Positions 1-64,000 of a stretch of DNA of 64,000 bases are shown in pieces. The notes under the pieces are model-generated. The model had not been told where the DNA came from, ran no database searches, and saw only the letters and a program-made list of their open reading frames with translations. The stretch spans positions 480,001 to 544,000 of the forward strand of contig BK006938.2 in NCBI GenBank assembly GCA_000146045.2, written 5' to 3'. Position 1 is the stretch's first letter. Every line of letters begins with the position of its first letter. A program made the position numbers and the translations under genes. This DNA comes from TPA_inf: Saccharomyces (taxonomy: Eukaryota).

Positions 1-2267
1 ACAATGGTGTGGGACGTCTCCTCAAACGTAATTGATTCAATATCATGATGACTATAGTCATTTGAAACATTATACGCCAATGACTTTATAATCATGTTTT
101 TACCAGAGTCAAGATGGCAGCCGTGGTTATCCATATTTATAGTTTCGTTTCCCGTATCTTCATCCATATCAAAAACACCATCTTGTGCGTTGCTGATATA
201 ATTCGGGGAGGTGGCAAATTCGCCATCATCTCTAGAATTGGTTGCAGTGAGAATGGGTGATAAAGAGTTGCAGAAAGAGTTTTTATGTTTTATTTGTTCG
301 TTTTTGTGGAATTGCTTCAAATCCATTACTGAATGCGAGCCATCTAAAGCATTAGATATTTTTTCATGAAGCGATTTTTTCAAGAAAGGATCCTGCAAAT
401 TCGGATTGACTTTCGAGTCATCCATCTGTAAACTCGCTTGTGACGATGAATCACCAAGAGTCTTCATAGACGTATTCGATGCATCATGGGACGAGGCTCT
501 TGATTTTTGTGTTAAAAAAGATGGACTGGAACCCAAACGCGCATTATGGTTTCCCATTGTAGTCGTATTAGAGTTTCTTTTCCTTCTAAAACATTTCGGT
601 GCAAATACTTCCCTTATGACTAGGTTCTTCAATTCAGTATTGATCATGGTGGACCCAGAATCGCGTCTTTTTAATTTATTTGTATTGCCACGCTCACCGA
701 ACGAACATGAGTTATGAGAAGAGGAGGACGAAAAGTACGAATCATTCGGTGCCGAGTTTGGAGAATCGGAATATTTGTACCACAGAGATTCCGGTATAAT
801 ATGCCTGTTATCATTTAATACAACCTCGGGCAACAAGGAAGGTTGGTTGGAACTTGACAGTGATCTTTTCACGTGTGGATGGACAGACTCAATTTCAGGA
901 TGCTCTTTTTCAAGTACTTGTCTCGACGAATGTTCCAAGGGGAAGGAATGTATGTGTGTTAAGGGGGTCCCCGTGGGTTCTGTATTAAGCGCAATATCGT
1001 CGTTATTGTTATGATTGACTTCTATGTCTTTGTTTTCATTACTGGTATCATTTTTACCGTTGTTTTCTTGATCCAAATCGCTTAAAAAGTCATCTTTTGA
1101 CTGAAAATGTTGCCTAACATTCAGGACACCAATATAACGTGGCATGAATTGCAATAATTCTTTATGGCACAGCTCTATATTCTCATACCACCTGTTTTCT
1201 CTATTCACTAGAGCCTTACAAACCGCTCTCTTCGAAAATCTGAATATTGCAGTGTGACCTCCAACTCTATTCGTAAATGGTTTTAGTTCAACTGCTAGGG
1301 GATATTCCCTATGTTCATTATCACCTTCATCCTCTTCTTCGTCCGCTTGCTCGCCTTCTTTATCTTGTTCAAACGTATTGGGTTTTTCTTTAATTGATTC
1401 GCTATGTGGCACAAACTGTTGAGGTTTTTTTTCGTTACTACGATTGTTGACGTTTTCTTGCCTTAGGGATTGTGATAAAGTTGAATATGTCTTAACTTTG
1501 AAAGTATGTCGGTTATATGAACTAGGAAGTGTCGCTATACCAGAGGCACAATTTATGGTGGCAGGCTGAATAGTATCAATATCATTTTCCATTTTATCCT
1601 TTTCTTCATAACCAGAATCTGCTTTACTTTTGTGAGGATAGTATGTTGCAGAAGAAACAGGCTTTAACGTTAAGTCCTCCGATATTCCATGTAAGCTCTC
1701 CTGATAAGTGGACTTAGGCGAAATACATCCCTCATCAACATTCTGAATTGGCTTTAAAGAAGTCTGGTGGTGTAACACCTGTGGTTGGTGTGATTGTTGT
1801 TTTGCGATATCCTCACCAGAGCCTTGACCTGTCTCAGTAATATTATTTCTATGCGCCACGTGTTTATTGGGCTTAATTGCCGGCTCCTCGTGGTTAGATA
1901 AAATGAAACTTGACAATGAAGAGGACAAAGTATCTGGGTTATTCTTTTTTTCAGAAACTTGTAGTCCTTCTGGTACCGATTTGGGAGTTGCTTCTGACCT
2001 TGTTATTTTGTCCGCGCATGTCACGGACCCGCCATTATTGCTATCTACACCATTGTTGTTATCGGCTAAACATTCATCATCTCTAAAAATTCTTAAATAT
2101 GTACTCGCCTTTCTGCCATGTAAGACGGAGGAAAGTTTCTTCGTCTCAGGTACATTAAGATCTTTCAATGTTGTTATGCACCCTTCCGACTCTTTTTGGC
2201 GCAAATGCTGCTGCTGCTCTCTTAATGTATCGGGTATTTTATCATGAATTTCGTGAGAGGTATCCAT
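1..2267 (-). CDS. KCS1: Inositol hexakis/heptakisphosphate kinase, N-terminal ~755 codons; ORF continues past the left edge of the window
   Basis: Minus-strand ATG (plus-strand CAT at 2265-2267) translating MDTSHEIHDKIPDTLREQQH...; no in-frame stop before position 1, which explains its absence from the ORF track; recognised from memory as YDR017C. Confidence 0.8.
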   Translation of the reverse strand, partial: MDTSHEIHDKIPDTLREQQQHLRQKESEGCITTLKDLNVPETKKLSSVLHGRKASTYLRIFRDDECLADNNNGVDSNNGGSVTCADKITRSEATPKSVPEGLQVSEKKNNPDTLSSSLSSFILSNHEEPAIKPNKHVAHRNNITETGQGSGEDIAKQQSHQPQVLHHQTSLKPIQNVDEGCISPKSTYQESLHGISEDLTLKPVSSATYYPHKSKADSGYEEKDKMENDIDTIQPATINCASGIATLPSSYNRHTFKVKTYSTLSQSLRQENVNNRSNEKKPQQFVPHSESIKEKPNTFEQDKEGEQADEEEDEGDNEHREYPLAVELKPFTNRVGGHTAIFRFSKRAVCKALVNRENRWYENIELCHKELLQFMPRYIGVLNVRQHFQSKDDFLSDLDQENNGKNDTSNENKDIEVNHNNNDDIALNTEPTGTPLTHIHSFPLEHSSRQVLEKEHPEIESVHPHVKRSLSSSNQPSLLPEVVLNDNRHIIPESLWYKYSDSPNSAPNDSYFSSSSSHNSCSFGERGNTNKLKRRDSGSTMINTELKNLVIREVFAPKCFRRKRNSNTTTMGNHNARLGSSPSFLTQKSRASSHDASNTSMKTLGDSSSQASLQMDDSKVNPNLQDPFLKKSLHEKISNALDGSHSVMDLKQFHKNEQIKHKNSFCNSLSPILTATNSRDDGEFATSPNYISNAQDGVFDMDEDTGNETINMDNHGCHLDSGKNMIIKSLAYNVSNDYSHHDIESITFEETSHTI

Positions 2268-2669
2268 AGTCTTTTAGCTTTAGTTTTATATATACAAAAA
2301 ATAAAAAAAAGATTTGAGAAGACAGAAAGATGTACAAAATGAAAGAAAGAAGACAAAAGACAATTCTAATATAATAAGGTCAAACTGGGATTTTCCCTTT
2401 TGTTGGAGATATAATCCAACCAACAGAGACAAACAAGAACAGAAAAGTGTTTTTCGTCTTGATCCTGTATTGAAAAAAAAAAAAAAAAGCGATACGGCGC
2501 GAAGTTGAGGGGCCGGCGACACTTCTGCGATGAGTTCGAAAGAAGTGTTAATAATTTTTATGAAAGCAACTATTACTTATATATTTGTAACTTTACCGTT
2601 GTGGATGGCTAAGCTAAGTGGAAATAATATATGAAATACAGGTTTAATTATGTTTGGTTTAAGGTTAAA

Positions 2670-3860
2670 TCAATGATTTTTTTTCATCACAAATACAAGA
2701 ATAAGAAAAGCGAAGAACCCGTAATATGAAAGGATACGGGGTGTCAATGTTTCGTGCTGAAATCCAGTCGTTTGTGTCGTAACAACGATGGATTGGTTGT
2801 CATTTTTAGCATTACTTTTAAATTGGCCTGTGTTGTAGTAGTCTTCTAGCAGTTGATCTTTTTCTTTCCACACGCCCAGTAACCAATTGAAAAAAACTTC
2901 GTCATCTTGCAAAGGGATCTCATTAACTCTAAATTCCCTAATATAAAAATCTACTTTCTCCGGATAGACACCCATTAAGAATATTTTCTTCAAGGTGAAT
3001 TTGGTGCCGACGTATTCCGTTCTCAAGGCGGGAGAATATCCAATAGTGACATCGTAGATAGCATCTAAACTAGGAGCTAGTTTTTCTACTGCAAACTTCA
3101 AGCCTTTAGAGTGCGGTAATAACAAATGTCTTAATTGGACATGGTCCAAATGTGCTCTTTGACAGAATGCCTCGCTTTTTTCTCTTGTCTTGAGGCTTAG
3201 ATTTGTACCCTCAGGGAACATGATTAAATTATAAGCGGCAATGGATTCATTTGTCTTGGAATAACAACTCTTATAATTTGTAAGGGGCCCCTTGCACCTC
3301 GCGTTTAAGTCCATAGAAACCAAACTATTTGTTAAAGCTTTCTCATCCTTTTGCCAGTTCCTACTTAAAAATATAAACTTAAAATTTCGCATGCCAAATC
3401 CCAGTAATGGTATGTACTGCAGAGCTTTCTTCAGGATGATATAAACGTTACCACCCAAATTTGAAACAAAGGAAAGCCACCAGAGATAAATCCAGTCTGC
3501 ATACATTTGATGATTTGCAATTATTATAGCCCTGTCTTTAAATCTAAAGCATGGCTTGGCGTTAGAAGAGTTCTTCAATGGCCGCGATGTTTCAAAAGTG
3601 ACATTCAAAGAAGAGGGAGCCACCATGTTCAAGATCATGCATAATAAAACGATAAAAGCCTTCTTACTTTGATTTATACCATTTTGAAATCTAATCTTGC
3701 TCCAAGGGAGAAGCACCTGTAGACAGATCTGAAAAACGACAATACTCAGCGAGCCTGAAATGAACAAGCAAGCGATAAGCAGCCTTTGCAACCCTTTTAT
3801 AAAGGGATTACCAGTCTTTTCATAAATTCCATACCTACGGTATTTTTGGGAATGCTTCAT
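2670..3860 (-). CDS. YDR018C, putative lysophospholipid acyltransferase-family membrane protein (396 aa)
   Basis: Track ORF 2670..3881 begins at GTG (plus CAC 3879-3881); first ATG is plus CAT 3858-3860 giving MKHSQKYRRYG..., 396 codons; TM-rich, acyltransferase-like. Confidence 0.8.
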   Translation of the reverse strand: MKHSQKYRRYGIYEKTGNPFIKGLQRLLIACLFISGSLSIVVFQICLQVLLPWSKIRFQNGINQSKKAFIVLLCMILNMVAPSSLNVTFETSRPLKNSSNAKPCFRFKDRAIIIANHQMYADWIYLWWLSFVSNLGGNVYIILKKALQYIPLLGFGMRNFKFIFLSRNWQKDEKALTNSLVSMDLNARCKGPLTNYKSCYSKTNESIAAYNLIMFPEGTNLSLKTREKSEAFCQRAHLDHVQLRHLLLPHSKGLKFAVEKLAPSLDAIYDVTIGYSPALRTEYVGTKFTLKKIFLMGVYPEKVDFYIREFRVNEIPLQDDEVFFNWLLGVWKEKDQLLEDYYNTGQFKSNAKNDNQSIVVTTQTTGFQHETLTPRILSYYGFFAFLILVFVMKKNH

Positions 3861-4162
3861 CCTTCTTAAACTGCAAAACACAGTCGTACGTAGGGTTGTT
3901 TGTTCATTTCTTTAACCTTCGACGGACAGATCTGGGGTACGTTCTAATAAAAGTAACCGCGCAGCCTATCTCCACGCGAAGGGGTAAAAGATCAAACAAG
4001 TCCTTAAGAATATACAAAAAGCTACATAAATATAAAAAAATAAAGGAATTGAGCGTAAGCATCTTTGTATTTGTCTTTACTAGATCAAAATAGCAAATTA
4101 TTTTTTTACTCTTTTTCTTTTCTTAATAAACGCATTATCAACTGAATATTATTTCGCTCAGT

Positions 4163-5365
4163 TTACTGCTTGTAGTAATGTGTGGGCACAAGAGGCATTT
4201 TAGCAAGTTCAATCGGGTAGAACTTGTTCCTTACTTGAACAAGCAACTTCGTTCCCTTCTTGTGGTAACCTTTCTGTACATAAGCTTGTCCAATATTGAT
4301 GTTGTTTAAAGTTGGAGATGCACTACCTGATGTAACAAGGCCGACCTCTGTTTCGGCATCGGGCAAGAAGATCTTGACACCATTTCTGGCAGCTGGCCCC
4401 TTTTTCAAGTATTTGAATCCGACTCGTACCTTGCTATACGTTTTATTGTTTAGCTGGTCCATTATCTTGGCATAGCCATTGAACCAGTACTTTTGATCTA
4501 CTAGGTCCCTTCTTGACTTTGAAATCACCCAGTTTAACGCAGCTTCTACTGGTGTGATACTTTCGTCCAATTCATGACCATACAAACACATACCAGCTTC
4601 CAACCTTAAACTGTCTCTAGCAGCCAGTCCGATAGGCTTCATTACTGGATTGGCCAAGAGTTGCTCCGCAAACTCAACCGCTTTCTCATTTGCAATGCTT
4701 ATCTCAAATCCATCTTCACCAGTGTACCCGCCTCTAGCAATTTGAACCAAAGAACCGTCCTTTAACGCAAATTCATGTCTTTGTCCAAAAAATAACTCTT
4801 TTAGATCCTTTCCAGGAGCTGTTTTTGATAAAAGTGGTTCCAACACATCTTTTGCTTTAGGACCCTGCAATGCCAATAGTGATCTACCTTCAATGATTTT
4901 CCATTGACAATCTAAAGTAGAACCATTTTGTAGCTCATCGTGAAAGAACTCGGTGTCTCTTTCCGCACAGCCAGCATTGGTCACAATATAGAACTCATTG
5001 TCATCGTTTTCTTTAGTGATGATGGTATCGTCTACCACGCCTCCCTGTGGATTTAATAGAACACTTAAGGTCCCTGACCCAACAGGCAAGGCATTGAAAT
5101 CTGTGGGCGTTACACGTTGCAGAAACTTAACAGAATGAGGACCAGATAACTTACTTTGTAACATATGAGAAACATCAAATAAACCAGCGTTTGTCCTGGT
5201 CCAATTATGTGATTCAATATGAGTCTGTCCCTTGTATAGTACGGGCATGGAATATCCTGCGTATGGTACCATTGTACCGCCTAATGACACATGAAGGTCA
5301 TGAAGAGCAGTTTTTTTCAAAGTTGAGTTGAATCTCTTAAACACAATTTTTTTGATTATAGACAT
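4163..5365 (-). CDS. GCV1: Glycine cleavage system T protein (aminomethyltransferase), mitochondrial, 400 aa
   Basis: ATG confirmed (CAT 5363-5365); MSIIKKIVFKRFNSTLKKTALHDLHVSLGGTMVPYAGYSMPVLYKGQTHIESH... matches GcvT family and recalled GCV1. Confidence 0.93.
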   Translation of the reverse strand: MSIIKKIVFKRFNSTLKKTALHDLHVSLGGTMVPYAGYSMPVLYKGQTHIESHNWTRTNAGLFDVSHMLQSKLSGPHSVKFLQRVTPTDFNALPVGSGTLSVLLNPQGGVVDDTIITKENDDNEFYIVTNAGCAERDTEFFHDELQNGSTLDCQWKIIEGRSLLALQGPKAKDVLEPLLSKTAPGKDLKELFFGQRHEFALKDGSLVQIARGGYTGEDGFEISIANEKAVEFAEQLLANPVMKPIGLAARDSLRLEAGMCLYGHELDESITPVEAALNWVISKSRRDLVDQKYWFNGYAKIMDQLNNKTYSKVRVGFKYLKKGPAARNGVKIFLPDAETEVGLVTSGSASPTLNNINIGQAYVQKGYHKKGTKLLVQVRNKFYPIELAKMPLVPTHYYKQ

Positions 5366-5502
5366 TATTGCTTGTGCCAGGCAAAGCTCTTTCTACATAT
5401 GTGAGCTACGGGTACTGTAATTGGATTTGTTTGGGTTCAAGGTGCTATATATATGATATTTGGACCTATTCTTTTTGACATACCGTTTACTCGAGGCAAC
5501 AC

Positions 5503-5542
5503 GAGTCAGGGCTCCTGAGCAGAGTCGCCCTGCCGAAAGAAG
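5503..5542 (-). promoter_or_regulatory. GCV1 upstream control region: Bas1/Gcn4-type TGACTC (5503-5508 as GAGTCA), a 6-bp inverted repeat CAGGGC(N14)GCCCTG, and a CTTCTT glycine-response-like core (5537-5542 as AAGAAG)
   Basis: Located 140-180 bp upstream of the GCV1 ATG (5365, minus strand). Confidence 0.45.
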
Positions 5543-5745
5543 TCACGGCGATGAACAAAATAGGTGATATCTATGACCAGCTCTAAGTAAGAACTCAGCT
5601 TCCCGTGAGCATGGTTCTAATGGAGTAAAAGCGCCCATCGAGATCCAAGAATGCAAAAAAAAAATCAATAAGCTTGTGTGGGTAAATACGGATGTTAGTC
5701 GCATCGAGCCGATTAAAAGTGGCGCAGATATAGAAGGCAAGGACC

Positions 5746-6444
5746 TCATGACAGATCGTAATATCTATCTTTCTCCAAGTCCATTGTTTCAGCTTCGAAA
5801 TCCCATAAACGTGGGCGTATTTTGTTGTTCGTATTGTTGCCTTCTATTTGGCTTTTGGTATCTTCGATTGCTTTAACTATACCGTCCACGAGGACTGCGC
5901 GCCCTAGATTTTCATTTGTAGAAGGAATGATCAAATCTGCAAAAGTTCTAGTGGGCTCTATATATTGTTGCATCTCCGGGCGCAGATGGTCCATATACTC
6001 AGTGATCAACTGGGCTAGTTGTTCATTGCTCCCTACGTTCTTCTTCTTGATTAGACTAATTAATCTTTTATCTGCATCACTATCCAAGAATACTTTTAAT
6101 TGAGATATTTCGTTGATGCGTTTATCGTATAGCGCATAACAGCCACATACTATTATCAAATCTATCGGGTCCTCGTAATCATGTTGAATCATGTCATTTT
6201 GAGAAGTTACAGCGTGCTTTTCATATACCAAATTAAGGATATTATCAAAATCATAGTCGTTATTATTGTAGCTCTTGATGTTCCCTTCTATCATATTATC
6301 TAGGTTTATTACCCTTATATTGATAGAGTTATATAGGCTTTTGAAAGTATTTTGTAAATCCAGTGCAATTGCTCCAACACCAGTAGCATGCCCTCCACCG
6401 ATAGAAATAACAATTCTTTTTTCTTCGACAGCTTTTCTGTCCAT
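5746..6444 (-). CDS. DAS2: Uridine kinase-like protein, 232 aa
   Basis: ATG confirmed (CAT 6442-6444); P-loop-like ISIGGGHATGVGAIALDL; recalled as YDR020C DAS2. Confidence 0.85.
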   Translation of the reverse strand: MDRKAVEEKRIVISIGGGHATGVGAIALDLQNTFKSLYNSINIRVINLDNMIEGNIKSYNNNDYDFDNILNLVYEKHAVTSQNDMIQHDYEDPIDLIIVCGCYALYDKRINEISQLKVFLDSDADKRLISLIKKKNVGSNEQLAQLITEYMDHLRPEMQQYIEPTRTFADLIIPSTNENLGRAVLVDGIVKAIEDTKSQIEGNNTNNKIRPRLWDFEAETMDLEKDRYYDLS

Positions 6445-6803
6445 TTCCTGTAATATTTATCTCGCTAATTGTTAATGCAGGAAACGAAAATTAAAAACGA
6501 TTTCCCTTGTGGTATGCTCTAGGAAAAATGTACAGATAAATTGAATTATCCGTGATGGCAGCGTACAATCCATAGTTGCTTACTATTTGATCTGCTTTTT
6601 CTATCAGTGTCGAGAATTTATGCCGAAGTTTGAAAATTTTATTTTATGCGATGAGCTAGATAATAGCAGGGCCCAGACAAAATAAAAACATGAATTATAC
6701 ACAAATTTTAATATAAAAGGGCCACCACTCCTTCAAGAGGTATAAAAATTTGTTCACTCAAATAAAATAGACCGTACAGAAACAAAAAAAAAACTCATTA
6801 GAC

Positions 6804-8003
6804 ATGTCGTTTGACAGAGAAGAAGACCAAAAATTGAAGTTTAAAACATCGAAAAAATTAAAGGTGTCTTCTACTTTTGAAAGCATGAATCTAAAAGATG
6901 ACTTACTTCGAGGAATATACTCATACGGTTTTGAAGCACCATCCTCTATCCAATCAAGGGCTATTACACAGATTATTTCGGGCAAGGACGTTATAGCACA
7001 AGCACAATCAGGTACAGGTAAGACAGCAACTTTTACAATCGGCCTTTTACAAGCTATTGATTTAAGGAAGAAAGATTTACAAGCTCTAATACTATCTCCA
7101 ACACGTGAATTAGCAAGCCAAATTGGGCAAGTAGTAAAAAATCTAGGGGATTATATGAATGTCAATGCATTTGCCATTACAGGTGGTAAAACTTTGAAAG
7201 ACGACCTGAAGAAAATGCAAAAGCATGGTTGCCAGGCCGTTAGCGGAACACCAGGAAGAGTATTAGACATGATTAAGAAACAAATGTTGCAAACAAGAAA
7301 TGTTCAAATGTTAGTTTTAGATGAGGCTGATGAATTATTGAGTGAGACACTAGGTTTCAAGCAACAAATATACGATATTTTTGCAAAATTGCCTAAAAAT
7401 TGCCAAGTTGTTGTTGTCAGCGCAACAATGAATAAGGACATTTTAGAAGTAACCAGAAAATTTATGAATGATCCAGTTAAAATCCTAGTGAAGAGGGATG
7501 AAATATCACTTGAAGGTATCAAACAATATGTCGTTAATGTTGACAAAGAAGAGTGGAAATTCGATACTCTGTGTGATATATACGATTCTTTGACCATTAC
7601 ACAATGTGTGATATTCTGTAACACCAAGAAAAAAGTAGATTGGTTATCTCAGCGGCTAATCCAATCAAACTTTGCTGTAGTCTCCATGCATGGTGATATG
7701 AAACAAGAAGAAAGAGATAAAGTAATGAATGATTTTAGAACAGGTCATTCTCGTGTACTGATATCGACGGATGTTTGGGCGCGCGGTATTGATGTCCAAC
7801 AAGTTTCTTTAGTCATTAACTATGACCTACCAGAAATAATAGAAAATTACATCCATCGTATCGGTAGAAGTGGTCGATTTGGTAGAAAGGGTGTGGCTAT
7901 AAACTTCATTACCAAAGCTGATTTAGCAAAACTTAGAGAAATTGAAAAATTCTATTCTATCAAAATAAATCCGATGCCAGCAAATTTTGCAGAATTATCA
8001 TAA
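6804..8003 (+). CDS. FAL1: Nucleolar DEAD-box RNA helicase, eIF4A-like, 399 aa
   Basis: ATG at 6804; motifs [29 protein letters not shown] all present. Confidence 0.95.
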
Positions 8004-8071
8004 AATATAGAGAACATATACCTACATAAACAAGTTAAGAGAGTCTCATCCATGCGGCTTCATTTTTGCTT

Positions 8072-8662
8072 TCATACGGAATTGGAGAGCATTTGTAATT
8101 GTTCATTTTGTGTGACGTAGAGTTTAATTAAGTCATTCAAACTCAAATCGCGAAGAAAAGGAGACAGATCGCAAAATTGTGAAATTACATCGAGCTCAAT
8201 GTCCGAGTCCACTCTGAATCTATCACTGTCAACGCTAAGTTCTTCCTCTTCATCATTAGATTTATCATCACCATGTGATGATAATGTTCTCATTTGGTTT
8301 TCCTCCAAGCTGAGACTATTTGTCCTATGTGACAAAAGCTCATATTGGTCGCTGATTAGTGTGATATCCTCAAGAGATCCCGATTCATCCAATTGGACAA
8401 TTATGACATTTTCAAGTTCATCTCCGACCTTATCTATTCCTGCTGTCAAAGCAGCATCACTTGAATCTACTAGTTCATCATTGTTGTCCTCAAATATGTA
8501 CTTAATGTTAGTGGGAAACATTGCATAATCACTTCCGTCCGTGCTCTTTGATTCATTATTGTATGCTGGTTGATCATCGTTGCTGGGACCCTTGTTATTT
8601 TTGATATTCTCTTCTAATCTGTACTTGACATTTTTATCATAAACAGTAACTGTAACATTCAT
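8072..8662 (-). CDS. ATG31: Autophagy protein Atg31 (Cis1), 196 aa, acidic/Ser-rich
   Basis: ATG confirmed (CAT 8660-8662); MNVTVTVYDKNVKYRLEENIKN...; recalled as YDR022C. Confidence 0.85.
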   Translation of the reverse strand: MNVTVTVYDKNVKYRLEENIKNNKGPSNDDQPAYNNESKSTDGSDYAMFPTNIKYIFEDNNDELVDSSDAALTAGIDKVGDELENVIIVQLDESGSLEDITLISDQYELLSHRTNSLSLEENQMRTLSSHGDDKSNDEEEELSVDSDRFRVDSDIELDVISQFCDLSPFLRDLSLNDLIKLYVTQNEQLQMLSNSV

Positions 8663-8796
8663 TCCTGTTCGCAGATTTCAGCAATGTTTACCGGCTTAAT
8701 AAGAAAATGGGAATGCGACGTTTATCTTGGATATTGACCACCCTTATATTATGGATATGTACTTCAAATTATTATCTTTTACGATAAAAAAGATTC

Positions 8797-8870
8797 TGAT
8801 CCAACCGAGGTTCGAACTCGGGATCTTCGCCGTGTAAAGGCGACGTCTTGAACCACTGGACCATTGGACC
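8797..8870 (-). tRNA. tV(UAC)D: tRNA-Val, anticodon UAC (tV(UAC)D)
   Basis: Reverse complement GGTCCAATGGTCCAGTGGTTCAAGACGTCGCCTTTACACGGCGAAGATCCCGAGTTCGAACCTCGGTTGGATCA folds as a cloverleaf; anticodon loop TTTACAC gives UAC; T-loop GTTCGAA; T6 Pol III terminator (plus-strand A6 at 8786-8791). Confidence 0.9.
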
Positions 8871-9442
8871 GGAAACCCATTGGAAATGACTTAATCCCAA
8901 TATCGCTATATTAAATGTAAAATAACTTTTTCAGGATAATCCACAAGAGTGGTGCTTCTGTCATTAAACTAATTTTTTTAAGGCCTGTTCGCCTATTATA
9001 TGTCGAAAGTGTGTATTTCTTTCAAGTTATGCCTGCAATTCAAAGGACAGATTTATTTTACAGTGTCGACGACACCGTTTGAAAATGCAGATGCAGGACT
9101 GGGCACGTTTTACAATACGTATCGAGTCAAAAATACACTGATTTTGGTGATATTAGCTGCAGCATGGCGAATTTTTCACATATTACTGATAAGGATGGAC
9201 ATTATGTTTGACTTTTTTCCTTAGAGTAAGTATGGTCAGCAGAACAAAAAAGAGTTCCTACATTTATACGAAGGTAAAATTGTAAAAAACATGAATGCGG
9301 CCTATCCGGCTCGAAAATTGTTCCTCATATATATTAAAAAAAAATCACGTGGTGCAAAAAAAAATTTTTTTGTCATTTCTTCGAATCAACTCAATGAAAT
9401 TTGAAAAATAGCAGAAAATAAGTTGATAAGATCGCAATGTAA

Positions 9443-9466
9443 TATATATATATATATATATATATT
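9443..9466. repeat. (AT)12 microsatellite in the SES1 promoter
   Basis: atatatatatatatatatatatat. Confidence 0.9.
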
Positions 9467-9507
9467 ACAATTCGTGAACTGGCACAAGGAAAAGCGTGTA
9501 ATTAAAA

Positions 9508-10896
9508 ATGTTGGACATCAACCAATTTATCGAAGATAAGGGTGGTAACCCAGAGCTAATCAGACAATCTCAGAAAGCAAGAAATGCCAGTGTTGAAATC
9601 GTCGATGAAATTATTTCCGACTACAAAGATTGGGTCAAAACAAGATTCGAATTAGATGAATTGAACAAGAAATTCAACAAGCTTCAAAAGGATATTGGTT
9701 TGAAGTTTAAAAACAAGGAAGACGCTTCCGGATTATTAGCCGAAAAAGAGAAGTTAACCCAACAAAAGAAGGAATTGACTGAAAAGGAGCAACAGGAAGA
9801 TAAGGACTTGAAGAAAAAAGTTTTTCAAGTAGGAAATATCGTTCATCCATCTGTTGTTGTTTCCAACGATGAAGAAAACAATGAATTGGTCCGTACTTGG
9901 AAACCAGAGGATTTAGAAGCGGTTGGCCCCATTGCTTCTGTGACTGGTAAACCAGCTAGTTTATCCCATCATGAAATCTTGCTAAGATTAGATGGATATG
10001 ATCCAGACCGTGGTGTAAAGATTTGTGGTCATAGAGGTTATTTCTTCAGAAATTATGGTGTTTTCTTGAACCAAGCTTTGATTAACTATGGTTTACAGTT
10101 CTTAGCTGCCAAGGGTTATATTCCTTTACAAGCTCCAGTCATGATGAATAAAGAACTTATGTCAAAAACTGCTCAACTATCTGAATTCGATGAAGAGTTA
10201 TACAAAGTTATCGATGGTGAAGATGAAAAATACCTAATTGCTACCTCAGAACAACCTATCTCCGCTTACCACAGCGGTGAATGGTTTGAAAAGCCACAAG
10301 AGCAATTGCCAATTCACTATGTCGGTTACTCCTCTTGTTTCCGTAGAGAAGCCGGTTCTCACGGTAAGGATGCTTGGGGTGTCTTCAGAGTTCATGCTTT
10401 CGAAAAAATTGAACAATTCGTCATCACTGAACCTGAAAAATCTTGGGAGGAGTTTGAAAAGATGATCTCTTACTCTGAGGAATTTTATAAGTCTTTGAAA
10501 TTACCATACCGTATCGTTGGTATCGTTTCCGGTGAATTAAACAATGCTGCCGCTAAAAAGTACGATTTAGAAGCCTGGTTCCCATACCAAAAGGAGTACA
10601 AAGAACTCGTCTCTTGCTCCAATTGTACTGATTATCAGTCAAGAAACTTAGAAATTAGATGCGGTATAAAGAAAATGGGCGACAGAGAAAAGAAATACGT
10701 ACACTGTTTGAATTCCACTTTGGCTGCTACCCAAAGAGCTTTGTGCTGTATCTTGGAGAACTACCAAACGGAAGATGGTTTGGTTGTACCAGAAGTTTTG
10801 AGGAAATACATTCCAGGTGAACCAGAATTTTTACCATTCGTTAATGAATTACCAAAGAATTCCACCTCTAGTAAAGACAAGAAAAAGAAGAATTAA
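9508..10896 (+). CDS. SES1: Cytosolic seryl-tRNA synthetase, 462 aa
   Basis: ATG at 9508; class II aaRS motifs; matches recalled SES1; Lys-rich C-terminal tail. Confidence 0.95.
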   Translation: MLDINQFIEDKGGNPELIRQSQKARNASVEIVDEIISDYKDWVKTRFELDELNKKFNKLQKDIGLKFKNKEDASGLLAEKEKLTQQKKELTEKEQQEDKDLKKKVFQVGNIVHPSVVVSNDEENNELVRTWKPEDLEAVGPIASVTGKPASLSHHEILLRLDGYDPDRGVKICGHRGYFFRNYGVFLNQALINYGLQFLAAKGYIPLQAPVMMNKELMSKTAQLSEFDEELYKVIDGEDEKYLIATSEQPISAYHSGEWFEKPQEQLPIHYVGYSSCFRREAGSHGKDAWGVFRVHAFEKIEQFVITEPEKSWEEFEKMISYSEEFYKSLKLPYRIVGIVSGELNNAAAKKYDLEAWFPYQKEYKELVSCSNCTDYQSRNLEIRCGIKKMGDREKKYVHCLNSTLAATQRALCCILENYQTEDGLVVPEVLRKYIPGEPEFLPFVNELPKNSTSSKDKKKKN

Positions 10897-11514
10897 ATAT
10901 AGCATATCATGAATGTCACATATATGTTGTTTCTGTTCTGCCAATCTTTTTTAATATATTTCTCATGATAGCTCCATAATCTTATATACATGGTTGCATA
11001 ATAAAATAAATAAATAATGAGCCTTTACCAATCGATAGTGTTCATCGCACGTAATGTTGTTAATTCAATAACGAGAATATTGCATGACCATCCGACAAAT
11101 AGTTCCCTCATAACCCAGACCTATTTTATTACACCCAATCATTCAGGAAAAAACATTTCTTTTCATCTTTTTCACGATTTCAAATATTGTTCCGCGGATA
11201 CGCGACACTATTCCCAGCTAATAATATTCCCGGTGAAAGAAAATTCCAGGCCAACCCAAGTAAGTCGTCCGCTGGGTGGACGCCCCCACGAGTCAGTGTT
11301 TCTGCCTAAGTTTACGCGGACCCAAAATTCATACTGTCTCACTCGCTTGGACCGGATGGGCTTTCCTCCTCCTAGGAAGGCTTCCACAATTATGCACTTT
11401 TTCCAAGATGATAGGACTGTAATGTGCAGTCCAAAAGATGGTATACCTGTATCATCATTTCATATAATGATTTGCTTTTTGGAACGTCGAAAAGGAAATT
11501 AAGCAACCAGCAAG

Positions 11515-12324
11515 ATGTCCACTGAATTAACCGTTCAATCCGAGAGAGCTTTCCAAAAGGTATGAATTTAGCGATAATGTCTCAAGGGATTTAAAGAAAT
11601 TTTACCTAAAGTAACTTTGCTGATATATATCGTCTGAGGAATTGTTTAGAATAGATGAAAACTTAGCAGGTATCCTATTGAATTCTTAGCATGTTTATTG
11701 TTACGACTAATAGAATTTGCCAGTCAAAATTTACAATATTTGCGTTAATTAACTACAAAACCGGCGGTGCCGAAGGCTTGATAAAGGTAGCACATTTTTA
11801 TACTGATTCATTACGTTTACGATAGTTGATTGGGTAAAATTTCTTTTTATTTCACTTATGCGAATAACTTACTAACCTTTGTATCATCCTTTTTTTAGCA
11901 ACCACACATCTTCAACAACCCAAAGGTTAAGACTTCCAAGAGAACCAAGAGATGGTACAAGAATGCCGGTTTGGGATTCAAGACCCCAAAAACCGCTATT
12001 GAAGGTTCCTACATTGACAAGAAATGTCCATTCACTGGTTTAGTTTCCATCCGTGGTAAGATCTTGACCGGTACCGTCGTCTCCACCAAGATGCACCGTA
12101 CCATTGTCATCAGAAGGGCTTACTTGCATTACATTCCAAAGTACAACAGATACGAAAAGAGACACAAGAACGTTCCAGTTCACGTTTCCCCAGCTTTCCG
12201 TGTCCAAGTTGGTGACATCGTTACCGTCGGCCAATGTAGACCAATCTCCAAGACTGTTAGATTCAACGTTGTCAAGGTCTCTGCTGCTGCTGGTAAGGCT
12301 AACAAACAATTTGCTAAATTTTAA
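11515..12324 (+). CDS. RPS11A: Ribosomal protein S11 (uS17), two exons 11515..11559 and 11899..12324, 156 aa
   Basis: Exon 1 ATGTCCACTGAATTAACCGTTCAATCCGAGAGAGCTTTCCAAAAG then GTATGA; branchpoint TACTAAC at 11870-11876; 3' splice site TTTTTTAG ending 11898; spliced product [60 protein letters not shown]... Confidence 0.92.
11560..11898 (+). other. RPS11A: Spliceosomal intron of RPS11A (339 nt)
   Basis: 5' splice site GTATGA, branchpoint TACTAAC 22 nt upstream of the 3' AG, pyrimidine-rich tract before TAG. Confidence 0.9.
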
Positions 12325-12555
12325 GCTGGTTATGAATCAGCATAAGACTTACGTAACTGTTTATTTTATAATTATTTGTATAATGTACTAAAAATATAAA
12401 TTCAATAATCTCCACTTCTGCAAGAAGCAAATGTACTATGAAGTGAATATTTCACCTTGTAATGATGGGTGGATTTGCATTCTTCTTTACCTTTAAAAAT
12501 CAGTAAATATGCTTTTATCTATTGGGTCTGTATATGTTTGGGAAAGTAACCCTTC

Positions 12556-14268
12556 TTAATTGATTTGTTCCAACAATGAATCAATTATTTCAGCTGTTGA
12601 CCTTCCTTTAAAGTCATGAATCTTTTCTCTCATCTGCTCGTAACATAATCTCAGTTCAAGACCAGTTCGAGGATATCCGGGCTTGTAGGTAGCTATACTG
12701 TTCCAGTCGATATTTGAATAGGACGTTTTAGGTAGCTGTTTCAATCGTTCTAGCAGCCACTTCCTTTCAGAAACAGGAATGCTCAACATACTTCTGGCTG
12801 CTTCATCTGTTACTAATTTATTCCACTTATAGCGGCACTGTATACGGGATCTAGTTCCGCTCATGCGTTCACTGACGACAGTCCAATTGATCATATCTTT
12901 GAAGGTAGGATTATCGCTAATTCTCTTTCCCTTTGGACCCCTAGAATACATTTGATTGTATCTATCATTTTTGTTGGCAGCCTCCAATGCCTTCATCCTT
13001 TGATATTGGTGTGCCTCTTCAATCATTTCATTTACTACAGTAGTCAACAATTCTTCTTCTTCTTTCGACCATCTTTTAGAACCTCGCTTTGAACCACACT
13101 TCATATAGTTTCTCCAACGGTCCCTACAATCTTCAGGCATTCTGCCTAACAATTTGCCTACTTCGGTCCAATGACCCTCTTTTTCTAAACATAATCTTGC
13201 CAATTCTTGATCTTCCTCTGGCGTCCACTTCCCACGCTGTTCGAAAATATGATATTTTCTTCTTATATGTTTATATATTGAGGACCTTGTTCTATAAGGT
13301 AAAACTTTGCTGATATTTGCCCAAAACCCATCTCTAATGACTCCGTCTGTAGACCAAATTCTCTCGCACATTTGGCGTCTATCCAAGCCTCTTATTTTCA
13401 TGTATTCTTCGATGAATTGGTCCAAAGCATTTTCCTCGCTGGGAGTGAACTTCTTACCGATGGATTTTGTGATAGCACCGTCAATTACTGACGCTTTCAC
13501 AATATCGGATCGCAGTAATGCGGTATCTCCATTGTTTTCTTCTGGTGCCAATATCAAGTCGTCTGATTTCACATCCTTTTCTGGTATCTTTGGAGTGCGC
13601 TTTATGTAGCTGCCGTCATTTGGTATCCCCTCTAAATCGGTATAAATTCTAACCAGCGTGCTGCTATTGTTATTAAAGTTGTTTTCTTTATCATCCTCAT
13701 TAACTTCTAACGATTTACTTGGATGTTTAGCTAGGTATGCCTTTTCAGTATCAACATACTTATCAAAAGCTGTTTCAGCAATGAGATCATCAGGTAAAAA
13801 TGCTGTTGTCGTTATGCCATCGTCCAGTGTAGTCAGCTGCGGATCTAGGACCATTTTTATTTTGGCTTTTCTTTCTTTAGAGCTTTTTCTTTTACGGTGC
13901 TTCTTCCTCTCTGATCTACTATTAGAAGATTTTTTATGACAGCTCCTCTTATCTTTTTCTCTCATTGAGCTGTTGTATGCGGCAGCAACAGCTGCTACAG
14001 CAACAGAATTTGGTTCGATATCATCCACTTTACGTAAATCTTTTGAACCCGATGTTTTCAAATACCAATCCATATCAGTGTCTTCATCTTCATGAGACAT
14101 TTTTGAACCATGCTTTCTCTTCTTCTGTTTCTTCAATTTCTTCTTTGTCTTTTTAATATGATTCTTCAAGTCGACTCCCACATACCTTAGCACTGCTTCT
14201 TCTACAGATTCTTTTGGGTCATTATTGTTCTGAAAATTTGTGCTCTTAAGGTTTGACACGCTGTCCAT
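12556..14268 (-). CDS. NSI1: Myb-like DNA-binding protein, RNA polymerase I termination factor (Reb1 paralog), 570 aa
   Basis: ATG confirmed (CAT 14266-14268); MDSVSNLKSTNFQNNNDPKES...; Lys/Arg-rich N-terminus and tandem Myb/SANT-like repeats (WTPEEDQELARL..., W..RW). Confidence 0.85.
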   Translation of the reverse strand: MDSVSNLKSTNFQNNNDPKESVEEAVLRYVGVDLKNHIKKTKKKLKKQKKRKHGSKMSHEDEDTDMDWYLKTSGSKDLRKVDDIEPNSVAVAAVAAAYNSSMREKDKRSCHKKSSNSRSERKKHRKRKSSKERKAKIKMVLDPQLTTLDDGITTTAFLPDDLIAETAFDKYVDTEKAYLAKHPSKSLEVNEDDKENNFNNNSSTLVRIYTDLEGIPNDGSYIKRTPKIPEKDVKSDDLILAPEENNGDTALLRSDIVKASVIDGAITKSIGKKFTPSEENALDQFIEEYMKIRGLDRRQMCERIWSTDGVIRDGFWANISKVLPYRTRSSIYKHIRRKYHIFEQRGKWTPEEDQELARLCLEKEGHWTEVGKLLGRMPEDCRDRWRNYMKCGSKRGSKRWSKEEEELLTTVVNEMIEEAHQYQRMKALEAANKNDRYNQMYSRGPKGKRISDNPTFKDMINWTVVSERMSGTRSRIQCRYKWNKLVTDEAARSMLSIPVSERKWLLERLKQLPKTSYSNIDWNSIATYKPGYPRTGLELRLCYEQMREKIHDFKGRSTAEIIDSLLEQIN

Positions 14269-14648
14269 TCTACCTTTATCTTTCTTCTTGACGCAGACAA
14301 GAAACGGCTGCTTGCTCTATGCACAAAATTTGTTCAGCGCCAACTGTGTCGTGAACGATGCTATGTTGGAAATTACAGGAGATGAGTTGTAAAGCAACTG
14401 ACGAGATACTTGAAGTACATTTTCATAGCTGCTGGAAAAAGTCCTTTCCTATCGCATTTGGAAAGCTCTGACCTCGCTCGATCTTCATTGTTTGATCATT
14501 TCTTCACCGCTCATGTTTGGAAAAATAATACGTAGATAATGTTCTAAAAAAAAAGCGGAATTTCTTAGAGAATATAACATCGATGATTCATTAGTTTAAA
14601 AAGTAAATAATGGTACATAGCTTGAAATCTAATTTTTCTTTATCATGT

Positions 14649-17318
14649 TTATACAGGCGGAGGTGGGGCATTGGCCATGTATATTTTATTCGATGAGGCC
14701 TGGAATTGCCCCAACAGGGTTGTATAATGACTCGCATCGAATGGCTCAAAATCCCTGTTAGAGTTGGAAAGCCTTTGATAAAATCTCTGAACAATAATCA
14801 CAAATTCTGCGAGACAGTCCAATGACTCTCCCATGATAGATAAGTTTCTACCCGTTTTTAAAAGTGAGTTTCCAGGTTGTGTGACAGATGCCATGGCGCT
14901 ACTGTTGTAGTATTGTAGTGCGTCATAGCACAACTTCTCGAAATTTGATAAGTATATCGAGGGAAGGTTTATGGAAAGAACCATTAGCTCCTTAATAACC
15001 TCAATGGTAGCGAGCAGAGAACTACTGGCCACAAAAGTTTTATCGCCAACAACAACCGATTTCCTATGACCTTGATATGTTTCATTTCCTTCATCTTTTT
15101 CCTTGTCCTCGCTTCTGCCATTTTCGCAATCATGAGAACCCCCTACCATGTCTAAAATAGTTGTCCAACTCAATGGGTCTATGTCTATACTTGACACAAT
15201 GTCGTTAACATCGCTCTGAATAGAGGAGTCCACAATATATGGAATCCATTCTTCAGCATCAATCTTTTTCTTTATGTTGCGGTAATTTTTTGAACTTTGT
15301 GCGTTTGCATAATGCTTGATCTGAGATGCTAAAACATTACTTAAATATTTCGTTAAAAATTCACCACTTAATACTTCACATTCTTGAATAAAAATAACGC
15401 ATATAGCATAAAATTTCAAGAAATAATCATACCGTAGAGATAAGTTCAATTCTCTTCTTACGGCAATGATCTTGCCTGTACGTAACTGAATAATTCTGAT
15501 TATTTCGTTGATGCCAGTACGTATATCCAATTGCGTAATCATGTTGTGCTGGTTTTCGTTTGGACTTTTAACAGATGCTAGCTCGTTAAGAGAGATATCT
15601 AGAAGCAACTTTTGATGCCCATAAAGTCTTCGAAGAGCTTCGAGCGCGTGCGTGAATATGTTTACTAGCATGGACTGAAATTCTGCAGGAGTTTGCTCCT
15701 TTATTAATCTTGAAAGTTTAGACCCACTAGTAGAGCCATTGTTAAGATGTTTTTCATCGTGGTTATTGTCAGCGTGTGCATTCTCTGTTGGCAAATAAAT
15801 TTTTATGATAGATTTAAGCTCAGTGATAGATTTTTCCCTGTATAGGTCAAAGGCACTCGTTAATTCTTCGCATCTATTCAATCTGACTATTAATTCGGTT
15901 ATCTTTGAAGAAAAATTATCAGTAAATATAGTTTGCTTTTTATCATTAGATCCCGTTTGTATCCTATGTAGTGTTTCCTTTGGTTTGATTGATTTGCAAA
16001 AGGATCTTAAATCATCTATTAGTAAAATCGATAATTGTAGGCTGAACTTTCCTCCTATTTCAATCTTCATATTGGTTAAAAACTCTCTCGTTGCTGACAA
16101 AGCAGGTATCGTCCTCAAATTGCTTAATTTATAGGGCCAACACCTAGTCCAACTCTGAACATCTTCGTTTATTGAATCATCCCCCTTAATCAGATAATCG
16201 ATGGATTTTATCAGCTCTAAGCAGTTATCCAACTTGTTCTCCTCATACATTGACTTACACTCATCTGTTTTGTTCAGCACTAACTTCGCCTGTAATAATC
16301 CCTGTTCTAGTTTCTCTACATTCTTCCTCTTAAAAATCATTTCTAAATGTGAAATTTTTTTTCTTATATTCTCTGCGTCAATGGTCTTGATATTCTGTGC
16401 TAGCTCCTTAAGCTCGCTCATTGTGTCCAAGGCTCTTTTCTGAATATTGTCAACTTCACTTAGCGCATGAAAAAATTTGTGTGAGGATTTGGATATCTCT
16501 GTAACCAGTAATGTTTCTACGATATCCAAAAAATCGTTTAGCCTGTCCCTCAACTCAGAAAAAGCCTCATCCCTTTCCGCTTGTCTCTTCATGTCTAGTT
16601 TCGTTAAAAATAAATCGATAGCGTCCAACACTTTATGAAAAGTTCGAGGGTTATCTAATTGAAATTTGTCTGAAAAGTAAAAGTCAGGTATACTATTTAT
16701 TAGCTCGGCATCCCCTTGCCTCAGATTTGCTTCAAACGACTCCTCATGCATATTTTCCCCTTCTCGCAGTTCTTTTAACTGTTCCATCTGATTCATGTTT
16801 CTTATATTATTTGTGCTTTGAAATATTTGGTAATCACTTTTAATGTTTTTGACGTATTCGATAACATGAGTTTTCCAATGGTCATCCAGATCATTTTTGC
16901 TTAGGCTAACTTGTGGAATATCAGCAACAGTGGGGTAATTGAGCCAGTTTTTCCTCCTTGTGTTCATCACAATTTCATAGATGGAGTTATTTCCCAATGG
17001 CGAAAAGTCCATGGACCCACTATGTGTTTCATTTTCAAAACCGAATGATCTACTATTTGCAACAGATAGTGTCCTAGAATCAAAACTTCTTCGCGGCGTT
17101 ATTGAATCCAGACTTAATCTCGAAGATCTTCTCGCTCTTGGTGTGACACTGCCAGATATACTTAACAAGTCGTCATTAAGGGAAGTATCACCCTCTATAG
17201 TAAAAGAGCCACTATCACTATTACGAGAAGGCGATCCCTCAGGAACAACAATTTTAGGACGACCAGCCGCTTTTTGCAGTCCCTGGCTTTTATTATGAGG
17301 TGTTTCGCTTATTGACAT
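14649..17318 (-). CDS. VPS54: GARP complex subunit Vps54, 889 aa
   Basis: ATG confirmed (CAT 17316-17318); MSISETPHNKSQGLQKAAGRPKIVVPEG...; recalled as YDR027C. Confidence 0.88.
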   Translation of the reverse strand: MSISETPHNKSQGLQKAAGRPKIVVPEGSPSRNSDSGSFTIEGDTSLNDDLLSISGSVTPRARRSSRLSLDSITPRRSFDSRTLSVANSRSFGFENETHSGSMDFSPLGNNSIYEIVMNTRRKNWLNYPTVADIPQVSLSKNDLDDHWKTHVIEYVKNIKSDYQIFQSTNNIRNMNQMEQLKELREGENMHEESFEANLRQGDAELINSIPDFYFSDKFQLDNPRTFHKVLDAIDLFLTKLDMKRQAERDEAFSELRDRLNDFLDIVETLLVTEISKSSHKFFHALSEVDNIQKRALDTMSELKELAQNIKTIDAENIRKKISHLEMIFKRKNVEKLEQGLLQAKLVLNKTDECKSMYEENKLDNCLELIKSIDYLIKGDDSINEDVQSWTRCWPYKLSNLRTIPALSATREFLTNMKIEIGGKFSLQLSILLIDDLRSFCKSIKPKETLHRIQTGSNDKKQTIFTDNFSSKITELIVRLNRCEELTSAFDLYREKSITELKSIIKIYLPTENAHADNNHDEKHLNNGSTSGSKLSRLIKEQTPAEFQSMLVNIFTHALEALRRLYGHQKLLLDISLNELASVKSPNENQHNMITQLDIRTGINEIIRIIQLRTGKIIAVRRELNLSLRYDYFLKFYAICVIFIQECEVLSGEFLTKYLSNVLASQIKHYANAQSSKNYRNIKKKIDAEEWIPYIVDSSIQSDVNDIVSSIDIDPLSWTTILDMVGGSHDCENGRSEDKEKDEGNETYQGHRKSVVVGDKTFVASSSLLATIEVIKELMVLSINLPSIYLSNFEKLCYDALQYYNSSAMASVTQPGNSLLKTGRNLSIMGESLDCLAEFVIIVQRFYQRLSNSNRDFEPFDASHYTTLLGQFQASSNKIYMANAPPPPV

Positions 17319-17834
17319 TGGCCAGATACCTCACCAAACCTTTAAATTGTTTTAATACTGCTTTAGGATATCAATACTGCCAATTACTGTAAGCTCTGCC
17401 TAAAACAAAGTTGTGCCTAAAACAAGCCGTGTCGTAGTTTGTTTTGTTTACTTTCTAGACTGTTGTGTGGTGTCTTCTTTATAAAGGAAAAACCCTTTAA
17501 AGATCGAAGAAAACATTGATTGTACTCTATCTGAAAATCATTACCCACGAACATATCTTAGATCAGCTGCGTTTAATTGCTAATATATAGAACACACATA
17601 CGACTATGGAAGCTCAAGAAGTTCTTGTACATAAGTACCAAATATTGTAAAGGTATAAAGAAGTTTTGAAATCTGGAGCGAATTTAATTGTGTACGTAAA
17701 ATAACTGCTTCGCTGTCTACATTTGTCCTTGACAATGCCAGTCGATTACAGCTTACTTGGATCCTAAAGACGGCACTGATCCACACTACCTGGATTTTTA
17801 TTTTCTCTTCATGTTGACTTCAAAATTCTTTCTT

Positions 17835-20800
17835 CTAACTGCTGTCATTTCCATTTTCTTGTGGCTTGACGTCACTCTTTTTCCAAGAGTGCAAGTACTT
17901 GCTTGCCATACCTCTTGCATTCTGCACCACTTTGTGTAAGCTTTCATTACTCGAATCCGTCAAAGACGCTTCTTTTCTAGTGGTTTGCACGCTATCAACT
18001 TTCTTGTCCTTTAGCTTACTAGCATTATTTATATGGCAGTTTTCAAATCCTTTTGCCAAAGTGTCCATTTCTGAGTGATCTTGATGGTCCATCATATTTC
18101 CCCCGGAAACAACAGACTTGATAGATTCATTTCTAGGAGAGAAATAACCCTCTATGGCAACATCACTCGCCCCCACTTCGGCTGGTGAAGGAGTATTATT
18201 TACAATTCTAAAGCTTTGTGAACTATCGGACGCTTTTGGCTGCTTTGGAAGGGCTTTTTTCTTCTGAGATGATATGTTTGCTGGTGTCACACTGCCTTTC
18301 AATACGCTTCGATTAACCAGCTGACTGTTAGCGGGTAATGGTCTTTGTTCCTCCTCGCTGCTACTCTCTTCTTCACTATCTGAATTGAATATGAAGTTCC
18401 CTGAAGAGGAATTGCGCTTCAACGGATACGGCCTGACAGCCAGTTGTGCATCTTTGTCTACATCAGTTTTACCCCCTGTAAAATTAGTAGGATTTTTTTG
18501 TTGAGGAGTTGCCGAAGAGAGTGATGGTTGTGCTAGATCGTACAAAGAATTGGTAGATCCTGATTTCCCAAGTGACAATGTTCTCCTCAGTGAAAGTCCT
18601 TCATCGTGGTTATCGTCTACTTCTTGGTCATCGTCATCTTCTTCCTCTTCGTCGTCGCTACTATTGTATTGTGAGTCTTCAATAAATTGCTGTTCGCTAT
18701 CTGATGAAGAGCTGTAATTGTCGTCGTCATATAATAACATATGCGATCCATGTTGACGTGTTGTATTATTTGCTGAAGCTTTGTGTAGTTGTGGAACATG
18801 TTTTTCCTTGGATTCTACCGCATTGTTAAATTCATAGTTTGATGCATTATCATCTGCAATGGCTGTTTGTAAGTCCATTCCTTCAGGAACATCTACAATG
18901 TCACATGAATCTACTGGTAAAAAACTGGAAGTATCACCAGTGTAGACCGAGTTATAATCGTATATGTAATCATAGCCTCTGGAGGTATTGACGTTATGTG
19001 ACACAGCATTACCATACCCATTAAATTCGCCATTATCAGATTCTTCGTCTGATCCATAATTCAAAGTGGTATCAGGAAGCAACTTTATTATGGGACGTAC
19101 ATGAGCTCTGGAAGTAGTAGATGAAGCCACAGAGGAATTATCTGTTATTGGTGAATGAACTCCAGAGTCAGACCTCCTGGAAAATCTTGCATTTATGTAA
19201 AGGCCGCCGTGTTCTTCATCATCAGAATGTGATGAAGATGATGATTGTGAGGATGTATCATCGTCGCTAGTATTTTTGTTCAAATGTTCAGTTGCGGAGT
19301 TGATAGGAATAGATTTATGCTGAATGGCTAGCAATGGAGTCCTATTGTTGTTTATTGTTGTAACGTTCGCATTGTTATTAACATCAACATATTGTTTATT
19401 TTCATCATCGCTTTCATCATCCTCCGATTGTGAAGCTGGATATCGTAGTGCCATACATTGTTCCACCCTGTCATTAAAATGTATATGTCTATTTTTAGTA
19501 GGTTTGTTAGATTTTTCACTTGGGTTTGAGGTTAATATTGATGATAATCCCATGGAATTGTTTTCATTATCTCTATTGGAGGAAGATGTTGAGGAGGGGA
19601 ACCTATTATTATCAGGAGAATTTAGGTTTTGATCCAAGTTAGCCTTACGATCATTGGTACTATTTTCTAGTATGCTTTTGTTTGATTGTGCCGTTGACCT
19701 ATTGTTTTGAACATGAAGCGCTGACTTTAAATGCAGGTCTTCTTCTCCCTTGTCACCGCCACCATTTGAATTTTCTCCTACAGGATTCGGTATGGTAGAA
19801 TTATCTTTTTTGTCAGAGTGTTGACTCTTCAAACTAACGCTACTGTTCGATTCTTTGGGATAATGGTAGTACTGGGCGTTAACTTGAGCGGCCAGAGCAT
19901 CGAAATCGTCATGGACGTTTTTGTTGCCATTGGGATCCATTATTACCGAAGCATGTTTCATTTCTGTCATGTGTTTTCTTGCCTCATTCAGTTTCCATAA
20001 AGCGTTGTCCTCTATAATTTCTGTGACGGTTCTCTTCTTCAAAATTGGTTTCGGAGCAGCTGCGATCGACTTTGAATTTTTAGTGGGCATTGAAATTCTC
20101 TTGGAATTTTCATCATCCGAACCATATCCTCTTTCTAGATCATGTTCTTCTTCACTTTGGGCATTACCTTCAGAATCTCTTACAATAGGGCCATATAGCC
20201 AAGTCACATCAGAATCTTTTGACCAATTAACCACTTCAGGTGACACTGTTTTCAAGTTGTTTCTTGCTTTTGCCCATGTTCTCCATGAGGCATTTTCTAA
20301 CCTAGCAGCATTTACTAGATCAACATCTCTTTTCTTTTTCTTTAGGATGATATATTTCCAAGAATTAGAAATTTCTGATTCTTTCCATTCATGTGACAGA
20401 TAGTCAACATGTCTTTCTGGCTCTACCACTACGTCATTATCATCTTGTGGAATTAAGTAGCTATCATTATCCGCCGGCGGTGGAGAAACGGAGGTTGAGT
20501 GTTCCTGATAGCCGTCATCATAATCATCATCTGAAGAATTGCTTGAAGAATTATTAGATGAGTTGTCATAATATTCATTGTCGTTATCATATAAGTCGTC
20601 TGACCTTCCTAGCAATTTCTTGGTAGGGTCAATATATTCATCAAGAAGGCCCATTGATCTTGTTCTTTTAAGGTTGAAAGTTGATTTATGGAAATCATCA
20701 TCATTTTTCGCTTGAACAGCCATCGATACTGAAGGCCCCATATCTTCGTCGTTGTCGTTATCGTTACCACTAATTTTGACATCACTTTTGCTATTACTTT

Positions 20801-20879
20801 CATGGCTCGCATTTCTATTTACATGCTCGTTTTCAATATCTTTCTTACCGGCGAAGTAATTTGCTAGATTTGTTGACAT
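17835..20879 (-). CDS. REG1: Glc7 (PP1) regulatory subunit for glucose repression, 1014 aa, Ser/Asn/Asp-rich low complexity
   Basis: ATG confirmed (CAT 20877-20879); MSTNLANYFAGKKDIENEHVNRNASHESN...; RHIHF PP1-docking motif present. Confidence 0.9.
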   Translation of the reverse strand: MSTNLANYFAGKKDIENEHVNRNASHESNSKSDVKISGNDNDNDEDMGPSVSMAVQAKNDDDFHKSTFNLKRTRSMGLLDEYIDPTKKLLGRSDDLYDNDNEYYDNSSNNSSSNSSDDDYDDGYQEHSTSVSPPPADNDSYLIPQDDNDVVVEPERHVDYLSHEWKESEISNSWKYIILKKKKRDVDLVNAARLENASWRTWAKARNNLKTVSPEVVNWSKDSDVTWLYGPIVRDSEGNAQSEEEHDLERGYGSDDENSKRISMPTKNSKSIAAAPKPILKKRTVTEIIEDNALWKLNEARKHMTEMKHASVIMDPNGNKNVHDDFDALAAQVNAQYYHYPKESNSSVSLKSQHSDKKDNSTIPNPVGENSNGGGDKGEEDLHLKSALHVQNNRSTAQSNKSILENSTNDRKANLDQNLNSPDNNRFPSSTSSSNRDNENNSMGLSSILTSNPSEKSNKPTKNRHIHFNDRVEQCMALRYPASQSEDDESDDENKQYVDVNNNANVTTINNNRTPLLAIQHKSIPINSATEHLNKNTSDDDTSSQSSSSSHSDDEEHGGLYINARFSRRSDSGVHSPITDNSSVASSTTSRAHVRPIIKLLPDTTLNYGSDEESDNGEFNGYGNAVSHNVNTSRGYDYIYDYNSVYTGDTSSFLPVDSCDIVDVPEGMDLQTAIADDNASNYEFNNAVESKEKHVPQLHKASANNTTRQHGSHMLLYDDDNYSSSSDSEQQFIEDSQYNSSDDEEEEDDDDQEVDDNHDEGLSLRRTLSLGKSGSTNSLYDLAQPSLSSATPQQKNPTNFTGGKTDVDKDAQLAVRPYPLKRNSSSGNFIFNSDSEEESSSEEEQRPLPANSQLVNRSVLKGSVTPANISSQKKKALPKQPKASDSSQSFRIVNNTPSPAEVGASDVAIEGYFSPRNESIKSVVSGGNMMDHQDHSEMDTLAKGFENCHINNASKLKDKKVDSVQTTRKEASLTDSSNESLHKVVQNARGMASKYLHSWKKSDVKPQENGNDSS

Positions 20880-21752
20880 TTTTGGATTTTTCTTATCTCG
20901 TCTTCGTCAATATGCTTGCTTTAGGATTTATAATCTTCAAGGATATTATCTTTTCCCCCTTGCTTTGACTTTTCAACGTTCGTACAGAACACCAGGTGTG
21001 TGGTTATACGTATAACAGCCAAAAGCTAGCCCTCGTAAAACTAGTATACCAATTAGTTCTCTTTCAGGAGGTGGTGTTAAAAAAATAAGAGAGATAAAGA
21101 TGAGCAAATATTATATCTTGATAGAGCTGATGAACGATAAAAAGAATACTAACTCTAGTTGTGATATTTTCTCTTTCTATTTAAATTTCAGCGATAACCC
21201 TTTCTCAAGCTTTCGTTTGAAATCGCGTCTCCTATATGGTATATTCTCCTGTTTTCTCCTTTTTTATTCCTTAAAAGACCTGATAGGGGTATTCAAACAA
21301 AAGTATTTATATTTGTCTATTCTTCTTTTATGGCTTCTTGTTCTCCTGTTCTGTCTTGCAAAAGGCTTGTCACACAATCTCAGGGCTGATTCCTTCCTTC
21401 AATATCCACTGTGAGTTTAAATGCAAACAAAAATAGAGTGAATAAAAAAAGCTTTCGGCCCGGAATTGGTTAACCCGACTTACCAATATTATGTCAGAAA
21501 AGAGGCTACAGCTGAAACTAAGGTGAGGTGGTAAGAAATGCTCTCTATTGAAAAGTATGCATGAAGTGGAGGATAAGAGGTGAAGCGGCTTGGTAAAATA
21601 TACCTGCCAAGTCTGAGATGAAAGCATTTGTATATAGCTATTAGTTGTATATTCGTGTGTAGCGATATACGTTTCCGGGTAATACAAACCTACATTGGTT
21701 CAATTATAAGAGCCGCGAAGACTATTATCATATTCTATACGGCATTTATTAC

Positions 21753-23273
21753 TTATGAACATTCAAAGATGGATCCGCCGTCGCTAACGGTGTTGTTGTT
21801 AGTTCCAAAGAACAATTTGAGGCCAACTGAATTCATTATATTTGTTTGCACAATCATGGAACTAAACTGACAATGCGAAGCCTGATTTTTTTTTACCTGA
21901 TTAACCATTGGGTATTCGAGCTTGTTCCAAAGTTTTTTTTCCTCCGTATTGTATATTTCTACTTCACCATTGTCAGTAATACACAGTAAAAACTTGTCAA
22001 ACCAAAGCAACCTTCGAGATACTCTTTTTTTGTATTTGATACGGCTCAGGTCTTGTGTTCCCAACTGGGAATAACTAGCTAGACCTTCTGGTTGCAGAAT
22101 TTCCGTAAATGGCCTCCAAACATTCAGTTTTCCATCCATGCCGACTGAACATAGCTCTGAACCCTCACTATTCCAAACAATGTCACTGCAACATCTCAGA
22201 TGGGCTTTTGATTGGTTAGAGCTGAAATAGACATCGCTTTGATCGTCATTATCATCGTTATTTATAGTCTTGAACCTATTTTTATTTCTTTTCAATTCTG
22301 AATACAGTCTGTTCCTCATTCTTAGATCCCATAATTTTACCCCACCCTCCATGTCACCACAAGCAATAATCTGTTCCCTGACGGGGTTAAATTTGCAGCA
22401 TAAAATTTCTGATTGCATTCGTGTTTGATTTCCCATTCCAAGCGCAGTTACCCCTGAATTCATGGTTCTCAGGTCAATTAATCTTGGATAGTAGTCTTCA
22501 CTTGCCACTACAAGCAAAGAACTGTCGTCGACAACGTTATTATCAATTTGATTTATTTTATACCCCAGGTTTATATCTTGAACCGCTTCAAACCTGTTTG
22601 TGTCCCATATTTTTACAGTTTTATCATTTGAGCCAGTAAAAAACATCCCATTATCAGCCTTATACCACTTCAAAGTTGTTATACCATATTTATGGTGAGA
22701 TATGGAAGCTTCTGAATCTGTTTCAGATAGTGTCTCACTAAACCCGATAGGAGAATCCGTTTTATTTGATATGTGTGATCTTTGAACTGGAACTGCAGCA
22801 CTAGACTGTCTATACATTCGATATTTGTTTCTCTGTGTTTGAAAACTGTGCACCAGTCTCATAGTGTTGTTGTCGTTTATTCGTGTTCTTTTATTTTTAT
22901 AACCCATTATTTGAGCAGGCTCATCATCTGATTGGTGAGGCTGTCGCTTGATATAGTTTAGCCTTTTATTGATCAATTCCTGTTCACCTTCATCATTGCG
23001 GTGCAATGATTCATCTAAACCCCAAATGGAAAGTGACCCATCATCTCCACCTCCTAATAACACTTGACCAGTATCATCAATATCAAGACAGTTAACACCT
23101 ATACTTAACGGTGTTTTTTCTTTTGTACTATAGTTTGATTGTTTACTAAATCTGTAGTTTTTCATATTTGATAGGGGATCTTCAAGGATCCTCTCAAATT
23201 CGCTTTGAATAGTTCTTCTATAAAATTCATTTAATGAGATATTGCCTACTCTGAACTCTAAAAATGGATCCAT
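21753..23273 (-). CDS. RAD28: WD40-repeat protein, Cockayne syndrome A homolog, 506 aa
   Basis: ATG confirmed (CAT 23271-23273); MDPFLEFRVGNISLNEFYRR...; WD repeats (..VKIWD.., ..VKLWDLR..). Confidence 0.88.
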   Translation of the reverse strand: MDPFLEFRVGNISLNEFYRRTIQSEFERILEDPLSNMKNYRFSKQSNYSTKEKTPLSIGVNCLDIDDTGQVLLGGGDDGSLSIWGLDESLHRNDEGEQELINKRLNYIKRQPHQSDDEPAQIMGYKNKRTRINDNNTMRLVHSFQTQRNKYRMYRQSSAAVPVQRSHISNKTDSPIGFSETLSETDSEASISHHKYGITTLKWYKADNGMFFTGSNDKTVKIWDTNRFEAVQDINLGYKINQIDNNVVDDSSLLVVASEDYYPRLIDLRTMNSGVTALGMGNQTRMQSEILCCKFNPVREQIIACGDMEGGVKLWDLRMRNRLYSELKRNKNRFKTINNDDNDDQSDVYFSSNQSKAHLRCCSDIVWNSEGSELCSVGMDGKLNVWRPFTEILQPEGLASYSQLGTQDLSRIKYKKRVSRRLLWFDKFLLCITDNGEVEIYNTEEKKLWNKLEYPMVNQVKKNQASHCQFSSMIVQTNIMNSVGLKLFFGTNNNTVSDGGSIFECS

Positions 23274-23497
23274 TGACCTGTACTTACGTCCCAGAACGAG
23301 AAAGAGATAAAATTTTATGTTGTCTGTGGTCTAATGGGAGATGAGATAGCGATGCTTTTAGCTGCACATCCGAGTTCGGAGTTTTTTTTTTTTCCTACGC
23401 TTAAGAAACTATTCAAAGTAAACTTGCAGGTCCCTCCCTAATATAAAGACATGTTCCTGTAAGCACCGAGCTAATAAGTTAAAGATAGGTGAAGAAG

Positions 23498-23863
23498 ATG
23501 TCTGATATTTTGGATGAGATTGTCATAGAAGATGTTGTGGCAAATTGCCCCCAGGAGTTTCTGCAATATCATAAATGCATAAGAGATAATGAGGAAAATC
23601 CTGGGAAGTGTAAAGATGGAAGAATGATATTATCTACATGCATTAGAGAAAAAGTGCCCAGTGTGAAAAGTATCATGAGCGAATGTAGTGAGCCAATGAA
23701 GAAATATGACCAATGCATTCGTGATAATATGGGTACAAGAACTATTAACGAAAACTGTCTAGGATTCTTACAGGACTTAAGGAAATGTGCGGAATTGCAG
23801 GTTAAAAATAAAAATATTAAGCCTTCAATTAATGGAGTAAACTTGGAATTAATCAAGGACTGA
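23498..23863 (+). CDS. MIX14: Mitochondrial intermembrane-space twin CX9C protein, 121 aa
   Basis: Track ORF starts at GTG 23489; true ATG at 23498 (MSDILDEIVIEDVVANCPQEFLQYHKC...); CX9C pairs visible. Confidence 0.85.
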   Translation: MSDILDEIVIEDVVANCPQEFLQYHKCIRDNEENPGKCKDGRMILSTCIREKVPSVKSIMSECSEPMKKYDQCIRDNMGTRTINENCLGFLQDLRKCAELQVKNKNIKPSINGVNLELIKD

Positions 23864-24098
23864 ATTAATAGGCTTCCTTTGTTTATTTCCGCCATTTTTA
23901 TCGTTGCATAAAGACATTATATATTCCTGTGAATATTTTTTAACTAAAATGTCCGAAGAAATTACTGTATTTAAAGTATATATATTTTCTAAAGATACTT
24001 AGGTATACCTGACGGGCAGTCCTTTTTTCATCACAGAATAATTTTCGGTAAAGGATCATTCATTTCCATAGGTAGGAGAAGTAATACTTCAAATTATT

Positions 24099-24695
24099 TC
24101 AAAACTTTGCAACGGTTTCGTAGAAAGTCTTGCCTTGAATTTCGTGTACTTGTAATTCCAAGGCGGAAGGAGATCTTGAACCGTCACTGCCTGCAATGGT
24201 ACCCGCACCCCATGGTGAACCACCGTGAACTTCATCCATATTGGTCAATTCAGCGAAAACATTCTTGTAACCCAATGGGACAAAAATGATACCGTGATGA
24301 GCCAAAGTAGACAAAGAGTTCATAATTGTGGCTTCATTACCACCACCAGTTCCGGTGGAGACGAAACAACCAGCGACCTTACCATGCAAAGCACCCTTAG
24401 CCCACAACCCACCGGTACGGTCCCAGAAAGCCTTCCATTGAGCAGGGAAGTTACCAAATCTAGTTGGAATACCAAACAAAAAGGCATCATATTCTGTCAA
24501 CGTATCTTGAGTGGCAATTGGGTAATCTGGCTTTGGAGCACCGCCAAGCGCCTTAACAACTTCTGGAGACAACGTTTCCTCGACTTGATAAATGTCTGCA
24601 GAGCCTCCAGCGGCTTCAATTCCCTTCTTTTCTGCCTCTGCGGTGGCAGCAACGTGACCATATAGTGTGTAAATGATGATAGCTACTCTTGGCAT
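24099..24695 (-). CDS. PST2: Flavodoxin-like fold NAD(P)H:quinone oxidoreductase family protein, 198 aa
   Basis: Track ORF extended upstream to a non-ATG start; true ATG is plus CAT 24693-24695 giving [31 protein letters not shown]...; WrbA/flavodoxin-like. Confidence 0.9.
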
Positions 24696-25233
24696 TGTAT
24701 ATAATTGGATTCTTTTAACTAGAGAGTGGTGATGATTTATTGAATATATTATTCGACGATATTTAATTATATGAGAAAAACAGTAAAAAGAATAAGGCCA
24801 AATGCATTGATCGTTTTGCCGCTCGTTGACGTTTATATATATTTTATTGTTGTCCAGAGAGTAACTGTACTCAATTGTGGGAAAGGGGTTGCTAACGAAG
24901 CCAAGGCTTGCCAATACACTGCGCAGGTGCAGCCCCGCAGAATTATTAATTTTTTACTAAGACAGTCAAGAGACGGGTAAGCGATCGCAATGAGCGGCAA
25001 TAGGAAAAATTAATAATGAATCAGTCAGCGTCGCAAAAGCCACAAGTAAAACGATTTAAGTCCATAATGTTATCCAGGGAAACAAGCCAGGCGCACGCAC
25101 CTTAATAAGTTGGACACTCATCAAAACGCATGAGTCCCTCTGTTTCCAAGGCCAAAGAGGTGGCAGCCAATAACTATTAAGTTACGCTAGATGTTTCGAA
25201 CCACCCAGGTCACACTGTCATTATTAGTAGTAC

Positions 25234-25254
25234 ATATATATATATATATATATA
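25234..25254. repeat. (AT)10 microsatellite in the PST2-MRH1 intergenic region
   Basis: direct read. Confidence 0.9.
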
Positions 25255-25509
25255 ATTATCATTTAAAAGGAGATATATTACTGATAATCAAAATAGTAAA
25301 AACTACATCCGGAGTATGACAGTCCAACGATTATGTAGTATACTCCTTTTCACGTTTTTGCAAGAAATATTCCTTCTTCTTGCCATGATAAAAAGTTGTA
25401 TTTAGATATTATCTCGATTTAAGTGGCTCTTCTTTTATTTCTTGCTACTGGTGGTTTTTTTTGTTGTCTTTCGTCCCAAGACAGAAAAAGAAAAAGAAGA
25501 ATATAGGCA

Positions 25510-25520
25510 AAAATATAAAA
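25510..25520 (-). promoter_or_regulatory. Perfect 11/11 match to the ARS consensus sequence (TTTTATATTTT on the minus strand), inside the 3.2-kb ORF-free PST2-MRH1 interval; candidate replication origin
   Basis: WTTTAYRTTTW fully satisfied; A/T-rich surroundings; I vaguely recall an ARS near this position on chrIV, but one or two such matches per 64 kb are expected by chance. Confidence 0.3.
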
Positions 25521-28146
25521 AAACAAAACAAAAGAGGAAAGGGAAATTAAAAGAATAGCAAATGCTTTAATCACACACTTTGCGCTTCCTACAAAATTAC
25601 GGCAATGATTTTGGATGTAACACGTAAAGATAAATAGCATAGTTCGCTTTCTTTTAAAAGAATAACTCTTGTTTCATGAAAGGATTTTGGTATGGCCCCG
25701 CAAAATCATTCAATTTTTTGTCATAATATCTTCTCTTTCACGATATAGATTCACGCAAGGGCGCTCACAGCAATGCTATCTCAATTGTAGAAATCTGCGA
25801 AGCGAGCAAAAGGCGCTTAATTTTGAATGCTCCAGTCAAGGCGAAAGAGTTTTTATTGAAGATGCAAGATCTTATGCAGATGTAAGGTTAGCGGTAATGT
25901 GTACTACATGCATAATTAATAAAGAAATCTAAATTACTTCGATGTGCTCATGCTCATACACCTAATTTTGTTTTCATATTTCAATGCCTTTACAAAAAAT
26001 TGAGAACACAGAGAAGGCCTCCGATTTAGAATAGTACAAAATATCTATTTTTTTGCATTTAGGCTCCGTATAGAGTAAGCGAAGAAAACCGCCTGATTCA
26101 AGTGATTCTGCTTTTTTGGTTTACTTTCCACGCAGATTGGCTGCTCTGTTTGTTTATTTGTTTTGGGAACGCGGTATTACCTCTCATTTCTCTGAGCGAC
26201 TTTTCAACTTGGCGCGCCGACATTTGCGCTTTTTTTTACAAGTTGTCAAACTCTCGGATTATTTAAAAAAAAGGGTTTTTTGCTCTTCTTGTTCCCATCT
26301 ACGGGTTTCACGGAAAAACTACCCCGAAAAAGAAGCACAGCTTTATAAAAAGACCGTATTAATTTGCTTTATTGGGTAATAACGGGGCATTCGGGACATA
26401 CAATCATACGCTAGATGCTGCGTGTAATAATTAACATTGTAAATCCCTATCTTTTTTTTTTATATAAGTAGAGTACTTTAAAAAGAGTGGACGACTGAGT
26501 TCATATACAAGCAGACGCCCTTTCATTTAATCTCAATCTTGTTTCAGGCCGGCTTTTGTCCATAACTGCTACGCTGCGTAAAAAAAAAATAAGAGAAATT
26601 GAAAAATATGGGCGTCGTCTAAGGATGGTAACTAGCTTCATTATACTATGGGTCTTCCTTCTTTTCCAACGCTTCCACTTTGACCTCAATCTCTTCTCGA
26701 TGGCCTAAGGTAGCAAGGTTGTGTTAAAAAAAACAAATACATCAGAGCAAGACACTTTTGGGTTTATTAGGTATTATAGGTATAGGTCAATTAATTTCTT
26801 ATCTTTTGTTGAGAGGATAAGGGTAATATTAGCGACCCTTAAGTAATTTTTGTTCTGTTTTACTTCAGTTTAATAAAAGCGACTGCCGCCGACCTTACTC
26901 CCTTTTTTTTATTATGCTCCTCGAGACAAGGTCGCTTAAAAAAAAAAAAAAGCTTAGTCAGACATGCAATCAGCGCAATTTATGGAAGCTGGAAAGGGGG
27001 GCCGCATTTTATGCACTATCTCTTGAATTCAAAAAGTAATTCAGGCCAAATTAACTAAGGATGCAAATGAAGCGAGTACTGAACGAATAGTCATGTTCTG
27101 AATTTCAAGCATTCAAATTTTGCTTTTCAGCGCTGTTCATCTTAGCGCTTACCATAAAGAGGAATACGTAATTCAACAACGGAGTTGAAAAATTTTTAAA
27201 ATCGTGCCGGTGTTAGTGAGAAGAGGATGGAGGGAATTAATACTTCGATGGAAGATGCAACTTGCAAATGTAGTCCGGTTACCAAGAGACCCAAACCTCT
27301 TCCACTTTACTATTTCTCCTTTGAGAAATATATCAGTTTGCGGTAATAGGTAATATGAAAAAGGCAATAAAAAAAAGAGATACTTGTCACCATCTCGTCT
27401 CCCTTTACCTTTTTTACTTAATCTTCTTCGTCGTCATCTGTTCCATCCCTTTCCTAGCTTAGTCTTCTCCGGCTAGTTCTTAGTGCGGTGAGCAAAAAAA
27501 ATAGCGTTTTTTTTCCCTCACCAGGACTTTTTTTGTTAACCGAAAATCGGCATCTCTAGTTTTCCTGGACAAAAAAGGCAAAATGGAAATAAACACTCAT
27601 ACGAATCAGTAAAGATGTAAATAATCGCAGTAACGACTGCACAAGGATGTCAGAAAAAGCAGTTTAATTCCAGAAGTGGTTTTCCAATTTATCACACATG
27701 TACATGAAGGGAAATGTATAAATACGGTCTTCGTAAAACAAAGGATCTCTTCACCTGGTTTCTTCATTTATAAGTAGTGTCTTTTTCGGTAACTTAAGAT
27801 ATATCCTTATTTCTTTCCCACTTCTCGTTATTTCTTCTTTTTCCCTTTTCAAGTTCTTCTTTTTATTTATTATTAAGCTTATTTTAATTCTTAGATCGTT
27901 GTCACTATCTTTTGTCCTTATTGTTAAGAAACATTGCGAAGAAAAAGAATAATAAAAGAAACTCAGAAAAAAAAAAAGTTTCCTCGAACAAAAATATTAT
28001 TATTTCAATAACTTTTTCTTTCTCTACATCCAATTTTTTGACCCTATTTTAACATTAATTTTTTGCTTTAATTTTAACTAATACCTAATTTCACTTAATA
28101 TCTAATCATCTTCCTTTAACCCACAGAACAAAGAAGAAAAATAACA

Positions 28147-29109
28147 ATGTCTACCTTTGAAACTTTAATTAAAAGAGGTGGTAACGAAGCCATCAAAATT
28201 AACCCTCCAACCGGTGCGGATTTCCACATCACTAGTCGTGGTTCCGATTGGTTCTGGACATGTTTCTGTTGTTACCTATTATTTGGTTTAATTTTAACAT
28301 TCTTAATGTTCAGAAAACCAGTCAATGACAGATTCTTTTACCTTACCGGTATTGCTCCAAACTTTTTCATGTGTATCGCTTATTTCACCATGGCTTCTAA
28401 CTTAGGTTGGATTCCAGTCAAGGCTAAGTACAACCATGTCCAAACTTCTACTCAAAAAGAACATCCAGGTTACAGACAAATCTTCTACTCTAGATTCGTT
28501 GGTTGGTTCTTAGCTTTGCCATGGCCAATTATTCAAATCTGTATGCTAGCTGGTACCCCATTCTGGCAAATGGCTTTCAATGTTTGTATTACTGAATTCT
28601 TCACTGTTTGTTGGTTGATCGCTGCCTGTGTTCACTCCACTTACAAATGGGGTTACTACACCATCGGTCTAGGTGCTGCTATTGTCGTTAGTATCAGTGT
28701 TATGACCACCAGTTACAACTTGGTGAAACAAAGAGATAACGATATCAGGTTGACATTCCTTGTTTTCTTCAGCATTATTATGTTCTTGTGGATTATTGCT
28801 TACCCAACTTGTTTCGGTATTACCGATGGTGGTAACGTTTTGCAGCCAGACTCTGCCGGTATTTTCTATGGTATCATTGATCTTATTTTGATGTGTTTCA
28901 TTCCAACTTTATTGGTTCCAATTGCTAACCACTTCGGTGCTGACAAATTGGGCTACCATTTCGGACCTAGTGATGCCGAAGCAGTGATGGCTCCAAAAGC
29001 TCCAGTTGCTAGTCCAAGACCTGCTGCTACACCAAACTTGAGTAAGGACAAGAAAAAGAAGTCTAAGAAGAGCAAGAAATCTAAGAAGTCTAAGAAGTCT
29101 GAAGAATAA
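28147..29109 (+). CDS. MRH1: 7-TM plasma-membrane protein of the Mrh1/Yro2 (bacteriorhodopsin-like fold) family, 320 aa, Lys/Ser-rich C-terminal tail (KKKKSKKSKKSKKSKKSEE)
   Basis: ATG at 28147; multiple hydrophobic spans; recalled as YDR033W. Confidence 0.88.
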   Translation: MSTFETLIKRGGNEAIKINPPTGADFHITSRGSDWFWTCFCCYLLFGLILTFLMFRKPVNDRFFYLTGIAPNFFMCIAYFTMASNLGWIPVKAKYNHVQTSTQKEHPGYRQIFYSRFVGWFLALPWPIIQICMLAGTPFWQMAFNVCITEFFTVCWLIAACVHSTYKWGYYTIGLGAAIVVSISVMTTSYNLVKQRDNDIRLTFLVFFSIIMFLWIIAYPTCFGITDGGNVLQPDSAGIFYGIIDLILMCFIPTLLVPIANHFGADKLGYHFGPSDAEAVMAPKAPVASPRPAATPNLSKDKKKKSKKSKKSKKSKKSEE

Positions 29110-29736
29110 GCCAATCGTCATGTCAATTATGTGCTACTTTCTTCTTTCTTTCAATCATCTTTGAAGAATTTTCTACTTCAAGCCAATCCTATAAATGGAT
29201 AAAACTGTCTTTATTGATTATTTGACAAGATTATTTTACTCCATCTTCAACTTTTATCATATTTTATTTTATTTTCCTGACGTTTCAATATTTTCGTTCG
29301 TTAAATTATCACCATTTCTTGTCGAATTTTTATTTTCTATCATAAAGTGCAATTCTAGACTCATTTTTTAATTTAATGGATCCATTTAATCCATTTCGTC
29401 AAGCAAGTATGTTTTCATAACAATATTTTGCTCAGTGCATTTTGATCAAGAAACGTATAGTTGATGATTAGAAACGAGCTTTTTTATGCCCATCGTCATC
29501 TATATATATATTTGTATCACTTTAATAGTTATTTTAATATTTGATAACAACCTTTCTAATAGTATTGTTATGGAAGGTTTAGTGCTGGAGGAAAAAAAAG
29601 AAAGATAAAGGCACGGTGCCTGCTTTGCGCGGCATTCTCGAGAAAAATAGTTCTCGGACTTTTGACGTGCCAGTGCAATTATCCGTACACAATTTTATAT
29701 CAATCTACAGGCAAAATTATTACGTAAACAGACAAA

Positions 29737-32109
29737 CTACCATGTTAAAACGTCTTGTTCTTCTAACCTGTAATTTTGATTTTTACCATACCAGACCTTT
29801 TCCAGTCTGTTAAGATTATGTTCTGTGAGCTTTTGAAATTTTCCACCATTGATTTTATAATATCTTTTAACAATCGCTCTTGTTTCCTCGTCCATTGCAT
29901 TCAAACCTGCAATCAATACAGCAAAATTACTATAACAAGTCCTTGAATTTTGTGGCGGCGAGTCACTGTCTAAGAATTTGAAGAAAGACATGATTTTCTT
30001 GACCACTTGTTGAATGGTACTTGACTCTTTTGGCATACCTAAAAGTTTTAATAATACAATTAATAAGAAAGATAAAACTTGTGTCTGATGAGAAATATCA
30101 TACCAGCTGATGGCAACTTCTTCACCGTTCTTTAATGTCACCATATCGATGGCATTATCATGAATATTACTAATTCTAGGGTGTGACTGATTGTCTGAGG
30201 GTATAATTCCAGATTTGTCAATAAATTCGTAATCTAATTGCTTGTCAATTTCCACTAGAATTTTCTGCGTATTGAAATATGATATCTGGTCTTTGGACTT
30301 TTCGGACGAAGTTTGGGATGATAAAAGCAGATAGTCTAATTTCTTAGTGAACAAACCTTCTTCTTTAGAAAAGTAATTTTTTTCAGTTGACCTAATTGTA
30401 TTGAGTGATTTGAAAACTTCTTTAATAACAAGATCGAAATCTTCTTTATGTCCTCTTAAAAGATTAAACTCATTTAGTGGAGTCATAATATTTAAAAATT
30501 TTAACGAGTCAACATATTGGTAATCATATGGATCAAAAATTGCATCAAGGTCATTATTATCAATTAAAGATCCGCCAAATACCGTACTTATACTGGCGAA
30601 TGTTTCCATAACTTTAAACCAACATTTTGCAACGTTAAGTACTTTGGAGGAATTCCCGGCATTGATTTTTTTAAAAAGGTCAGTTACACCTTTTAAGTGA
30701 GACCTCCATTGAGAATTCATTGAATAAATACAATCCCATGCAAGCATGATGACCGTCAGGATGATAGGCTCTATCCTATTTAAAACGTTTGACTCATTCT
30801 TGAATTGTTCACCCAACAGGCTCAGGCAATGTGACAAATAAGCACAATAGTTTCGTTCATCTTCCAAGTTATTAGACTTTCTATATGCTATAGATGCTCC
30901 CGTAGCTAATATGGAAGATAAAAGATAGGCCTCGTTTTTCGCAAATGAAAGTAAGATATCTCTTAACGGGTTCCCTTGATTTTGGAAAAAGGGCGCAATA
31001 GAATCTAAGCAATCGTAGTAAAATATCTTTAGATACTTATCGTGGATTCCACCTAGTTTGAACGAGCTTAGTTTTGTGTTGAAAGTTATTACATTATTCA
31101 CCAGAAAGGATATTGGTACGCTACTGTTCACATTCGAAGCGGGCAAAAGTTCAGGTATGTCCAAATCGGGCAAATCTAATCCTTTCAGTTCTTCATTCAA
31201 TAAGTAAGAGTCATGAAGTTTCATATTAACCATATCATTCAAGTTCTGCATTAGTAAATTAACGTCATATCCATTCATTGTGGTGGTAAGGTCCAAATTT
31301 GGAATCTCTAGGGATTCTATTTCATCCAAAGGTACATTCTTGCCGTTATCTGTAATCGGTTTAGGGTCCGTGGTGTCTTCACTTAAATTTTGTCGTACTT
31401 TTTTCTTCTTCTCAGCCTTGCATGACGAATGCTGACGCTTGCGAGCATTATTATGATCATTATCGAGGCTAGTACTGTGCTTCCTAAATTCTTTTACTCT
31501 TTGAGCATTTGAGGTTCTTCTTTTCTTATTTTTTGGGTTTAAAACGTAAACGCACTGACGATTCAATCTTGCGCACTGCCAACAAGTCGGTTTAGTTTCA
31601 TCACATTTCATTCTTCGTCTCTTACACTCGGAGCACCCATTTCTGGAGTACTTCCGTTTTACTGTATTTCCCTTCTTATCCGTAACAGTTGAAGTTACAG
31701 CAGGATTAGGGGTCAACGATGAGTGTCCATTATCATCTGCCTGTGAAATAGTGGGGTGATCTGCATTTTGATCTTGCTCTGAAGTAGTGGGATGACCTGC
31801 ATTTTCATTACTGCCGTCATTACTACTTGTGGTCGATTCTACATTTTCGCCTCCTATATTCGAATTTGACGGCGAGGTCATCTGTTTATGATTAAAAATG
31901 CCACCTAAAGATCCCGCTCTAGCATTTAAAAACGATAAGGAGGGTAGATTGTTTTTTGGTTCAAAGCAACTAGTTGAAGTCCCACTATTTGTGAACGATG
32001 AACCACTGTCTAGTGAAGCTGGAGAAAGATAACTACCCGGTGGGGACAAAACCTTAGCCAGTTCTCTATCCTCTGGAGAATTTTCATCCAAATTGACAGA
32101 TTCGAACAT
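29737..32109 (-). CDS. LYS14: Zn(II)2Cys6 transcriptional activator of lysine biosynthesis genes, 790 aa
   Basis: ATG confirmed (CAT 32107-32109); Zn2Cys6 cluster CSECKRRRMKCDETKPTCWQCARLNRQC; fungal-specific TF middle domain. Confidence 0.9.
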   Translation of the reverse strand: MFESVNLDENSPEDRELAKVLSPPGSYLSPASLDSGSSFTNSGTSTSCFEPKNNLPSLSFLNARAGSLGGIFNHKQMTSPSNSNIGGENVESTTSSNDGSNENAGHPTTSEQDQNADHPTISQADDNGHSSLTPNPAVTSTVTDKKGNTVKRKYSRNGCSECKRRRMKCDETKPTCWQCARLNRQCVYVLNPKNKKRRTSNAQRVKEFRKHSTSLDNDHNNARKRQHSSCKAEKKKKVRQNLSEDTTDPKPITDNGKNVPLDEIESLEIPNLDLTTTMNGYDVNLLMQNLNDMVNMKLHDSYLLNEELKGLDLPDLDIPELLPASNVNSSVPISFLVNNVITFNTKLSSFKLGGIHDKYLKIFYYDCLDSIAPFFQNQGNPLRDILLSFAKNEAYLLSSILATGASIAYRKSNNLEDERNYCAYLSHCLSLLGEQFKNESNVLNRIEPIILTVIMLAWDCIYSMNSQWRSHLKGVTDLFKKINAGNSSKVLNVAKCWFKVMETFASISTVFGGSLIDNNDLDAIFDPYDYQYVDSLKFLNIMTPLNEFNLLRGHKEDFDLVIKEVFKSLNTIRSTEKNYFSKEEGLFTKKLDYLLLSSQTSSEKSKDQISYFNTQKILVEIDKQLDYEFIDKSGIIPSDNQSHPRISNIHDNAIDMVTLKNGEEVAISWYDISHQTQVLSFLLIVLLKLLGMPKESSTIQQVVKKIMSFFKFLDSDSPPQNSRTCYSNFAVLIAGLNAMDEETRAIVKRYYKINGGKFQKLTEHNLNRLEKVWYGKNQNYRLEEQDVLTW

Positions 32110-33043
32110 TATTGCCAGAAAACAGATCTTATACCAAAATGATGAGAGAAGGAAGAAACAGGGAGATAAGGACTAAAAAGGAAAATTTATCTAGCAACGT
32201 TCACAGCAATTCCTGTAGCTACGTGATGACCTCTGCTGGGCTTTTCTTATTCGCCTAGACTGAAGTGATGCAGAACAATAAGCATTCTAATCGGCCTATG
32301 GTTATGATTTTGAAATTCCTGAGGAAATTTTTCCACTGTCATTTCTTCCAATTGAGTCACGTCGCGTCCTCGTAGGCAATGATGTGCAACTTGAAGCGCG
32401 GAATTCACGGCTAAGAAGGTGTCGTTTTATTCATACCGTGCTGTAACGCTGTTTGGTCATCGTTTCCTTGTGTTATCAAATAAGTGAGGCCCTGTCTCTG
32501 TGATCTATACCAGCAGTCGCCTAATTTCGTAATACGTTATTGTAGACAACAATTTCTTGAAAAAGAGAGAATGTGTCTGGCTTGCAGGAAAAGAAGATGG
32601 TGACATATGCTTAGACGAGATTGTACATTCTGCATAATATAGCGAGTCAGAGCACATGTTTAGACAATATCTGATTTAAATTTCAAAATTAGGGATGTAT
32701 ATTCTAAATGTTTATGCGCTTAATACTATCGATGATTTCTGAATGGTTGCCTGTTTCAATGAATCCTTTAGAATAAAGAACATTTTTGAGCATTGTGTAA
32801 TTTATTTAGCAAGGAGTAAAAGCCAAGCGTATATTATGGTGATTTTTTTTATCATGCTTTTGAGTAACGGGTAATGACATACATTAGTGACATATGCTAG
32901 AAATTATCCTCAGATTTTAGAAGGCTACTTCAAAATGTTGATAATAACCATAAATAATATTATAATTTTTTTCTTCTTTTCCTTTTCAGGAGTAGGTAAA
33001 TATTGAGGTAATTCTTGAGTTTCAATGTTGGTAAAAGACTATA

Positions 33044-33258
33044 GCATTGGGTATACAGAGTTTACTAGAACACCTCCTCAGGGATATAGGAATCTGCACA
33101 AGGGAATTGACATTTCAAACATTTCAAGTAATATTGTTATTTTTCTTTTCATTTTATGTGTTGTCAGTCATTAACCTATCATATTATCAATCACTGCATT
33201 CAGATTCCATTAGATTTGATGGCAGTTTCTCAATCTTTATGTGCTCTTCTTACACCAT
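33044..33258 (-). repeat. Diverged, doubly truncated delta-like (Ty1/Ty2 LTR) fragment
   Basis: Alignable at roughly 75 percent with the internal portion of the adjacent LTRs (ggtatacagagtttactagaa...cttacacca); abuts the next solo delta directly. Confidence 0.6.
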
Positions 33259-33590
33259 TGAGAAATGGGTGAATGTTGAGATAATTGTTGGGATTCCATT
33301 TTTGATAAAGGCTATAATATTAGGTATATAGGGTATACTAGAAGTTCTCCTCGAGGGTCTAGGAATCCCCATAATGGAATCTATATTTCTATATACCAAT
33401 ATTAAGATTATTCCTCATTCCGTTTTATATGTTTCATTATCCTATTACATTATCAATCCTTGCACTTCAGCTTCCTCTAACTTCGATGACAGCTTCTCAT
33501 AACTTATGTCATCATCTTAACACCGTATATGATAATATATTGATAGTATAACTATTAGTTGATAGACGATAGTGGATTTTTATTCTAACA
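33259..33590 (-). repeat. Solo delta (Ty1/Ty2 LTR), 332 bp, canonical termini TGAGAAATGGGTGAAT...TTATTCTAACA
   Basis: Reverse complement reads TGTTAGAATAAAAATCCACTATCGTC...CCCATTTCTCA, matching the delta consensus end to end. Confidence 0.85.
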
Positions 33591-33688
33591 ACCATATATA
33601 ATAATATACCAGTAACACGAATAGTACTTAATAGACGATATTTATATAATAGTGTCCTTCTTCCTAAGATTATATGATGCACAAGAAA

Positions 33689-34020
33689 TGTTGAGAATGT
33701 GGATTTTGAGATAATTGTTGGGATTCCATTTTTAATAAGGCAATAATATTAGGTATGTAGATATACTAGAAGTTCTCCTCGAGGATTTAGGAATCCATAA
33801 AAGGGAATCTGCAATTCTACACAATTCTATAAATATTATTATCATCATTTTATATGTTAATATTCATTGATCCTATTACATTATCAATCCTTGCGTTTCA
33901 GCTTCCACTAATTTAGATGACTATTTCTCATCATTTGCGTCATCTTCTAACACCGTATATGATAATATACTAGTAACGTAAATACTAGTTAGTAGATGAT
34001 AGTTGATTTTTATTCCAACA
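33689..34020 (-). repeat. Ty1 3' LTR (delta)
   Basis: 332 bp; ends CCAACA on the plus strand; near-identical to the 5' LTR except for a cluster of differences in the outermost 17 bp. Confidence 0.85.
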
Positions 34021-34042
34021 TACCACCCATAATGTAATAGAT

Positions 34043-37000
34043 CTAATGAATCCATTTGTTAGTTAATAGTTTAAATGTTTTTATCGGAAGAGGTTTTGTC
34101 ATCACATCAGCAATGTTCTTCTTGGTCTCGATGTAGTATACGTATAAATTATTACCTGATACTTCATCTCTAAGTCTCATTGCCTTTGTGCCAAAAAATC
34201 TGTTTCTAAATTTCTCTTCATTTGTAGACTTAATTATACTGATCGTTGATCTACTATCAGTAAGTAAGCCTTTAATAATTGGTTTCTTGTTAAGTTCTTG
34301 CACAAGGTGACTGAGGTTATTCAATAGCGGTATAGCTTCACTGACTGCGTGTATTTCTGCTTCTGTAGTTGAAGTGCATGTTAACGAAGCCTTTGTCGAC
34401 TTTCCTCCAATCACTTTTCCGTTGAGTAGGAAAATGTTACCAATTTGTGACTTGTAATATGGTTGGTTACCATATGAAGCATCGCTTATTGCGACTAGTT
34501 TATTATCTGGCTTGGTAGGTTTGTTTTTGTGCCATATTAATTGTTTATCTCTAGTGTCCCACATGAATTGTATTAACTCATATGTCATGTCTAAAACTTG
34601 CCTAGAGGGGAATAGTATATGTTGAGCAAGTGTGTTGATGTAGTATAGTAAGTCAAATCTAAATTTATATCCAACATATGAAGCTAGACCAATCAACTTT
34701 TGCATTTCATGTACTTTCTCTTTATATTCATCTTCATCTATTTCTAGTTCATCCTGGTCTATATAATGACCTGGTTGACCTGGAGCTCTAAGTTTCTTTC
34801 CTTTTGGGTTCAAAGGTACGTTTAGTTTGGGTAATTTTTCTGTCAAGGATTTTTCCATACCTAATTTCATGTACTTGCTTCTTTGATATTTGATCTCTAA
34901 TCCAAGTATGTCGTACTGAATTTCGTTATCACCTTCACCCAGATTTATTATCTTTGTATCGTATTGTTTCTTGAGTGTTGTTATGATTTTCTTATTTGCA
35001 TTTAAGTCTTTGCTGAATAATATCATATCATCAACGAATAAGCAAATTGTTACTTGACTATTCTTAAATACGCATGACCATCCGCGAACTTCTTGCATGT
35101 CGCAACAATTTATTAAATATGATTTAATGGTTTCATACCAGTTTGCACCACTTTGTTTCAAACCATAGAGTGATTTTCTCAAACGTAGTAACTTATCATT
35201 CAAACCTAAATGTGGTGGAGGTCTTATGTATAATTCTTCTTTGATATCAGCATATAAGTAAGCAGAGGATATGTCCAGCTGTGTGATATAATAGTCATTG
35301 TCTAATGCGATTGACAATGACGTCATCAGTGCATAGTGATGTACGGTATTGGATTGCATATCAGAATCATATGTATCGGGGTGTTGAATGTCGCCTCTTG
35401 CAACAAATCTAGCTTTGTGTGTACCATCACGTTTTTTGTTAAATATAAACATTGAGTTTATTACTTTCTTAGGATCTATGTCATTTCTATCATAATATTT
35501 GTTTGTATCCCAAGTGTTCATTCTCAATAGTTGGTTAATTTCTTTATGATAAGCTTCAATATATCTGTCTTTTTCTTTGTTGTCTTCATTATATGTAATT
35601 GCTTCATCATATCTTAAGGTCGTTCGAACTGGTTTGATTGATTTTACTCCTTTTATTGCAGCAATTAGATTTATACGTTTCTTCGATCTTGGTGGTTCCA
35701 GACTTCTCATATTCTTATTATTCCATGTGTCTCGGGATACCTCAATTTCAGTTTCATTATCTTCTAATGATCTTTTCTTACTTTTGGTAGTAGTCAGAAC
35801 ATTAGAATCATCCATACCACCCAAACTGGAATTAGTCTGACGAGAGTGTATGTGTGGAATATCTTTTGAAACATCAGAAGTGTCCGTAGGAGATTTATTA
35901 GTTAAGTCAGGAAGTGGGAGGTCGTCAAGAATAGAATCAGCCGTAACATTTTTTGAGGATTTGTCAGGCATTATATTAGGAGTCGCATGGTCAGAAGATC
36001 GATATTCTGGCGGATCCGTATCAATGGAGGGTGTATTATCGCATGCAGCCTTTGTTTCTATGGAGATGATGGGAGTAGTGGATTCACTGTTGGACGAACG
36101 GTCATCTATTGAGGGCGTACTATTTGTAGTCCTGTATTTGATATTTGTATCACTATTTCGTTGAATATATGGTTCCTCCGTACCACCCAAACGTGTAGTT
36201 TTGATGTTTTCAAGTCCATAATTAACTCTATCCTGTGAGGTCAAATCAATCATATCATTGGGACTACCAGGTCGCTTTTGGTTTCGTGCAGTGAAGGTAG
36301 ACGAGTGTCTAGGTGAAGTAGTATCTGATTCAATGGTACCACCCATTTCGGTACTCTCTTTATTAATGATATGGGGTGTACGAGATCGTATAGTAGATGG
36401 AAGAATATTGTATTCAGATATGTCGGCATCAACTTCTTTTGGTGCACGTACTTTTTGGACTGGTTCCTTGTCTAATTGTAAAGGGTTTATTGATTGGGAC
36501 GAGAAGTCGTTCACTAGAGGATCAGAGTTTATTTCAATCTCCGATTGATAGTCATGATCAGATTCTGTATTTTGATCATATGACTGCTCTGTTTCATTTT
36601 TTTCAATAAAAGATTGGTTATGGGCTGTTAAACGATTGAGATCATCATCAAAGGTGAGTGTATCATAATTGAATTGGTCCAATTTGGATTGCTTGTCTTG
36701 TAATATAACGTAATTGGTAGTATCTACTGTCTTTTTTAATGATGGAAGATAGATAATATAGCCATAAGAGTTTCGTGACGGATGTAAGGCGTAACCTGGA
36801 ATGCCACGAGGATGTATTTTCGAGTCGGGATTATGGTTGTTAACTATAACCGGTTGACCGAAAGGTAGTATAGTAGTAATGTCCAGTCCAGCTAAACCTG
36901 CATGTTGTCTTGCAGATTTATCGTTTTTTGGTGAGACTAATGAATTTCTGATTATAGTAGAAAATTCGACTGCTGAGAACCATAGATGATTTGGTAGACC

Positions 37001-38066
37001 ACTGCAATGAAGCAGTGTGCGACAATCGTTTAATAAAGTACGATTTAATCGTTCAGCGACACCGTGTGCTCTAGAATCTGCCGTGGTTGTATAGCATGCA
37101 GTAATACCTCTGTTCGTAAAGAACTTATGAAGAGTTTTGTTAGTGTACTCGGAGCCACGATCCATCTGGATAACTAGAACGCGAGCATTGAATTGGTTCT
37201 TAATAAATGCTAATATCGATGTAAAAACATTGAGGATAGATTCTTCACGACGGTCGTGTAATGGGTACACCCATTGGAATCTGGTTTTCTCATCTGTAAA
37301 CGATATAAAGTAAGAAGGTGCACTTTTCGGTAAGTGATGTACAGGACCAAATATATCGGTATGCAAGTACTGAAAAGGCTCATATGATTCTTGGTACTTT
37401 AGTCGTGATCCTTTGACATGTCTATGTTTCGTGCTTTTGCCGATTAGACAGTCAGGACATTGATATGTGCTAGCGTTAGACCATTCAATATCCGATTCCT
37501 TCAAATATGTAACTGCATTCTTCTTAAGAGACTTCTGAATACTTCGGAAGTTAGCATGTCCAAGCATTCGATGTATTAACGGATATGGATATTTATTTAC
37601 GCTTTTGCTTTTGTTGACGTTGTTTATTGTTAGCTTTGAAATGTGCGAAGGAATTAGGTATTTTTTAGATAACCAGTAAAAGTCTCCATGTTTGACTATG
37701 GGAGCTAGTACTGTACCATCCGATCTTTCTAAAGTGTTTCTGGTAAAGCAGGCAGTAATATTTTGATTAGCCAGCTCACTCAAACTTAATAGATCATAGG
37801 CTATGTTTGGTGTGTGTAGTGCTTTTATTGATGTTTTGGTGCCGTTCTGAAAGTTGAAGTGAAGATTACCAATGGCATTTATAGGAATGTCTTGTTTTTG
37901 AGCATCGACTATGTTTATTTCAGAATTGGGTGTTGCATGGTGTAAATAATGGGCTGATCTGACAAGCGTTTGCGAAGCTCCTGAATCAATAAGAAGGTGA
38001 TCAGGTAGTTCGTCATTCGAGTCTATTGTGTGTGTTGGCTTAGATTCTTTCTGTTGCTGGCCTAAG
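34043..38066 (-). CDS. TYB: Ty1 Pol (TYB: protease, integrase, RT, RNase H), expressed as a Gag-Pol fusion by +1 ribosomal frameshifting
   Basis: Uninterrupted +1-frame ORF to 34043; integrase zinc motif [19 protein letters not shown] YxDD motif (LFVDDM), RNase H-like C-terminal end. Confidence 0.88.
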
Positions 38067-39356
38067 ACTAAGTTCGTTGTCATCGCTTAAGTATTGTGAT
38101 GAAACGGTTGATTCATTAATGTGATCATTGTTCACCCTTGAGAATTTACTAGATGTAGCAATATTGTGAGCTTTTGCTGCTCTTGGTTTTGAACTATTTG
38201 TTCTCTGATAATTACGAGTTGTAACCTTTGTGTTAGTCGTGTTTGGAGATGTGCGAGAAACATTTTTGTATTCGCTGTGTTGTTTGTATTGGGACGGTTT
38301 ATTTAGATTCATGATTTTATTTTCGTCATATATTAATTGAATTTCAGCGAATAATTGGGAAAGTTTCATGTTCGTTTTGGTACGATATTGATTACGTAGG
38401 TATTTGAAGTCACCGGATAGACCTTTAAGTATTAGTTGACAGGCCAATCTGTCGCTAACATTGATATTGTTTTCTTTTAGCCTCTGAATGATCGTACTGA
38501 CTGTAATTTCAAATGTATCAGCAGATGTACTTCCGTCGTACTCAAGGTTGGCAAGAGCTATCCAATCCTTTAATTCTTGATTGTTAGTTTGCATTTTGGA
38601 CACACTTTTACAAAGGACTGTAAGGATGTCAGCATAATTAATTTCTAAAATTTGTTTTACCCATGTTGGCAATAAATGAAATGGGGCAAATGCTTGGAAG
38701 GTATTGTATATATACGCATGTTCTTCATAAGTCATTTGTCTTTTGATTTCACCCTGGTCATTTGGAATGATGTCACCGAGATTAGAGTTCTTCAAAAATC
38801 TGATGTAAAATTTAACCCATGTAGAAAAGTTTTCTTCTGATGTTAAAGTGTGTGGTGGTAAGACGTTATTTCCCACCTTTGTCTTAGCTTGAGGTATTTC
38901 AGAGTGTTGATTTTTTAAATCGATTGGATCAGGTGAGGAAGTACTCAGTGGTGGGATATACTGTGGCAACGGATAGTGTGGGTCCGGTTGATAATACGCA
39001 GGTGACGTTTGATAATGTGAACACGTCATCATAGATGGTTGTTGGTAATGTGCCCAGTTAGAGGCCATAGCTTTGTTTGGGGTCATCATGCCGTGCTGTT
39101 GGTACTGTCCATTCTGTGGAGGTGGTACTGAAGCAGGTTGAGGAGAGACATGATGATGGTTCTCTGGAACAGCTGATGTCCCAGGTGTTGTCTCTTGTTG
39201 AGAATTAACCTTAGTGGAATCTCTATCAAATTCCGGTAAATTGGAAGCTGAAACGGCTAACGGATCTTGATTTGATGGGACTTCCTTAGAAGTAACCGAA
39301 GCATAGGCGCTACCATGAAGATTGGGTGAATTTTGAGATAATTGTTGGGATTCCAT
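38040..39356 (-). CDS. TYA: Ty1 Gag (TYA), 438 aa
   Basis: [49 protein letters not shown]... is typical Ty1 (not Ty2) Gag. Confidence 0.9.
38060..38066 (-). other. Ty1 +1 frameshift heptamer CUU-AGG-C
   Basis: Plus-strand GCCTAAG, reverse complement CTTAGGC, at the TYA/TYB overlap. Confidence 0.85.
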
Positions 39357-39647
39357 TTTTAATAAGGCAATAATATTAGGTATGTAGATATACTAGAAGT
39401 TCTCCTCCAGGATTTAGGAATCCATAAAAGGGAATCTGCAATTCTACACAATTCTATAAATATTATTATCATCATTTTATATGTTAATATTCATTGATCC
39501 TATTACATTATCAATCCTTGCGTTTCAGCTTCCACTAATTTAGATGACTATTTCTCATCATTTGCGTCATCTTCTAACACCGTATATGATAATATACTAG
39601 TAACGTAAATACTAGTTAGTAGATGATAGTTGATTTTTATTCCAACA
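39316..39647 (-). repeat. Ty1 5' LTR (delta); the TYA start codon lies inside it
   Basis: 332 bp; the TYA ATG (plus CAT 39354-39356) sits within the U5 part. Confidence 0.85.
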
Positions 39648-39742
39648 AGAAAAATACAATCTTCGAAAGTCATCCTCCCTTGAATATTCTTTCTTACCTA
39701 AACGAATAAGAACAGAATCTGAAAACAGGCAAGTGATTTTAC

Positions 39743-39826
39743 GGAGGGTTGGCCGAGTGGTCTAAGGCGGCAGACTTAAGATCTGTTGGACGGTTGTCCG
39801 CGCGAGTTCGAACCTCGCATCCTTCA
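39743..39826 (+). tRNA. tL(UAA)D: tRNA-Leu, anticodon UAA (tL(UAA)D), intron-less, long variable arm
   Basis: GGAGGGTTGGCCGAGTGGTCTAAGGCGGCAGACTTAAGATCTGTTGGACGGTTGTCCGCGCGAGTTCGAACCTCGCATCCTTCA; anticodon loop CTTAAGA; T7 terminator at 39835-39841. Confidence 0.9.
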
Positions 39827-39899
39827 ATAACTTATTTTTTTCCTCAATCTTCGATATTAGACATTTTTTTTTTCCTATGCCTCCCTTTTCCAAGTAATG

Positions 39900-39922
39900 T
39901 TTTTTTTTTTTTTTTTTTTTTT
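39900..39922. repeat. T23 homopolymer tract 75 bp downstream of tL(UAA)
   Basis: direct read. Confidence 0.9.
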
Positions 39923-40173
39923 AGCTCCTCTCACAAAAGTACTGAGGACTGAAATGTAAAAACTAATAACACAATAGAAATAATCATATGATGATATAGA
40001 AAAGAAGAGAGGAGACAATCATAATATTATACGAACTCATGGCTTTCCTTATGGGAAATTCTACATTCTCGATAGTGACCCTGGTATATTCAATATACTT
40101 AGGAATAACTGTCTTTCATAACAATGGCGGCCATACGATTACCGTATTATCCACCTATTCTTGATATTAAACT

Positions 40174-40476
40174 GGAAATTCTGTGAATTTTGTGATAATT
40201 GTTGGAATTCCATTGTTAATAAAGGCTATAATATTAGGTATACAGGGTTTACTAGAAGTTCTCATCGAGGATTTAGGAATCCTCAAAATGGAATCTATAT
40301 TTCTACATGCTAATGTTACGATTATTCCTCATTTCGTTTTATATGTTTCATTATCCTATTACATTATCAATCCTTGCATTTCAGCTTCCTCTAACTTCGA
40401 AGCTTTCCATAACTTCTGTCATCATCTAATACCGTATATGATAATATATTGATAGTATGACCACTAGTTGATACAC
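40174..40476 (-). repeat. Solo delta LTR (about 300 bp, slightly truncated or diverged at the ends)
   Basis: tggaaattctgtgaattttgtgataattgttggaattccattgttaataaaggctataatattagg... is colinear with the other deltas in minus orientation. Confidence 0.75.
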
Positions 40477-40783
40477 TGTTGGAATAAAAACCAACTATCA
40501 TCTACTAACTAGTATTTATGTTACTAGTATATTATCATATACGGTGTTAGAAGATGACACAAATGATGAGAAATAGTCATCTAAATTAGTGGAAACTGAA
40601 ACGCAAGGATTGATAATGTAATAGGATAATGAAACATATAAAACTGAATGAGGAATGATCGTAATATTAGCATGTAGAAATATAGATTCCATTATGGGGA
40701 TTCCTATATCCTGGAGGAGAACTTCTAGTATATCTACATACCTAATATTATTGCCTTATTAAAAATGGAATCCCAACAATTAC
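40477..40783 (+). repeat. Solo delta LTR in the opposite (plus) orientation, truncated about 25 bp before its U5 end
   Basis: Begins TGTTGGAATAAAAACCAACTATCATCTACTAACTAG... immediately after the previous delta; ends ...AAAAATGGAATCCCAACAATTACA. Confidence 0.8.
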
Positions 40784-40834
40784 ATCAGAATCCGCACAAT
40801 TATCATAGATGATAATGGATTTTTATTCCAACAA
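40784..40834 (-). repeat. Terminal ~50-bp fragment of a third delta (its U3 end)
   Basis: tcagaatccgcacaattatcatagatgataatggatttttattccaaca matches the last ~50 bp of the minus-oriented deltas. Confidence 0.6.
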
Positions 40835-40971
40835 TCAGCATGCCTTTTGTATTTCTGTAAAGAAGAGTAAACCATAACCTAAGTCAATATCAAATTTAGG
40901 ATTGATGAATTTTCTACTCAAAATGCTTTGTTCAAGAAGGTACGAAAGAAGGTTCCAATCGTCCATTTTAG

Positions 40972-41043
40972 GGTCCTATAGTGTAGTGGTTATCACTTTC
41001 GGTTTTGATCCGGACAACCCCGGTTCGAATCCGGGTAGGACCT
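40972..41043 (+). tRNA. tQ(UUG)D: tRNA-Gln, anticodon UUG (tQ(UUG)D)
   Basis: GGTCCTATAGTGTAGTGGTTATCACTTTCGGTTTTGATCCGGACAACCCCGGTTCGAATCCGGGTAGGACCT; anticodon loop TTTTGAT; T-runs directly downstream. Confidence 0.9.
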
Positions 41044-41313
41044 TTTCTATTTTTTAACCCTCTTGTTTTATTTTTCTTTCTTGGCTTTGAATTGCACAGC
41101 CCCTCGCATTTTTTTTCGATACCCTGAAAAAAGGAAAAAGGCGAAGAAATAAGGGCAATTTCTATTTAAAAATTATACAAGCTCGATTTTTCATTTTCTC
41201 CTTCCCCTCTCGCCCCTCCCAGTTTTCAACTGTATTTAAATGTTTCTCAGTTATGTTGTGAATTAAAATAATCCTAATTGTCAACTAAAAAAGTCTAAGT
41301 TAGCAATACCAAA

Positions 41314-41469
41314 ATGAGGCATCATCAAAATATGCATTATGCCCCACAACAACAACCAGTCTATGTCCAACAGCCTCCTCCTCGGAGAGAATCCGGTGGT
41401 TGCTGTAGAACCTGTTGTCACTTCCTATGTTGTCTATGTTTAATTAACCTATGTTGTGACGTTTTTTAA
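41314..41469 (+). CDS. Small (51 aa) cysteine-rich, probably tail-anchored membrane protein with a C-terminal Cys-rich TM module (CYSTM-like); YDR034W-B
   Basis: ATG 41314 to TAA 41467-41469: MRHHQNMHYAPQQQPVYVQQPPPRRESGGCCRTCCHFLCCLCLINLCCDVF; below the ORF-track size cutoff. Confidence 0.7.
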   Translation: MRHHQNMHYAPQQQPVYVQQPPPRRESGGCCRTCCHFLCCLCLINLCCDVF

Positions 41470-41628
41470 TTCTAATCGACAGCTAAAAATTAGTATGGAA
41501 AGAACATCATATTTAGCCGCTGAAAAAAAAGAAGCAGCTGCGTATCTTCTCAAATTTATGCGTACATAGTGACATATATTTAAAAGCTTCCTCACTTTCC
41601 TTTTTTATATTTTTTCATTGCTCAAGTA

Positions 41629-41635
41629 TTAGTCA
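41629..41635 (-). promoter_or_regulatory. Gcn4-responsive element upstream of ARO3 (TGACTAA; plus strand shows TTAGTCA)
   Basis: Single TGA(C/G)T(C/A)A-type site about 185 bp upstream of the ARO3 ATG; ARO3 is a general amino-acid-control target. Confidence 0.5.
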
Positions 41636-41662
41636 CATCGGAAAGTATGCTTGCTGCATTAA

Positions 41663-42928
<1,266 letters not shown>

Positions 42929-43210
42929 CCTGTAAATGAGGGAAAAATGCAAATAATCTTGAATGATACTCAAAACTTTTGATTTATTGTAATTTCTTTC
43001 TGAACCATATTTATTACATTCAAACTTTTTTTTTTTTGCCTTTTATAAAAAAAAATACTTATAAGAAAAGAGAAAGAAAATGACAGTTTTCTATGTATCA
43101 TTAAATAAACATCCATATACAAATATAGCGTTATGTTTTACTTTTATTATTTACATGCATAGAAGTGTTGGCAAAATTCTTTACGAGCCACGGGGCTGCT
43201 ATTTCAGGTT

Positions 43211-44713
43211 TTATTTCCATCTTAAGCCATCGTTAACTTCTTCACATTTTCTTTCACAAACAATTTTACATAGCGATTGGATACCCAGTTTCCCTCTTCT
43301 AGAAGGAATCACATTGGCAAAGTGATTTAGTACTTCTCTTTCGGTAACTTTGGCGCCAGTGTCATCATTCGTTCTCTTTTCAATATACGCAGCGATTTCC
43401 TGTTCTGTAGGCAATTGGTATTTAGAATGGTAGGGATATTGAGTCCAAGTAACATTCGAGGTATTTCTTAGTAATGACATTGGTAGCGATGGTTTAGGAG
43501 ATGTGATAGATGTCAACTGAGATACAAATAACTGTTCCTTCTTTGTCCATGGATACGGGACCCTTTGTTTATCAATAAGTTTATGCTTTGTGGCTTCAGA
43601 GAATTCCACCAAAGAGTCCTGGTTCATGCACATGTTAGCTGCTGTGTATAAGTCTCTTTTGATAGCAGATTCTATGTGATCTCTGGAATTCTCTTGCACC
43701 AATCTCAAGGCGATTTGAAGAGAGGATGGTGACTTGGTTAACAATTTCGTTTTGATTTCTTGTGCGAAAGCCTTACCTTCCGCAGAACCTTCATATTGAC
43801 GTAAGTTATTCATTATGTCTTCAATAGTACCATTTTTAGACAAGTTAAAACAGGCTTCAATAACGTTTAATTTCTCGTTAGAATACTTGAAAACATAATC
43901 TTTTGGTAATGGTGATACGAATTCGTCGATGGATTCGTTAACCATCCCGAAGAAGTATGCAGATTGTGGATCGTTATTAAAAGGGGGGCTAATTTCACCT
44001 AATCTTTTCTGCAAAGCATCTAAATTTTCACTACTGACGTAATGAGACGCTAAGCCGAGCATATAAGCGTCTGCTCCTGTGACTACTTCTCCTGTAAGAC
44101 ATAGATACAGGGCCATTTGTGAGTTTGAGTTAGCCAATGTCACGATTCTAGGGAGAGCAAAAGTTGAGCCTACATCTGGAAAAAAACCAATGTCCATCTC
44201 GGGCATGGCCCATTTGGTGTTTTCTGTAGCAATTCTAAAGGGCGTGTGAATGGATAGACCAACGCCGCCACCCATGGTGATACCGTCCATGAAGGTAACA
44301 ATTGGTTTCAAGTAAGTTGCTATTTGAAAATTCAAAGAATATTCATCAGTAAAAAATTTGATGGACTTGGCAAATTCTTTGTTAAAATTGAATATTGCCA
44401 CAGTAGCTACATCACCACCAGCACAGAACGAACGTGGTCGGTTGGATGACTTTAAAATGACTAAGTTTGTAGTATCGCTCTTTGCATACTCGTTCAAAGT
44501 CTTGAACATGGATTCTGACATTTCGGCGTTCAAAGCATTGAGCTTTTTGGGCCTATTTAGCGTGATAACTCTAGCTGTATCTTGAACGGTAAATAGCACA
44601 GGTGGTGCGTCGGTGACATTTAGCTGGGGTTGAGTAGTCATGAATGTACGTGTGGTAGTTTTAAATCCGTATTTAGACGACAATTGGGCACATTTTAGCG
44701 TATTTCTGAGCAT
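43211..44713 (-). CDS. EHD3: Mitochondrial 3-hydroxyisobutyryl-CoA hydrolase (enoyl-CoA hydratase/isomerase family), 500 aa
   Basis: ATG confirmed (CAT 44711-44713); crotonase-fold motifs (..FCAGGDV.., ..MGGGVGL..); N-terminal mitochondrial presequence-like. Confidence 0.88.
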
Positions 44714-45439
44714 TATTTGTGGTGGCTAAACAGAACCAAGTATTATATAAATGAGGATTCCCGTACACAGGCGCAGGAAACAAGCTGCTCTTATCTTCTC
44801 GGCTACCTCATCAATCATTTGGCTCCGAGGTTTAACACTTTTCTTTGCACTTGCCTCTCCAATTCCGAAGTTCCGAAGGGTGACCCGGATTGTGTTACTA
44901 AACAAGAGAAGATTGGTAGAAAACGCAATGGGTCAGTTTGGCTGGCTGAATCCTTGGAATCCTGTAAGGCTGCTTACTACAAATGGGTTAGGGACTGTTC
45001 TCTTCGGCATAATGTTTAAGTGTTAGTTTTGAGATATTACATGTTTAAGAATTCAAAAAACCTTTCTATTAACCCAGGAAACGATGCGGATAAGGCGAGC
45101 TTCTCCGACCCATGAGCACAATAGATCAAGTTCTGTTCTAGTTGTTGGTTAGTAGTTTATGGAATGCTAATGGCATTAGTGATGTAGGAATATTTTTGGT
45201 GTAGTGTATGGGTGTTGTGAAAATATTTGCCATTTGAATTTTTTTCGGCGCTTTTCTTTTTTTTTTTCTTTTTTTTTTAGCTTGAATTATCGATGAATGA
45301 TGAAATGACTCTTAATGAACTTCGAAGTTATATATACAGCCACTTTTTTGTTTAGAAAGAAAAGTATAATTATCTTACATACATTGATTTATTGCTCTGT
45401 CCTTCCTCCGAGAAATCCGTAATAAACTTCAATAGCATA

Positions 45440-47215
45440 ATGTCTCAACAAGATAATGTCAAAGCCGCCGCTGAAGGTGTTGCTAACCTACATCTCGACG
45501 AAGCTACCGGGGAAATGGTCTCCAAGTCTGAATTGAAGAAGCGTATCAAGCAAAGACAAGTCGAAGCTAAAAAGGCCGCCAAAAAGGCTGCCGCTCAACC
45601 AAAACCGGCTTCCAAAAAAAAAACAGATTTGTTCGCTGACCTGGATCCATCGCAATATTTCGAAACAAGATCTCGCCAAATTCAAGAATTGAGAAAGACT
45701 CACGAACCAAATCCATACCCACACAAGTTTCACGTTTCTATATCCAATCCTGAGTTCTTGGCCAAATATGCGCATTTGAAAAAAGGTGAAACCTTACCTG
45801 AAGAGAAGGTTTCAATTGCTGGTAGAATTCATGCCAAAAGAGAATCTGGCTCCAAATTGAAATTCTATGTTCTTCACGGTGATGGTGTTGAAGTTCAATT
45901 GATGTCCCAATTGCAGGACTACTGCGACCCAGACTCTTACGAAAAGGATCACGACCTTTTGAAAAGGGGTGATATCGTTGGTGTCGAGGGTTACGTCGGA
46001 AGAACTCAACCAAAGAAAGGTGGTGAAGGTGAAGTTTCCGTCTTCGTTAGCAGAGTGCAATTATTGACACCATGTTTGCACATGTTACCTGCCGACCACT
46101 TTGGTTTCAAAGACCAGGAAACCAGATACAGAAAGCGTTATTTGGATTTGATCATGAACAAAGACGCCAGAAACCGTTTTATTACCCGTTCTGAAATTAT
46201 CCGTTACATCAGAAGATTTTTGGACCAAAGAAAGTTTATTGAAGTAGAAACTCCAATGATGAACGTTATTGCTGGTGGTGCTACCGCTAAGCCATTTATT
46301 ACCCACCATAATGACCTTGATATGGACATGTACATGAGAATTGCTCCAGAATTGTTCTTGAAACAATTGGTTGTCGGTGGTTTGGATCGTGTTTACGAAA
46401 TTGGTAGACAATTCAGAAATGAAGGTATCGATATGACACATAATCCAGAATTCACCACTTGTGAGTTTTATCAAGCCTACGCTGATGTTTATGATTTGAT
46501 GGATATGACTGAATTGATGTTTTCAGAAATGGTCAAGGAGATCACTGGTTCTTATATTATCAAATACCATCCGGACCCTGCTGATCCAGCCAAAGAACTA
46601 GAATTGAACTTTTCTAGACCATGGAAGAGAATCAACATGATTGAAGAATTAGAAAAGGTATTCAACGTTAAGTTCCCATCTGGTGATCAATTACATACAG
46701 CTGAGACTGGTGAATTTTTGAAAAAGATTCTTGTCGACAACAAATTAGAATGTCCACCTCCACTAACTAATGCTCGTATGTTAGATAAGCTTGTCGGTGA
46801 ATTAGAAGATACATGTATCAACCCAACTTTCATTTTTGGCCACCCTCAAATGATGTCTCCATTAGCCAAGTACTCAAGAGATCAACCGGGTCTATGTGAG
46901 CGTTTCGAGGTCTTTGTAGCTACAAAGGAAATTTGTAATGCCTACACTGAATTGAACGATCCATTTGACCAAAGGGCACGTTTCGAAGAACAAGCTAGAC
47001 AAAAGGATCAAGGTGATGACGAAGCTCAATTAGTCGATGAAACCTTCTGTAATGCTCTAGAATACGGTTTACCACCAACTGGTGGTTGGGGTTGTGGTAT
47101 TGATAGACTGGCCATGTTCTTGACCGACTCCAACACCATTAGAGAAGTCTTATTGTTCCCAACTTTGAAGCCTGATGTTTTGAGAGAGGAAGTCAAAAAG
47201 GAAGAAGAAAATTAA
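45440..47215 (+). CDS. KRS1: Cytosolic lysyl-tRNA synthetase, 591 aa
   Basis: Track ORF starts at TTG 45392; true ATG at 45440 ([21 protein letters not shown]...); class IIb aaRS, Lys-rich N-terminal extension. Confidence 0.93.
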
Positions 47216-47421
47216 GCTAAAAGATATTAGAACATATTGTATAATGTAAGTATTATTATTCTAAGATAGAGCTTGAATATGAAAACTCATTACCTAAATT
47301 TGTTTATGTTCGGTAGCCCTAAAGGAGCTTAATTAAAAATAAAAAAATCTAAACTATTACGTAAGGGGGAGAAGGGATAAGGGATGCAAAAGGAAAGGCA
47401 CTCAATAAATTGCCCTCCTTA

Positions 47422-50400
47422 TTAATGCTTGACACTGATATTAATTTCGCTTTGAAGGGTTGTGGATGTGCTATACGCTTCAAATGGATCGTGTTTACTG
47501 CTTCGCTCCAAATCGTTTTCCGAATTGTGAGCTCTCTGAGTTTTGAAATAGCGCCTCTTTCCACACTTGTAAAGTTCAGCACCTATCCAGAATGCAATTG
47601 TGAATGCAATGGCGAGACCCCATTCAGCACCAATTGGTTTATGCAAAAACACTTTATCATTAATAACCGGAATATAGACGACGGGGAAGGCTGACACAAA
47701 TCCAAAAATGATTGACCAGAACAAAAACTGGTTTCCCCAAATACTTCTGAAAAATTCCTTGACTGGGCTGTCAGTGTCTGGATGCATTCTGAAAAAAGAT
47801 CTTCTCATGTCAACCACTTCCCAAGCCAGAATCAAAGCGCACCACGTCATAGTTGCGAAAGCCGCAGAACGTGATCTATAAACATCACGACAACTGCTGT
47901 TATAGGTGCCATCACAATCGTGCCCCAATCTACCACTATTTATTCCATACAGTGATCCAGTAAATGAAGCCATACAGGACCCTGTCATTATAATCCCATA
48001 TGCAAATGTATCTATAATAACCTCCCATGTGAAAATACCAACCTCTGAATCATTAGGAGGTCTATCCATCAAATCTGGAGCAGCCTTTTCTAGACCTAGC
48101 CCCATAGCAGGAAAACAAGAGGTGACGACAATAATCCACAATACTTCCACTGGTGATAAGGGAAATACTGATTTTCCGTTCTCATCTCTGAATACTAAAC
48201 CAATGATCAAATACAAAGCCTGAGCAACATTTTCTGCCAATAATTGTAGGACAAACTTCTGAATGTTATCCGTCATCCTACGACCTTCTTCGACAGCATT
48301 CAAAATAGAAGCAAAATTGTCATCGCTTAGAACAATATCAGACGCTTCTTTGGAAACATCTGAACCATTAATACCCATTGCAATACCAACATTGGCCATT
48401 TTTAGAGATGGAGAATCGTTAACACCGTCACCTGTCATTGCGCAGAACTTCTTCCTACGGTGTAAAGCTTCGATCATTCTCACCTTAGTCTGCGGAGAGC
48501 AACGTGCAATAACTAAAGGTAAGACGGGCAAATCGTCCACTTCCTCCTCACTTAGTCCGTCAAACTGAGATCCGGTCATGACCATACTGTCAACAATCTC
48601 TTGGGAGTAATGGTACAAATTGGTGGGTAAGATGCCAACCTCCTGAGCGATAGCCTTTGCTGTACCCACAAAGTCCCCAGTTAACATATGAACGTTAATA
48701 CCAGCTTGGTGAAACTTCTTGACTGCACCGGCAGTCTCATTTCTGGGTGGATCGTAAATACCAATCAACCCTAGGAAAACTAAATCACTTTCTGCGGTGG
48801 CCCTGTTTGAAGTAATGTTTTTCAATTGATCGTCATTCACTTGATCTTTAGTGAAAGATTTGGAGGCAAAACCCAAGACTCTTAAACCCTCATTTGATAG
48901 ACTGTAAACATTTTTCCTTATCGTTTCGACATCACAATCGGTCAATGGTGTGATTTTTACACCATCCTTACCATACCAAGAACTGCAACAACTGATGATG
49001 CTTTCGAAAGCACCCTTGCCATAAATATTATATGTTTCGTTGTGATTGTTGTAGTAGACAGATGACATTCGCTTCACAGTTGAGTCGAATGGGAATTCAG
49101 CAATATGTTCGAATTGTGCACTGCCAGGCTTCTCATTGTGTTGTGAAAGAGAGGATTGGTCATTCTCATTACTTTGATTAGTCGATTTCTCACCGGTAAG
49201 GGCATTGTGAGGCAAGTCCATCTTAGTAGCAAACACTTGAATCGCAATTTCTGTTGGGTCACCATGAGCTTTCCAACAGTCAGTTGCGTCATCTTTGAAA
49301 ACAGTAGCAATGTTAGCCAAAGTGGCGGTTTCGAGCCATTTTTGAAATAGATCCATGTCAATATCTTCTGGTAAATCTTTTTCGTATAGGCGATCCTTGA
49401 AATTCTGGAGAATACCAACGTCACCATCCTCATTATGAGAATATTCGTAAGGTGAAAACCTTGGAATCAAACTCACGTTGCCCTCATTGGGATTAAAGGG
49501 GTCATCAGAATTCGAGATAGTTATGGTACCAAAGCGAGGGATCCAAATTTGCCTCGCTAACATTTTACCCTGTGTAAGAGTACCGGTCTTGTCAGAACAG
49601 ATATCGTTAACGGCACCTAAAGCTTCCAGAGAATCTAATTTTCTTACAATAACGTTTCTAGAAACCATAACAGCAGCCCCAACAGACATGGTGATGGTCA
49701 AGACAACGACTAATGAAGAGGGAATCATGGATAGGGCCACACAAATGGCATAGATAGCTACCCTTTTATCTACGTCAAACTTTTGAGAGGCCATGACGAT
49801 GATAGCAAAAAGTACGGCAATCCAGAAAAGCAATACCGCCAACTTAGACAGTTTCCTGTGCAGGGGCGTACCGACATTTGTACCTAAAAATGCACCAGTA
49901 ACTTTCTTTGTAGATATCCATGTATTCTGTAACCACGACTTACTAGGATCGCGGGAAATGAGACCTGAATCACCTTGTAGAGATTTTGCAATTTTACCAA
50001 TTTCACTATTCAAAGCTGTCTTGATGACAATACCCTTGGCTCTTCCCTTGACAACGGCGGATGAAGAAAATGCTAAATTCAAACGATCACCCACGGAGGT
50101 TTCTTCTTCTTTTCCAAACACTAAGTTGGCGTCTTTGGAGACAGGCAAAGATTCACCGGTCAGTAGTGATTCATCAGTATCAAAATTCTTAGTTTCAATT
50201 AAACGCAAATCAGCAGGAATAGTATCACCGACCTTCACCAGACAAATATCACCTGGAACCACATCTTTTGAGTTTATAGTCTCACTTTTCCCGTTCCTAA
50301 TAACATGAGCATTGGGAGAGCTCAAGTTTTTCAAAGAGTTCATTGTCTTGGTAGCCTTATATTCTTGAACTAGGCCAATGAGCACATTGACCGCGATAAC

Positions 50401-50697
50401 AAAAGAAATAACGCCACCAGTAATCCAGTCGCGCACAGCGAAAGAGATCGCCATGGATATTACCAAGACCATAATCATTGCATTACATACCTGATGGAGG
50501 ACCATTGCTTTATAGTCAATTTTGGTATCATCACCCAATGTGTTCTCTCCCACTGCTTTCAGTCTGCGGAGGGACTCATCTTGAGTAAGACCTTCAGTCA
50601 GACTTGTGCCTATAAATTCAGCGGCTTCTTCTGTAGTCAATGTGTGATAAGCATTGAATTCTTCATTATTGTTTTCTTTGACAGTTCCCTCGCTCAT
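47422..50697 (-). CDS. ENA5: P-type (type IID) Na+/Li+ efflux ATPase, 1091 aa; first unit of the tandem array, with a diverged C-terminus
   Basis: ATG confirmed (CAT 50695-50697); DKTGTLT phosphorylation motif, TGDFVGTA, GDGVNDSP; C-terminal ...AHNSENDLERSSKHDPFEAYSTSTTLQSEINISVKH differs from the other two copies. Confidence 0.9.
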   Translation of the reverse strand: MSEGTVKENNNEEFNAYHTLTTEEAAEFIGTSLTEGLTQDESLRRLKAVGENTLGDDTKIDYKAMVLHQVCNAMIMVLVISMAISFAVRDWITGGVISFVIAVNVLIGLVQEYKATKTMNSLKNLSSPNAHVIRNGKSETINSKDVVPGDICLVKVGDTIPADLRLIETKNFDTDESLLTGESLPVSKDANLVFGKEEETSVGDRLNLAFSSSAVVKGRAKGIVIKTALNSEIGKIAKSLQGDSGLISRDPSKSWLQNTWISTKKVTGAFLGTNVGTPLHRKLSKLAVLLFWIAVLFAIIVMASQKFDVDKRVAIYAICVALSMIPSSLVVVLTITMSVGAAVMVSRNVIVRKLDSLEALGAVNDICSDKTGTLTQGKMLARQIWIPRFGTITISNSDDPFNPNEGNVSLIPRFSPYEYSHNEDGDVGILQNFKDRLYEKDLPEDIDMDLFQKWLETATLANIATVFKDDATDCWKAHGDPTEIAIQVFATKMDLPHNALTGEKSTNQSNENDQSSLSQHNEKPGSAQFEHIAEFPFDSTVKRMSSVYYNNHNETYNIYGKGAFESIISCCSSWYGKDGVKITPLTDCDVETIRKNVYSLSNEGLRVLGFASKSFTKDQVNDDQLKNITSNRATAESDLVFLGLIGIYDPPRNETAGAVKKFHQAGINVHMLTGDFVGTAKAIAQEVGILPTNLYHYSQEIVDSMVMTGSQFDGLSEEEVDDLPVLPLVIARCSPQTKVRMIEALHRRKKFCAMTGDGVNDSPSLKMANVGIAMGINGSDVSKEASDIVLSDDNFASILNAVEEGRRMTDNIQKFVLQLLAENVAQALYLIIGLVFRDENGKSVFPLSPVEVLWIIVVTSCFPAMGLGLEKAAPDLMDRPPNDSEVGIFTWEVIIDTFAYGIIMTGSCMASFTGSLYGINSGRLGHDCDGTYNSSCRDVYRSRSAAFATMTWCALILAWEVVDMRRSFFRMHPDTDSPVKEFFRSIWGNQFLFWSIIFGFVSAFPVVYIPVINDKVFLHKPIGAEWGLAIAFTIAFWIGAELYKCGKRRYFKTQRAHNSENDLERSSKHDPFEAYSTSTTLQSEINISVKH

Positions 50698-53600
50698 CGA
50701 AAATTTTCAATTATGTGTACAAAGATTTTTCCTCAGTGAGTACATACGTTATCTGATAAGCAAAATACGAATATGAATAACGTTGATTTGGTTAACGTAT
50801 TCTCGATGTAAAGGATGAAGGAAAATAAAATTCTTTCCTCTTTCTTTGCCTCGAGAGATAATATGGAGATTTAAAGAAGAAAACATCAGCCTCACAATTA
50901 CACCGCGCGGTGATATAAGGATTTTGATAAAAGAATATATGTGAGTTGAATTTGAACGTCCTGGAAGGAAAAGTCTTGACGAAATAAACGCATTAATTTT
51001 CTAATTCTACAAGAATTTAACTAATCCTGTATTGAAATTCATAATTTTAGTTAAGAACCCTGTCATACGCGTAACGTAACTGTATCTGTTTCATGATTTA
51101 CAACGGCAGCAATAAGAGTATAGCAGTAGTATTCCTCTAAGACATATTTGAACTAGAAAACATACTATTTAGGCTTGTTTATGTTCAGAACCTGTGAAAA
51201 GTTCGTTTATAGTAAATAAAAAAACAAATAACAAAATAAATGTAAATATCTAAATATATGAAATGAATAAGGAAAAAGATAGGGAGCACTTAATAGGCCC
51301 TGCCTATCATTGTTTAATACCAATATTAACTTCTGTATGGATTGTAGTAGAAGTACTATACGCTTCGAATGGATCGCGCTTATTGTTACTCTCCAAATCA
51401 TTCTCCGGGTTGTGCGCTCTCTGAGTTTTGAAATAGCGCCTCTTTCCACACTTGTAAAGTTCAGCACCTATCCAGAATGCAATTGTGAATGCAATGGCGA
51501 GACCCCATTCAGCACCAATTGGTTTATGCAAAAACACTTTATCATTAATAACCGGAATATAGACGACGGGGAAGGCTGACACAAATCCAAAAATGATTGA
51601 CCAGAACAAAAACTGGTTTCCCCAAATACTTCTGAAAAATTCCTTGACTGGGCTGTCAGTGTCTGGATGCATTCTGAAAAAGGATCTTCTCATGTCAACC
51701 ACTTCCCAAGCCAGAATCAAAGCGCACCACGTCATGGTTGCGAAAGCCGCAGAACGTGATCTATAAACATCACGACAACTGCTGTTATAGGTGCCATCAC
51801 AATCGTGCCCCAATCTACCACTATTTATTCCATACAGTGATCCAGTAAATGAAGCCATACAGGACCCTGTCATTATAATCCCATATGCAAATGTATCTAT
51901 AATAACCTCCCACGTGAAAATACCAACCTCTGAATCATGAGGAGGTCTATCCATCAAATCTGGAGCAGCCTTTTCTAGACCTAGCCCCATAGCAGGAAAA
52001 CAAGAGGTGACGACAATAATCCACAATACTTCCACTGGTGATAAGGGAAATACTGATTTTCCGTTCTCATCTCTGAATACTAAACCAATGATCAAATACA
52101 AAGCCTGAGCAACATTTTCTGCCAATAATTGTAGGACAAACTTCTGAATGTTATCCGTCATCCTACGACCTTCTTCGACAGCATTCAAAATAGAAGCAAA
52201 ATTGTCATCGCTTAGAACAATATCAGACGCTTCTTTGGAAACATCTGAACCATTAATACCCATTGCAATACCAACATTGGCCATTTTTAGAGATGGAGAA
52301 TCGTTAACACCGTCACCTGTCATTGCGCAGAACTTCTTCCTACGGTGTAAAGCTTCGATCATTCTCACCTTAGTCTGCGGAGAGCAACGTGCAATAACTA
52401 AAGGTAAGACGGGCAAATCGTCCACTTCCTCCTCACTTAGTCCGTCAAACTGAGATCCGGTCATGACCATACTGTCAACAATCTCTTGGGAGTAATGGTA
52501 CAAATTGGTGGGTAAGATGCCAACCTCCTGAGCGATAGCCTTTGCTGTACCCACAAAGTCCCCAGTTAACATATGAACGTTAATACCAGCTTGGTGAAAC
52601 TTCTTGACTGCACCGGCAGTCTCATTTCTGGGTGGATCGTAAATACCAATCAACCCTAGGAAAACTAAATCACTTTCTGCGGTGGCCCTGTTTGAAGTAA
52701 TGTTTTTCAATTGATCGTCATTCACTTGATCTTTAGTGAAAGATTTGGAGGCAAAACCCAAGACTCTTAAACCCTCATTTGATAGACTGTAAACATTTTT
52801 CCTTATCGTTTCGACATCACAATCGGTCAATGGTGTGATTTTTACACCATCCTTACCATACCAAGAACTGCAACAACTGATGATGCTTTCGAAAGCACCC
52901 TTGCCATAAATATTATATGTTTCGTTGTGATTGTTGTAGTAGACAGATGACATTCGCTTCACAGTTGAGTCGAATGGGAATTCAGCAATATGTTCGAATT
53001 GTGCACTGCCAGGCTTCTCATTGTGTTGTGAAAGAGAGGATTGGTCATTCTCATTACTTTGATTAGTCGATTTCTCACCGGTAAGGGCATTGTGAGGCAA
53101 GTCCATCTTAGTAGCAAACACTTGAATCGCAATTTCTGTTGGGTCACCATGAGCTTTCCAACAGTCAGTTGCGTCATCTTTGAAAACAGTAGCAATGTTA
53201 GCCAAAGTGGCGGTTTCGAGCCATTTTTGAAATAGATCCATGTCAATATCTTCTGGTAAATCTTTTTCGTATAGGCGATCCTTGAAATTCTGGAGAATAC
53301 CAACGTCACCATCCTCATTATGAGAATATTCGTAAGGTGAAAACCTTGGAATCAAACTCACGTTGCCCTCATTGGGATTAAAGGGGTCATCAGAATTCGA
53401 GATAGTTATGGTACCAAAGCGAGGGATCCAAATTTGCCTCGCTAACATTTTACCCTGTGTAAGAGTACCGGTCTTGTCAGAACAGATATCGTTAACGGCA
53501 CCTAAAGCTTCCAGAGAATCTAATTTTCTTACAATAACGTTTCTAGAAACCATAACAGCAGCCCCAACAGACATGGTGATGGTCAAGACAACGACTAATG

Positions 53601-56600
53601 AAGAGGGAATCATGGATAGGGCCACACAAATGGCATAGATAGCTACCCTTTTATCTACGTCAAACTTTTGAGAGGCCATGACGATGATAGCAAAAAGTAC
53701 GGCAATCCAGAAAAGCAATACCGCCAACTTAGACAGTTTCCTGTGCAGGGGCGTACCGACATTTGTACCTAAAAATGCACCAGTAACTTTCTTTGTAGAT
53801 ATCCATGTATTCTGTAACCACGACTTACTAGGATCGCGGGAAATGAGACCTGAATCACCTTGTAGAGATTTTGCAATTTTACCAATTTCACTATTCAAAG
53901 CTGTCTTGATGACAATACCCTTGGCTCTTCCCTTGACAACGGCGGATGAAGAAAATGCTAAATTCAAACGATCACCCACGGAGGTTTCTTCTTCTTTTCC
54001 AAACACTAAGTTGGCGTCTTTGGAGACAGGCAAAGATTCACCGGTCAGTAGTGATTCATCAGTATCAAAATTCTTAGTTTCAATTAAACGCAAATCAGCA
54101 GGAATAGTATCACCGACCTTCACCAGACAAATATCACCTGGAACCACATCTTTTGAGTTTATAGTCTCACTTTTCCCGTTCCTAATAACATGAGCATTGG
54201 GAGAGCTCAAGTTTTTCAAAGAGTTCATTGTCTTGGTAGCCTTATATTCTTGAACTAGGCCAATGAGCACATTGACCGCGATAACAAAAGAAATAACGCC
54301 ACCAGTAATCCAGTCGCGCACAGCGAAAGAGATCGCCATGGATATTACCAAGACCATAATCATTGCATTACATACCTGATGGAGGACCATTGCTTTATAG
54401 TCAATTTTGGTATCATCACCCAATGTGTTCTCTCCCACTGCTTTCAGTCTGCGGAGGGACTCATCTTGAGTAAGACCTTCAGTCAGACTTGTGCCTATAA
54501 ATTCAGCGGCTTCTTCTGTAGTCAATGTGTGATAAGCATTGAATTCTTCATTATTGTTTTCTTTGACAGTTCCCTCGCTCATCGAAAATTTTCAATTATG
54601 TGTACAAAGATTTTTCCTCAGTGAGTACATACGTTATCTGATAAGCAAAATACGAATATGAATAACGTTGATTTGGTTAACGTATTCTCGATGTAAAGGA
54701 TGAAGGAAAATAAAATTCTTTCCTCTTTCTTTGCCTCGAGAGATAATATGGAGATTTAAAGAAGAAAACATCAGCCTCACAATTACACCGCGCGGTGATA
54801 TAAGGATTTTGATAAAAGAATATATGTGAGTTGAATTTGAACGTCCTGGAAGGAAAAGTCTTGACGAAATAAACGCATTAATTTTCTAATTCTACAAGAA
54901 TTTAACTAATCCTGTATTGAAATTCATAATTTTAGTTAAGAACCCTGTCATACGCGTAACGTAACTGTATCTGTTTCATGATTTACAACGGCAGCAATAA
55001 GAGTATAGCAGTAGTATTCCTCTAAGACATATTTGAACTAGAAAACATACTATTTAGGCTTGTTTATGTTCAGAACCTGTGAAAAGTTCGTTTATAGTAA
55101 ATAAAAAAACAAATAACAAAATAAATGTAAATATCTAAATATATGAAATGAATAAGGAAAAAGATAGGGAGCACTTAATAGGCCCTGCCTATCATTGTTT
55201 AATACCAATATTAACTTCTGTATGGATTGTAGTAGAAGTACTATACGCTTCGAATGGATCGCGCTTATTGTTACTCTCCAAATCATTCTCCGGGTTGTGC
55301 GCTCTCTGAGTTTTGAAATAGCGCCTCTTTCCACACTTGTAAAGTTCAGCACCTATCCAGAATGCAATTGTGAATGCAATGGCGAGACCCCATTCAGCAC
55401 CAATTGGTTTATGCAAAAACACTTTATCATTAATAACCGGAATATAGACGACGGGGAAGGCTGACACAAATCCAAAAATGATTGACCAGAACAAAAACTG
55501 GTTTCCCCAAATGCTTCTGAAAAATTCCTTGACTGGGCTGTCAGTGTCTGGATGCATTCTGAAAAAGGATCTTCTCATGTCAACCACTTCCCAAGCCAGA
55601 ATCAAAGCGCACCACGTCATGGTTGCGAAAGCCGCAGAACGTGATCTATAAACATCACGACAACTGCTGTTATAGGTGCCATCACAATCGTGCCCCAATC
55701 TACCACTATTTATTCCATACAGTGATCCAGTAAATGAAGCCATACAGGACCCTGTCATTATAATCCCATATGCAAATGTATCTATAATAACCTCCCACGT
55801 GAAAATACCAACCTCTGAATCATGAGGAGGTCTATCCATCAAATCTGGAGCAGCCTTTTCTAGACCTAGCCCCATAGCAGGAAAACAAGAGGTGACGACA
55901 ATAATCCACAATACTTCCACTGGTGATAAGGGAAATACTGATTTTCCGTTCTCATCTCTGAATACTAAACCAATGATCAAATACAAAGCCTGAGCAACAT
56001 TTTCTGCCAATAATTGTAGGACAAACTTCTGAATGTTATCCGTCATCCTACGACCTTCTTCGACAGCATTCAAAATAGAAGCAAAATTGTCATCGCTTAG
56101 AACAATATCAGACGCTTCTTTGGAAACATCTGAACCATTAATACCCATTGCAATACCAACATTGGCCATTTTTAGAGATGGAGAATCGTTAACACCGTCA
56201 CCTGTCATTGTGCAGAACTTCTTCCTACGGTGTAAAGCTTCGATCATTCTCACCTTAGTCTGCGGAGAGCAACGTGCAATAACTAAAGGTAAGACGGGCA
56301 AATCGTCCACTTCCTCCTCACTTAGTCCGTCAAACTGAGATCCGGTCATGACCATACTGTCAACAATCTCTTGGGAGTAATGGTACAAATTGGTGGGTAA
56401 GATGCCAACCTCCTGAGCGATAGCCTTTGCTGTACCCACAAAGTCCCCAGTTAACATATGAACGTTAATACCAGCTTGGTGAAACTTCTTGACTGCACCG
56501 GCAGTCTCATTTCTGGGTGGATCGTAAATACCAATCAACCCTAGGAAAACTAAATCACTTTCTGCGGTGGCCCTGTTTGAAGTAATGTTTTTCAATTGAT

Positions 56601-58197
56601 CGTCATTCACTTGATCTTTAGTGAAAGATTTGGAGGCAAAACCCAAGACTCTTAAACCCTCATTTGATAGACTGTAAACATTTTTCCTTATCGTTTCGAC
56701 ATCACAATCGGTCAATGGTGTGATTTTTACACCATCCTTACCATACCAAGAACTGCAACAACTGATGATGCTTTCGAAAGCACCCTTGCCATAAATATTA
56801 TATGTTTCGTTGTGATTGTTGTAGTAGACAGATGACATTCGCTTCACAGTTGAGTCGAATGGGAATTCAGCAATATGTTCGAATTGTGCACTGCCAGGCT
56901 TCTCATTGTGTTGTGAAAGAGAGGATTGGTCATTCTCATTACTTTGATTAGTCGATTTCTCACCGGTAAGGGCATTGTGAGGCAAGTCCATCTTAGTAGC
57001 AAACACTTGAATCGCAATTTCTGTTGGGTCACCATGAGCTTTCCAACAGTCAGTTGCGTCATCTTTGAAAACAGTAGCAATGTTAGCCAAAGTGGCGGTT
57101 TCGAGCCATTTTTGAAATAGATCCATGTCAATATCTTCTGGTAAATCTTTTTCGTATAGGCGATCCTTGAAATTCTGGAGAATACCAACGTCACCATCCT
57201 CATTATGAGAATATTCGTAAGGTGAAAACCTTGGAATCAAACTCACGTTGCCCTCATTGGGATTAAAGGGGTCATCAGAATTCGAGATAGTTATGGTACC
57301 AAAGCGAGGGATCCAAATTTGCCTCGCTAACATTTTACCCTGTGTAAGAGTACCGGTCTTGTCAGAACAGATATCGTTAACGGCACCTAAAGCTTCCAGA
57401 GAATCTAATTTTCTTACAATAACGTTTCTAGAAACCATAACAGCAGCCCCAACAGACATGGTGATGGTCAAGACAACGACTAATGAAGAGGGAATCATGG
57501 ATAGGGCCACACAAATGGCATAGATAGCTACCCTTTTATCTACGTCAAACTTTTGAGAGGCCATGACGATGATAGCAAAAAGTACGGCAATCCAGAAAAG
57601 CAATACCGCCAACTTAGACAGTTTCCTGTGCAGGGGCGTACCGACATTTGTACCTAAAAATGCACCAGTAACTTTCTTTGTAGATATCCATGTATTCTGT
57701 AACCACGACTTACTAGGATCGCGGGAAATGAGACCTGAATCACCTTGTAGAGATTTTGCAATTTTACCAATTTCACTATTCAAAGCTGTCTTGATGACAA
57801 TACCCTTGGCTCTTCCCTTGACAACGGCGGATGAAGAAAATGCTAAATTCAAACGATCACCCACGGAGGTTTCTTCTTCTTTTCCAAACACTAAGTTGGC
57901 GTCTTTGGAGACAGGCAAAGATTCACCGGTCAGTAGTGATTCATCAGTATCAAAATTCTTAGTTTCAATTAAACGCAAATCAGCAGGAATAGTATCACCG
58001 ACCTTCACCAGACAAATATCACCTGGAACCACATCTTTTGAGTTTATAGTCTCACTTTTCCCGTTCCTAATAACATGAGCATTGGGAGAGCTCAAGTTTT
58101 TCAAAGAGTTCATTGTCTTGGTAGCCTTATATTCTTGAACTAGGCCAATGAGCACATTGACCGCGATAACAAAAGAAATAACGCCACCAGTAATCCA
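47530..58197. repeat. Homogenised block of the ENA tandem array: two complete 3,885-bp direct-repeat units (47530..51414, 51415..55299) plus a partial third (55300..58197)
   Basis: Period 3,885 bp from the ORF spacing (47422, 51307, 55192); the 609-bp spacers 50698..51306 and 54583..55191 are identical; identity decays at both edges. Confidence 0.9.
51307..54582 (-). CDS. ENA2: P-type Na+/Li+ efflux ATPase, 1091 aa; middle unit
   Basis: Identical to the ENA5 copy over about 1,055 codons; shares its C-terminus and downstream flank with ENA1. Confidence 0.9.
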   Translation of the reverse strand: MSEGTVKENNNEEFNAYHTLTTEEAAEFIGTSLTEGLTQDESLRRLKAVGENTLGDDTKIDYKAMVLHQVCNAMIMVLVISMAISFAVRDWITGGVISFVIAVNVLIGLVQEYKATKTMNSLKNLSSPNAHVIRNGKSETINSKDVVPGDICLVKVGDTIPADLRLIETKNFDTDESLLTGESLPVSKDANLVFGKEEETSVGDRLNLAFSSSAVVKGRAKGIVIKTALNSEIGKIAKSLQGDSGLISRDPSKSWLQNTWISTKKVTGAFLGTNVGTPLHRKLSKLAVLLFWIAVLFAIIVMASQKFDVDKRVAIYAICVALSMIPSSLVVVLTITMSVGAAVMVSRNVIVRKLDSLEALGAVNDICSDKTGTLTQGKMLARQIWIPRFGTITISNSDDPFNPNEGNVSLIPRFSPYEYSHNEDGDVGILQNFKDRLYEKDLPEDIDMDLFQKWLETATLANIATVFKDDATDCWKAHGDPTEIAIQVFATKMDLPHNALTGEKSTNQSNENDQSSLSQHNEKPGSAQFEHIAEFPFDSTVKRMSSVYYNNHNETYNIYGKGAFESIISCCSSWYGKDGVKITPLTDCDVETIRKNVYSLSNEGLRVLGFASKSFTKDQVNDDQLKNITSNRATAESDLVFLGLIGIYDPPRNETAGAVKKFHQAGINVHMLTGDFVGTAKAIAQEVGILPTNLYHYSQEIVDSMVMTGSQFDGLSEEEVDDLPVLPLVIARCSPQTKVRMIEALHRRKKFCAMTGDGVNDSPSLKMANVGIAMGINGSDVSKEASDIVLSDDNFASILNAVEEGRRMTDNIQKFVLQLLAENVAQALYLIIGLVFRDENGKSVFPLSPVEVLWIIVVTSCFPAMGLGLEKAAPDLMDRPPHDSEVGIFTWEVIIDTFAYGIIMTGSCMASFTGSLYGINSGRLGHDCDGTYNSSCRDVYRSRSAAFATMTWCALILAWEVVDMRRSFFRMHPDTDSPVKEFFRSIWGNQFLFWSIIFGFVSAFPVVYIPVINDKVFLHKPIGAEWGLAIAFTIAFWIGAELYKCGKRRYFKTQRAHNPENDLESNNKRDPFEAYSTSTTIHTEVNIGIKQ

Positions 58198-58467
58198 ATC
58201 ATGCATGGCAAACGAGATTATCATGGATATTAGAAGGACCATGATCATGGCATTACATACCTGATGGAGGACCATTGCCTTGTAATCAATTTTAGTGTCA
58301 TCACCCAATGTGTTCTCACCCACTGTTTTCAATCTGTGGACGAACTCATCTTGGGTCAAACCTTCAGTTAGACTTGTGCCTATGAATTCAGCGGCTTCTT
58401 CTGCAGTCAGCGTGTGATAAGCATTGAATTCTGCATTATTGTTTTCCTTAGTAGTTCCTTCGCCCAT
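55192..58467 (-). CDS. ENA1: P-type Na+/Li+ efflux ATPase, 1091 aa; promoter-proximal unit with a diverged first ~90 codons (MGEGTTKENNNAEFNAYHTLTAEE...) and a unique promoter
   Basis: Coding identity with ENA2 starts at about 58197 and runs leftwards; one internal difference at 56211 (Thr vs Ala). Confidence 0.9.
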   Translation of the reverse strand: MGEGTTKENNNAEFNAYHTLTAEEAAEFIGTSLTEGLTQDEFVHRLKTVGENTLGDDTKIDYKAMVLHQVCNAMIMVLLISMIISFAMHDWITGGVISFVIAVNVLIGLVQEYKATKTMNSLKNLSSPNAHVIRNGKSETINSKDVVPGDICLVKVGDTIPADLRLIETKNFDTDESLLTGESLPVSKDANLVFGKEEETSVGDRLNLAFSSSAVVKGRAKGIVIKTALNSEIGKIAKSLQGDSGLISRDPSKSWLQNTWISTKKVTGAFLGTNVGTPLHRKLSKLAVLLFWIAVLFAIIVMASQKFDVDKRVAIYAICVALSMIPSSLVVVLTITMSVGAAVMVSRNVIVRKLDSLEALGAVNDICSDKTGTLTQGKMLARQIWIPRFGTITISNSDDPFNPNEGNVSLIPRFSPYEYSHNEDGDVGILQNFKDRLYEKDLPEDIDMDLFQKWLETATLANIATVFKDDATDCWKAHGDPTEIAIQVFATKMDLPHNALTGEKSTNQSNENDQSSLSQHNEKPGSAQFEHIAEFPFDSTVKRMSSVYYNNHNETYNIYGKGAFESIISCCSSWYGKDGVKITPLTDCDVETIRKNVYSLSNEGLRVLGFASKSFTKDQVNDDQLKNITSNRATAESDLVFLGLIGIYDPPRNETAGAVKKFHQAGINVHMLTGDFVGTAKAIAQEVGILPTNLYHYSQEIVDSMVMTGSQFDGLSEEEVDDLPVLPLVIARCSPQTKVRMIEALHRRKKFCTMTGDGVNDSPSLKMANVGIAMGINGSDVSKEASDIVLSDDNFASILNAVEEGRRMTDNIQKFVLQLLAENVAQALYLIIGLVFRDENGKSVFPLSPVEVLWIIVVTSCFPAMGLGLEKAAPDLMDRPPHDSEVGIFTWEVIIDTFAYGIIMTGSCMASFTGSLYGINSGRLGHDCDGTYNSSCRDVYRSRSAAFATMTWCALILAWEVVDMRRSFFRMHPDTDSPVKEFFRSIWGNQFLFWSIIFGFVSAFPVVYIPVINDKVFLHKPIGAEWGLAIAFTIAFWIGAELYKCGKRRYFKTQRAHNPENDLESNNKRDPFEAYSTSTTIHTEVNIGIKQ

Positions 58468-58730
58468 CGAAAATTTTCAATTCTGTGTACGAAGTTTTTT
58501 CTTTAATTAGTAAATATACGTATTGTTGCCTCAAATAAATGTGAATTAAGTGTGAACAGTTCACTTGATGAAGATATCTGCTTTATTAAAGTTAATATTA
58601 GAATATAAATGATTAGACTATTACTAATGAGAAAAGAAAGATAGGAGAAATAGTAGAAATTAATAGTACTCTAAAAAGAAAGAACGGAATAAGAGGAAAA
58701 GACCTTTTATCTATTCAAATTGTTTCCCTT

Positions 58731-58734
<4 letters not shown>

Positions 58735-58763
<29 letters not shown>
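58735..58763. repeat. (TA)14 microsatellite in the ENA1 promoter, about -270 to -300
   Basis: direct read. Confidence 0.9.
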
Positions 58764-58767
<4 letters not shown>

Positions 58768-58968
58768 CCCTGTATATATCTATGTAAATGACGAAAACGC
58801 ATGACATTTTAAAACCTACCCCGGGTTTGACCACAACCCACCGTTCATCTAATATTAACCCGCACCCACCAAGGAAAGAGGCAATAATTCGGGAATACTG
58901 CTCTAAGACCTTGTTTTTTCTTCTGTCAGGTGAAAGTATATGACCAAAATCTACATCCCTGCCCTAAC

Positions 58969-58978
58969 AAACGTCATA
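58969..58978 (-). promoter_or_regulatory. CRE-like Sko1 site (TGACGTTT) in the ENA1 promoter, about -502 to -511
   Basis: Plus strand AAACGTCA, 23 bp from the Mig1 site; matches the recalled URS-CRE of ENA1. Confidence 0.6.
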
Positions 58979-59000
58979 GAAGTAGGAAATAAATGATGAG

Positions 59001-59011
59001 CCCCGCAAAAT
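59001..59011 (-). promoter_or_regulatory. Mig1 site in the ENA1 promoter (ATTTTGCGGGG on the minus strand; GC box with AT-rich flank), about -534 to -544
   Basis: Plus strand CCCCGCAAAAT; position matches the recalled URS-MIG of ENA1. Confidence 0.65.
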
Positions 59012-59183
59012 GACGCCGCACGGCGATGTTTAAGACCCTGTACTCACAATGTAACCACTTCGTGCAGAAGCTTCTGGGAGGAAAGGGTCCGTACATGAAT
59101 TATCACACCCACACCCCTCATTCAATCCTTCTACCGCGCATGGTAATCAATCATAACAGGAAGCGATAAGAAAGTTTACATTG

Positions 59184-59193
59184 CACAGCCACC
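59184..59193 (-). promoter_or_regulatory. Crz1 CDRE-like element (GGTGGCTGTG) in the ENA1 promoter, about -720
   Basis: Plus strand CACAGCCACC; GNGGC(G/T)-type core; a second GGCTG at 59283-59288 near -815. Confidence 0.5.
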
Positions 59194-59754
59194 CTCATTG
59201 CCTCTGTGATTGAAGATCTGGGAGTGGGGCTAAAGGTGCAACTTCCGTACAAGAGTGACGAGATAAAGGATTTTCCACGGAATGGCTGACAAAATTCGGG
59301 GCTTGTGTGAGTTCCACGTGCGGATGACTTAATAAGCTCAGTGATTGTACTTTTGACATGATTGATGAACGGCTAGAGATAGCCACCGAGTGGCTACTTA
59401 GTAATAACCAGCGTAGGAAACAATTACGGATTTTGTTATCGTTCACCGATAACCCTAAAATATTGACCACACTGGTAGTCATTAGAATTTAACCAAGAGG
59501 GTAGCTTAGTTCGACCGATAATCAATATTACTGAAGTCTTATCAAATTCTGACTCTTGCCATACCGTTTCTTATCGTCACTGTTTAATCCGGAAATTAGT
59601 CATGTATCCACACATCCTTTATTAACAGCAGAGAGATTGGGCAAGAATGTTAGCAAACTATGTACCAGGCGGGTAATACCTGTACATCTATTTTCTTTTG
59701 AAAAGGAAAAAATGCAAGAAAGGGCATGAAATGAAACTATTTGGTACAAATTAG

Positions 59755-60414
<660 letters not shown>

Positions 60415-60600
60415 AAAGATGATGGCAATCCTATAATTACGCTGGTTCTTGGGACCGAAAAGATTTCGTACTTGTAAATAAAATAGGTGAAGAAGAGGGG
60501 CAAAAAGTAGTAGATTAAATGGTTATACTGAATTTATAAGTAAGTTTAATTATATTTTTTAACTATATGATGAACAATTTTGTACTAATATTGCGGCCCG

Positions 60601-61203
60601 TTATGAGTATTGCTCTTGCCATAAAAGTGTGTTCACTGCTTTGTTTCCTGGTACTGCATACCGCTTAATATTGTTATCGCTCAATAAATTTAGTTTCTGG
60701 AAGCTTTCCAAGGACTTACCAGGTAGCGGGCCTGAGAATCTATTTTTTAGTCCATCGGCTACAAAAATCGGTAGTATATTTGTTCTTGGTAAGTAAGCTT
60801 TGCTAAAGGAAAGTGTCCTTTTTCTGTTTGTATTCTTCTTCGAATTCCACCTGAAATGTTGGACATTCAGGGATGTGTGTAACCGATACTTCTGGTCAGA
60901 GAGTTTGTATACAATATACTCCGCTAATCTGAAAATGGTAAAAAATAATATAAAAACATTCTTGGTAGCAGATATGGAATCTGAATTCATATTGAGAAAG
61001 TTTCGCTCAGTACTCCAACTACTTTCGAGCAGAGTAGTGGAATCAGATTCCATTATTGAGGCTTTCGTTCCGAATAATTGTATAACTGGGTTATAAAATA
61101 GTTGTTGGAAAATAGAAAAAATGAGGACCTTTAGAAACTTTAAACCTTGAAAAGTAGAAAGGGTAGAAATTTTAAGGCTTTGATTATATAATATTTGCTC
61201 CAT
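60601..61203 (-). CDS. YDR042C, uncharacterised 200-aa protein
   Basis: ATG confirmed (CAT 61201-61203); no recognisable domain; recalled as a verified or uncharacterised ORF at this position. Confidence 0.6.
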   Translation of the reverse strand: MEQILYNQSLKISTLSTFQGLKFLKVLIFSIFQQLFYNPVIQLFGTKASIMESDSTTLLESSWSTERNFLNMNSDSISATKNVFILFFTIFRLAEYIVYKLSDQKYRLHTSLNVQHFRWNSKKNTNRKRTLSFSKAYLPRTNILPIFVADGLKNRFSGPLPGKSLESFQKLNLLSDNNIKRYAVPGNKAVNTLLWQEQYS

Positions 61204-61601
61204 GTTGTGAAAAGAAAAAGATTTTTTCTCTTAGAGACCTAGTCGTTTGTTAGCTGTTGTTGATTCGCTATTTTCAATAGTAAAGTTTCTAATAAAATGA
61301 CAAACATGAAGAAGATATAAGTGCGTGTTCTTCCAATATATAATATTTGTACTGCAGATACACAGATTCAAATTTTTCCCTGTTATCCGCCTTTCTTCTT
61401 GGAAATTGGTAACAGGATTTTGTGTCATTAGCAAAAATAATAGCCATTAGTAAGTACGCTTTGTTATCCCGACGCGAAACAGAAACAGAAATAAAGAAAA
61501 TGAAAGCTACTCTGATTTACGTTACCGCCATTGAAGATGGAGGATGAAGCACAATAAGAATAAGAAAAAAGAAAATCAGCAAGAATGACGCGAAAATATA
61601 T

Positions 61602-61700
61602 TATCAGTGTTAAAAAGCTATTGTCAAAGTTTGTTTCCACCTATAAAGGATTCGGACGAAGAAATTCATGTTGTTGTTGTTATAGGATATCATCATATAT
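61602..61700 (-). ncRNA. SNR47: C/D-box snoRNA (probably snR47), about 100 nt
   Basis: Minus-strand read ...AUAUAUGAUGAUAUCC...UCCGAAUCC...AACACUGAUAAUAUA: C box AUGAUGA near the 5' end, D' CCGA internal, D box CUGA near the 3' end, terminal AUAUAU/AUAUAU stem; intergenic between YDR042C and NRG1; the position matches my recollection of SNR47. Confidence 0.55.
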
Positions 61701-62673
61701 ATTTTCGATCACTCGCCAAGAGAATGTATAATAAGGAAAAAGATACCACGTTCTTCTGAACATGTTCAATATCCTTTCTCCTACTTTGCTCAGTACTTGA
61801 GCCCCATGCGTTTACATGATTTCAAAAGATATGGAGCTGAAGCCTTTTGTCTTGGCCGAGGATATGGCACCTTTTATATGACCGTATGGAAGACGTAGAG
61901 TGGATGAAAATTTTGTGAAAAAAAAAAGCTTATAGGAACAAAAACATCCTTACATCTTCGGGTATTTCTTCTAGGGTTGAAGTATAATAATTAACTATAC
62001 TATTGTTCGGAGACAGTTCTGATGCCTAGTAAAACGCTTGCAGCTCTAAAAAAATTTGTCTTATTTTTTTCTTCTTCAATGAGCTGTTACCATTGCTGTA
62101 AGAGATGCTCGAAAGGTAGTACCTTCAGTGAATTATCTGACGTACATCACGTGAACTGTTTTGCGTAGTAAATTGTTCAACGATAATATATCGTTGTTAG
62201 TGATCAAAAAGTAACTATGCAAACTGCAAATGTCAAAAAGCCACAGTTTCTAAAAGAAAAGCAATGAATGAAGAAGGTTTGGGGTTGTAAATGTTAATGC
62301 AGCGACGTCTGTTTTTTTGTTATGACAGGAAGTCAGGAGGTAGTCACAGTCTCGTATTAAGCAAAAGTGGTCTGTTTAGGTGGCATAATAGCCTTGTTGC
62401 AGCACTACTTGCTACCGAGGCGCAGCCTTACAACTAAAATGTCCAGACATGATCTTAAGCGGAAGGGAGGGGTTTTTGCTTCCGTTTTTTTGACATTAAA
62501 AGTTTTCTTAATGCCGCGCGTTTGAAAGGAAACTGATCTGAAAGTGATTTATGATGCCAAAAAAAAAAAAAAATCTTTTGAAGTACAATGTATGTATGCA
62601 TGAGTTTATAAAAAATGATGTAAAGTGCGGAATAGTAGTACTGCTAATGAGAAAAACACGGGTATACCGTCAA

Positions 62674-63369
62674 TTATTGTCCCTTTTTCAAATGTGTTCT
62701 ATAGTGTTGCAAGCAATTATCATGTCGACTGAATCGCTGCGTGCATCCCTTATACGGACAACAATGATTTTTTTCGCCCGTATGAATTCTATTATGCCTT
62801 GCTAAATGACCCGATGTAGTGAATCCTCTTGCGCAAATTTTGCAAATGTATTTGCGCCTTTGTTCAAGGTCTTCCTCATCTGATAACGTATTTCTTGGAT
62901 CTGTTCTTTGCTTCCGCGTTTTCAGAGAGTATCTACTATTTGCCATCTTATTATATGCATCATTAGAAACTATTCCGTTCTCAGGCTGTTGTATTATTGA
63001 TGAATTACAAGTTAGTTGTGATAGCGAGCTTTTTTCGGATGAATCTGAATTATATTGTACCGATGAATTGTCAAAAGAGACGCTTCTTGTTTGTAAATTA
63101 GGCGTTATTAAGTATTTTGGCTCCCACTTTTCAGAGCCATTTTCTGATTTGGTTTGGTATCGGAAATCAAAAGCAGTCTTATTTAATTTGTGTTTTAGTT
63201 CATTCTCTACCACATGAGAATTAGTTAGAACTGGTAGTAGCGTCTGATATTTTCTTTCCGGGCTTATTTCAACGTTTTCTTCATCTTGCATTCCATCAAA
63301 TGCGGAGATTCCCGGCAGTGCGGGCATAGTAGAAACATTGAGGTTACTATAGTTATATGGGTAAAACAT
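62674..63369 (-). CDS. NRG1: C2H2 zinc-finger transcriptional repressor (glucose and alkaline-pH response; represses ENA1), 231 aa
   Basis: Track ORF starts at TTG (63415-63417); true ATG is plus CAT 63367-63369 (MFYPYNYSNLNVSTMPALPG...); two C-terminal C2H2 fingers CKICARGFTTSGHLARHNRIH and CPYKGCTQRFSRHDNCLQHYRTH. Confidence 0.9.
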   Translation of the reverse strand: MFYPYNYSNLNVSTMPALPGISAFDGMQDEENVEISPERKYQTLLPVLTNSHVVENELKHKLNKTAFDFRYQTKSENGSEKWEPKYLITPNLQTRSVSFDNSSVQYNSDSSEKSSLSQLTCNSSIIQQPENGIVSNDAYNKMANSRYSLKTRKQRTDPRNTLSDEEDLEQRRKYICKICARGFTTSGHLARHNRIHTGEKNHCCPYKGCTQRFSRHDNCLQHYRTHLKKGQ

Positions 63370-64000
63370 TGCCTGAAAGTTTGCGAAGGGTAGTAATATG
63401 CTGGTCGAGAGGAACAATCCAAGAAAGGTGAATGGTAGAAAAAGGCGCCGTAATGGTAGGAATTACAGTACAATAATACTTTGCAGAATCGTATACGATA
63501 TGATTTTTACTTTCAAAAGCTGCAGAATTCCCTTATAGCATCAAAAAACTGTAAACGAGGTGGAGTAATATAATTTCTTTTAGTTAAGAGATGGGAACCA
63601 AATTTTTTTTAATTTGGGTTTGGAAAGTTCTCTTCCTTATATATGAATAACGGAAAAGGAGCCTGCAGCCAGACTGTAGAAAGATGACACTGCCAAGAGA
63701 ATAATTAAAAGAAAAAACACCCCAAACACCCTGACCGGCGGCGAAGCCCCTCTGCGCGCTCAACGCGTTTCGTTTCACGCTTAAGGGTCCTCAAGAGGCC
63801 ATAGTCTTTTACCGATAAGAAAAATCTAGACCCAATGAATTTTTCCCTTCTTTTCCGGTGCGGCCTTTTCACTGCTAAACAGTAAAAAGCATTTCTTGGC
63901 TTTCCCTGAGGGTGTTGACCGCAACCAAGCCAATACTTCATTTTGCTTTTTCCTCTTTTAGAAAACAGAGTTTTCCCTGTCTCAAACGTTTCAAAGACAA

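Follow-up and report, generated by a model that had tools for sequence, protein, structure and literature searches.

An intact element upstream of a tRNA-Leu(UAA) gene on yeast chromosome IV, almost certainly the catalogued Ty2 copy YDRCTy2-1

A retrotransposon that stands complete beside a tRNA gene raises the questions of which family it represents, whether it has been described before, how it arrived at its site and whether it could still move. We addressed them for an element at positions 33689-39647 of a window of 64,000 nucleotides, which is the whole stretch of DNA analysed and corresponds to positions 480,001-544,000 of chromosome IV of Saccharomyces cerevisiae S288C; with the offset of 480,000, the element occupies 513,689-519,647 of the chromosome. 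An earlier note, made from the sequence alone, described it as an intact and apparently retrotransposition-competent Ty1. The case serves as a calibration of such reading, in which the anatomy derived from the sequence turned out to be exact, and the family call wrong.

The element comprises 5,959 bp between its junctions and lies, with all its parts, on the minus strand. LTR-LTR alignment delimits two LTRs of 332 bp each, beginning with TG and ending with CA, the 5' LTR at 39316-39647, with the gag ATG at LTR position 292, and the 3' LTR at 33689-34020. Both outer ends are abutted by the 5-bp target-site duplication AGAAA (plus strand, left copy 33684-33688, right copy 39648-39652). The primer-binding site (PBS) TGGTAGCGCC is located directly 3' of the 5' LTR (39306-39315); this 10-mer matches the PBS of the Ty1 reference (L007) letter for letter and presumably pairs with the 3' terminus of tRNAiMet. 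In Ty1, tRNAiMet is annealed for priming to the PBS, BOX0 and BOX1 (PMC7969010). The polypurine tract PPT1, TGGGTGGTA, adjoins the 3' LTR (34021-34029), and the Ty1 reference has the same tract at the same place; a further, internal TGGGTGGTA (35815-35823) is homologous in position to the central PPT2, which papers citing Heyman 1995 place within pol of Ty1.

The gag (TYA) ORF, at 38040-39356, encodes 438 amino acids followed by a stop, matches the Pfam family TYA (PF01021) with E = 2.6e-205 and is identical in translation to Q12392. The only CTTAGGC of the element is found in the gag frame at 38060-38066, read as CTT-AGG-C, the +1 programmed frameshift heptamer, and the pol frame continues past it as ...L-G-Q-Q-Q-K-E-S..., a reading found likewise in the Ty2 Gag-Pol entries of UniProt. 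From the frameshift to its stop, the pol (TYB) frame (34043-38062) encodes protease (PR), integrase (IN), reverse transcriptase (RT) and RNase H in a Gag-Pol fusion of 1,770 amino acids, and a check of TYA and TYB for stops and frameshifts, which the earlier note had named as one way to refute it, found none across the 1,770 codons. Pfam domains follow one another along Pol in the order Pol_BBD, gag_pre-integrs, rve, SH3_retrovirus and RVT_2, and all catalytic motifs are present, namely DSGAS of PR (Gag-Pol position 457), H-X4-H with C-X2-C and the D/D/E triad of IN (595-769), FVDD of RT (1359-1443) and D/E/D/D of RNase H (1623-1751). The order PR-IN-RT-RNase H between two LTRs assigns the element to the Pseudoviridae (Ty1/copia type). 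PBS, PPT, CUU-AGG-C site and 5-bp duplication make up the complete set of cis elements of the Ty1/Ty2 superfamily, the first three being placed and spelled as in the Ty1 reference, and the evidence supports a full-length, intact member of the Ty1/Ty2 group of LTR retrotransposons. The LTRs, the duplication, the PBS, the PPT, the frameshift site and the full-length Gag and Pol ORFs had all been read correctly in the earlier note.

These features, however, cannot tell the two families apart, because the LTRs of Ty1 and Ty2 are nearly identical and PBS, PPT and heptamer are common to both; only gag and the C-terminal region of integrase discriminate between them. According to Carr et al. 2012, the only fixed difference between the LTRs of Ty1 and Ty2 is one 1-bp deletion, carried by Ty2, and that work labels the LTRs of this element TY2. 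In our alignments, both LTRs exhibit two 1-bp gaps (after positions 259 and 282) with respect to the L007 Ty1 LTR and a Ty1-type solo LTR, a comparison blind to a deletion in U3, since the U3 of L007 is itself Ty2-like. The case for a canonical Ty1 draws on the LTRs, PBS, PPT, heptamer, 5-bp duplication and tRNA-upstream site, all of which look like those of Ty1, and on RT/RNase H, where nucleotide identity to the Ty1 reference amounts to 82-100%; the element also has in common with Ty1 a near-identical U3, Pol III targeting and the AC40-binding residues. On the other hand, divergence of gag is the primary discriminator (Kim 1998, cited in Carr 2012), and identity to the Ty1 reference falls to 54-65% over most of gag and to 31-62% in the hypervariable C-terminal region of IN (element positions 3001-3750); low values in these two regions combined with high ones in RT/RNase H are the pattern described in the literature for Ty2 versus Ty1 and identify the element as a Ty2. 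At the protein level, identity between the Gag of the element and that of Ty1 (Ty1-OR, P0020) is no more than 50-51%, and the 103-residue alignment with the Ty1 p22 structure sequence (PDB 7NLH) is substituted throughout. Residues 585-641 of the Pol ORF cannot be aligned to Ty1 IN (PDB 7Z0H), of whose C-terminal region only the last ~70 residues, with the nuclear localization signal (NLS) and the targeting stretch, are conserved. The product sizes are those of Ty2 (Gag of 438 and Gag-Pol of 1,770 amino acids, as in Ty2-C and Ty2-OR2), whereas Ty1 Gag has 440 amino acids, Ty1 LTRs 334 bp and the full-length Ty1 5,923 bp. With proteins that match Ty2-DR1 exactly and a published annotation as TY2, we reject the canonical Ty1 and see virtually no chance that the element belongs to that family.

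Among Ty2 sequences, six full-length Gag proteins show 96-99% identity to that of the element (~91% positional identity for three mis-spliced annotations of 1,749 amino acids), and Pol is 98.8-99.3% identical to seven other Ty2 Pol sequences. Other Ty2 copies (Ty2-C, P25384; Ty2-OR2, Q12293; contig L011) encode proteins of equal lengths, and the L011 copy differs from the element at ~51 nucleotides over 5.4 kb. Gag and Gag-Pol are identical to UniProt Q12392/NP_058139.1 and Q12472/NP_058138.3, respectively, 'Transposon Ty2-DR1' of S. cerevisiae S288C. Judged by this exact agreement, the element is almost certainly YDRCTy2-1, already catalogued as a full-length Ty2 of S288C chromosome IV (SGD S000006862) and named in seven papers; proteins, coordinates, strand, neighbouring tRNA and solo LTRs agree with this known copy without any difference, and the sequence, annotation and strain comparisons that we made yielded no evidence against the identity. 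YDRCTy2-1 is one of the 13 full-length Ty2 copies of the S288C reference genome and is listed in File S2 of Carr et al. 2012 at chrIV 513691-519645, minus strand, as TY2, Full and Active, with a presence in 4 of 23 strains and a position in an active clade. It is an ordinary and well known element, with UniProt entries and published population frequencies, and holds no biological novelty; it has previously been used experimentally as a recombination substrate.

The site of insertion agrees with the earlier note, which had placed it in the window of preference upstream of Pol III genes. The tRNA-Leu(UAA) gene, predicted by ARAGORN at 39743-39826 on the plus strand, is oriented divergently to the element, with 95 bp between the 5' end of the gene and the edge of the 5' LTR. 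A 35-residue stretch at the C-terminus of integrase (35675-35779, minus strand), recognized in the translation and aligned to Ty1 IN 596-630 (7Z0H chain W), comprises a bipartite NLS and the AC40 (Pol III) targeting region, in which K617, S621 and L622 of Ty1 IN are conserved. These residues are necessary for AC40 binding, and Ty2 IN has been reported to bind AC40 (PMC7459421). The tRNA-upstream site and the AC40-binding residues are together what would be expected of Pol III-targeted integration of the Ty1/Ty2/Ty4 type.

The comparison of strains that had been suggested as a check bore out the predicted empty site, as ...GCACAAGAAAAATACAATCT... with a single AGAAA occurs in six natural S. cerevisiae assemblies; these uninterrupted sites show that the duplication is no chance match. 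Another assembly (GCA_000977145.2) carries a solo LTR at the same site and with the same duplication, while one further assembly contains the full element, with a single synonymous difference. The insertion is recent and polymorphic, with empty, solo-LTR and full alleles all in existence.

The two LTRs of the element differ at 8 of 332 positions (2.4%), on which the earlier note was silent. The differences are position 240 (39408 in the window) and seven within the last 14 bp of U5 (39318-39329), so that all eight fall at or after the U3/R border. Such a single cluster points to recombination and not to age or slow decay, and the divergence between LTRs can badly overestimate the age of an element when the differences stem from one clustered recombination event. 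The unlike U5 ends of its two LTRs distinguish the element from other Ty2 copies; the latter commonly have HQNPHSLH at the N-terminus of Gag, while here the variant U5 end of the 5' LTR goes with the variant SQNSPNLH. On this pattern, one LTR end was either exchanged at a later time or already mosaic at the outset.

The order of events can be read in the opposite direction, with a solo LTR present first, into which Ty2 cDNA, an LTR circle or an ectopic Ty2 recombined to give a full element with the old duplication and mosaic LTRs. The solo LTR in GCA_000977145.2 fits such an order, as it shares site and duplication with the element, is 100% identical to its 3' LTR and is mismatched to its 5' LTR at all eight positions, and the location of every difference from position 240 onwards is as expected of a single crossover upstream of it. 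Moreover, the Gag N-terminus ...SQNSPNLH..., encoded where U5 of the 5' LTR ends, is common to other Ty2 copies (P0011 and P0013), with which the body of gag likewise groups. However, the same data also fit an insertion after which one LTR underwent a short ectopic gene conversion and the solo LTR formed elsewhere; for the latter, this ordinary order needs an LTR-LTR crossover in the first 239 bp in another lineage. For the 13 Ty2 copies, Carr 2012 inferred 19 or more recombination events, which makes conversion a common event, and a donor sequence was not found. We consider an origin from a solo LTR rather unlikely, and rate no higher the broader proposition that plain insertion and conversion did not take place, Ty2 cDNA or an LTR circle having instead recombined into an older solo LTR to give the element, or its LTR mismatches being a heteroduplex footprint left when two different co-packaged RNAs were reverse transcribed.

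A different doubt concerns mobility, as a copy may be structurally intact and nevertheless immobile, having died recently. With respect to the seven other Ty2 Pol sequences, the element possesses six private substitutions (A1104, N1153, E1257, I1266, N1274 and R1278), of which four lie close together at Gag-Pol 1257-1278, not far from where RT begins, and the divergent U5 terminus of its 5' LTR would become both cDNA ends in progeny. Against such a loss speak the uninterrupted reading frame with its complete set of catalytic motifs, every known one of which is spared by the private substitutions and the U5 variant, the single synonymous change that separates the copy in the second assembly, and the low frequency and polymorphism of the insertion together with its membership in an active clade (Carr 2012). 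The U5-end variant is also present on other Ty2 gag genes, which means that it has been propagated. We regard a dead copy as improbable, and the retrotransposition competence of YDRCTy2-1, which the earlier note had proposed for the element, as plausible on the grounds of its predicted products and signals.

A competent YDRCTy2-1 would be transcribed by RNA polymerase II from the 5' LTR, as described in the literature on Ty1 and Ty2, and its RNA would be translated into Gag and, through the +1 frameshift at CUU-AGG-C, into Gag-Pol with protease, integrase, reverse transcriptase and RNase H. Reverse transcription would be primed by tRNAiMet at the PBS, with the plus strand beginning at the PPT, and the cDNA would be inserted by integrase with generation of the 5-bp duplication. 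Tethering of the integrase C-terminus to the Pol III subunit AC40 would, in this proposed mechanism, account for the insertion 95 bp upstream of tRNA-Leu(UAA).

Outside S. cerevisiae, a Ty2-like copy of S. mikatae (L014) is 92-95% identical to the element at the nucleotide level in the matched segments, being internally deleted for the equivalent of element positions ~2048-5156, and the S. mikatae Ty2-like capsid (P0017) is 86% identical to its Gag. These values fit the published proposal that Ty2 came into S. cerevisiae from S. mikatae (Carr et al. 2012).

The element on the minus strand of the window at 33689-39647 is an LTR retrotransposon of 5,959 bp, with exactly the limits given in an earlier note made from the DNA sequence alone. 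Its two LTRs (5' LTR at 39316-39647 and 3' LTR at 33689-34020, both on the minus strand) are 332 bp each, start with TG and end with CA, and their outer ends are adjoined by the target-site duplication AGAAA (33684-33688 and 39648-39652, plus strand). The primer-binding site (PBS) TGGTAGCGCC follows immediately after the 5' LTR (39306-39315, minus strand) and the polypurine tract (PPT) TGGGTGGTA adjoins the 3' LTR (34021-34029, minus strand). The gag ORF (38040-39356, minus strand) encodes 438 aa and contains, in the gag frame, the sole copy in the element of the frameshift heptamer CTTAGGC (38060-38066, minus strand); on translation, skipping one base at this heptamer yields a Gag-Pol fusion of 1,770 aa, uninterrupted by stops or frameshifts. 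ARAGORN places tRNA-Leu(UAA) at 39743-39826 on the plus strand, and the recomputed distance to the LTR edge is 95 bp. The features claimed in the earlier note are all present where it had placed them, so that its description of an intact LTR retrotransposon stands; its assignment of the element to the Ty1 family does not.

By exact-sequence look-up, the 438-aa protein matches Q12392/NP_058139.1, the Gag of 'Transposon Ty2-DR1' of S. cerevisiae S288C, and the 1,770-aa fusion matches Q12472/NP_058138.3, the Gag-Pol of the same transposon. File S2 of Carr et al. 2012 (PMC3511429) lists 'chrIV_u6-_TY2' at chrIV 513691-519645 on the minus strand as YDRCTy2-1, graded Full, Active and Polymorphic, and found in 4 of the 23 strains that could be scored. 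These coordinates less 480,000 agree with the element to within 2 bp per end, and the window therefore corresponds to chrIV 480,001-544,000. The element is thus the known and annotated YDRCTy2-1, and there is nothing new in it: in published work it serves as SGD's representative Ty2 (S000006862), and other papers study it as the boundary on the left side of amplifications that arise by recombination at chrIV ~515 kb.

[quoted passage not shown] Our family assignment rests on both coding criteria. The Gag exhibits 96-99% identity to six full-length Ty2 Gag sequences, 86% to an S. mikatae capsid and just 50-51% to Ty1 Gag (e.g. Ty1-OR, 440 aa); for three mis-spliced annotations of 1,749 aa the value is about 91%, scored positionally. 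Substitutions with respect to the Ty1 p22 crystal structure sequence (7NLH) occur all along the alignment. Across Pol, seven other Ty2 sequences share 98.8-99.3% identity with the element. In the alignment with Ty1 integrase (7Z0H chain W), the catalytic N-terminal part (~430 residues) matches well, Pol ORF residues 585-641 stay unaligned, and the match resumes at the C-terminal end. At the nucleotide level, identity to a canonical-type Ty1 element found at this region in another assembly (L007) lies at 54-65% for the greater part of gag, falls to 31-62% at element positions 3001-3750, and reaches 82-100% in the RT/RNase H region and 100% for most of U3. Compared with Ty1-type LTRs, those of YDRCTy2-1 show two 1-bp gaps, either of which may correspond to the published diagnostic deletion. 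Judged by its coding sequences, the element is a Ty2 and not a Ty1; the earlier assignment is understandable, because the LTRs, PBS, PPT, frameshift site and target preference are common to both families.

The order of Pfam domains in Pol is a protease-like barrel, pre-integrase, rve, SH3 and RVT_2, and the motifs DSGAS, H-X4-H/C-X2-C, D-D-E and FVDD as well as the RNase H acidic residues are all intact. Six substitutions in Pol are absent from the seven other Ty2 sequences, none of them within a catalytic motif. The PBS has the same sequence as in Ty1, where PBS, BOX0 and BOX1 anneal to tRNAiMet (PMC7969010), and frameshifting at the heptamer is governed by a scarce tRNA and not by RNA structure. 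The parts required for the Ty1/Ty2 life cycle are thus present; that the element follows this cycle we infer from the Ty1/Ty2 literature. At the C-terminus of the integrase, equivalents of Ty1 K617, S621 and L622, through which the integrase binds AC40, a subunit of Pol III (PMC7459421), are conserved in the alignment to 7Z0H chain W. [quoted passage not shown]

Ten other assemblies were reached through a neighboring gene for a 790-aa zinc-cluster protein. The uninterrupted site with a single AGAAA, predicted in the earlier note, has been found in five of them (L002, L003, L005, L008 and L009), and the Ty2 site is also empty in L007 (GCA_949124545.1), which carries an independent Ty1 with the target-site duplication CTTAG at window positions 33664-33668. 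L001 contains an identical Ty2 save one synonymous difference, and L006 (positions 8090-8421; GCA_000977145.2) contains, at the exact Ty2 site and flanked by the AGAAA duplication, a 332-bp solo LTR that is 100% identical to the 3' LTR in the window. Three allelic states, empty, solo LTR and full Ty2, exist at this site within the species; therefore, the AGAAA duplication is real and the insertion is young and segregating. Exact-product look-ups for the loci of other strains, with the window Gag and the Ty2-C Gag-Pol as queries, returned no records. The metagenome assembly L004 fuses an LTR with unrelated genes, and was excluded as a chimera or rearrangement. At L010 (positions 8902-8935; GCA_031758555.1, CP134412.1), the sequence ATAACTTCGTATAATGTACATTATACGAAGTTAT, which we take to be a loxPsym site, replaces the entire interval holding the Ty2, both tRNA genes and all solo LTRs, and identity in the coding flanks reaches only 97.5-98.7%. 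Because of this putative site and the recoded genes, we excluded L010 as a natural allele; it has the appearance of a synthetic, engineered chromosome IV that was submitted alongside natural assemblies, and could wrongly pass for a natural deletion allele.

The Ty1 in L007 (positions 2519-8441) has the opposite orientation and was inserted 20 bp away from the Ty2 site. With a length of 5,923 bp, it has two 334-bp LTRs that are identical to each other and encodes a Gag of 440 aa. Its pol frame is interrupted, with a stop at 772 aa of the fused frame, and its U3 matches the Ty2 U3 exactly, i.e. is of the Ty1/Ty2-hybrid LTR type. With this independent insertion close by, the region upstream of the tRNA gene has been hit repeatedly, in agreement with the solo LTRs on both sides. 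Solo or fragmentary Ty1/Ty2 LTRs at 32986-33643, 40182-40448, 40477-40810 and 40806-40833 flank the element and lie between tRNA-Leu and tRNA-Gln(UUG) (40971-41044); they include YDRCdelta2, delta3 and delta6a, with YDRCdelta3 nested inside YDRCdelta2 (Carr 2012, PMC3511429). This cluster is a Pol III-upstream region with repeated insertions. The solo LTR at 40477-40810 (plus strand) has a Ty1-like middle part of U3, shares both 1-bp gaps in R-U5 with the Ty2 LTRs, and exhibits G at position 240, as does the 5' LTR of the Ty2; from this comparison it looks like a mosaic LTR.

The earlier note did not mention that the two LTRs of YDRCTy2-1 differ. Their alignment reveals 8 differences (2.4%), none before position 240: one at position 240 itself (39408 in the 5' LTR, 33781 in the 3' LTR), and seven in the terminal 14 bp of U5 (39318-39329 and 33691-33702, respectively). 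Position 240, presumably the base just ahead of the R start in Ty1, lies in CTGGAG in the 5' LTR versus the XhoI-type CTCGAG in the 3' LTR. A cap-copying error by reverse transcriptase was rejected as the source of this G, as it should mark both LTRs. The stretch at the U5 end doubles as coding sequence for Gag residues 7-14 and is variable among Ty1/Ty2 copies generally; the 5' LTR variant (Gag ...SQNSPNLH...) is found on other Ty2 gag genes.

Such clustering fits one recombination event better than independent mutations, in which case the LTR divergence is no guide to age. One candidate explanation is that an ectopic copy converted a short stretch of one LTR, in keeping with at least 19 recombination events inferred among the 13 Ty2 copies (Carr 2012, PMC3511429). 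In a three-way comparison of the window copy with the metagenome Ty2 contig L011 and the L007 Ty1, 51 differences lay scattered, and neither a clean Ty1-derived conversion tract nor a donor of the U5 end emerged. The U5 ends of the short metagenome Ty2 contigs L011-L013 vary, and these contigs, which may be assembly mosaics, were left out of donor inference. The asymmetry could also have arisen if Ty2 cDNA recombined into a solo LTR already present, or if reverse transcription drew on two co-packaged RNAs that differed from each other and left a heteroduplex.

The PPT core GGGTGGTA is present in four copies in the element (36337-36345, 36181-36189, 35815-35823 and 34021-34029, minus strand) versus 0.0145 expected from shuffling, and all four comprise the complete 9-mer TGGGTGGTA. 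Four copies occur at equal alignment columns in the L007 Ty1, and Ty1-like elements of S. mikatae (L015) and Lachancea fermentati (L016) also contain four, with the same or near-identical spacing. The first two are always exactly 156 nt apart, within the otherwise hypervariable region of the integrase C-terminus, and the Gly-Gly codons at the copies are always GGT-GGT, with G in front. The plus-strand origins named in the literature we found are PPT1 and PPT2 only, and literature searches for the core string returned only primers and unrelated matches.

The Lachancea fermentati element (L016, positions 6209-12116; LT598491.1) is full-length and has the same PBS and PPT as YDRCTy2-1; its nucleotide identity to YDRCTy2-1, 72-80% along the greater part of the element, is high given the distance between the hosts. 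A Ty2-like element of S. mikatae (L014, positions 6550-9009; OX365771.1) is 92-95% identical to YDRCTy2-1 and internally deleted, lacking the equivalent of element positions ~2048-5156; its similarity is consistent with the proposed S. mikatae origin of Ty2 (PMC3511429). Fragments of Ty2 Gag and RT/RNase H have been deposited as hypothetical proteins of Streptococcus uberis (GAA5349144.1, WP_461254127.1 and GAA5351190.1), one of them with a RefSeq WP_ accession, and are likely to reflect contamination of bacterial assemblies with yeast DNA. Elsewhere in the window, at 47422-58467 (minus strand), three tandem genes for 1,091-aa cation P-type ATPases with a period of 3,885 bp form what we take to be the ENA5/ENA2/ENA1 array.

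Follow-up and report, generated by a model that had tools for sequence, protein, structure and literature searches.

Arrays of ribosomal DNA are the textbook case of concerted evolution, their units being more alike within an array than between lineages through unequal exchange and gene conversion. The ENA genes of Saccharomyces, whose products are plasma-membrane type IID P-type ATPases that expel Na+, Li+ and K+, resemble rDNA in this respect, but some features differ: rDNA comprises about 150 units homogenised over the long term and across species, whereas the ENA array is recent and consists of only a few units, with edges that, unlike those of rDNA, are seams between sources. The near-identical tandem transporter pair HXT6/HXT7, in which we know of no interspecies mosaic, provides a second parallel, although it usually has two copies. 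Like the ENA array, this pair recombines, amplifies under selection and yields circles (PMC4856073, 10.1101/2020.02.11.943357). A third is the CUP1 metallothionein array on chromosome VIII, with near-identical tandem units and a strain-variable copy number that tracks tolerance of a toxic ion (PMC4417123); it too grows through unequal recombination or break-induced replication and gives off circles (PMC4417123, PMC12008805, PMC6890164). CUP1 differs, however, in having several origins, with distinct breakpoints and unit lengths and five repeat types (PMC4417123), whereas ENA arrays share one unit. The CUP1 unit contains a replication origin, whereas ENA circles were reported without one (10.1101/2020.02.11.943357), and the ENA array, unlike CUP1, is of mixed species origin.

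The stretch of DNA analysed here (the window, 64,000 nucleotides) contains the known three-copy ENA (PMR2) sodium-pump array of S. cerevisiae S288C, ENA1-ENA2-ENA5. The ORF listing gives three tandem open reading frames of 1091 residues on the minus strand, which had been correctly recognised as P-type ATPase genes: ENA5 (YDR038C, 47422-50697), the last unit, adjoining KRS1; ENA2 (YDR039C, 51307-54582), the middle unit; and ENA1 (YDR040C, 55192-58467), the first. The names proposed for them were also right, as their proteins match the reference entries (NP_010323.3, NP_010324.3 and NP_010325.1, respectively) exactly. ENA5 carries the Pfam P-type ATPase domain set, with the DKTGTLT motif at residue 369, and ENA1 scored 2012 bits against TIGR01523, the model for fungal K/Na-efflux type IID ATPases (cut-off 645 bits). 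Among the three array genes only ENA1 has the long native promoter; this regulated promoter serves ENA1 alone, and the 609-bp spacer drives the other units. The array was earlier described by Haro (1991), Garciadeblas (1993) and Wieland (1995), as cited in PMC4417123 and PMC6262259, and later studied by Doniger (2008), Warringer (2011) and Strope (2015). The array itself, its 3,885-bp unit and its copy-number variation are already published, as are the introgression from S. paradoxus and genes recombinant between ENA6 and S. paradoxus (both in PMC2515631, PMC3116910, PMC4417123). Three points were not found in the accessible ENA literature: a map that assigns the S288C units to three sources at nucleotide level, the finding that the introgression ends at the ENA1/ENA2 boundary, and the placing of the ENA5 tail and spacer in a deep lineage.

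Ungapped self-comparison gave a repeat period of exactly 3,885 bp, as had been noted; the ENA repeat of Strope et al. is 3,893 bp, against 3,885 in every array examined here. At this offset the window is self-identical from 47531 to 58197 (47530-58197 had been proposed) apart from six isolated SNPs, four private to ENA5 (47797, 47851, 48028 and 48054) and two private to ENA1 (55513 and 56211). ENA2 is a precise chimera of an ENA5-type 5' end (no differences from ENA5 over nucleotides 1-2643) and an ENA1-type 3' end (none from ENA1 over nucleotides 2956-3276). Spacer 1 (50698-51306, minus strand) comprises the ENA2 terminator and ENA5 promoter, and spacer 2 (54583-55191, minus strand) the ENA1 terminator and ENA2 promoter. 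Their identity, on which the original prediction depended, is 100% over 609 bp, and the spacers of ten other arrays have 0-2 differences from spacer 2.

The boundaries of this interior are sharp, as had been noted, and by far more so than chance would give: 41 of the 43 differences between ENA1 and ENA2 lie within the first 270 nucleotides (binomial P = 3e-42), and 30 of the 34 between ENA2 and ENA5 within the last 110 (P = 2e-40). At the 5' boundary 1,986 identical nucleotides give way abruptly to 15 mismatches in 52. The first 90 codons of ENA1 are 84.8% identical to those of ENA2 (41 mismatches in 270), within the expected 80-90%. The same range had been given for the promoter, where homology to the spacer spans only 49 nucleotides at 84% (86 at 74%) upstream of the ATG. 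Farther upstream no homology between the two was detectable, and the 609-bp spacer and long ENA1 promoter are unrelated beyond about 86-135 nucleotides.

Nucleotides 1-270 of ENA1 (58198-58467, minus strand) are native S. cerevisiae sequence. They match 268 of 270 sites (0.7% divergence) in L002, an allele called ENA6-type here because it is single-copy with native flanking sequence, and not from a published ENA6 sequence, and the native tract runs on into the native promoter and the RSM10 side. The same segment of ENA2 and ENA5, which is S. paradoxus-like with third-lineage sequence, shows 41 differences in 270. Sliding identity of the window to L002 is 98-100% rightwards from 58198 and 77-92% before it. 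At 58197/58198 a S. paradoxus-type introgressed block of ~15.6 kb (42600-58197, left end approximate) reaches its right end; the block is 77-92% identical to the native ENA6-type haplotype and takes in part of ARO3, EHD3, KRS1 and the ENA array. The junction itself falls within 58184-58197 (gene nucleotides 271-284), between the last ENA6-state site at nucleotide 270 and the first array-type site at nucleotide 285. Five 5' junction positions were found among strains, the others being at nucleotides 64-84, 249-255, 690-718 and 1776-1809. Paralogue divergence missed by concerted evolution was rejected as an account of the 5' edge, since nucleotides 1-270 of ENA1 and its promoter are native.

The 3' boundary has a different form, with four SNPs thinly spread over about 520 nucleotides and then a dense block. 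The last 110 nucleotides of ENA5 (47422-47531) and the first ~114 of its 3' flank make up a tract designated third-lineage, or Z (47308-47531, minus strand). The tail diverges by 25-28% from ENA6, S. paradoxus and the ENA1/2 tail, and by 20-24.5% from S. mikatae, S. kudriavzevii and S. eubayanus, and carries 0 of 6 clade-derived bases. From flank position 115 the sequence turns 99% S. paradoxus-like; this distal flank (47216-47307, minus strand) is continuous with KRS1 and 99.2% identical to S. paradoxus CBS432 (L029) over 392 nucleotides, a comparison that takes in the 3' end of KRS1. Identities of 80-90% had been given here too and proved too high, the last 36 codons of ENA5 being 72.5% identical to ENA2 (30 mismatches in 109 nucleotides) and the flank only about 50-70% identical to the spacer, with indels. 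At least three 3' junction positions occur among strains. This deep third lineage accounts for the ENA5 tail and for the greater part of the spacer; of the two edges, only the 3' edge behaves as an old copy unreached by exchange.

Each unit consists of a S. paradoxus-like backbone with two native ENA6-like patches and three third-lineage patches, and the tract pattern (C, P, Z) is identical in ENA1, ENA2 and ENA5. Many 90-nucleotide bins of the backbone have 0-2 differences from CBS432, from which the ENA1/2 tail differs by 0.9%. One ENA6-like patch lies at gene nucleotides 2076-2517 (minus strand; 52066-52507 in ENA2, 48181-48622 in ENA5, 55951-56392 in ENA1), and nucleotides 2071-2520 show 2 differences from ENA6 versus 29 from S. 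paradoxus. S. paradoxus states persist at nucleotides 2071-2340 of gene 2 in the BFP assembly (L001); as the ENA6 patch is missing from this part of the gene, it was acquired inside S. cerevisiae. The Z patch at nucleotides 2700-2793 (minus strand; 51790-51883 in ENA2, 47905-47998 in ENA5, 55675-55768 in ENA1) has 21-27 differences in 94 nucleotides from every reference species, and smaller Z patches occupy nucleotides 232-318 and 921-937. Spacer 1, read in gene orientation (minus strand), is likewise composite: positions 1-108 (51199-51306) are a S. paradoxus-like 3' flank, 97% identical to CBS432 over 108 nucleotides; positions 109-190 (51117-51198) are a diverged homologue of the distal flank; positions 191-474 (50833-51116) have no detectable homologue; and positions 475-609 (50698-50832) are a diverged proximal promoter and 5' UTR, 67-69% identical to the CBS432 proximal promoter. 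Neither the window nor the orthologous ENA loci of four other Saccharomyces species yielded any further spacer match. Native and introgressed alleles of the ENA gene differ by 8-11%. Because one mosaic is common to all three genes, homogenisation was recent and took place within S. cerevisiae; interior identity reflects recent unit amplification and exchange, not long-term concerted evolution.

Units were also counted in other strains, and the predicted instability of copy number was evident: arrays had 1, 2, 3, at least 4 or 6 units, differing in number but sharing the 3,885-bp period. The literature gives 1-14 copies (PMC4417123), with a 3,885-bp unit deleted in strain M22 (PMC2515631), circles arising from the array at high rate (bioRxiv 10.1101/2020.02.11.943357), experimental expansion via break-induced replication (PMC12008805) and duplication of the cluster under salt stress (PMC1570378). 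Internal units of a six-copy array (GCA_010356925.1) combine an ENA2-type 5' end with the ENA1-private SNPs 2257 and 2955, L009 is a one-copy collapse product carrying the ENA5 tail, and six independent read-set assemblies contain cyclic unitigs of 3,885 + k-1 nucleotides. Exact ENA1, ENA2 and ENA5 proteins occur on 14, 19 and 6 contigs, respectively. Differences number 0-6 within arrays versus up to 43 between them, the firm within-array evidence coming from S288C, the BFP assembly and the six-copy record; identical units in L008 and L010-L016, which from their accession series we take to be short-read assemblies, could be assembly consensus. Homogenisation is not universal, since the two BFP units differ at 295 sites. 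The locus carries a single ENA gene in S. paradoxus CBS432, in a second S. paradoxus-like genome, and in S. mikatae, S. kudriavzevii and S. eubayanus; the donor array was found in neither of the two S. paradoxus-type genomes compared.

The best explanation, to which we assign a probability of roughly 85%, is that a S. paradoxus-type array introgressed, recombined with ENA6 and was then homogenised through misaligned recombination between units. The incoming array haplotype would have recombined with the native single-copy ENA6 allele of S. cerevisiae, giving rise both to the 5' seam and to the ENA6 patch in the interior. Homologous recombination between misaligned units would then have spread one mosaic unit across the array and altered unit number, possibly by unequal exchange between sister chromatids or homologues, gene conversion, break-induced replication or loop-out of circles; gene conversion and repeated unequal crossover would look alike in these sequences. 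Because exchange can start only in sequence common to two units, the first unit's outer 5' end and the last unit's outer 3' end are never overwritten, and these ends would mark the limits of homogenisation. At its diverged edges the array joins DNA of different origins, and these edges are not simply unhomogenised old gene ends. The original prediction of unequal crossing-over or conversion is sustained as to recombination between units and changes of number in 3,885-bp steps, but not as to the 5' edge, which is no escaped end of a paralogue; its concerted evolution with diverged edges fits the 3' edge only, the 5' edge being native and the interior identity recent.

Pure recent serial amplification, with a mosaic unit doubled twice without homogenising exchange and the edges being flanks of the duplicated segment, is possible but rather doubtful. 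In its favour, 10.7 kb contain just six SNPs and the two spacers do not differ, one unequal crossover from a two-copy array reproduces ENA2 exactly, and the gene is called 'introgressed and serially amplified' by Warringer et al. (PMC3116910). The edges, however, are homologous to the unit (85% and 72.5%), so a founder must already have had two or more diverged ends, and the junctions are polymorphic at both sides. Identical ENA6 and third-lineage patches in the first and last genes, despite their different outer ends, require transfer between units.

Classical long-term concerted evolution, in which the interiors of three old paralogues were continually converted and the escaped edges date the duplication, is unlikely. 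It is consistent with an ENA5 tail and proximal flank that are 25-28% from the ENA1/2 tail and keep ancestral bases, and with a spacer promoter half just 67-74% identical to any ENA promoter. Against it stand the single ENA gene in each of five other Saccharomyces genomes compared and a 5' junction that ranges from nucleotide 64 to 1809 among strains; moreover, the native ENA6 patch is in all copies, and interior identity therefore postdates introgression. For the 5' edge it is refuted by the 99.3% match of ENA1 to the native single-copy allele and the coincidence of this edge with the introgression end.

That the repeat was collapsed or copy-pasted in the reference is very improbable. Tandem repeats of 3.9 kb assemble poorly and several comparison assemblies are presumably short-read, but six specific SNPs separate the three units, and two independent chromosome-scale assemblies (records of 1.54 and 1.55 Mb) reproduce them, with the ENA1-private SNPs recurring in internal units of both. 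ENA1 has 0 differences in L017 and ENA5 has 0 in L007 and L018, and the exact proteins recur on the many contigs counted above. Purifying selection keeping three coding sequences identical is scarcely credible even for a functional, conserved ATPase, being excluded by the non-coding 609-bp spacers, which, like the synonymous sites, are just as identical; native and introgressed alleles, moreover, differ by the 8-11% noted above.

As the number of units in the array varies, so does the dosage of a gene for salt and lithium tolerance.

The three open reading frames on the minus strand of the window, ENA5 (47422-50697), ENA2 (51307-54582) and ENA1 (55192-58467), each comprise 1091 codons and encode products that match NP_010323.3, NP_010324.3 and NP_010325.1 exactly. 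The match to TIGR01523, the fungal K/Na-efflux type IID ATPase model, is full length (residues 11-1055) and scores ∼2012.5 bits against a curated cut-off of 645. Five Pfam P-type ATPase domains make up the complete domain set of the ENA genes, and the catalytic motifs TGES (residue 180), DKTGTLT (residue 369) and GDGVND (residue 756) are present in all three. The exact S288C protein matches, together with the domains, the TIGR01523 match and the motifs, settle the identity of the genes. In the syntenic loci the neighbours carry the ribosomal S10 and class II tRNA synthetase domains of the flanking genes RSM10 and KRS1. ENA pumps are known from the literature to export Na+ and Li+ (PMC3116910, PMC6262259), and the array proteins, sequence-identical to characterised ones, are expected to do the same.

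Tandem Repeats Finder did not detect the array because the longest period it reports is 500, and the only report of the array in a general repeat search of the window was a 300-nt edge family. As the repeat finders had missed it, a self-comparison was scripted in which the window was aligned to itself without gaps at an offset of 3,885 and scored in 100-nt bins. Identity was 100% in nearly every bin between 47531 and 58197, as had been noted from the sequence alone, with four ENA5-private differences (47797, 47851, 48028 and 48054) and two ENA1-private differences (55513 and 56211) inside this block. The two spacers (50698-51306 and 54583-55191) are also identical, at 609 of 609 positions. A head-to-tail arrangement with a constant period of 3,885 and identical non-coding spacers is what characterises an array homogenised by gene conversion or unequal crossover. 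The same period was found in six cyclic contigs from read assemblies and at 12 further loci, in agreement with Doniger et al. 2008 and not with the repeat length of 3,893 bp given by Strope et al. 2015 (PMC4417123).

The ends of the identical block are as sharp as originally predicted. Of the 43 differences between ENA1 and ENA2, 41 lie in the first 270 nt of the gene (P = 3e-42), and 30 of the 34 differences between ENA2 and ENA5 lie in the last 110 nt (P = 2e-40). At the 5' boundary the change is abrupt, with 15 mismatches in 52 nt directly after 1,986 identical bases; at the 3' boundary four sparse SNPs lead into the dense block of differences. The identity of 80-90% proposed for the ENA5 tail proved too high, the measured value against ENA2 being 72.5% (30 mismatches in 109 nt). 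The proposed likeness of the ENA1 promoter to the spacer holds for 49 nt at 84%, or 86 nt at 74%, with no alignment further out, and the 3' flank of ENA5 aligns only weakly with the spacer, with indels.

To place the 5' edge we compared the window with a single-copy S. cerevisiae allele (L002, GCA_014132375.1), labelled ENA6-type from its single copy and native flanks; ENA6 is described in the literature as single-copy with native flanks (PMC3116910, PMC4417123). Over nucleotides 1-270 ENA1 differs from this allele at 2 positions, compared with 41 for ENA2 and ENA5. From nucleotide 271 onwards ENA1 lies 7.6-11.3% from it, the same distance as the other two genes. Rightwards of 58198, through the promoter and RSM10 and beyond, the window is 98-100% identical to the ENA6-type haplotype; identity is 77-92% over approximately 42,600-58,197 and returns to 98-100% outside this block, with sharp ends. 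The diverged block has been described as a S. paradoxus introgression comprising ARO3 (recombinant), EHD3, KRS1 and ENA (recombinant) (PMC2515631, PMC3116910, PMC4417123). Since ENA1 is native up to nucleotide 270 and identity jumps at 58198, the ENA1/ENA2 boundary is the right-hand end of this published introgression, and the 5' edge is a seam where native DNA meets introgressed DNA. The idea that the divergence at the edges is that of old paralogues thus fails here, where a native allele (0.7% from ENA6) is joined to introgressed sequence.

The position of the 5' junction is not constant among haplotypes. It lies at gene nucleotides 64-84 in a single-copy strain (L009), 249-255 in L013, 270-285 in S288C and in a six-copy record (L017), 690-718 in L010 and L012, and 1776-1809 in BFP (L001). 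At the left end of the block (window 42,550-42,800), inside a gene for a 370-residue DAHP synthase, identity to the ENA6-type haplotype falls from 99.6% to 89% within ∼500 nt. This gene is ARO3 according to the literature, and the steep drop within it indicates that, like ENA1, it is a native/introgressed chimera.

Two further features emerged from the comparison with the ENA6-type haplotype. A (TA)15.5 microsatellite is present in the ENA1 promoter (58734-58764), and over the 500-nt bin around it the window and the ENA6-type haplotype differ by 48 gapped positions; a poly(AT) length polymorphism in the ENA1 promoter has been reported for strain M22 (PMC6262259). For the stretch 39325-40801, alignments with the ENA6-type haplotype exist in either orientation (71-86% identity), and its structure differs between the haplotypes. 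The stretch has the look of a repeated element, for example solo LTRs, beside the genes for tRNA-Leu(taa) (39743-39826) and tRNA-Gln(ttg) (40971-41044).

The S. paradoxus-type sample consisted of two genomes, CBS432 (L029) and a second S. paradoxus-like genome (L031), in which the locus was found via a fast-evolving upstream neighbour gene. Both have a single ENA gene between RSM10 and KRS1, as do S. mikatae, S. kudriavzevii and S. eubayanus. Overall, the distance of the S288C units from CBS432 is 3.1-4.5%, compared with 7.5-11.3% from ENA6, and a large number of 90-nt bins show few or no differences. The tail shared by ENA1 and ENA2 is 0.9% from CBS432, the first 108 nt past their stop codons are 97% identical to the CBS432 flank, and the distal ENA5 flank with the 3' end of KRS1 is 99.2% identical. 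The block is therefore nearly identical to S. paradoxus, apart from internal patches that resemble ENA6 or neither source.

When every variable site was scored as ENA6-like, S. paradoxus-like or neither, ENA1, ENA2 and ENA5 gave the same pattern on a S. paradoxus-like backbone. All three genes have ENA6-like patches at nucleotides 1410-1428 and 2076-2517, and patches resembling neither source at ∼232-318, 921-937 and 2700-2793. Specific to one gene are the ENA6-like tract at nucleotides 1-270 of ENA1 and the tail at nucleotides 3168-3265 of ENA5, which resembles neither source. The larger ENA6-like patch has 2 differences from ENA6 and 29 from S. paradoxus, and the second gene of the BFP array keeps S. 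paradoxus-like states over nucleotides 2071-2340, within this patch. Together these comparisons indicate that the patch came from the native allele inside S. cerevisiae and then spread into every unit. This is the best evidence for a recent uniformity of the interior that arose by spread between units.

Exchange between units is also apparent in ENA2, which is identical to ENA5 over nucleotides 1-2643 and to ENA1 over nucleotides 2956-3276, a structure that would be expected of one unequal crossover in a two-unit array. In the six-unit array of GCA_010356925.1 (L007 and L017), ENA1 and ENA5 are unaltered and the internal units combine an ENA2-type 5' end with one or both of the ENA1-private SNPs (nucleotides 2257 and 2955). 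Across the arrays the unit counts were 1, 2, 3, at least 4 (L018) and 6, with several strains having 2. The one unit of L009 has an ENA5 tail, as would be expected of a collapse product. The 3' junction is also mobile: it is displaced by a single diagnostic site in L012 and by five such sites in L010, and lies mid-tail in the protein P0125. In six read-set assemblies the unit is collapsed to a cyclic contig of 3,885 + k-1 nt.

Over nucleotides 701-3150, units differ at 0-6 positions within arrays and at up to 43 between arrays. L008 and L016 each have 20-30 array-specific variants that are present in both units; both are presumably short-read assemblies, judging from their accession series. 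The exception is BFP, with 196 differences between its two units over the same interval. This array (BFP_1a, GCA_947370025.1, L001 10001-17161) has the standard 3,885-bp period and spacer, its two genes differ at 295 sites, and it is the least homogenised of the arrays examined. Its second gene has tracts of S. paradoxus-like sequence, and of sequence resembling neither source, that are longer than those of S288C. The possibility that the pair are un-homogenised paralogues was rejected, as gene 1 is ENA6-like to approximately nucleotide 1800 when compared with the ENA6-type allele.

These whole-unit steps and recombinant units bear out the copy-number instability that had been predicted, and published arrays range from 1 to 14 copies among 93 strains, with a single repeat type (PMC4417123). 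In strain M22 two units are fused by a 3,885-bp deletion (PMC2515631, PMC6262259), the ENA cluster was duplicated under salt stress (PMC1570378), expansion via break-induced replication has been described (PMC12008805), and circles arise from ENA arrays at a high rate (10.1101/2020.02.11.943357). At positions ∼58-68 of the spacer 50698-51306, in gene orientation, the sequence ATTTACATTTA fits the 11-bp yeast ARS consensus WTTTAYRTTTW. This match was spotted by eye and is probably due to chance, since ENA circles are reported to have no replication origin.

Composite origin, a shared mosaic, a chimeric middle gene, recombinant units in expanded arrays and moving junctions are all demonstrated by these comparisons. 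Misaligned homologous recombination between units would both spread variants and change the number of units, possibly by unequal exchange, conversion, break-induced replication or loop-out. Such exchange would be limited to sequence common to two units, so that the outer ends of the first and last units would persist. The mechanism originally proposed, recurrent unequal crossing-over or gene conversion, is right for the interior and for the copy-number instability, and the meaning originally given to the 5' edge is wrong; for the 3' edge an old copy is a plausible reading that fits the sequence, and a foreign origin is possible.

The ENA5 tail forms the 3' edge. It differs by 25.5-28% from the ENA1/ENA2 tail, ENA6 and S. 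paradoxus, and its distances to S. mikatae, S. kudriavzevii and S. eubayanus are 24.5%, 22.7% and 20%, respectively. As protein sequence, the tail is closer to those of S. uvarum and S. eubayanus than to those of S. cerevisiae, S. paradoxus and S. mikatae. Past its first 108 nt, the spacer consists of weakly conserved homologues (67-74%) of the flank and proximal promoter and of sequence with no detectable homologue. Its central ∼285 nt had no match in the window, the 3' end of KRS1, or the ENA promoters of S. cerevisiae, S. paradoxus, S. mikatae, S. kudriavzevii and S. eubayanus. For a deep lineage this is unsurprising, since the S. eubayanus promoter gave no match to the ENA1 promoter either.

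The ancestry of this sequence was assessed by pooling the four tracts resembling neither source (296 nt) and counting sites at which S. kudriavzevii and S. eubayanus agree on one base and ENA6, S. paradoxus and S. mikatae on another. The tracts had 1 clade-derived base, 9 ancestral and 2 other, compared with 71 derived and 4 ancestral in the rest of the gene (Fisher P = 6e-10). These tracts were picked for being different, which inflates their distances but does not explain the ancestral character of the differences.

We suggest, with a probability of roughly 0.4, that the array keeps remnants of a third, very old and undescribed ENA lineage. On this tentative reading the remnants would comprise three short patches in each gene, the tail of ENA5 together with the proximal part of its 3' flank, and ∼500 nt of each spacer, within which lies the promoter that drives ENA2 and ENA5. 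These sequences are at about the same distance (24-28%) from the ENA genes of all five species compared (S. cerevisiae, S. paradoxus, S. mikatae, S. kudriavzevii and S. eubayanus), and hold ancestral bases where the cerevisiae-paradoxus-mikatae clade has shared derived ones.

The donor may have been an ancient duplicate or a long-maintained alternative haplotype, its body almost entirely overwritten by a S. paradoxus-type gene. Some arrays of S. paradoxus may still have an old duplicate: two ENA variants of that species are mentioned by Warringer et al. (PMC3116910), and three types by Strope et al. (PMC4417123). The donor may instead belong to an unsampled deep Saccharomyces lineage. Among 14 ENA cluster members examined, none was richer in such sequence. 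Under either source, at least three gene pools would have contributed to the chimeric array. ENA protein fragments labelled S. cerevisiae (P0137, P0140 and P0142-P0144) group with the ENA proteins of S. kudriavzevii/S. mikatae or of S. eubayanus and not with the S. cerevisiae cluster; these may come from hybrids or further introgressions at the locus.

In the 3' flanks, both switches between S. paradoxus-like and putative third-lineage sequence fall at one 30-nt segment that is absent in CBS432 and present in ENA6, the spacer and the ENA5 flank (window 47216-47421 and 51077-51306, compared with L029 16012-16199 and L031 12214-12402). L031 probably lacks the segment as well, its flank being of equal length with the same 108-nt match. 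The coincidence hints that heterology at this segment halted exchange tracts. Single-crossover integration of a circular third-lineage unit into a S. paradoxus-type chromosome was rejected in its simple version, because the spacer and the ENA5 flank each have the segment that S. paradoxus is missing.

The array is a known one, its locus and behaviour being well covered in the literature, and a deep third lineage is the only possibly new element. A literature search for concerted evolution and ENA1 found no paper arguing for such evolution here, a reference-list entry being its single hit. Adaptive copy-number variation and interspecies introgression in yeast are commonly illustrated by the ENA locus, and natural variation in Na+ and Li+ tolerance is largely explained by ENA dosage and allele type. 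For strain work, the array is recombinogenic, short reads collapse it to a 3,885-bp cyclic contig, and only ENA1 has the regulated promoter. When a tandem array is read from sequence alone, abrupt steps in identity at its ends need not date the duplication; in this array the 5' step is an introgression seam and the 3' step, if the third-lineage reading holds, a relic of a different, much older lineage. Were that lineage real and traceable, a small gene array would have acted as a long-lived store of old alleles, erased only in part by homogenisation.
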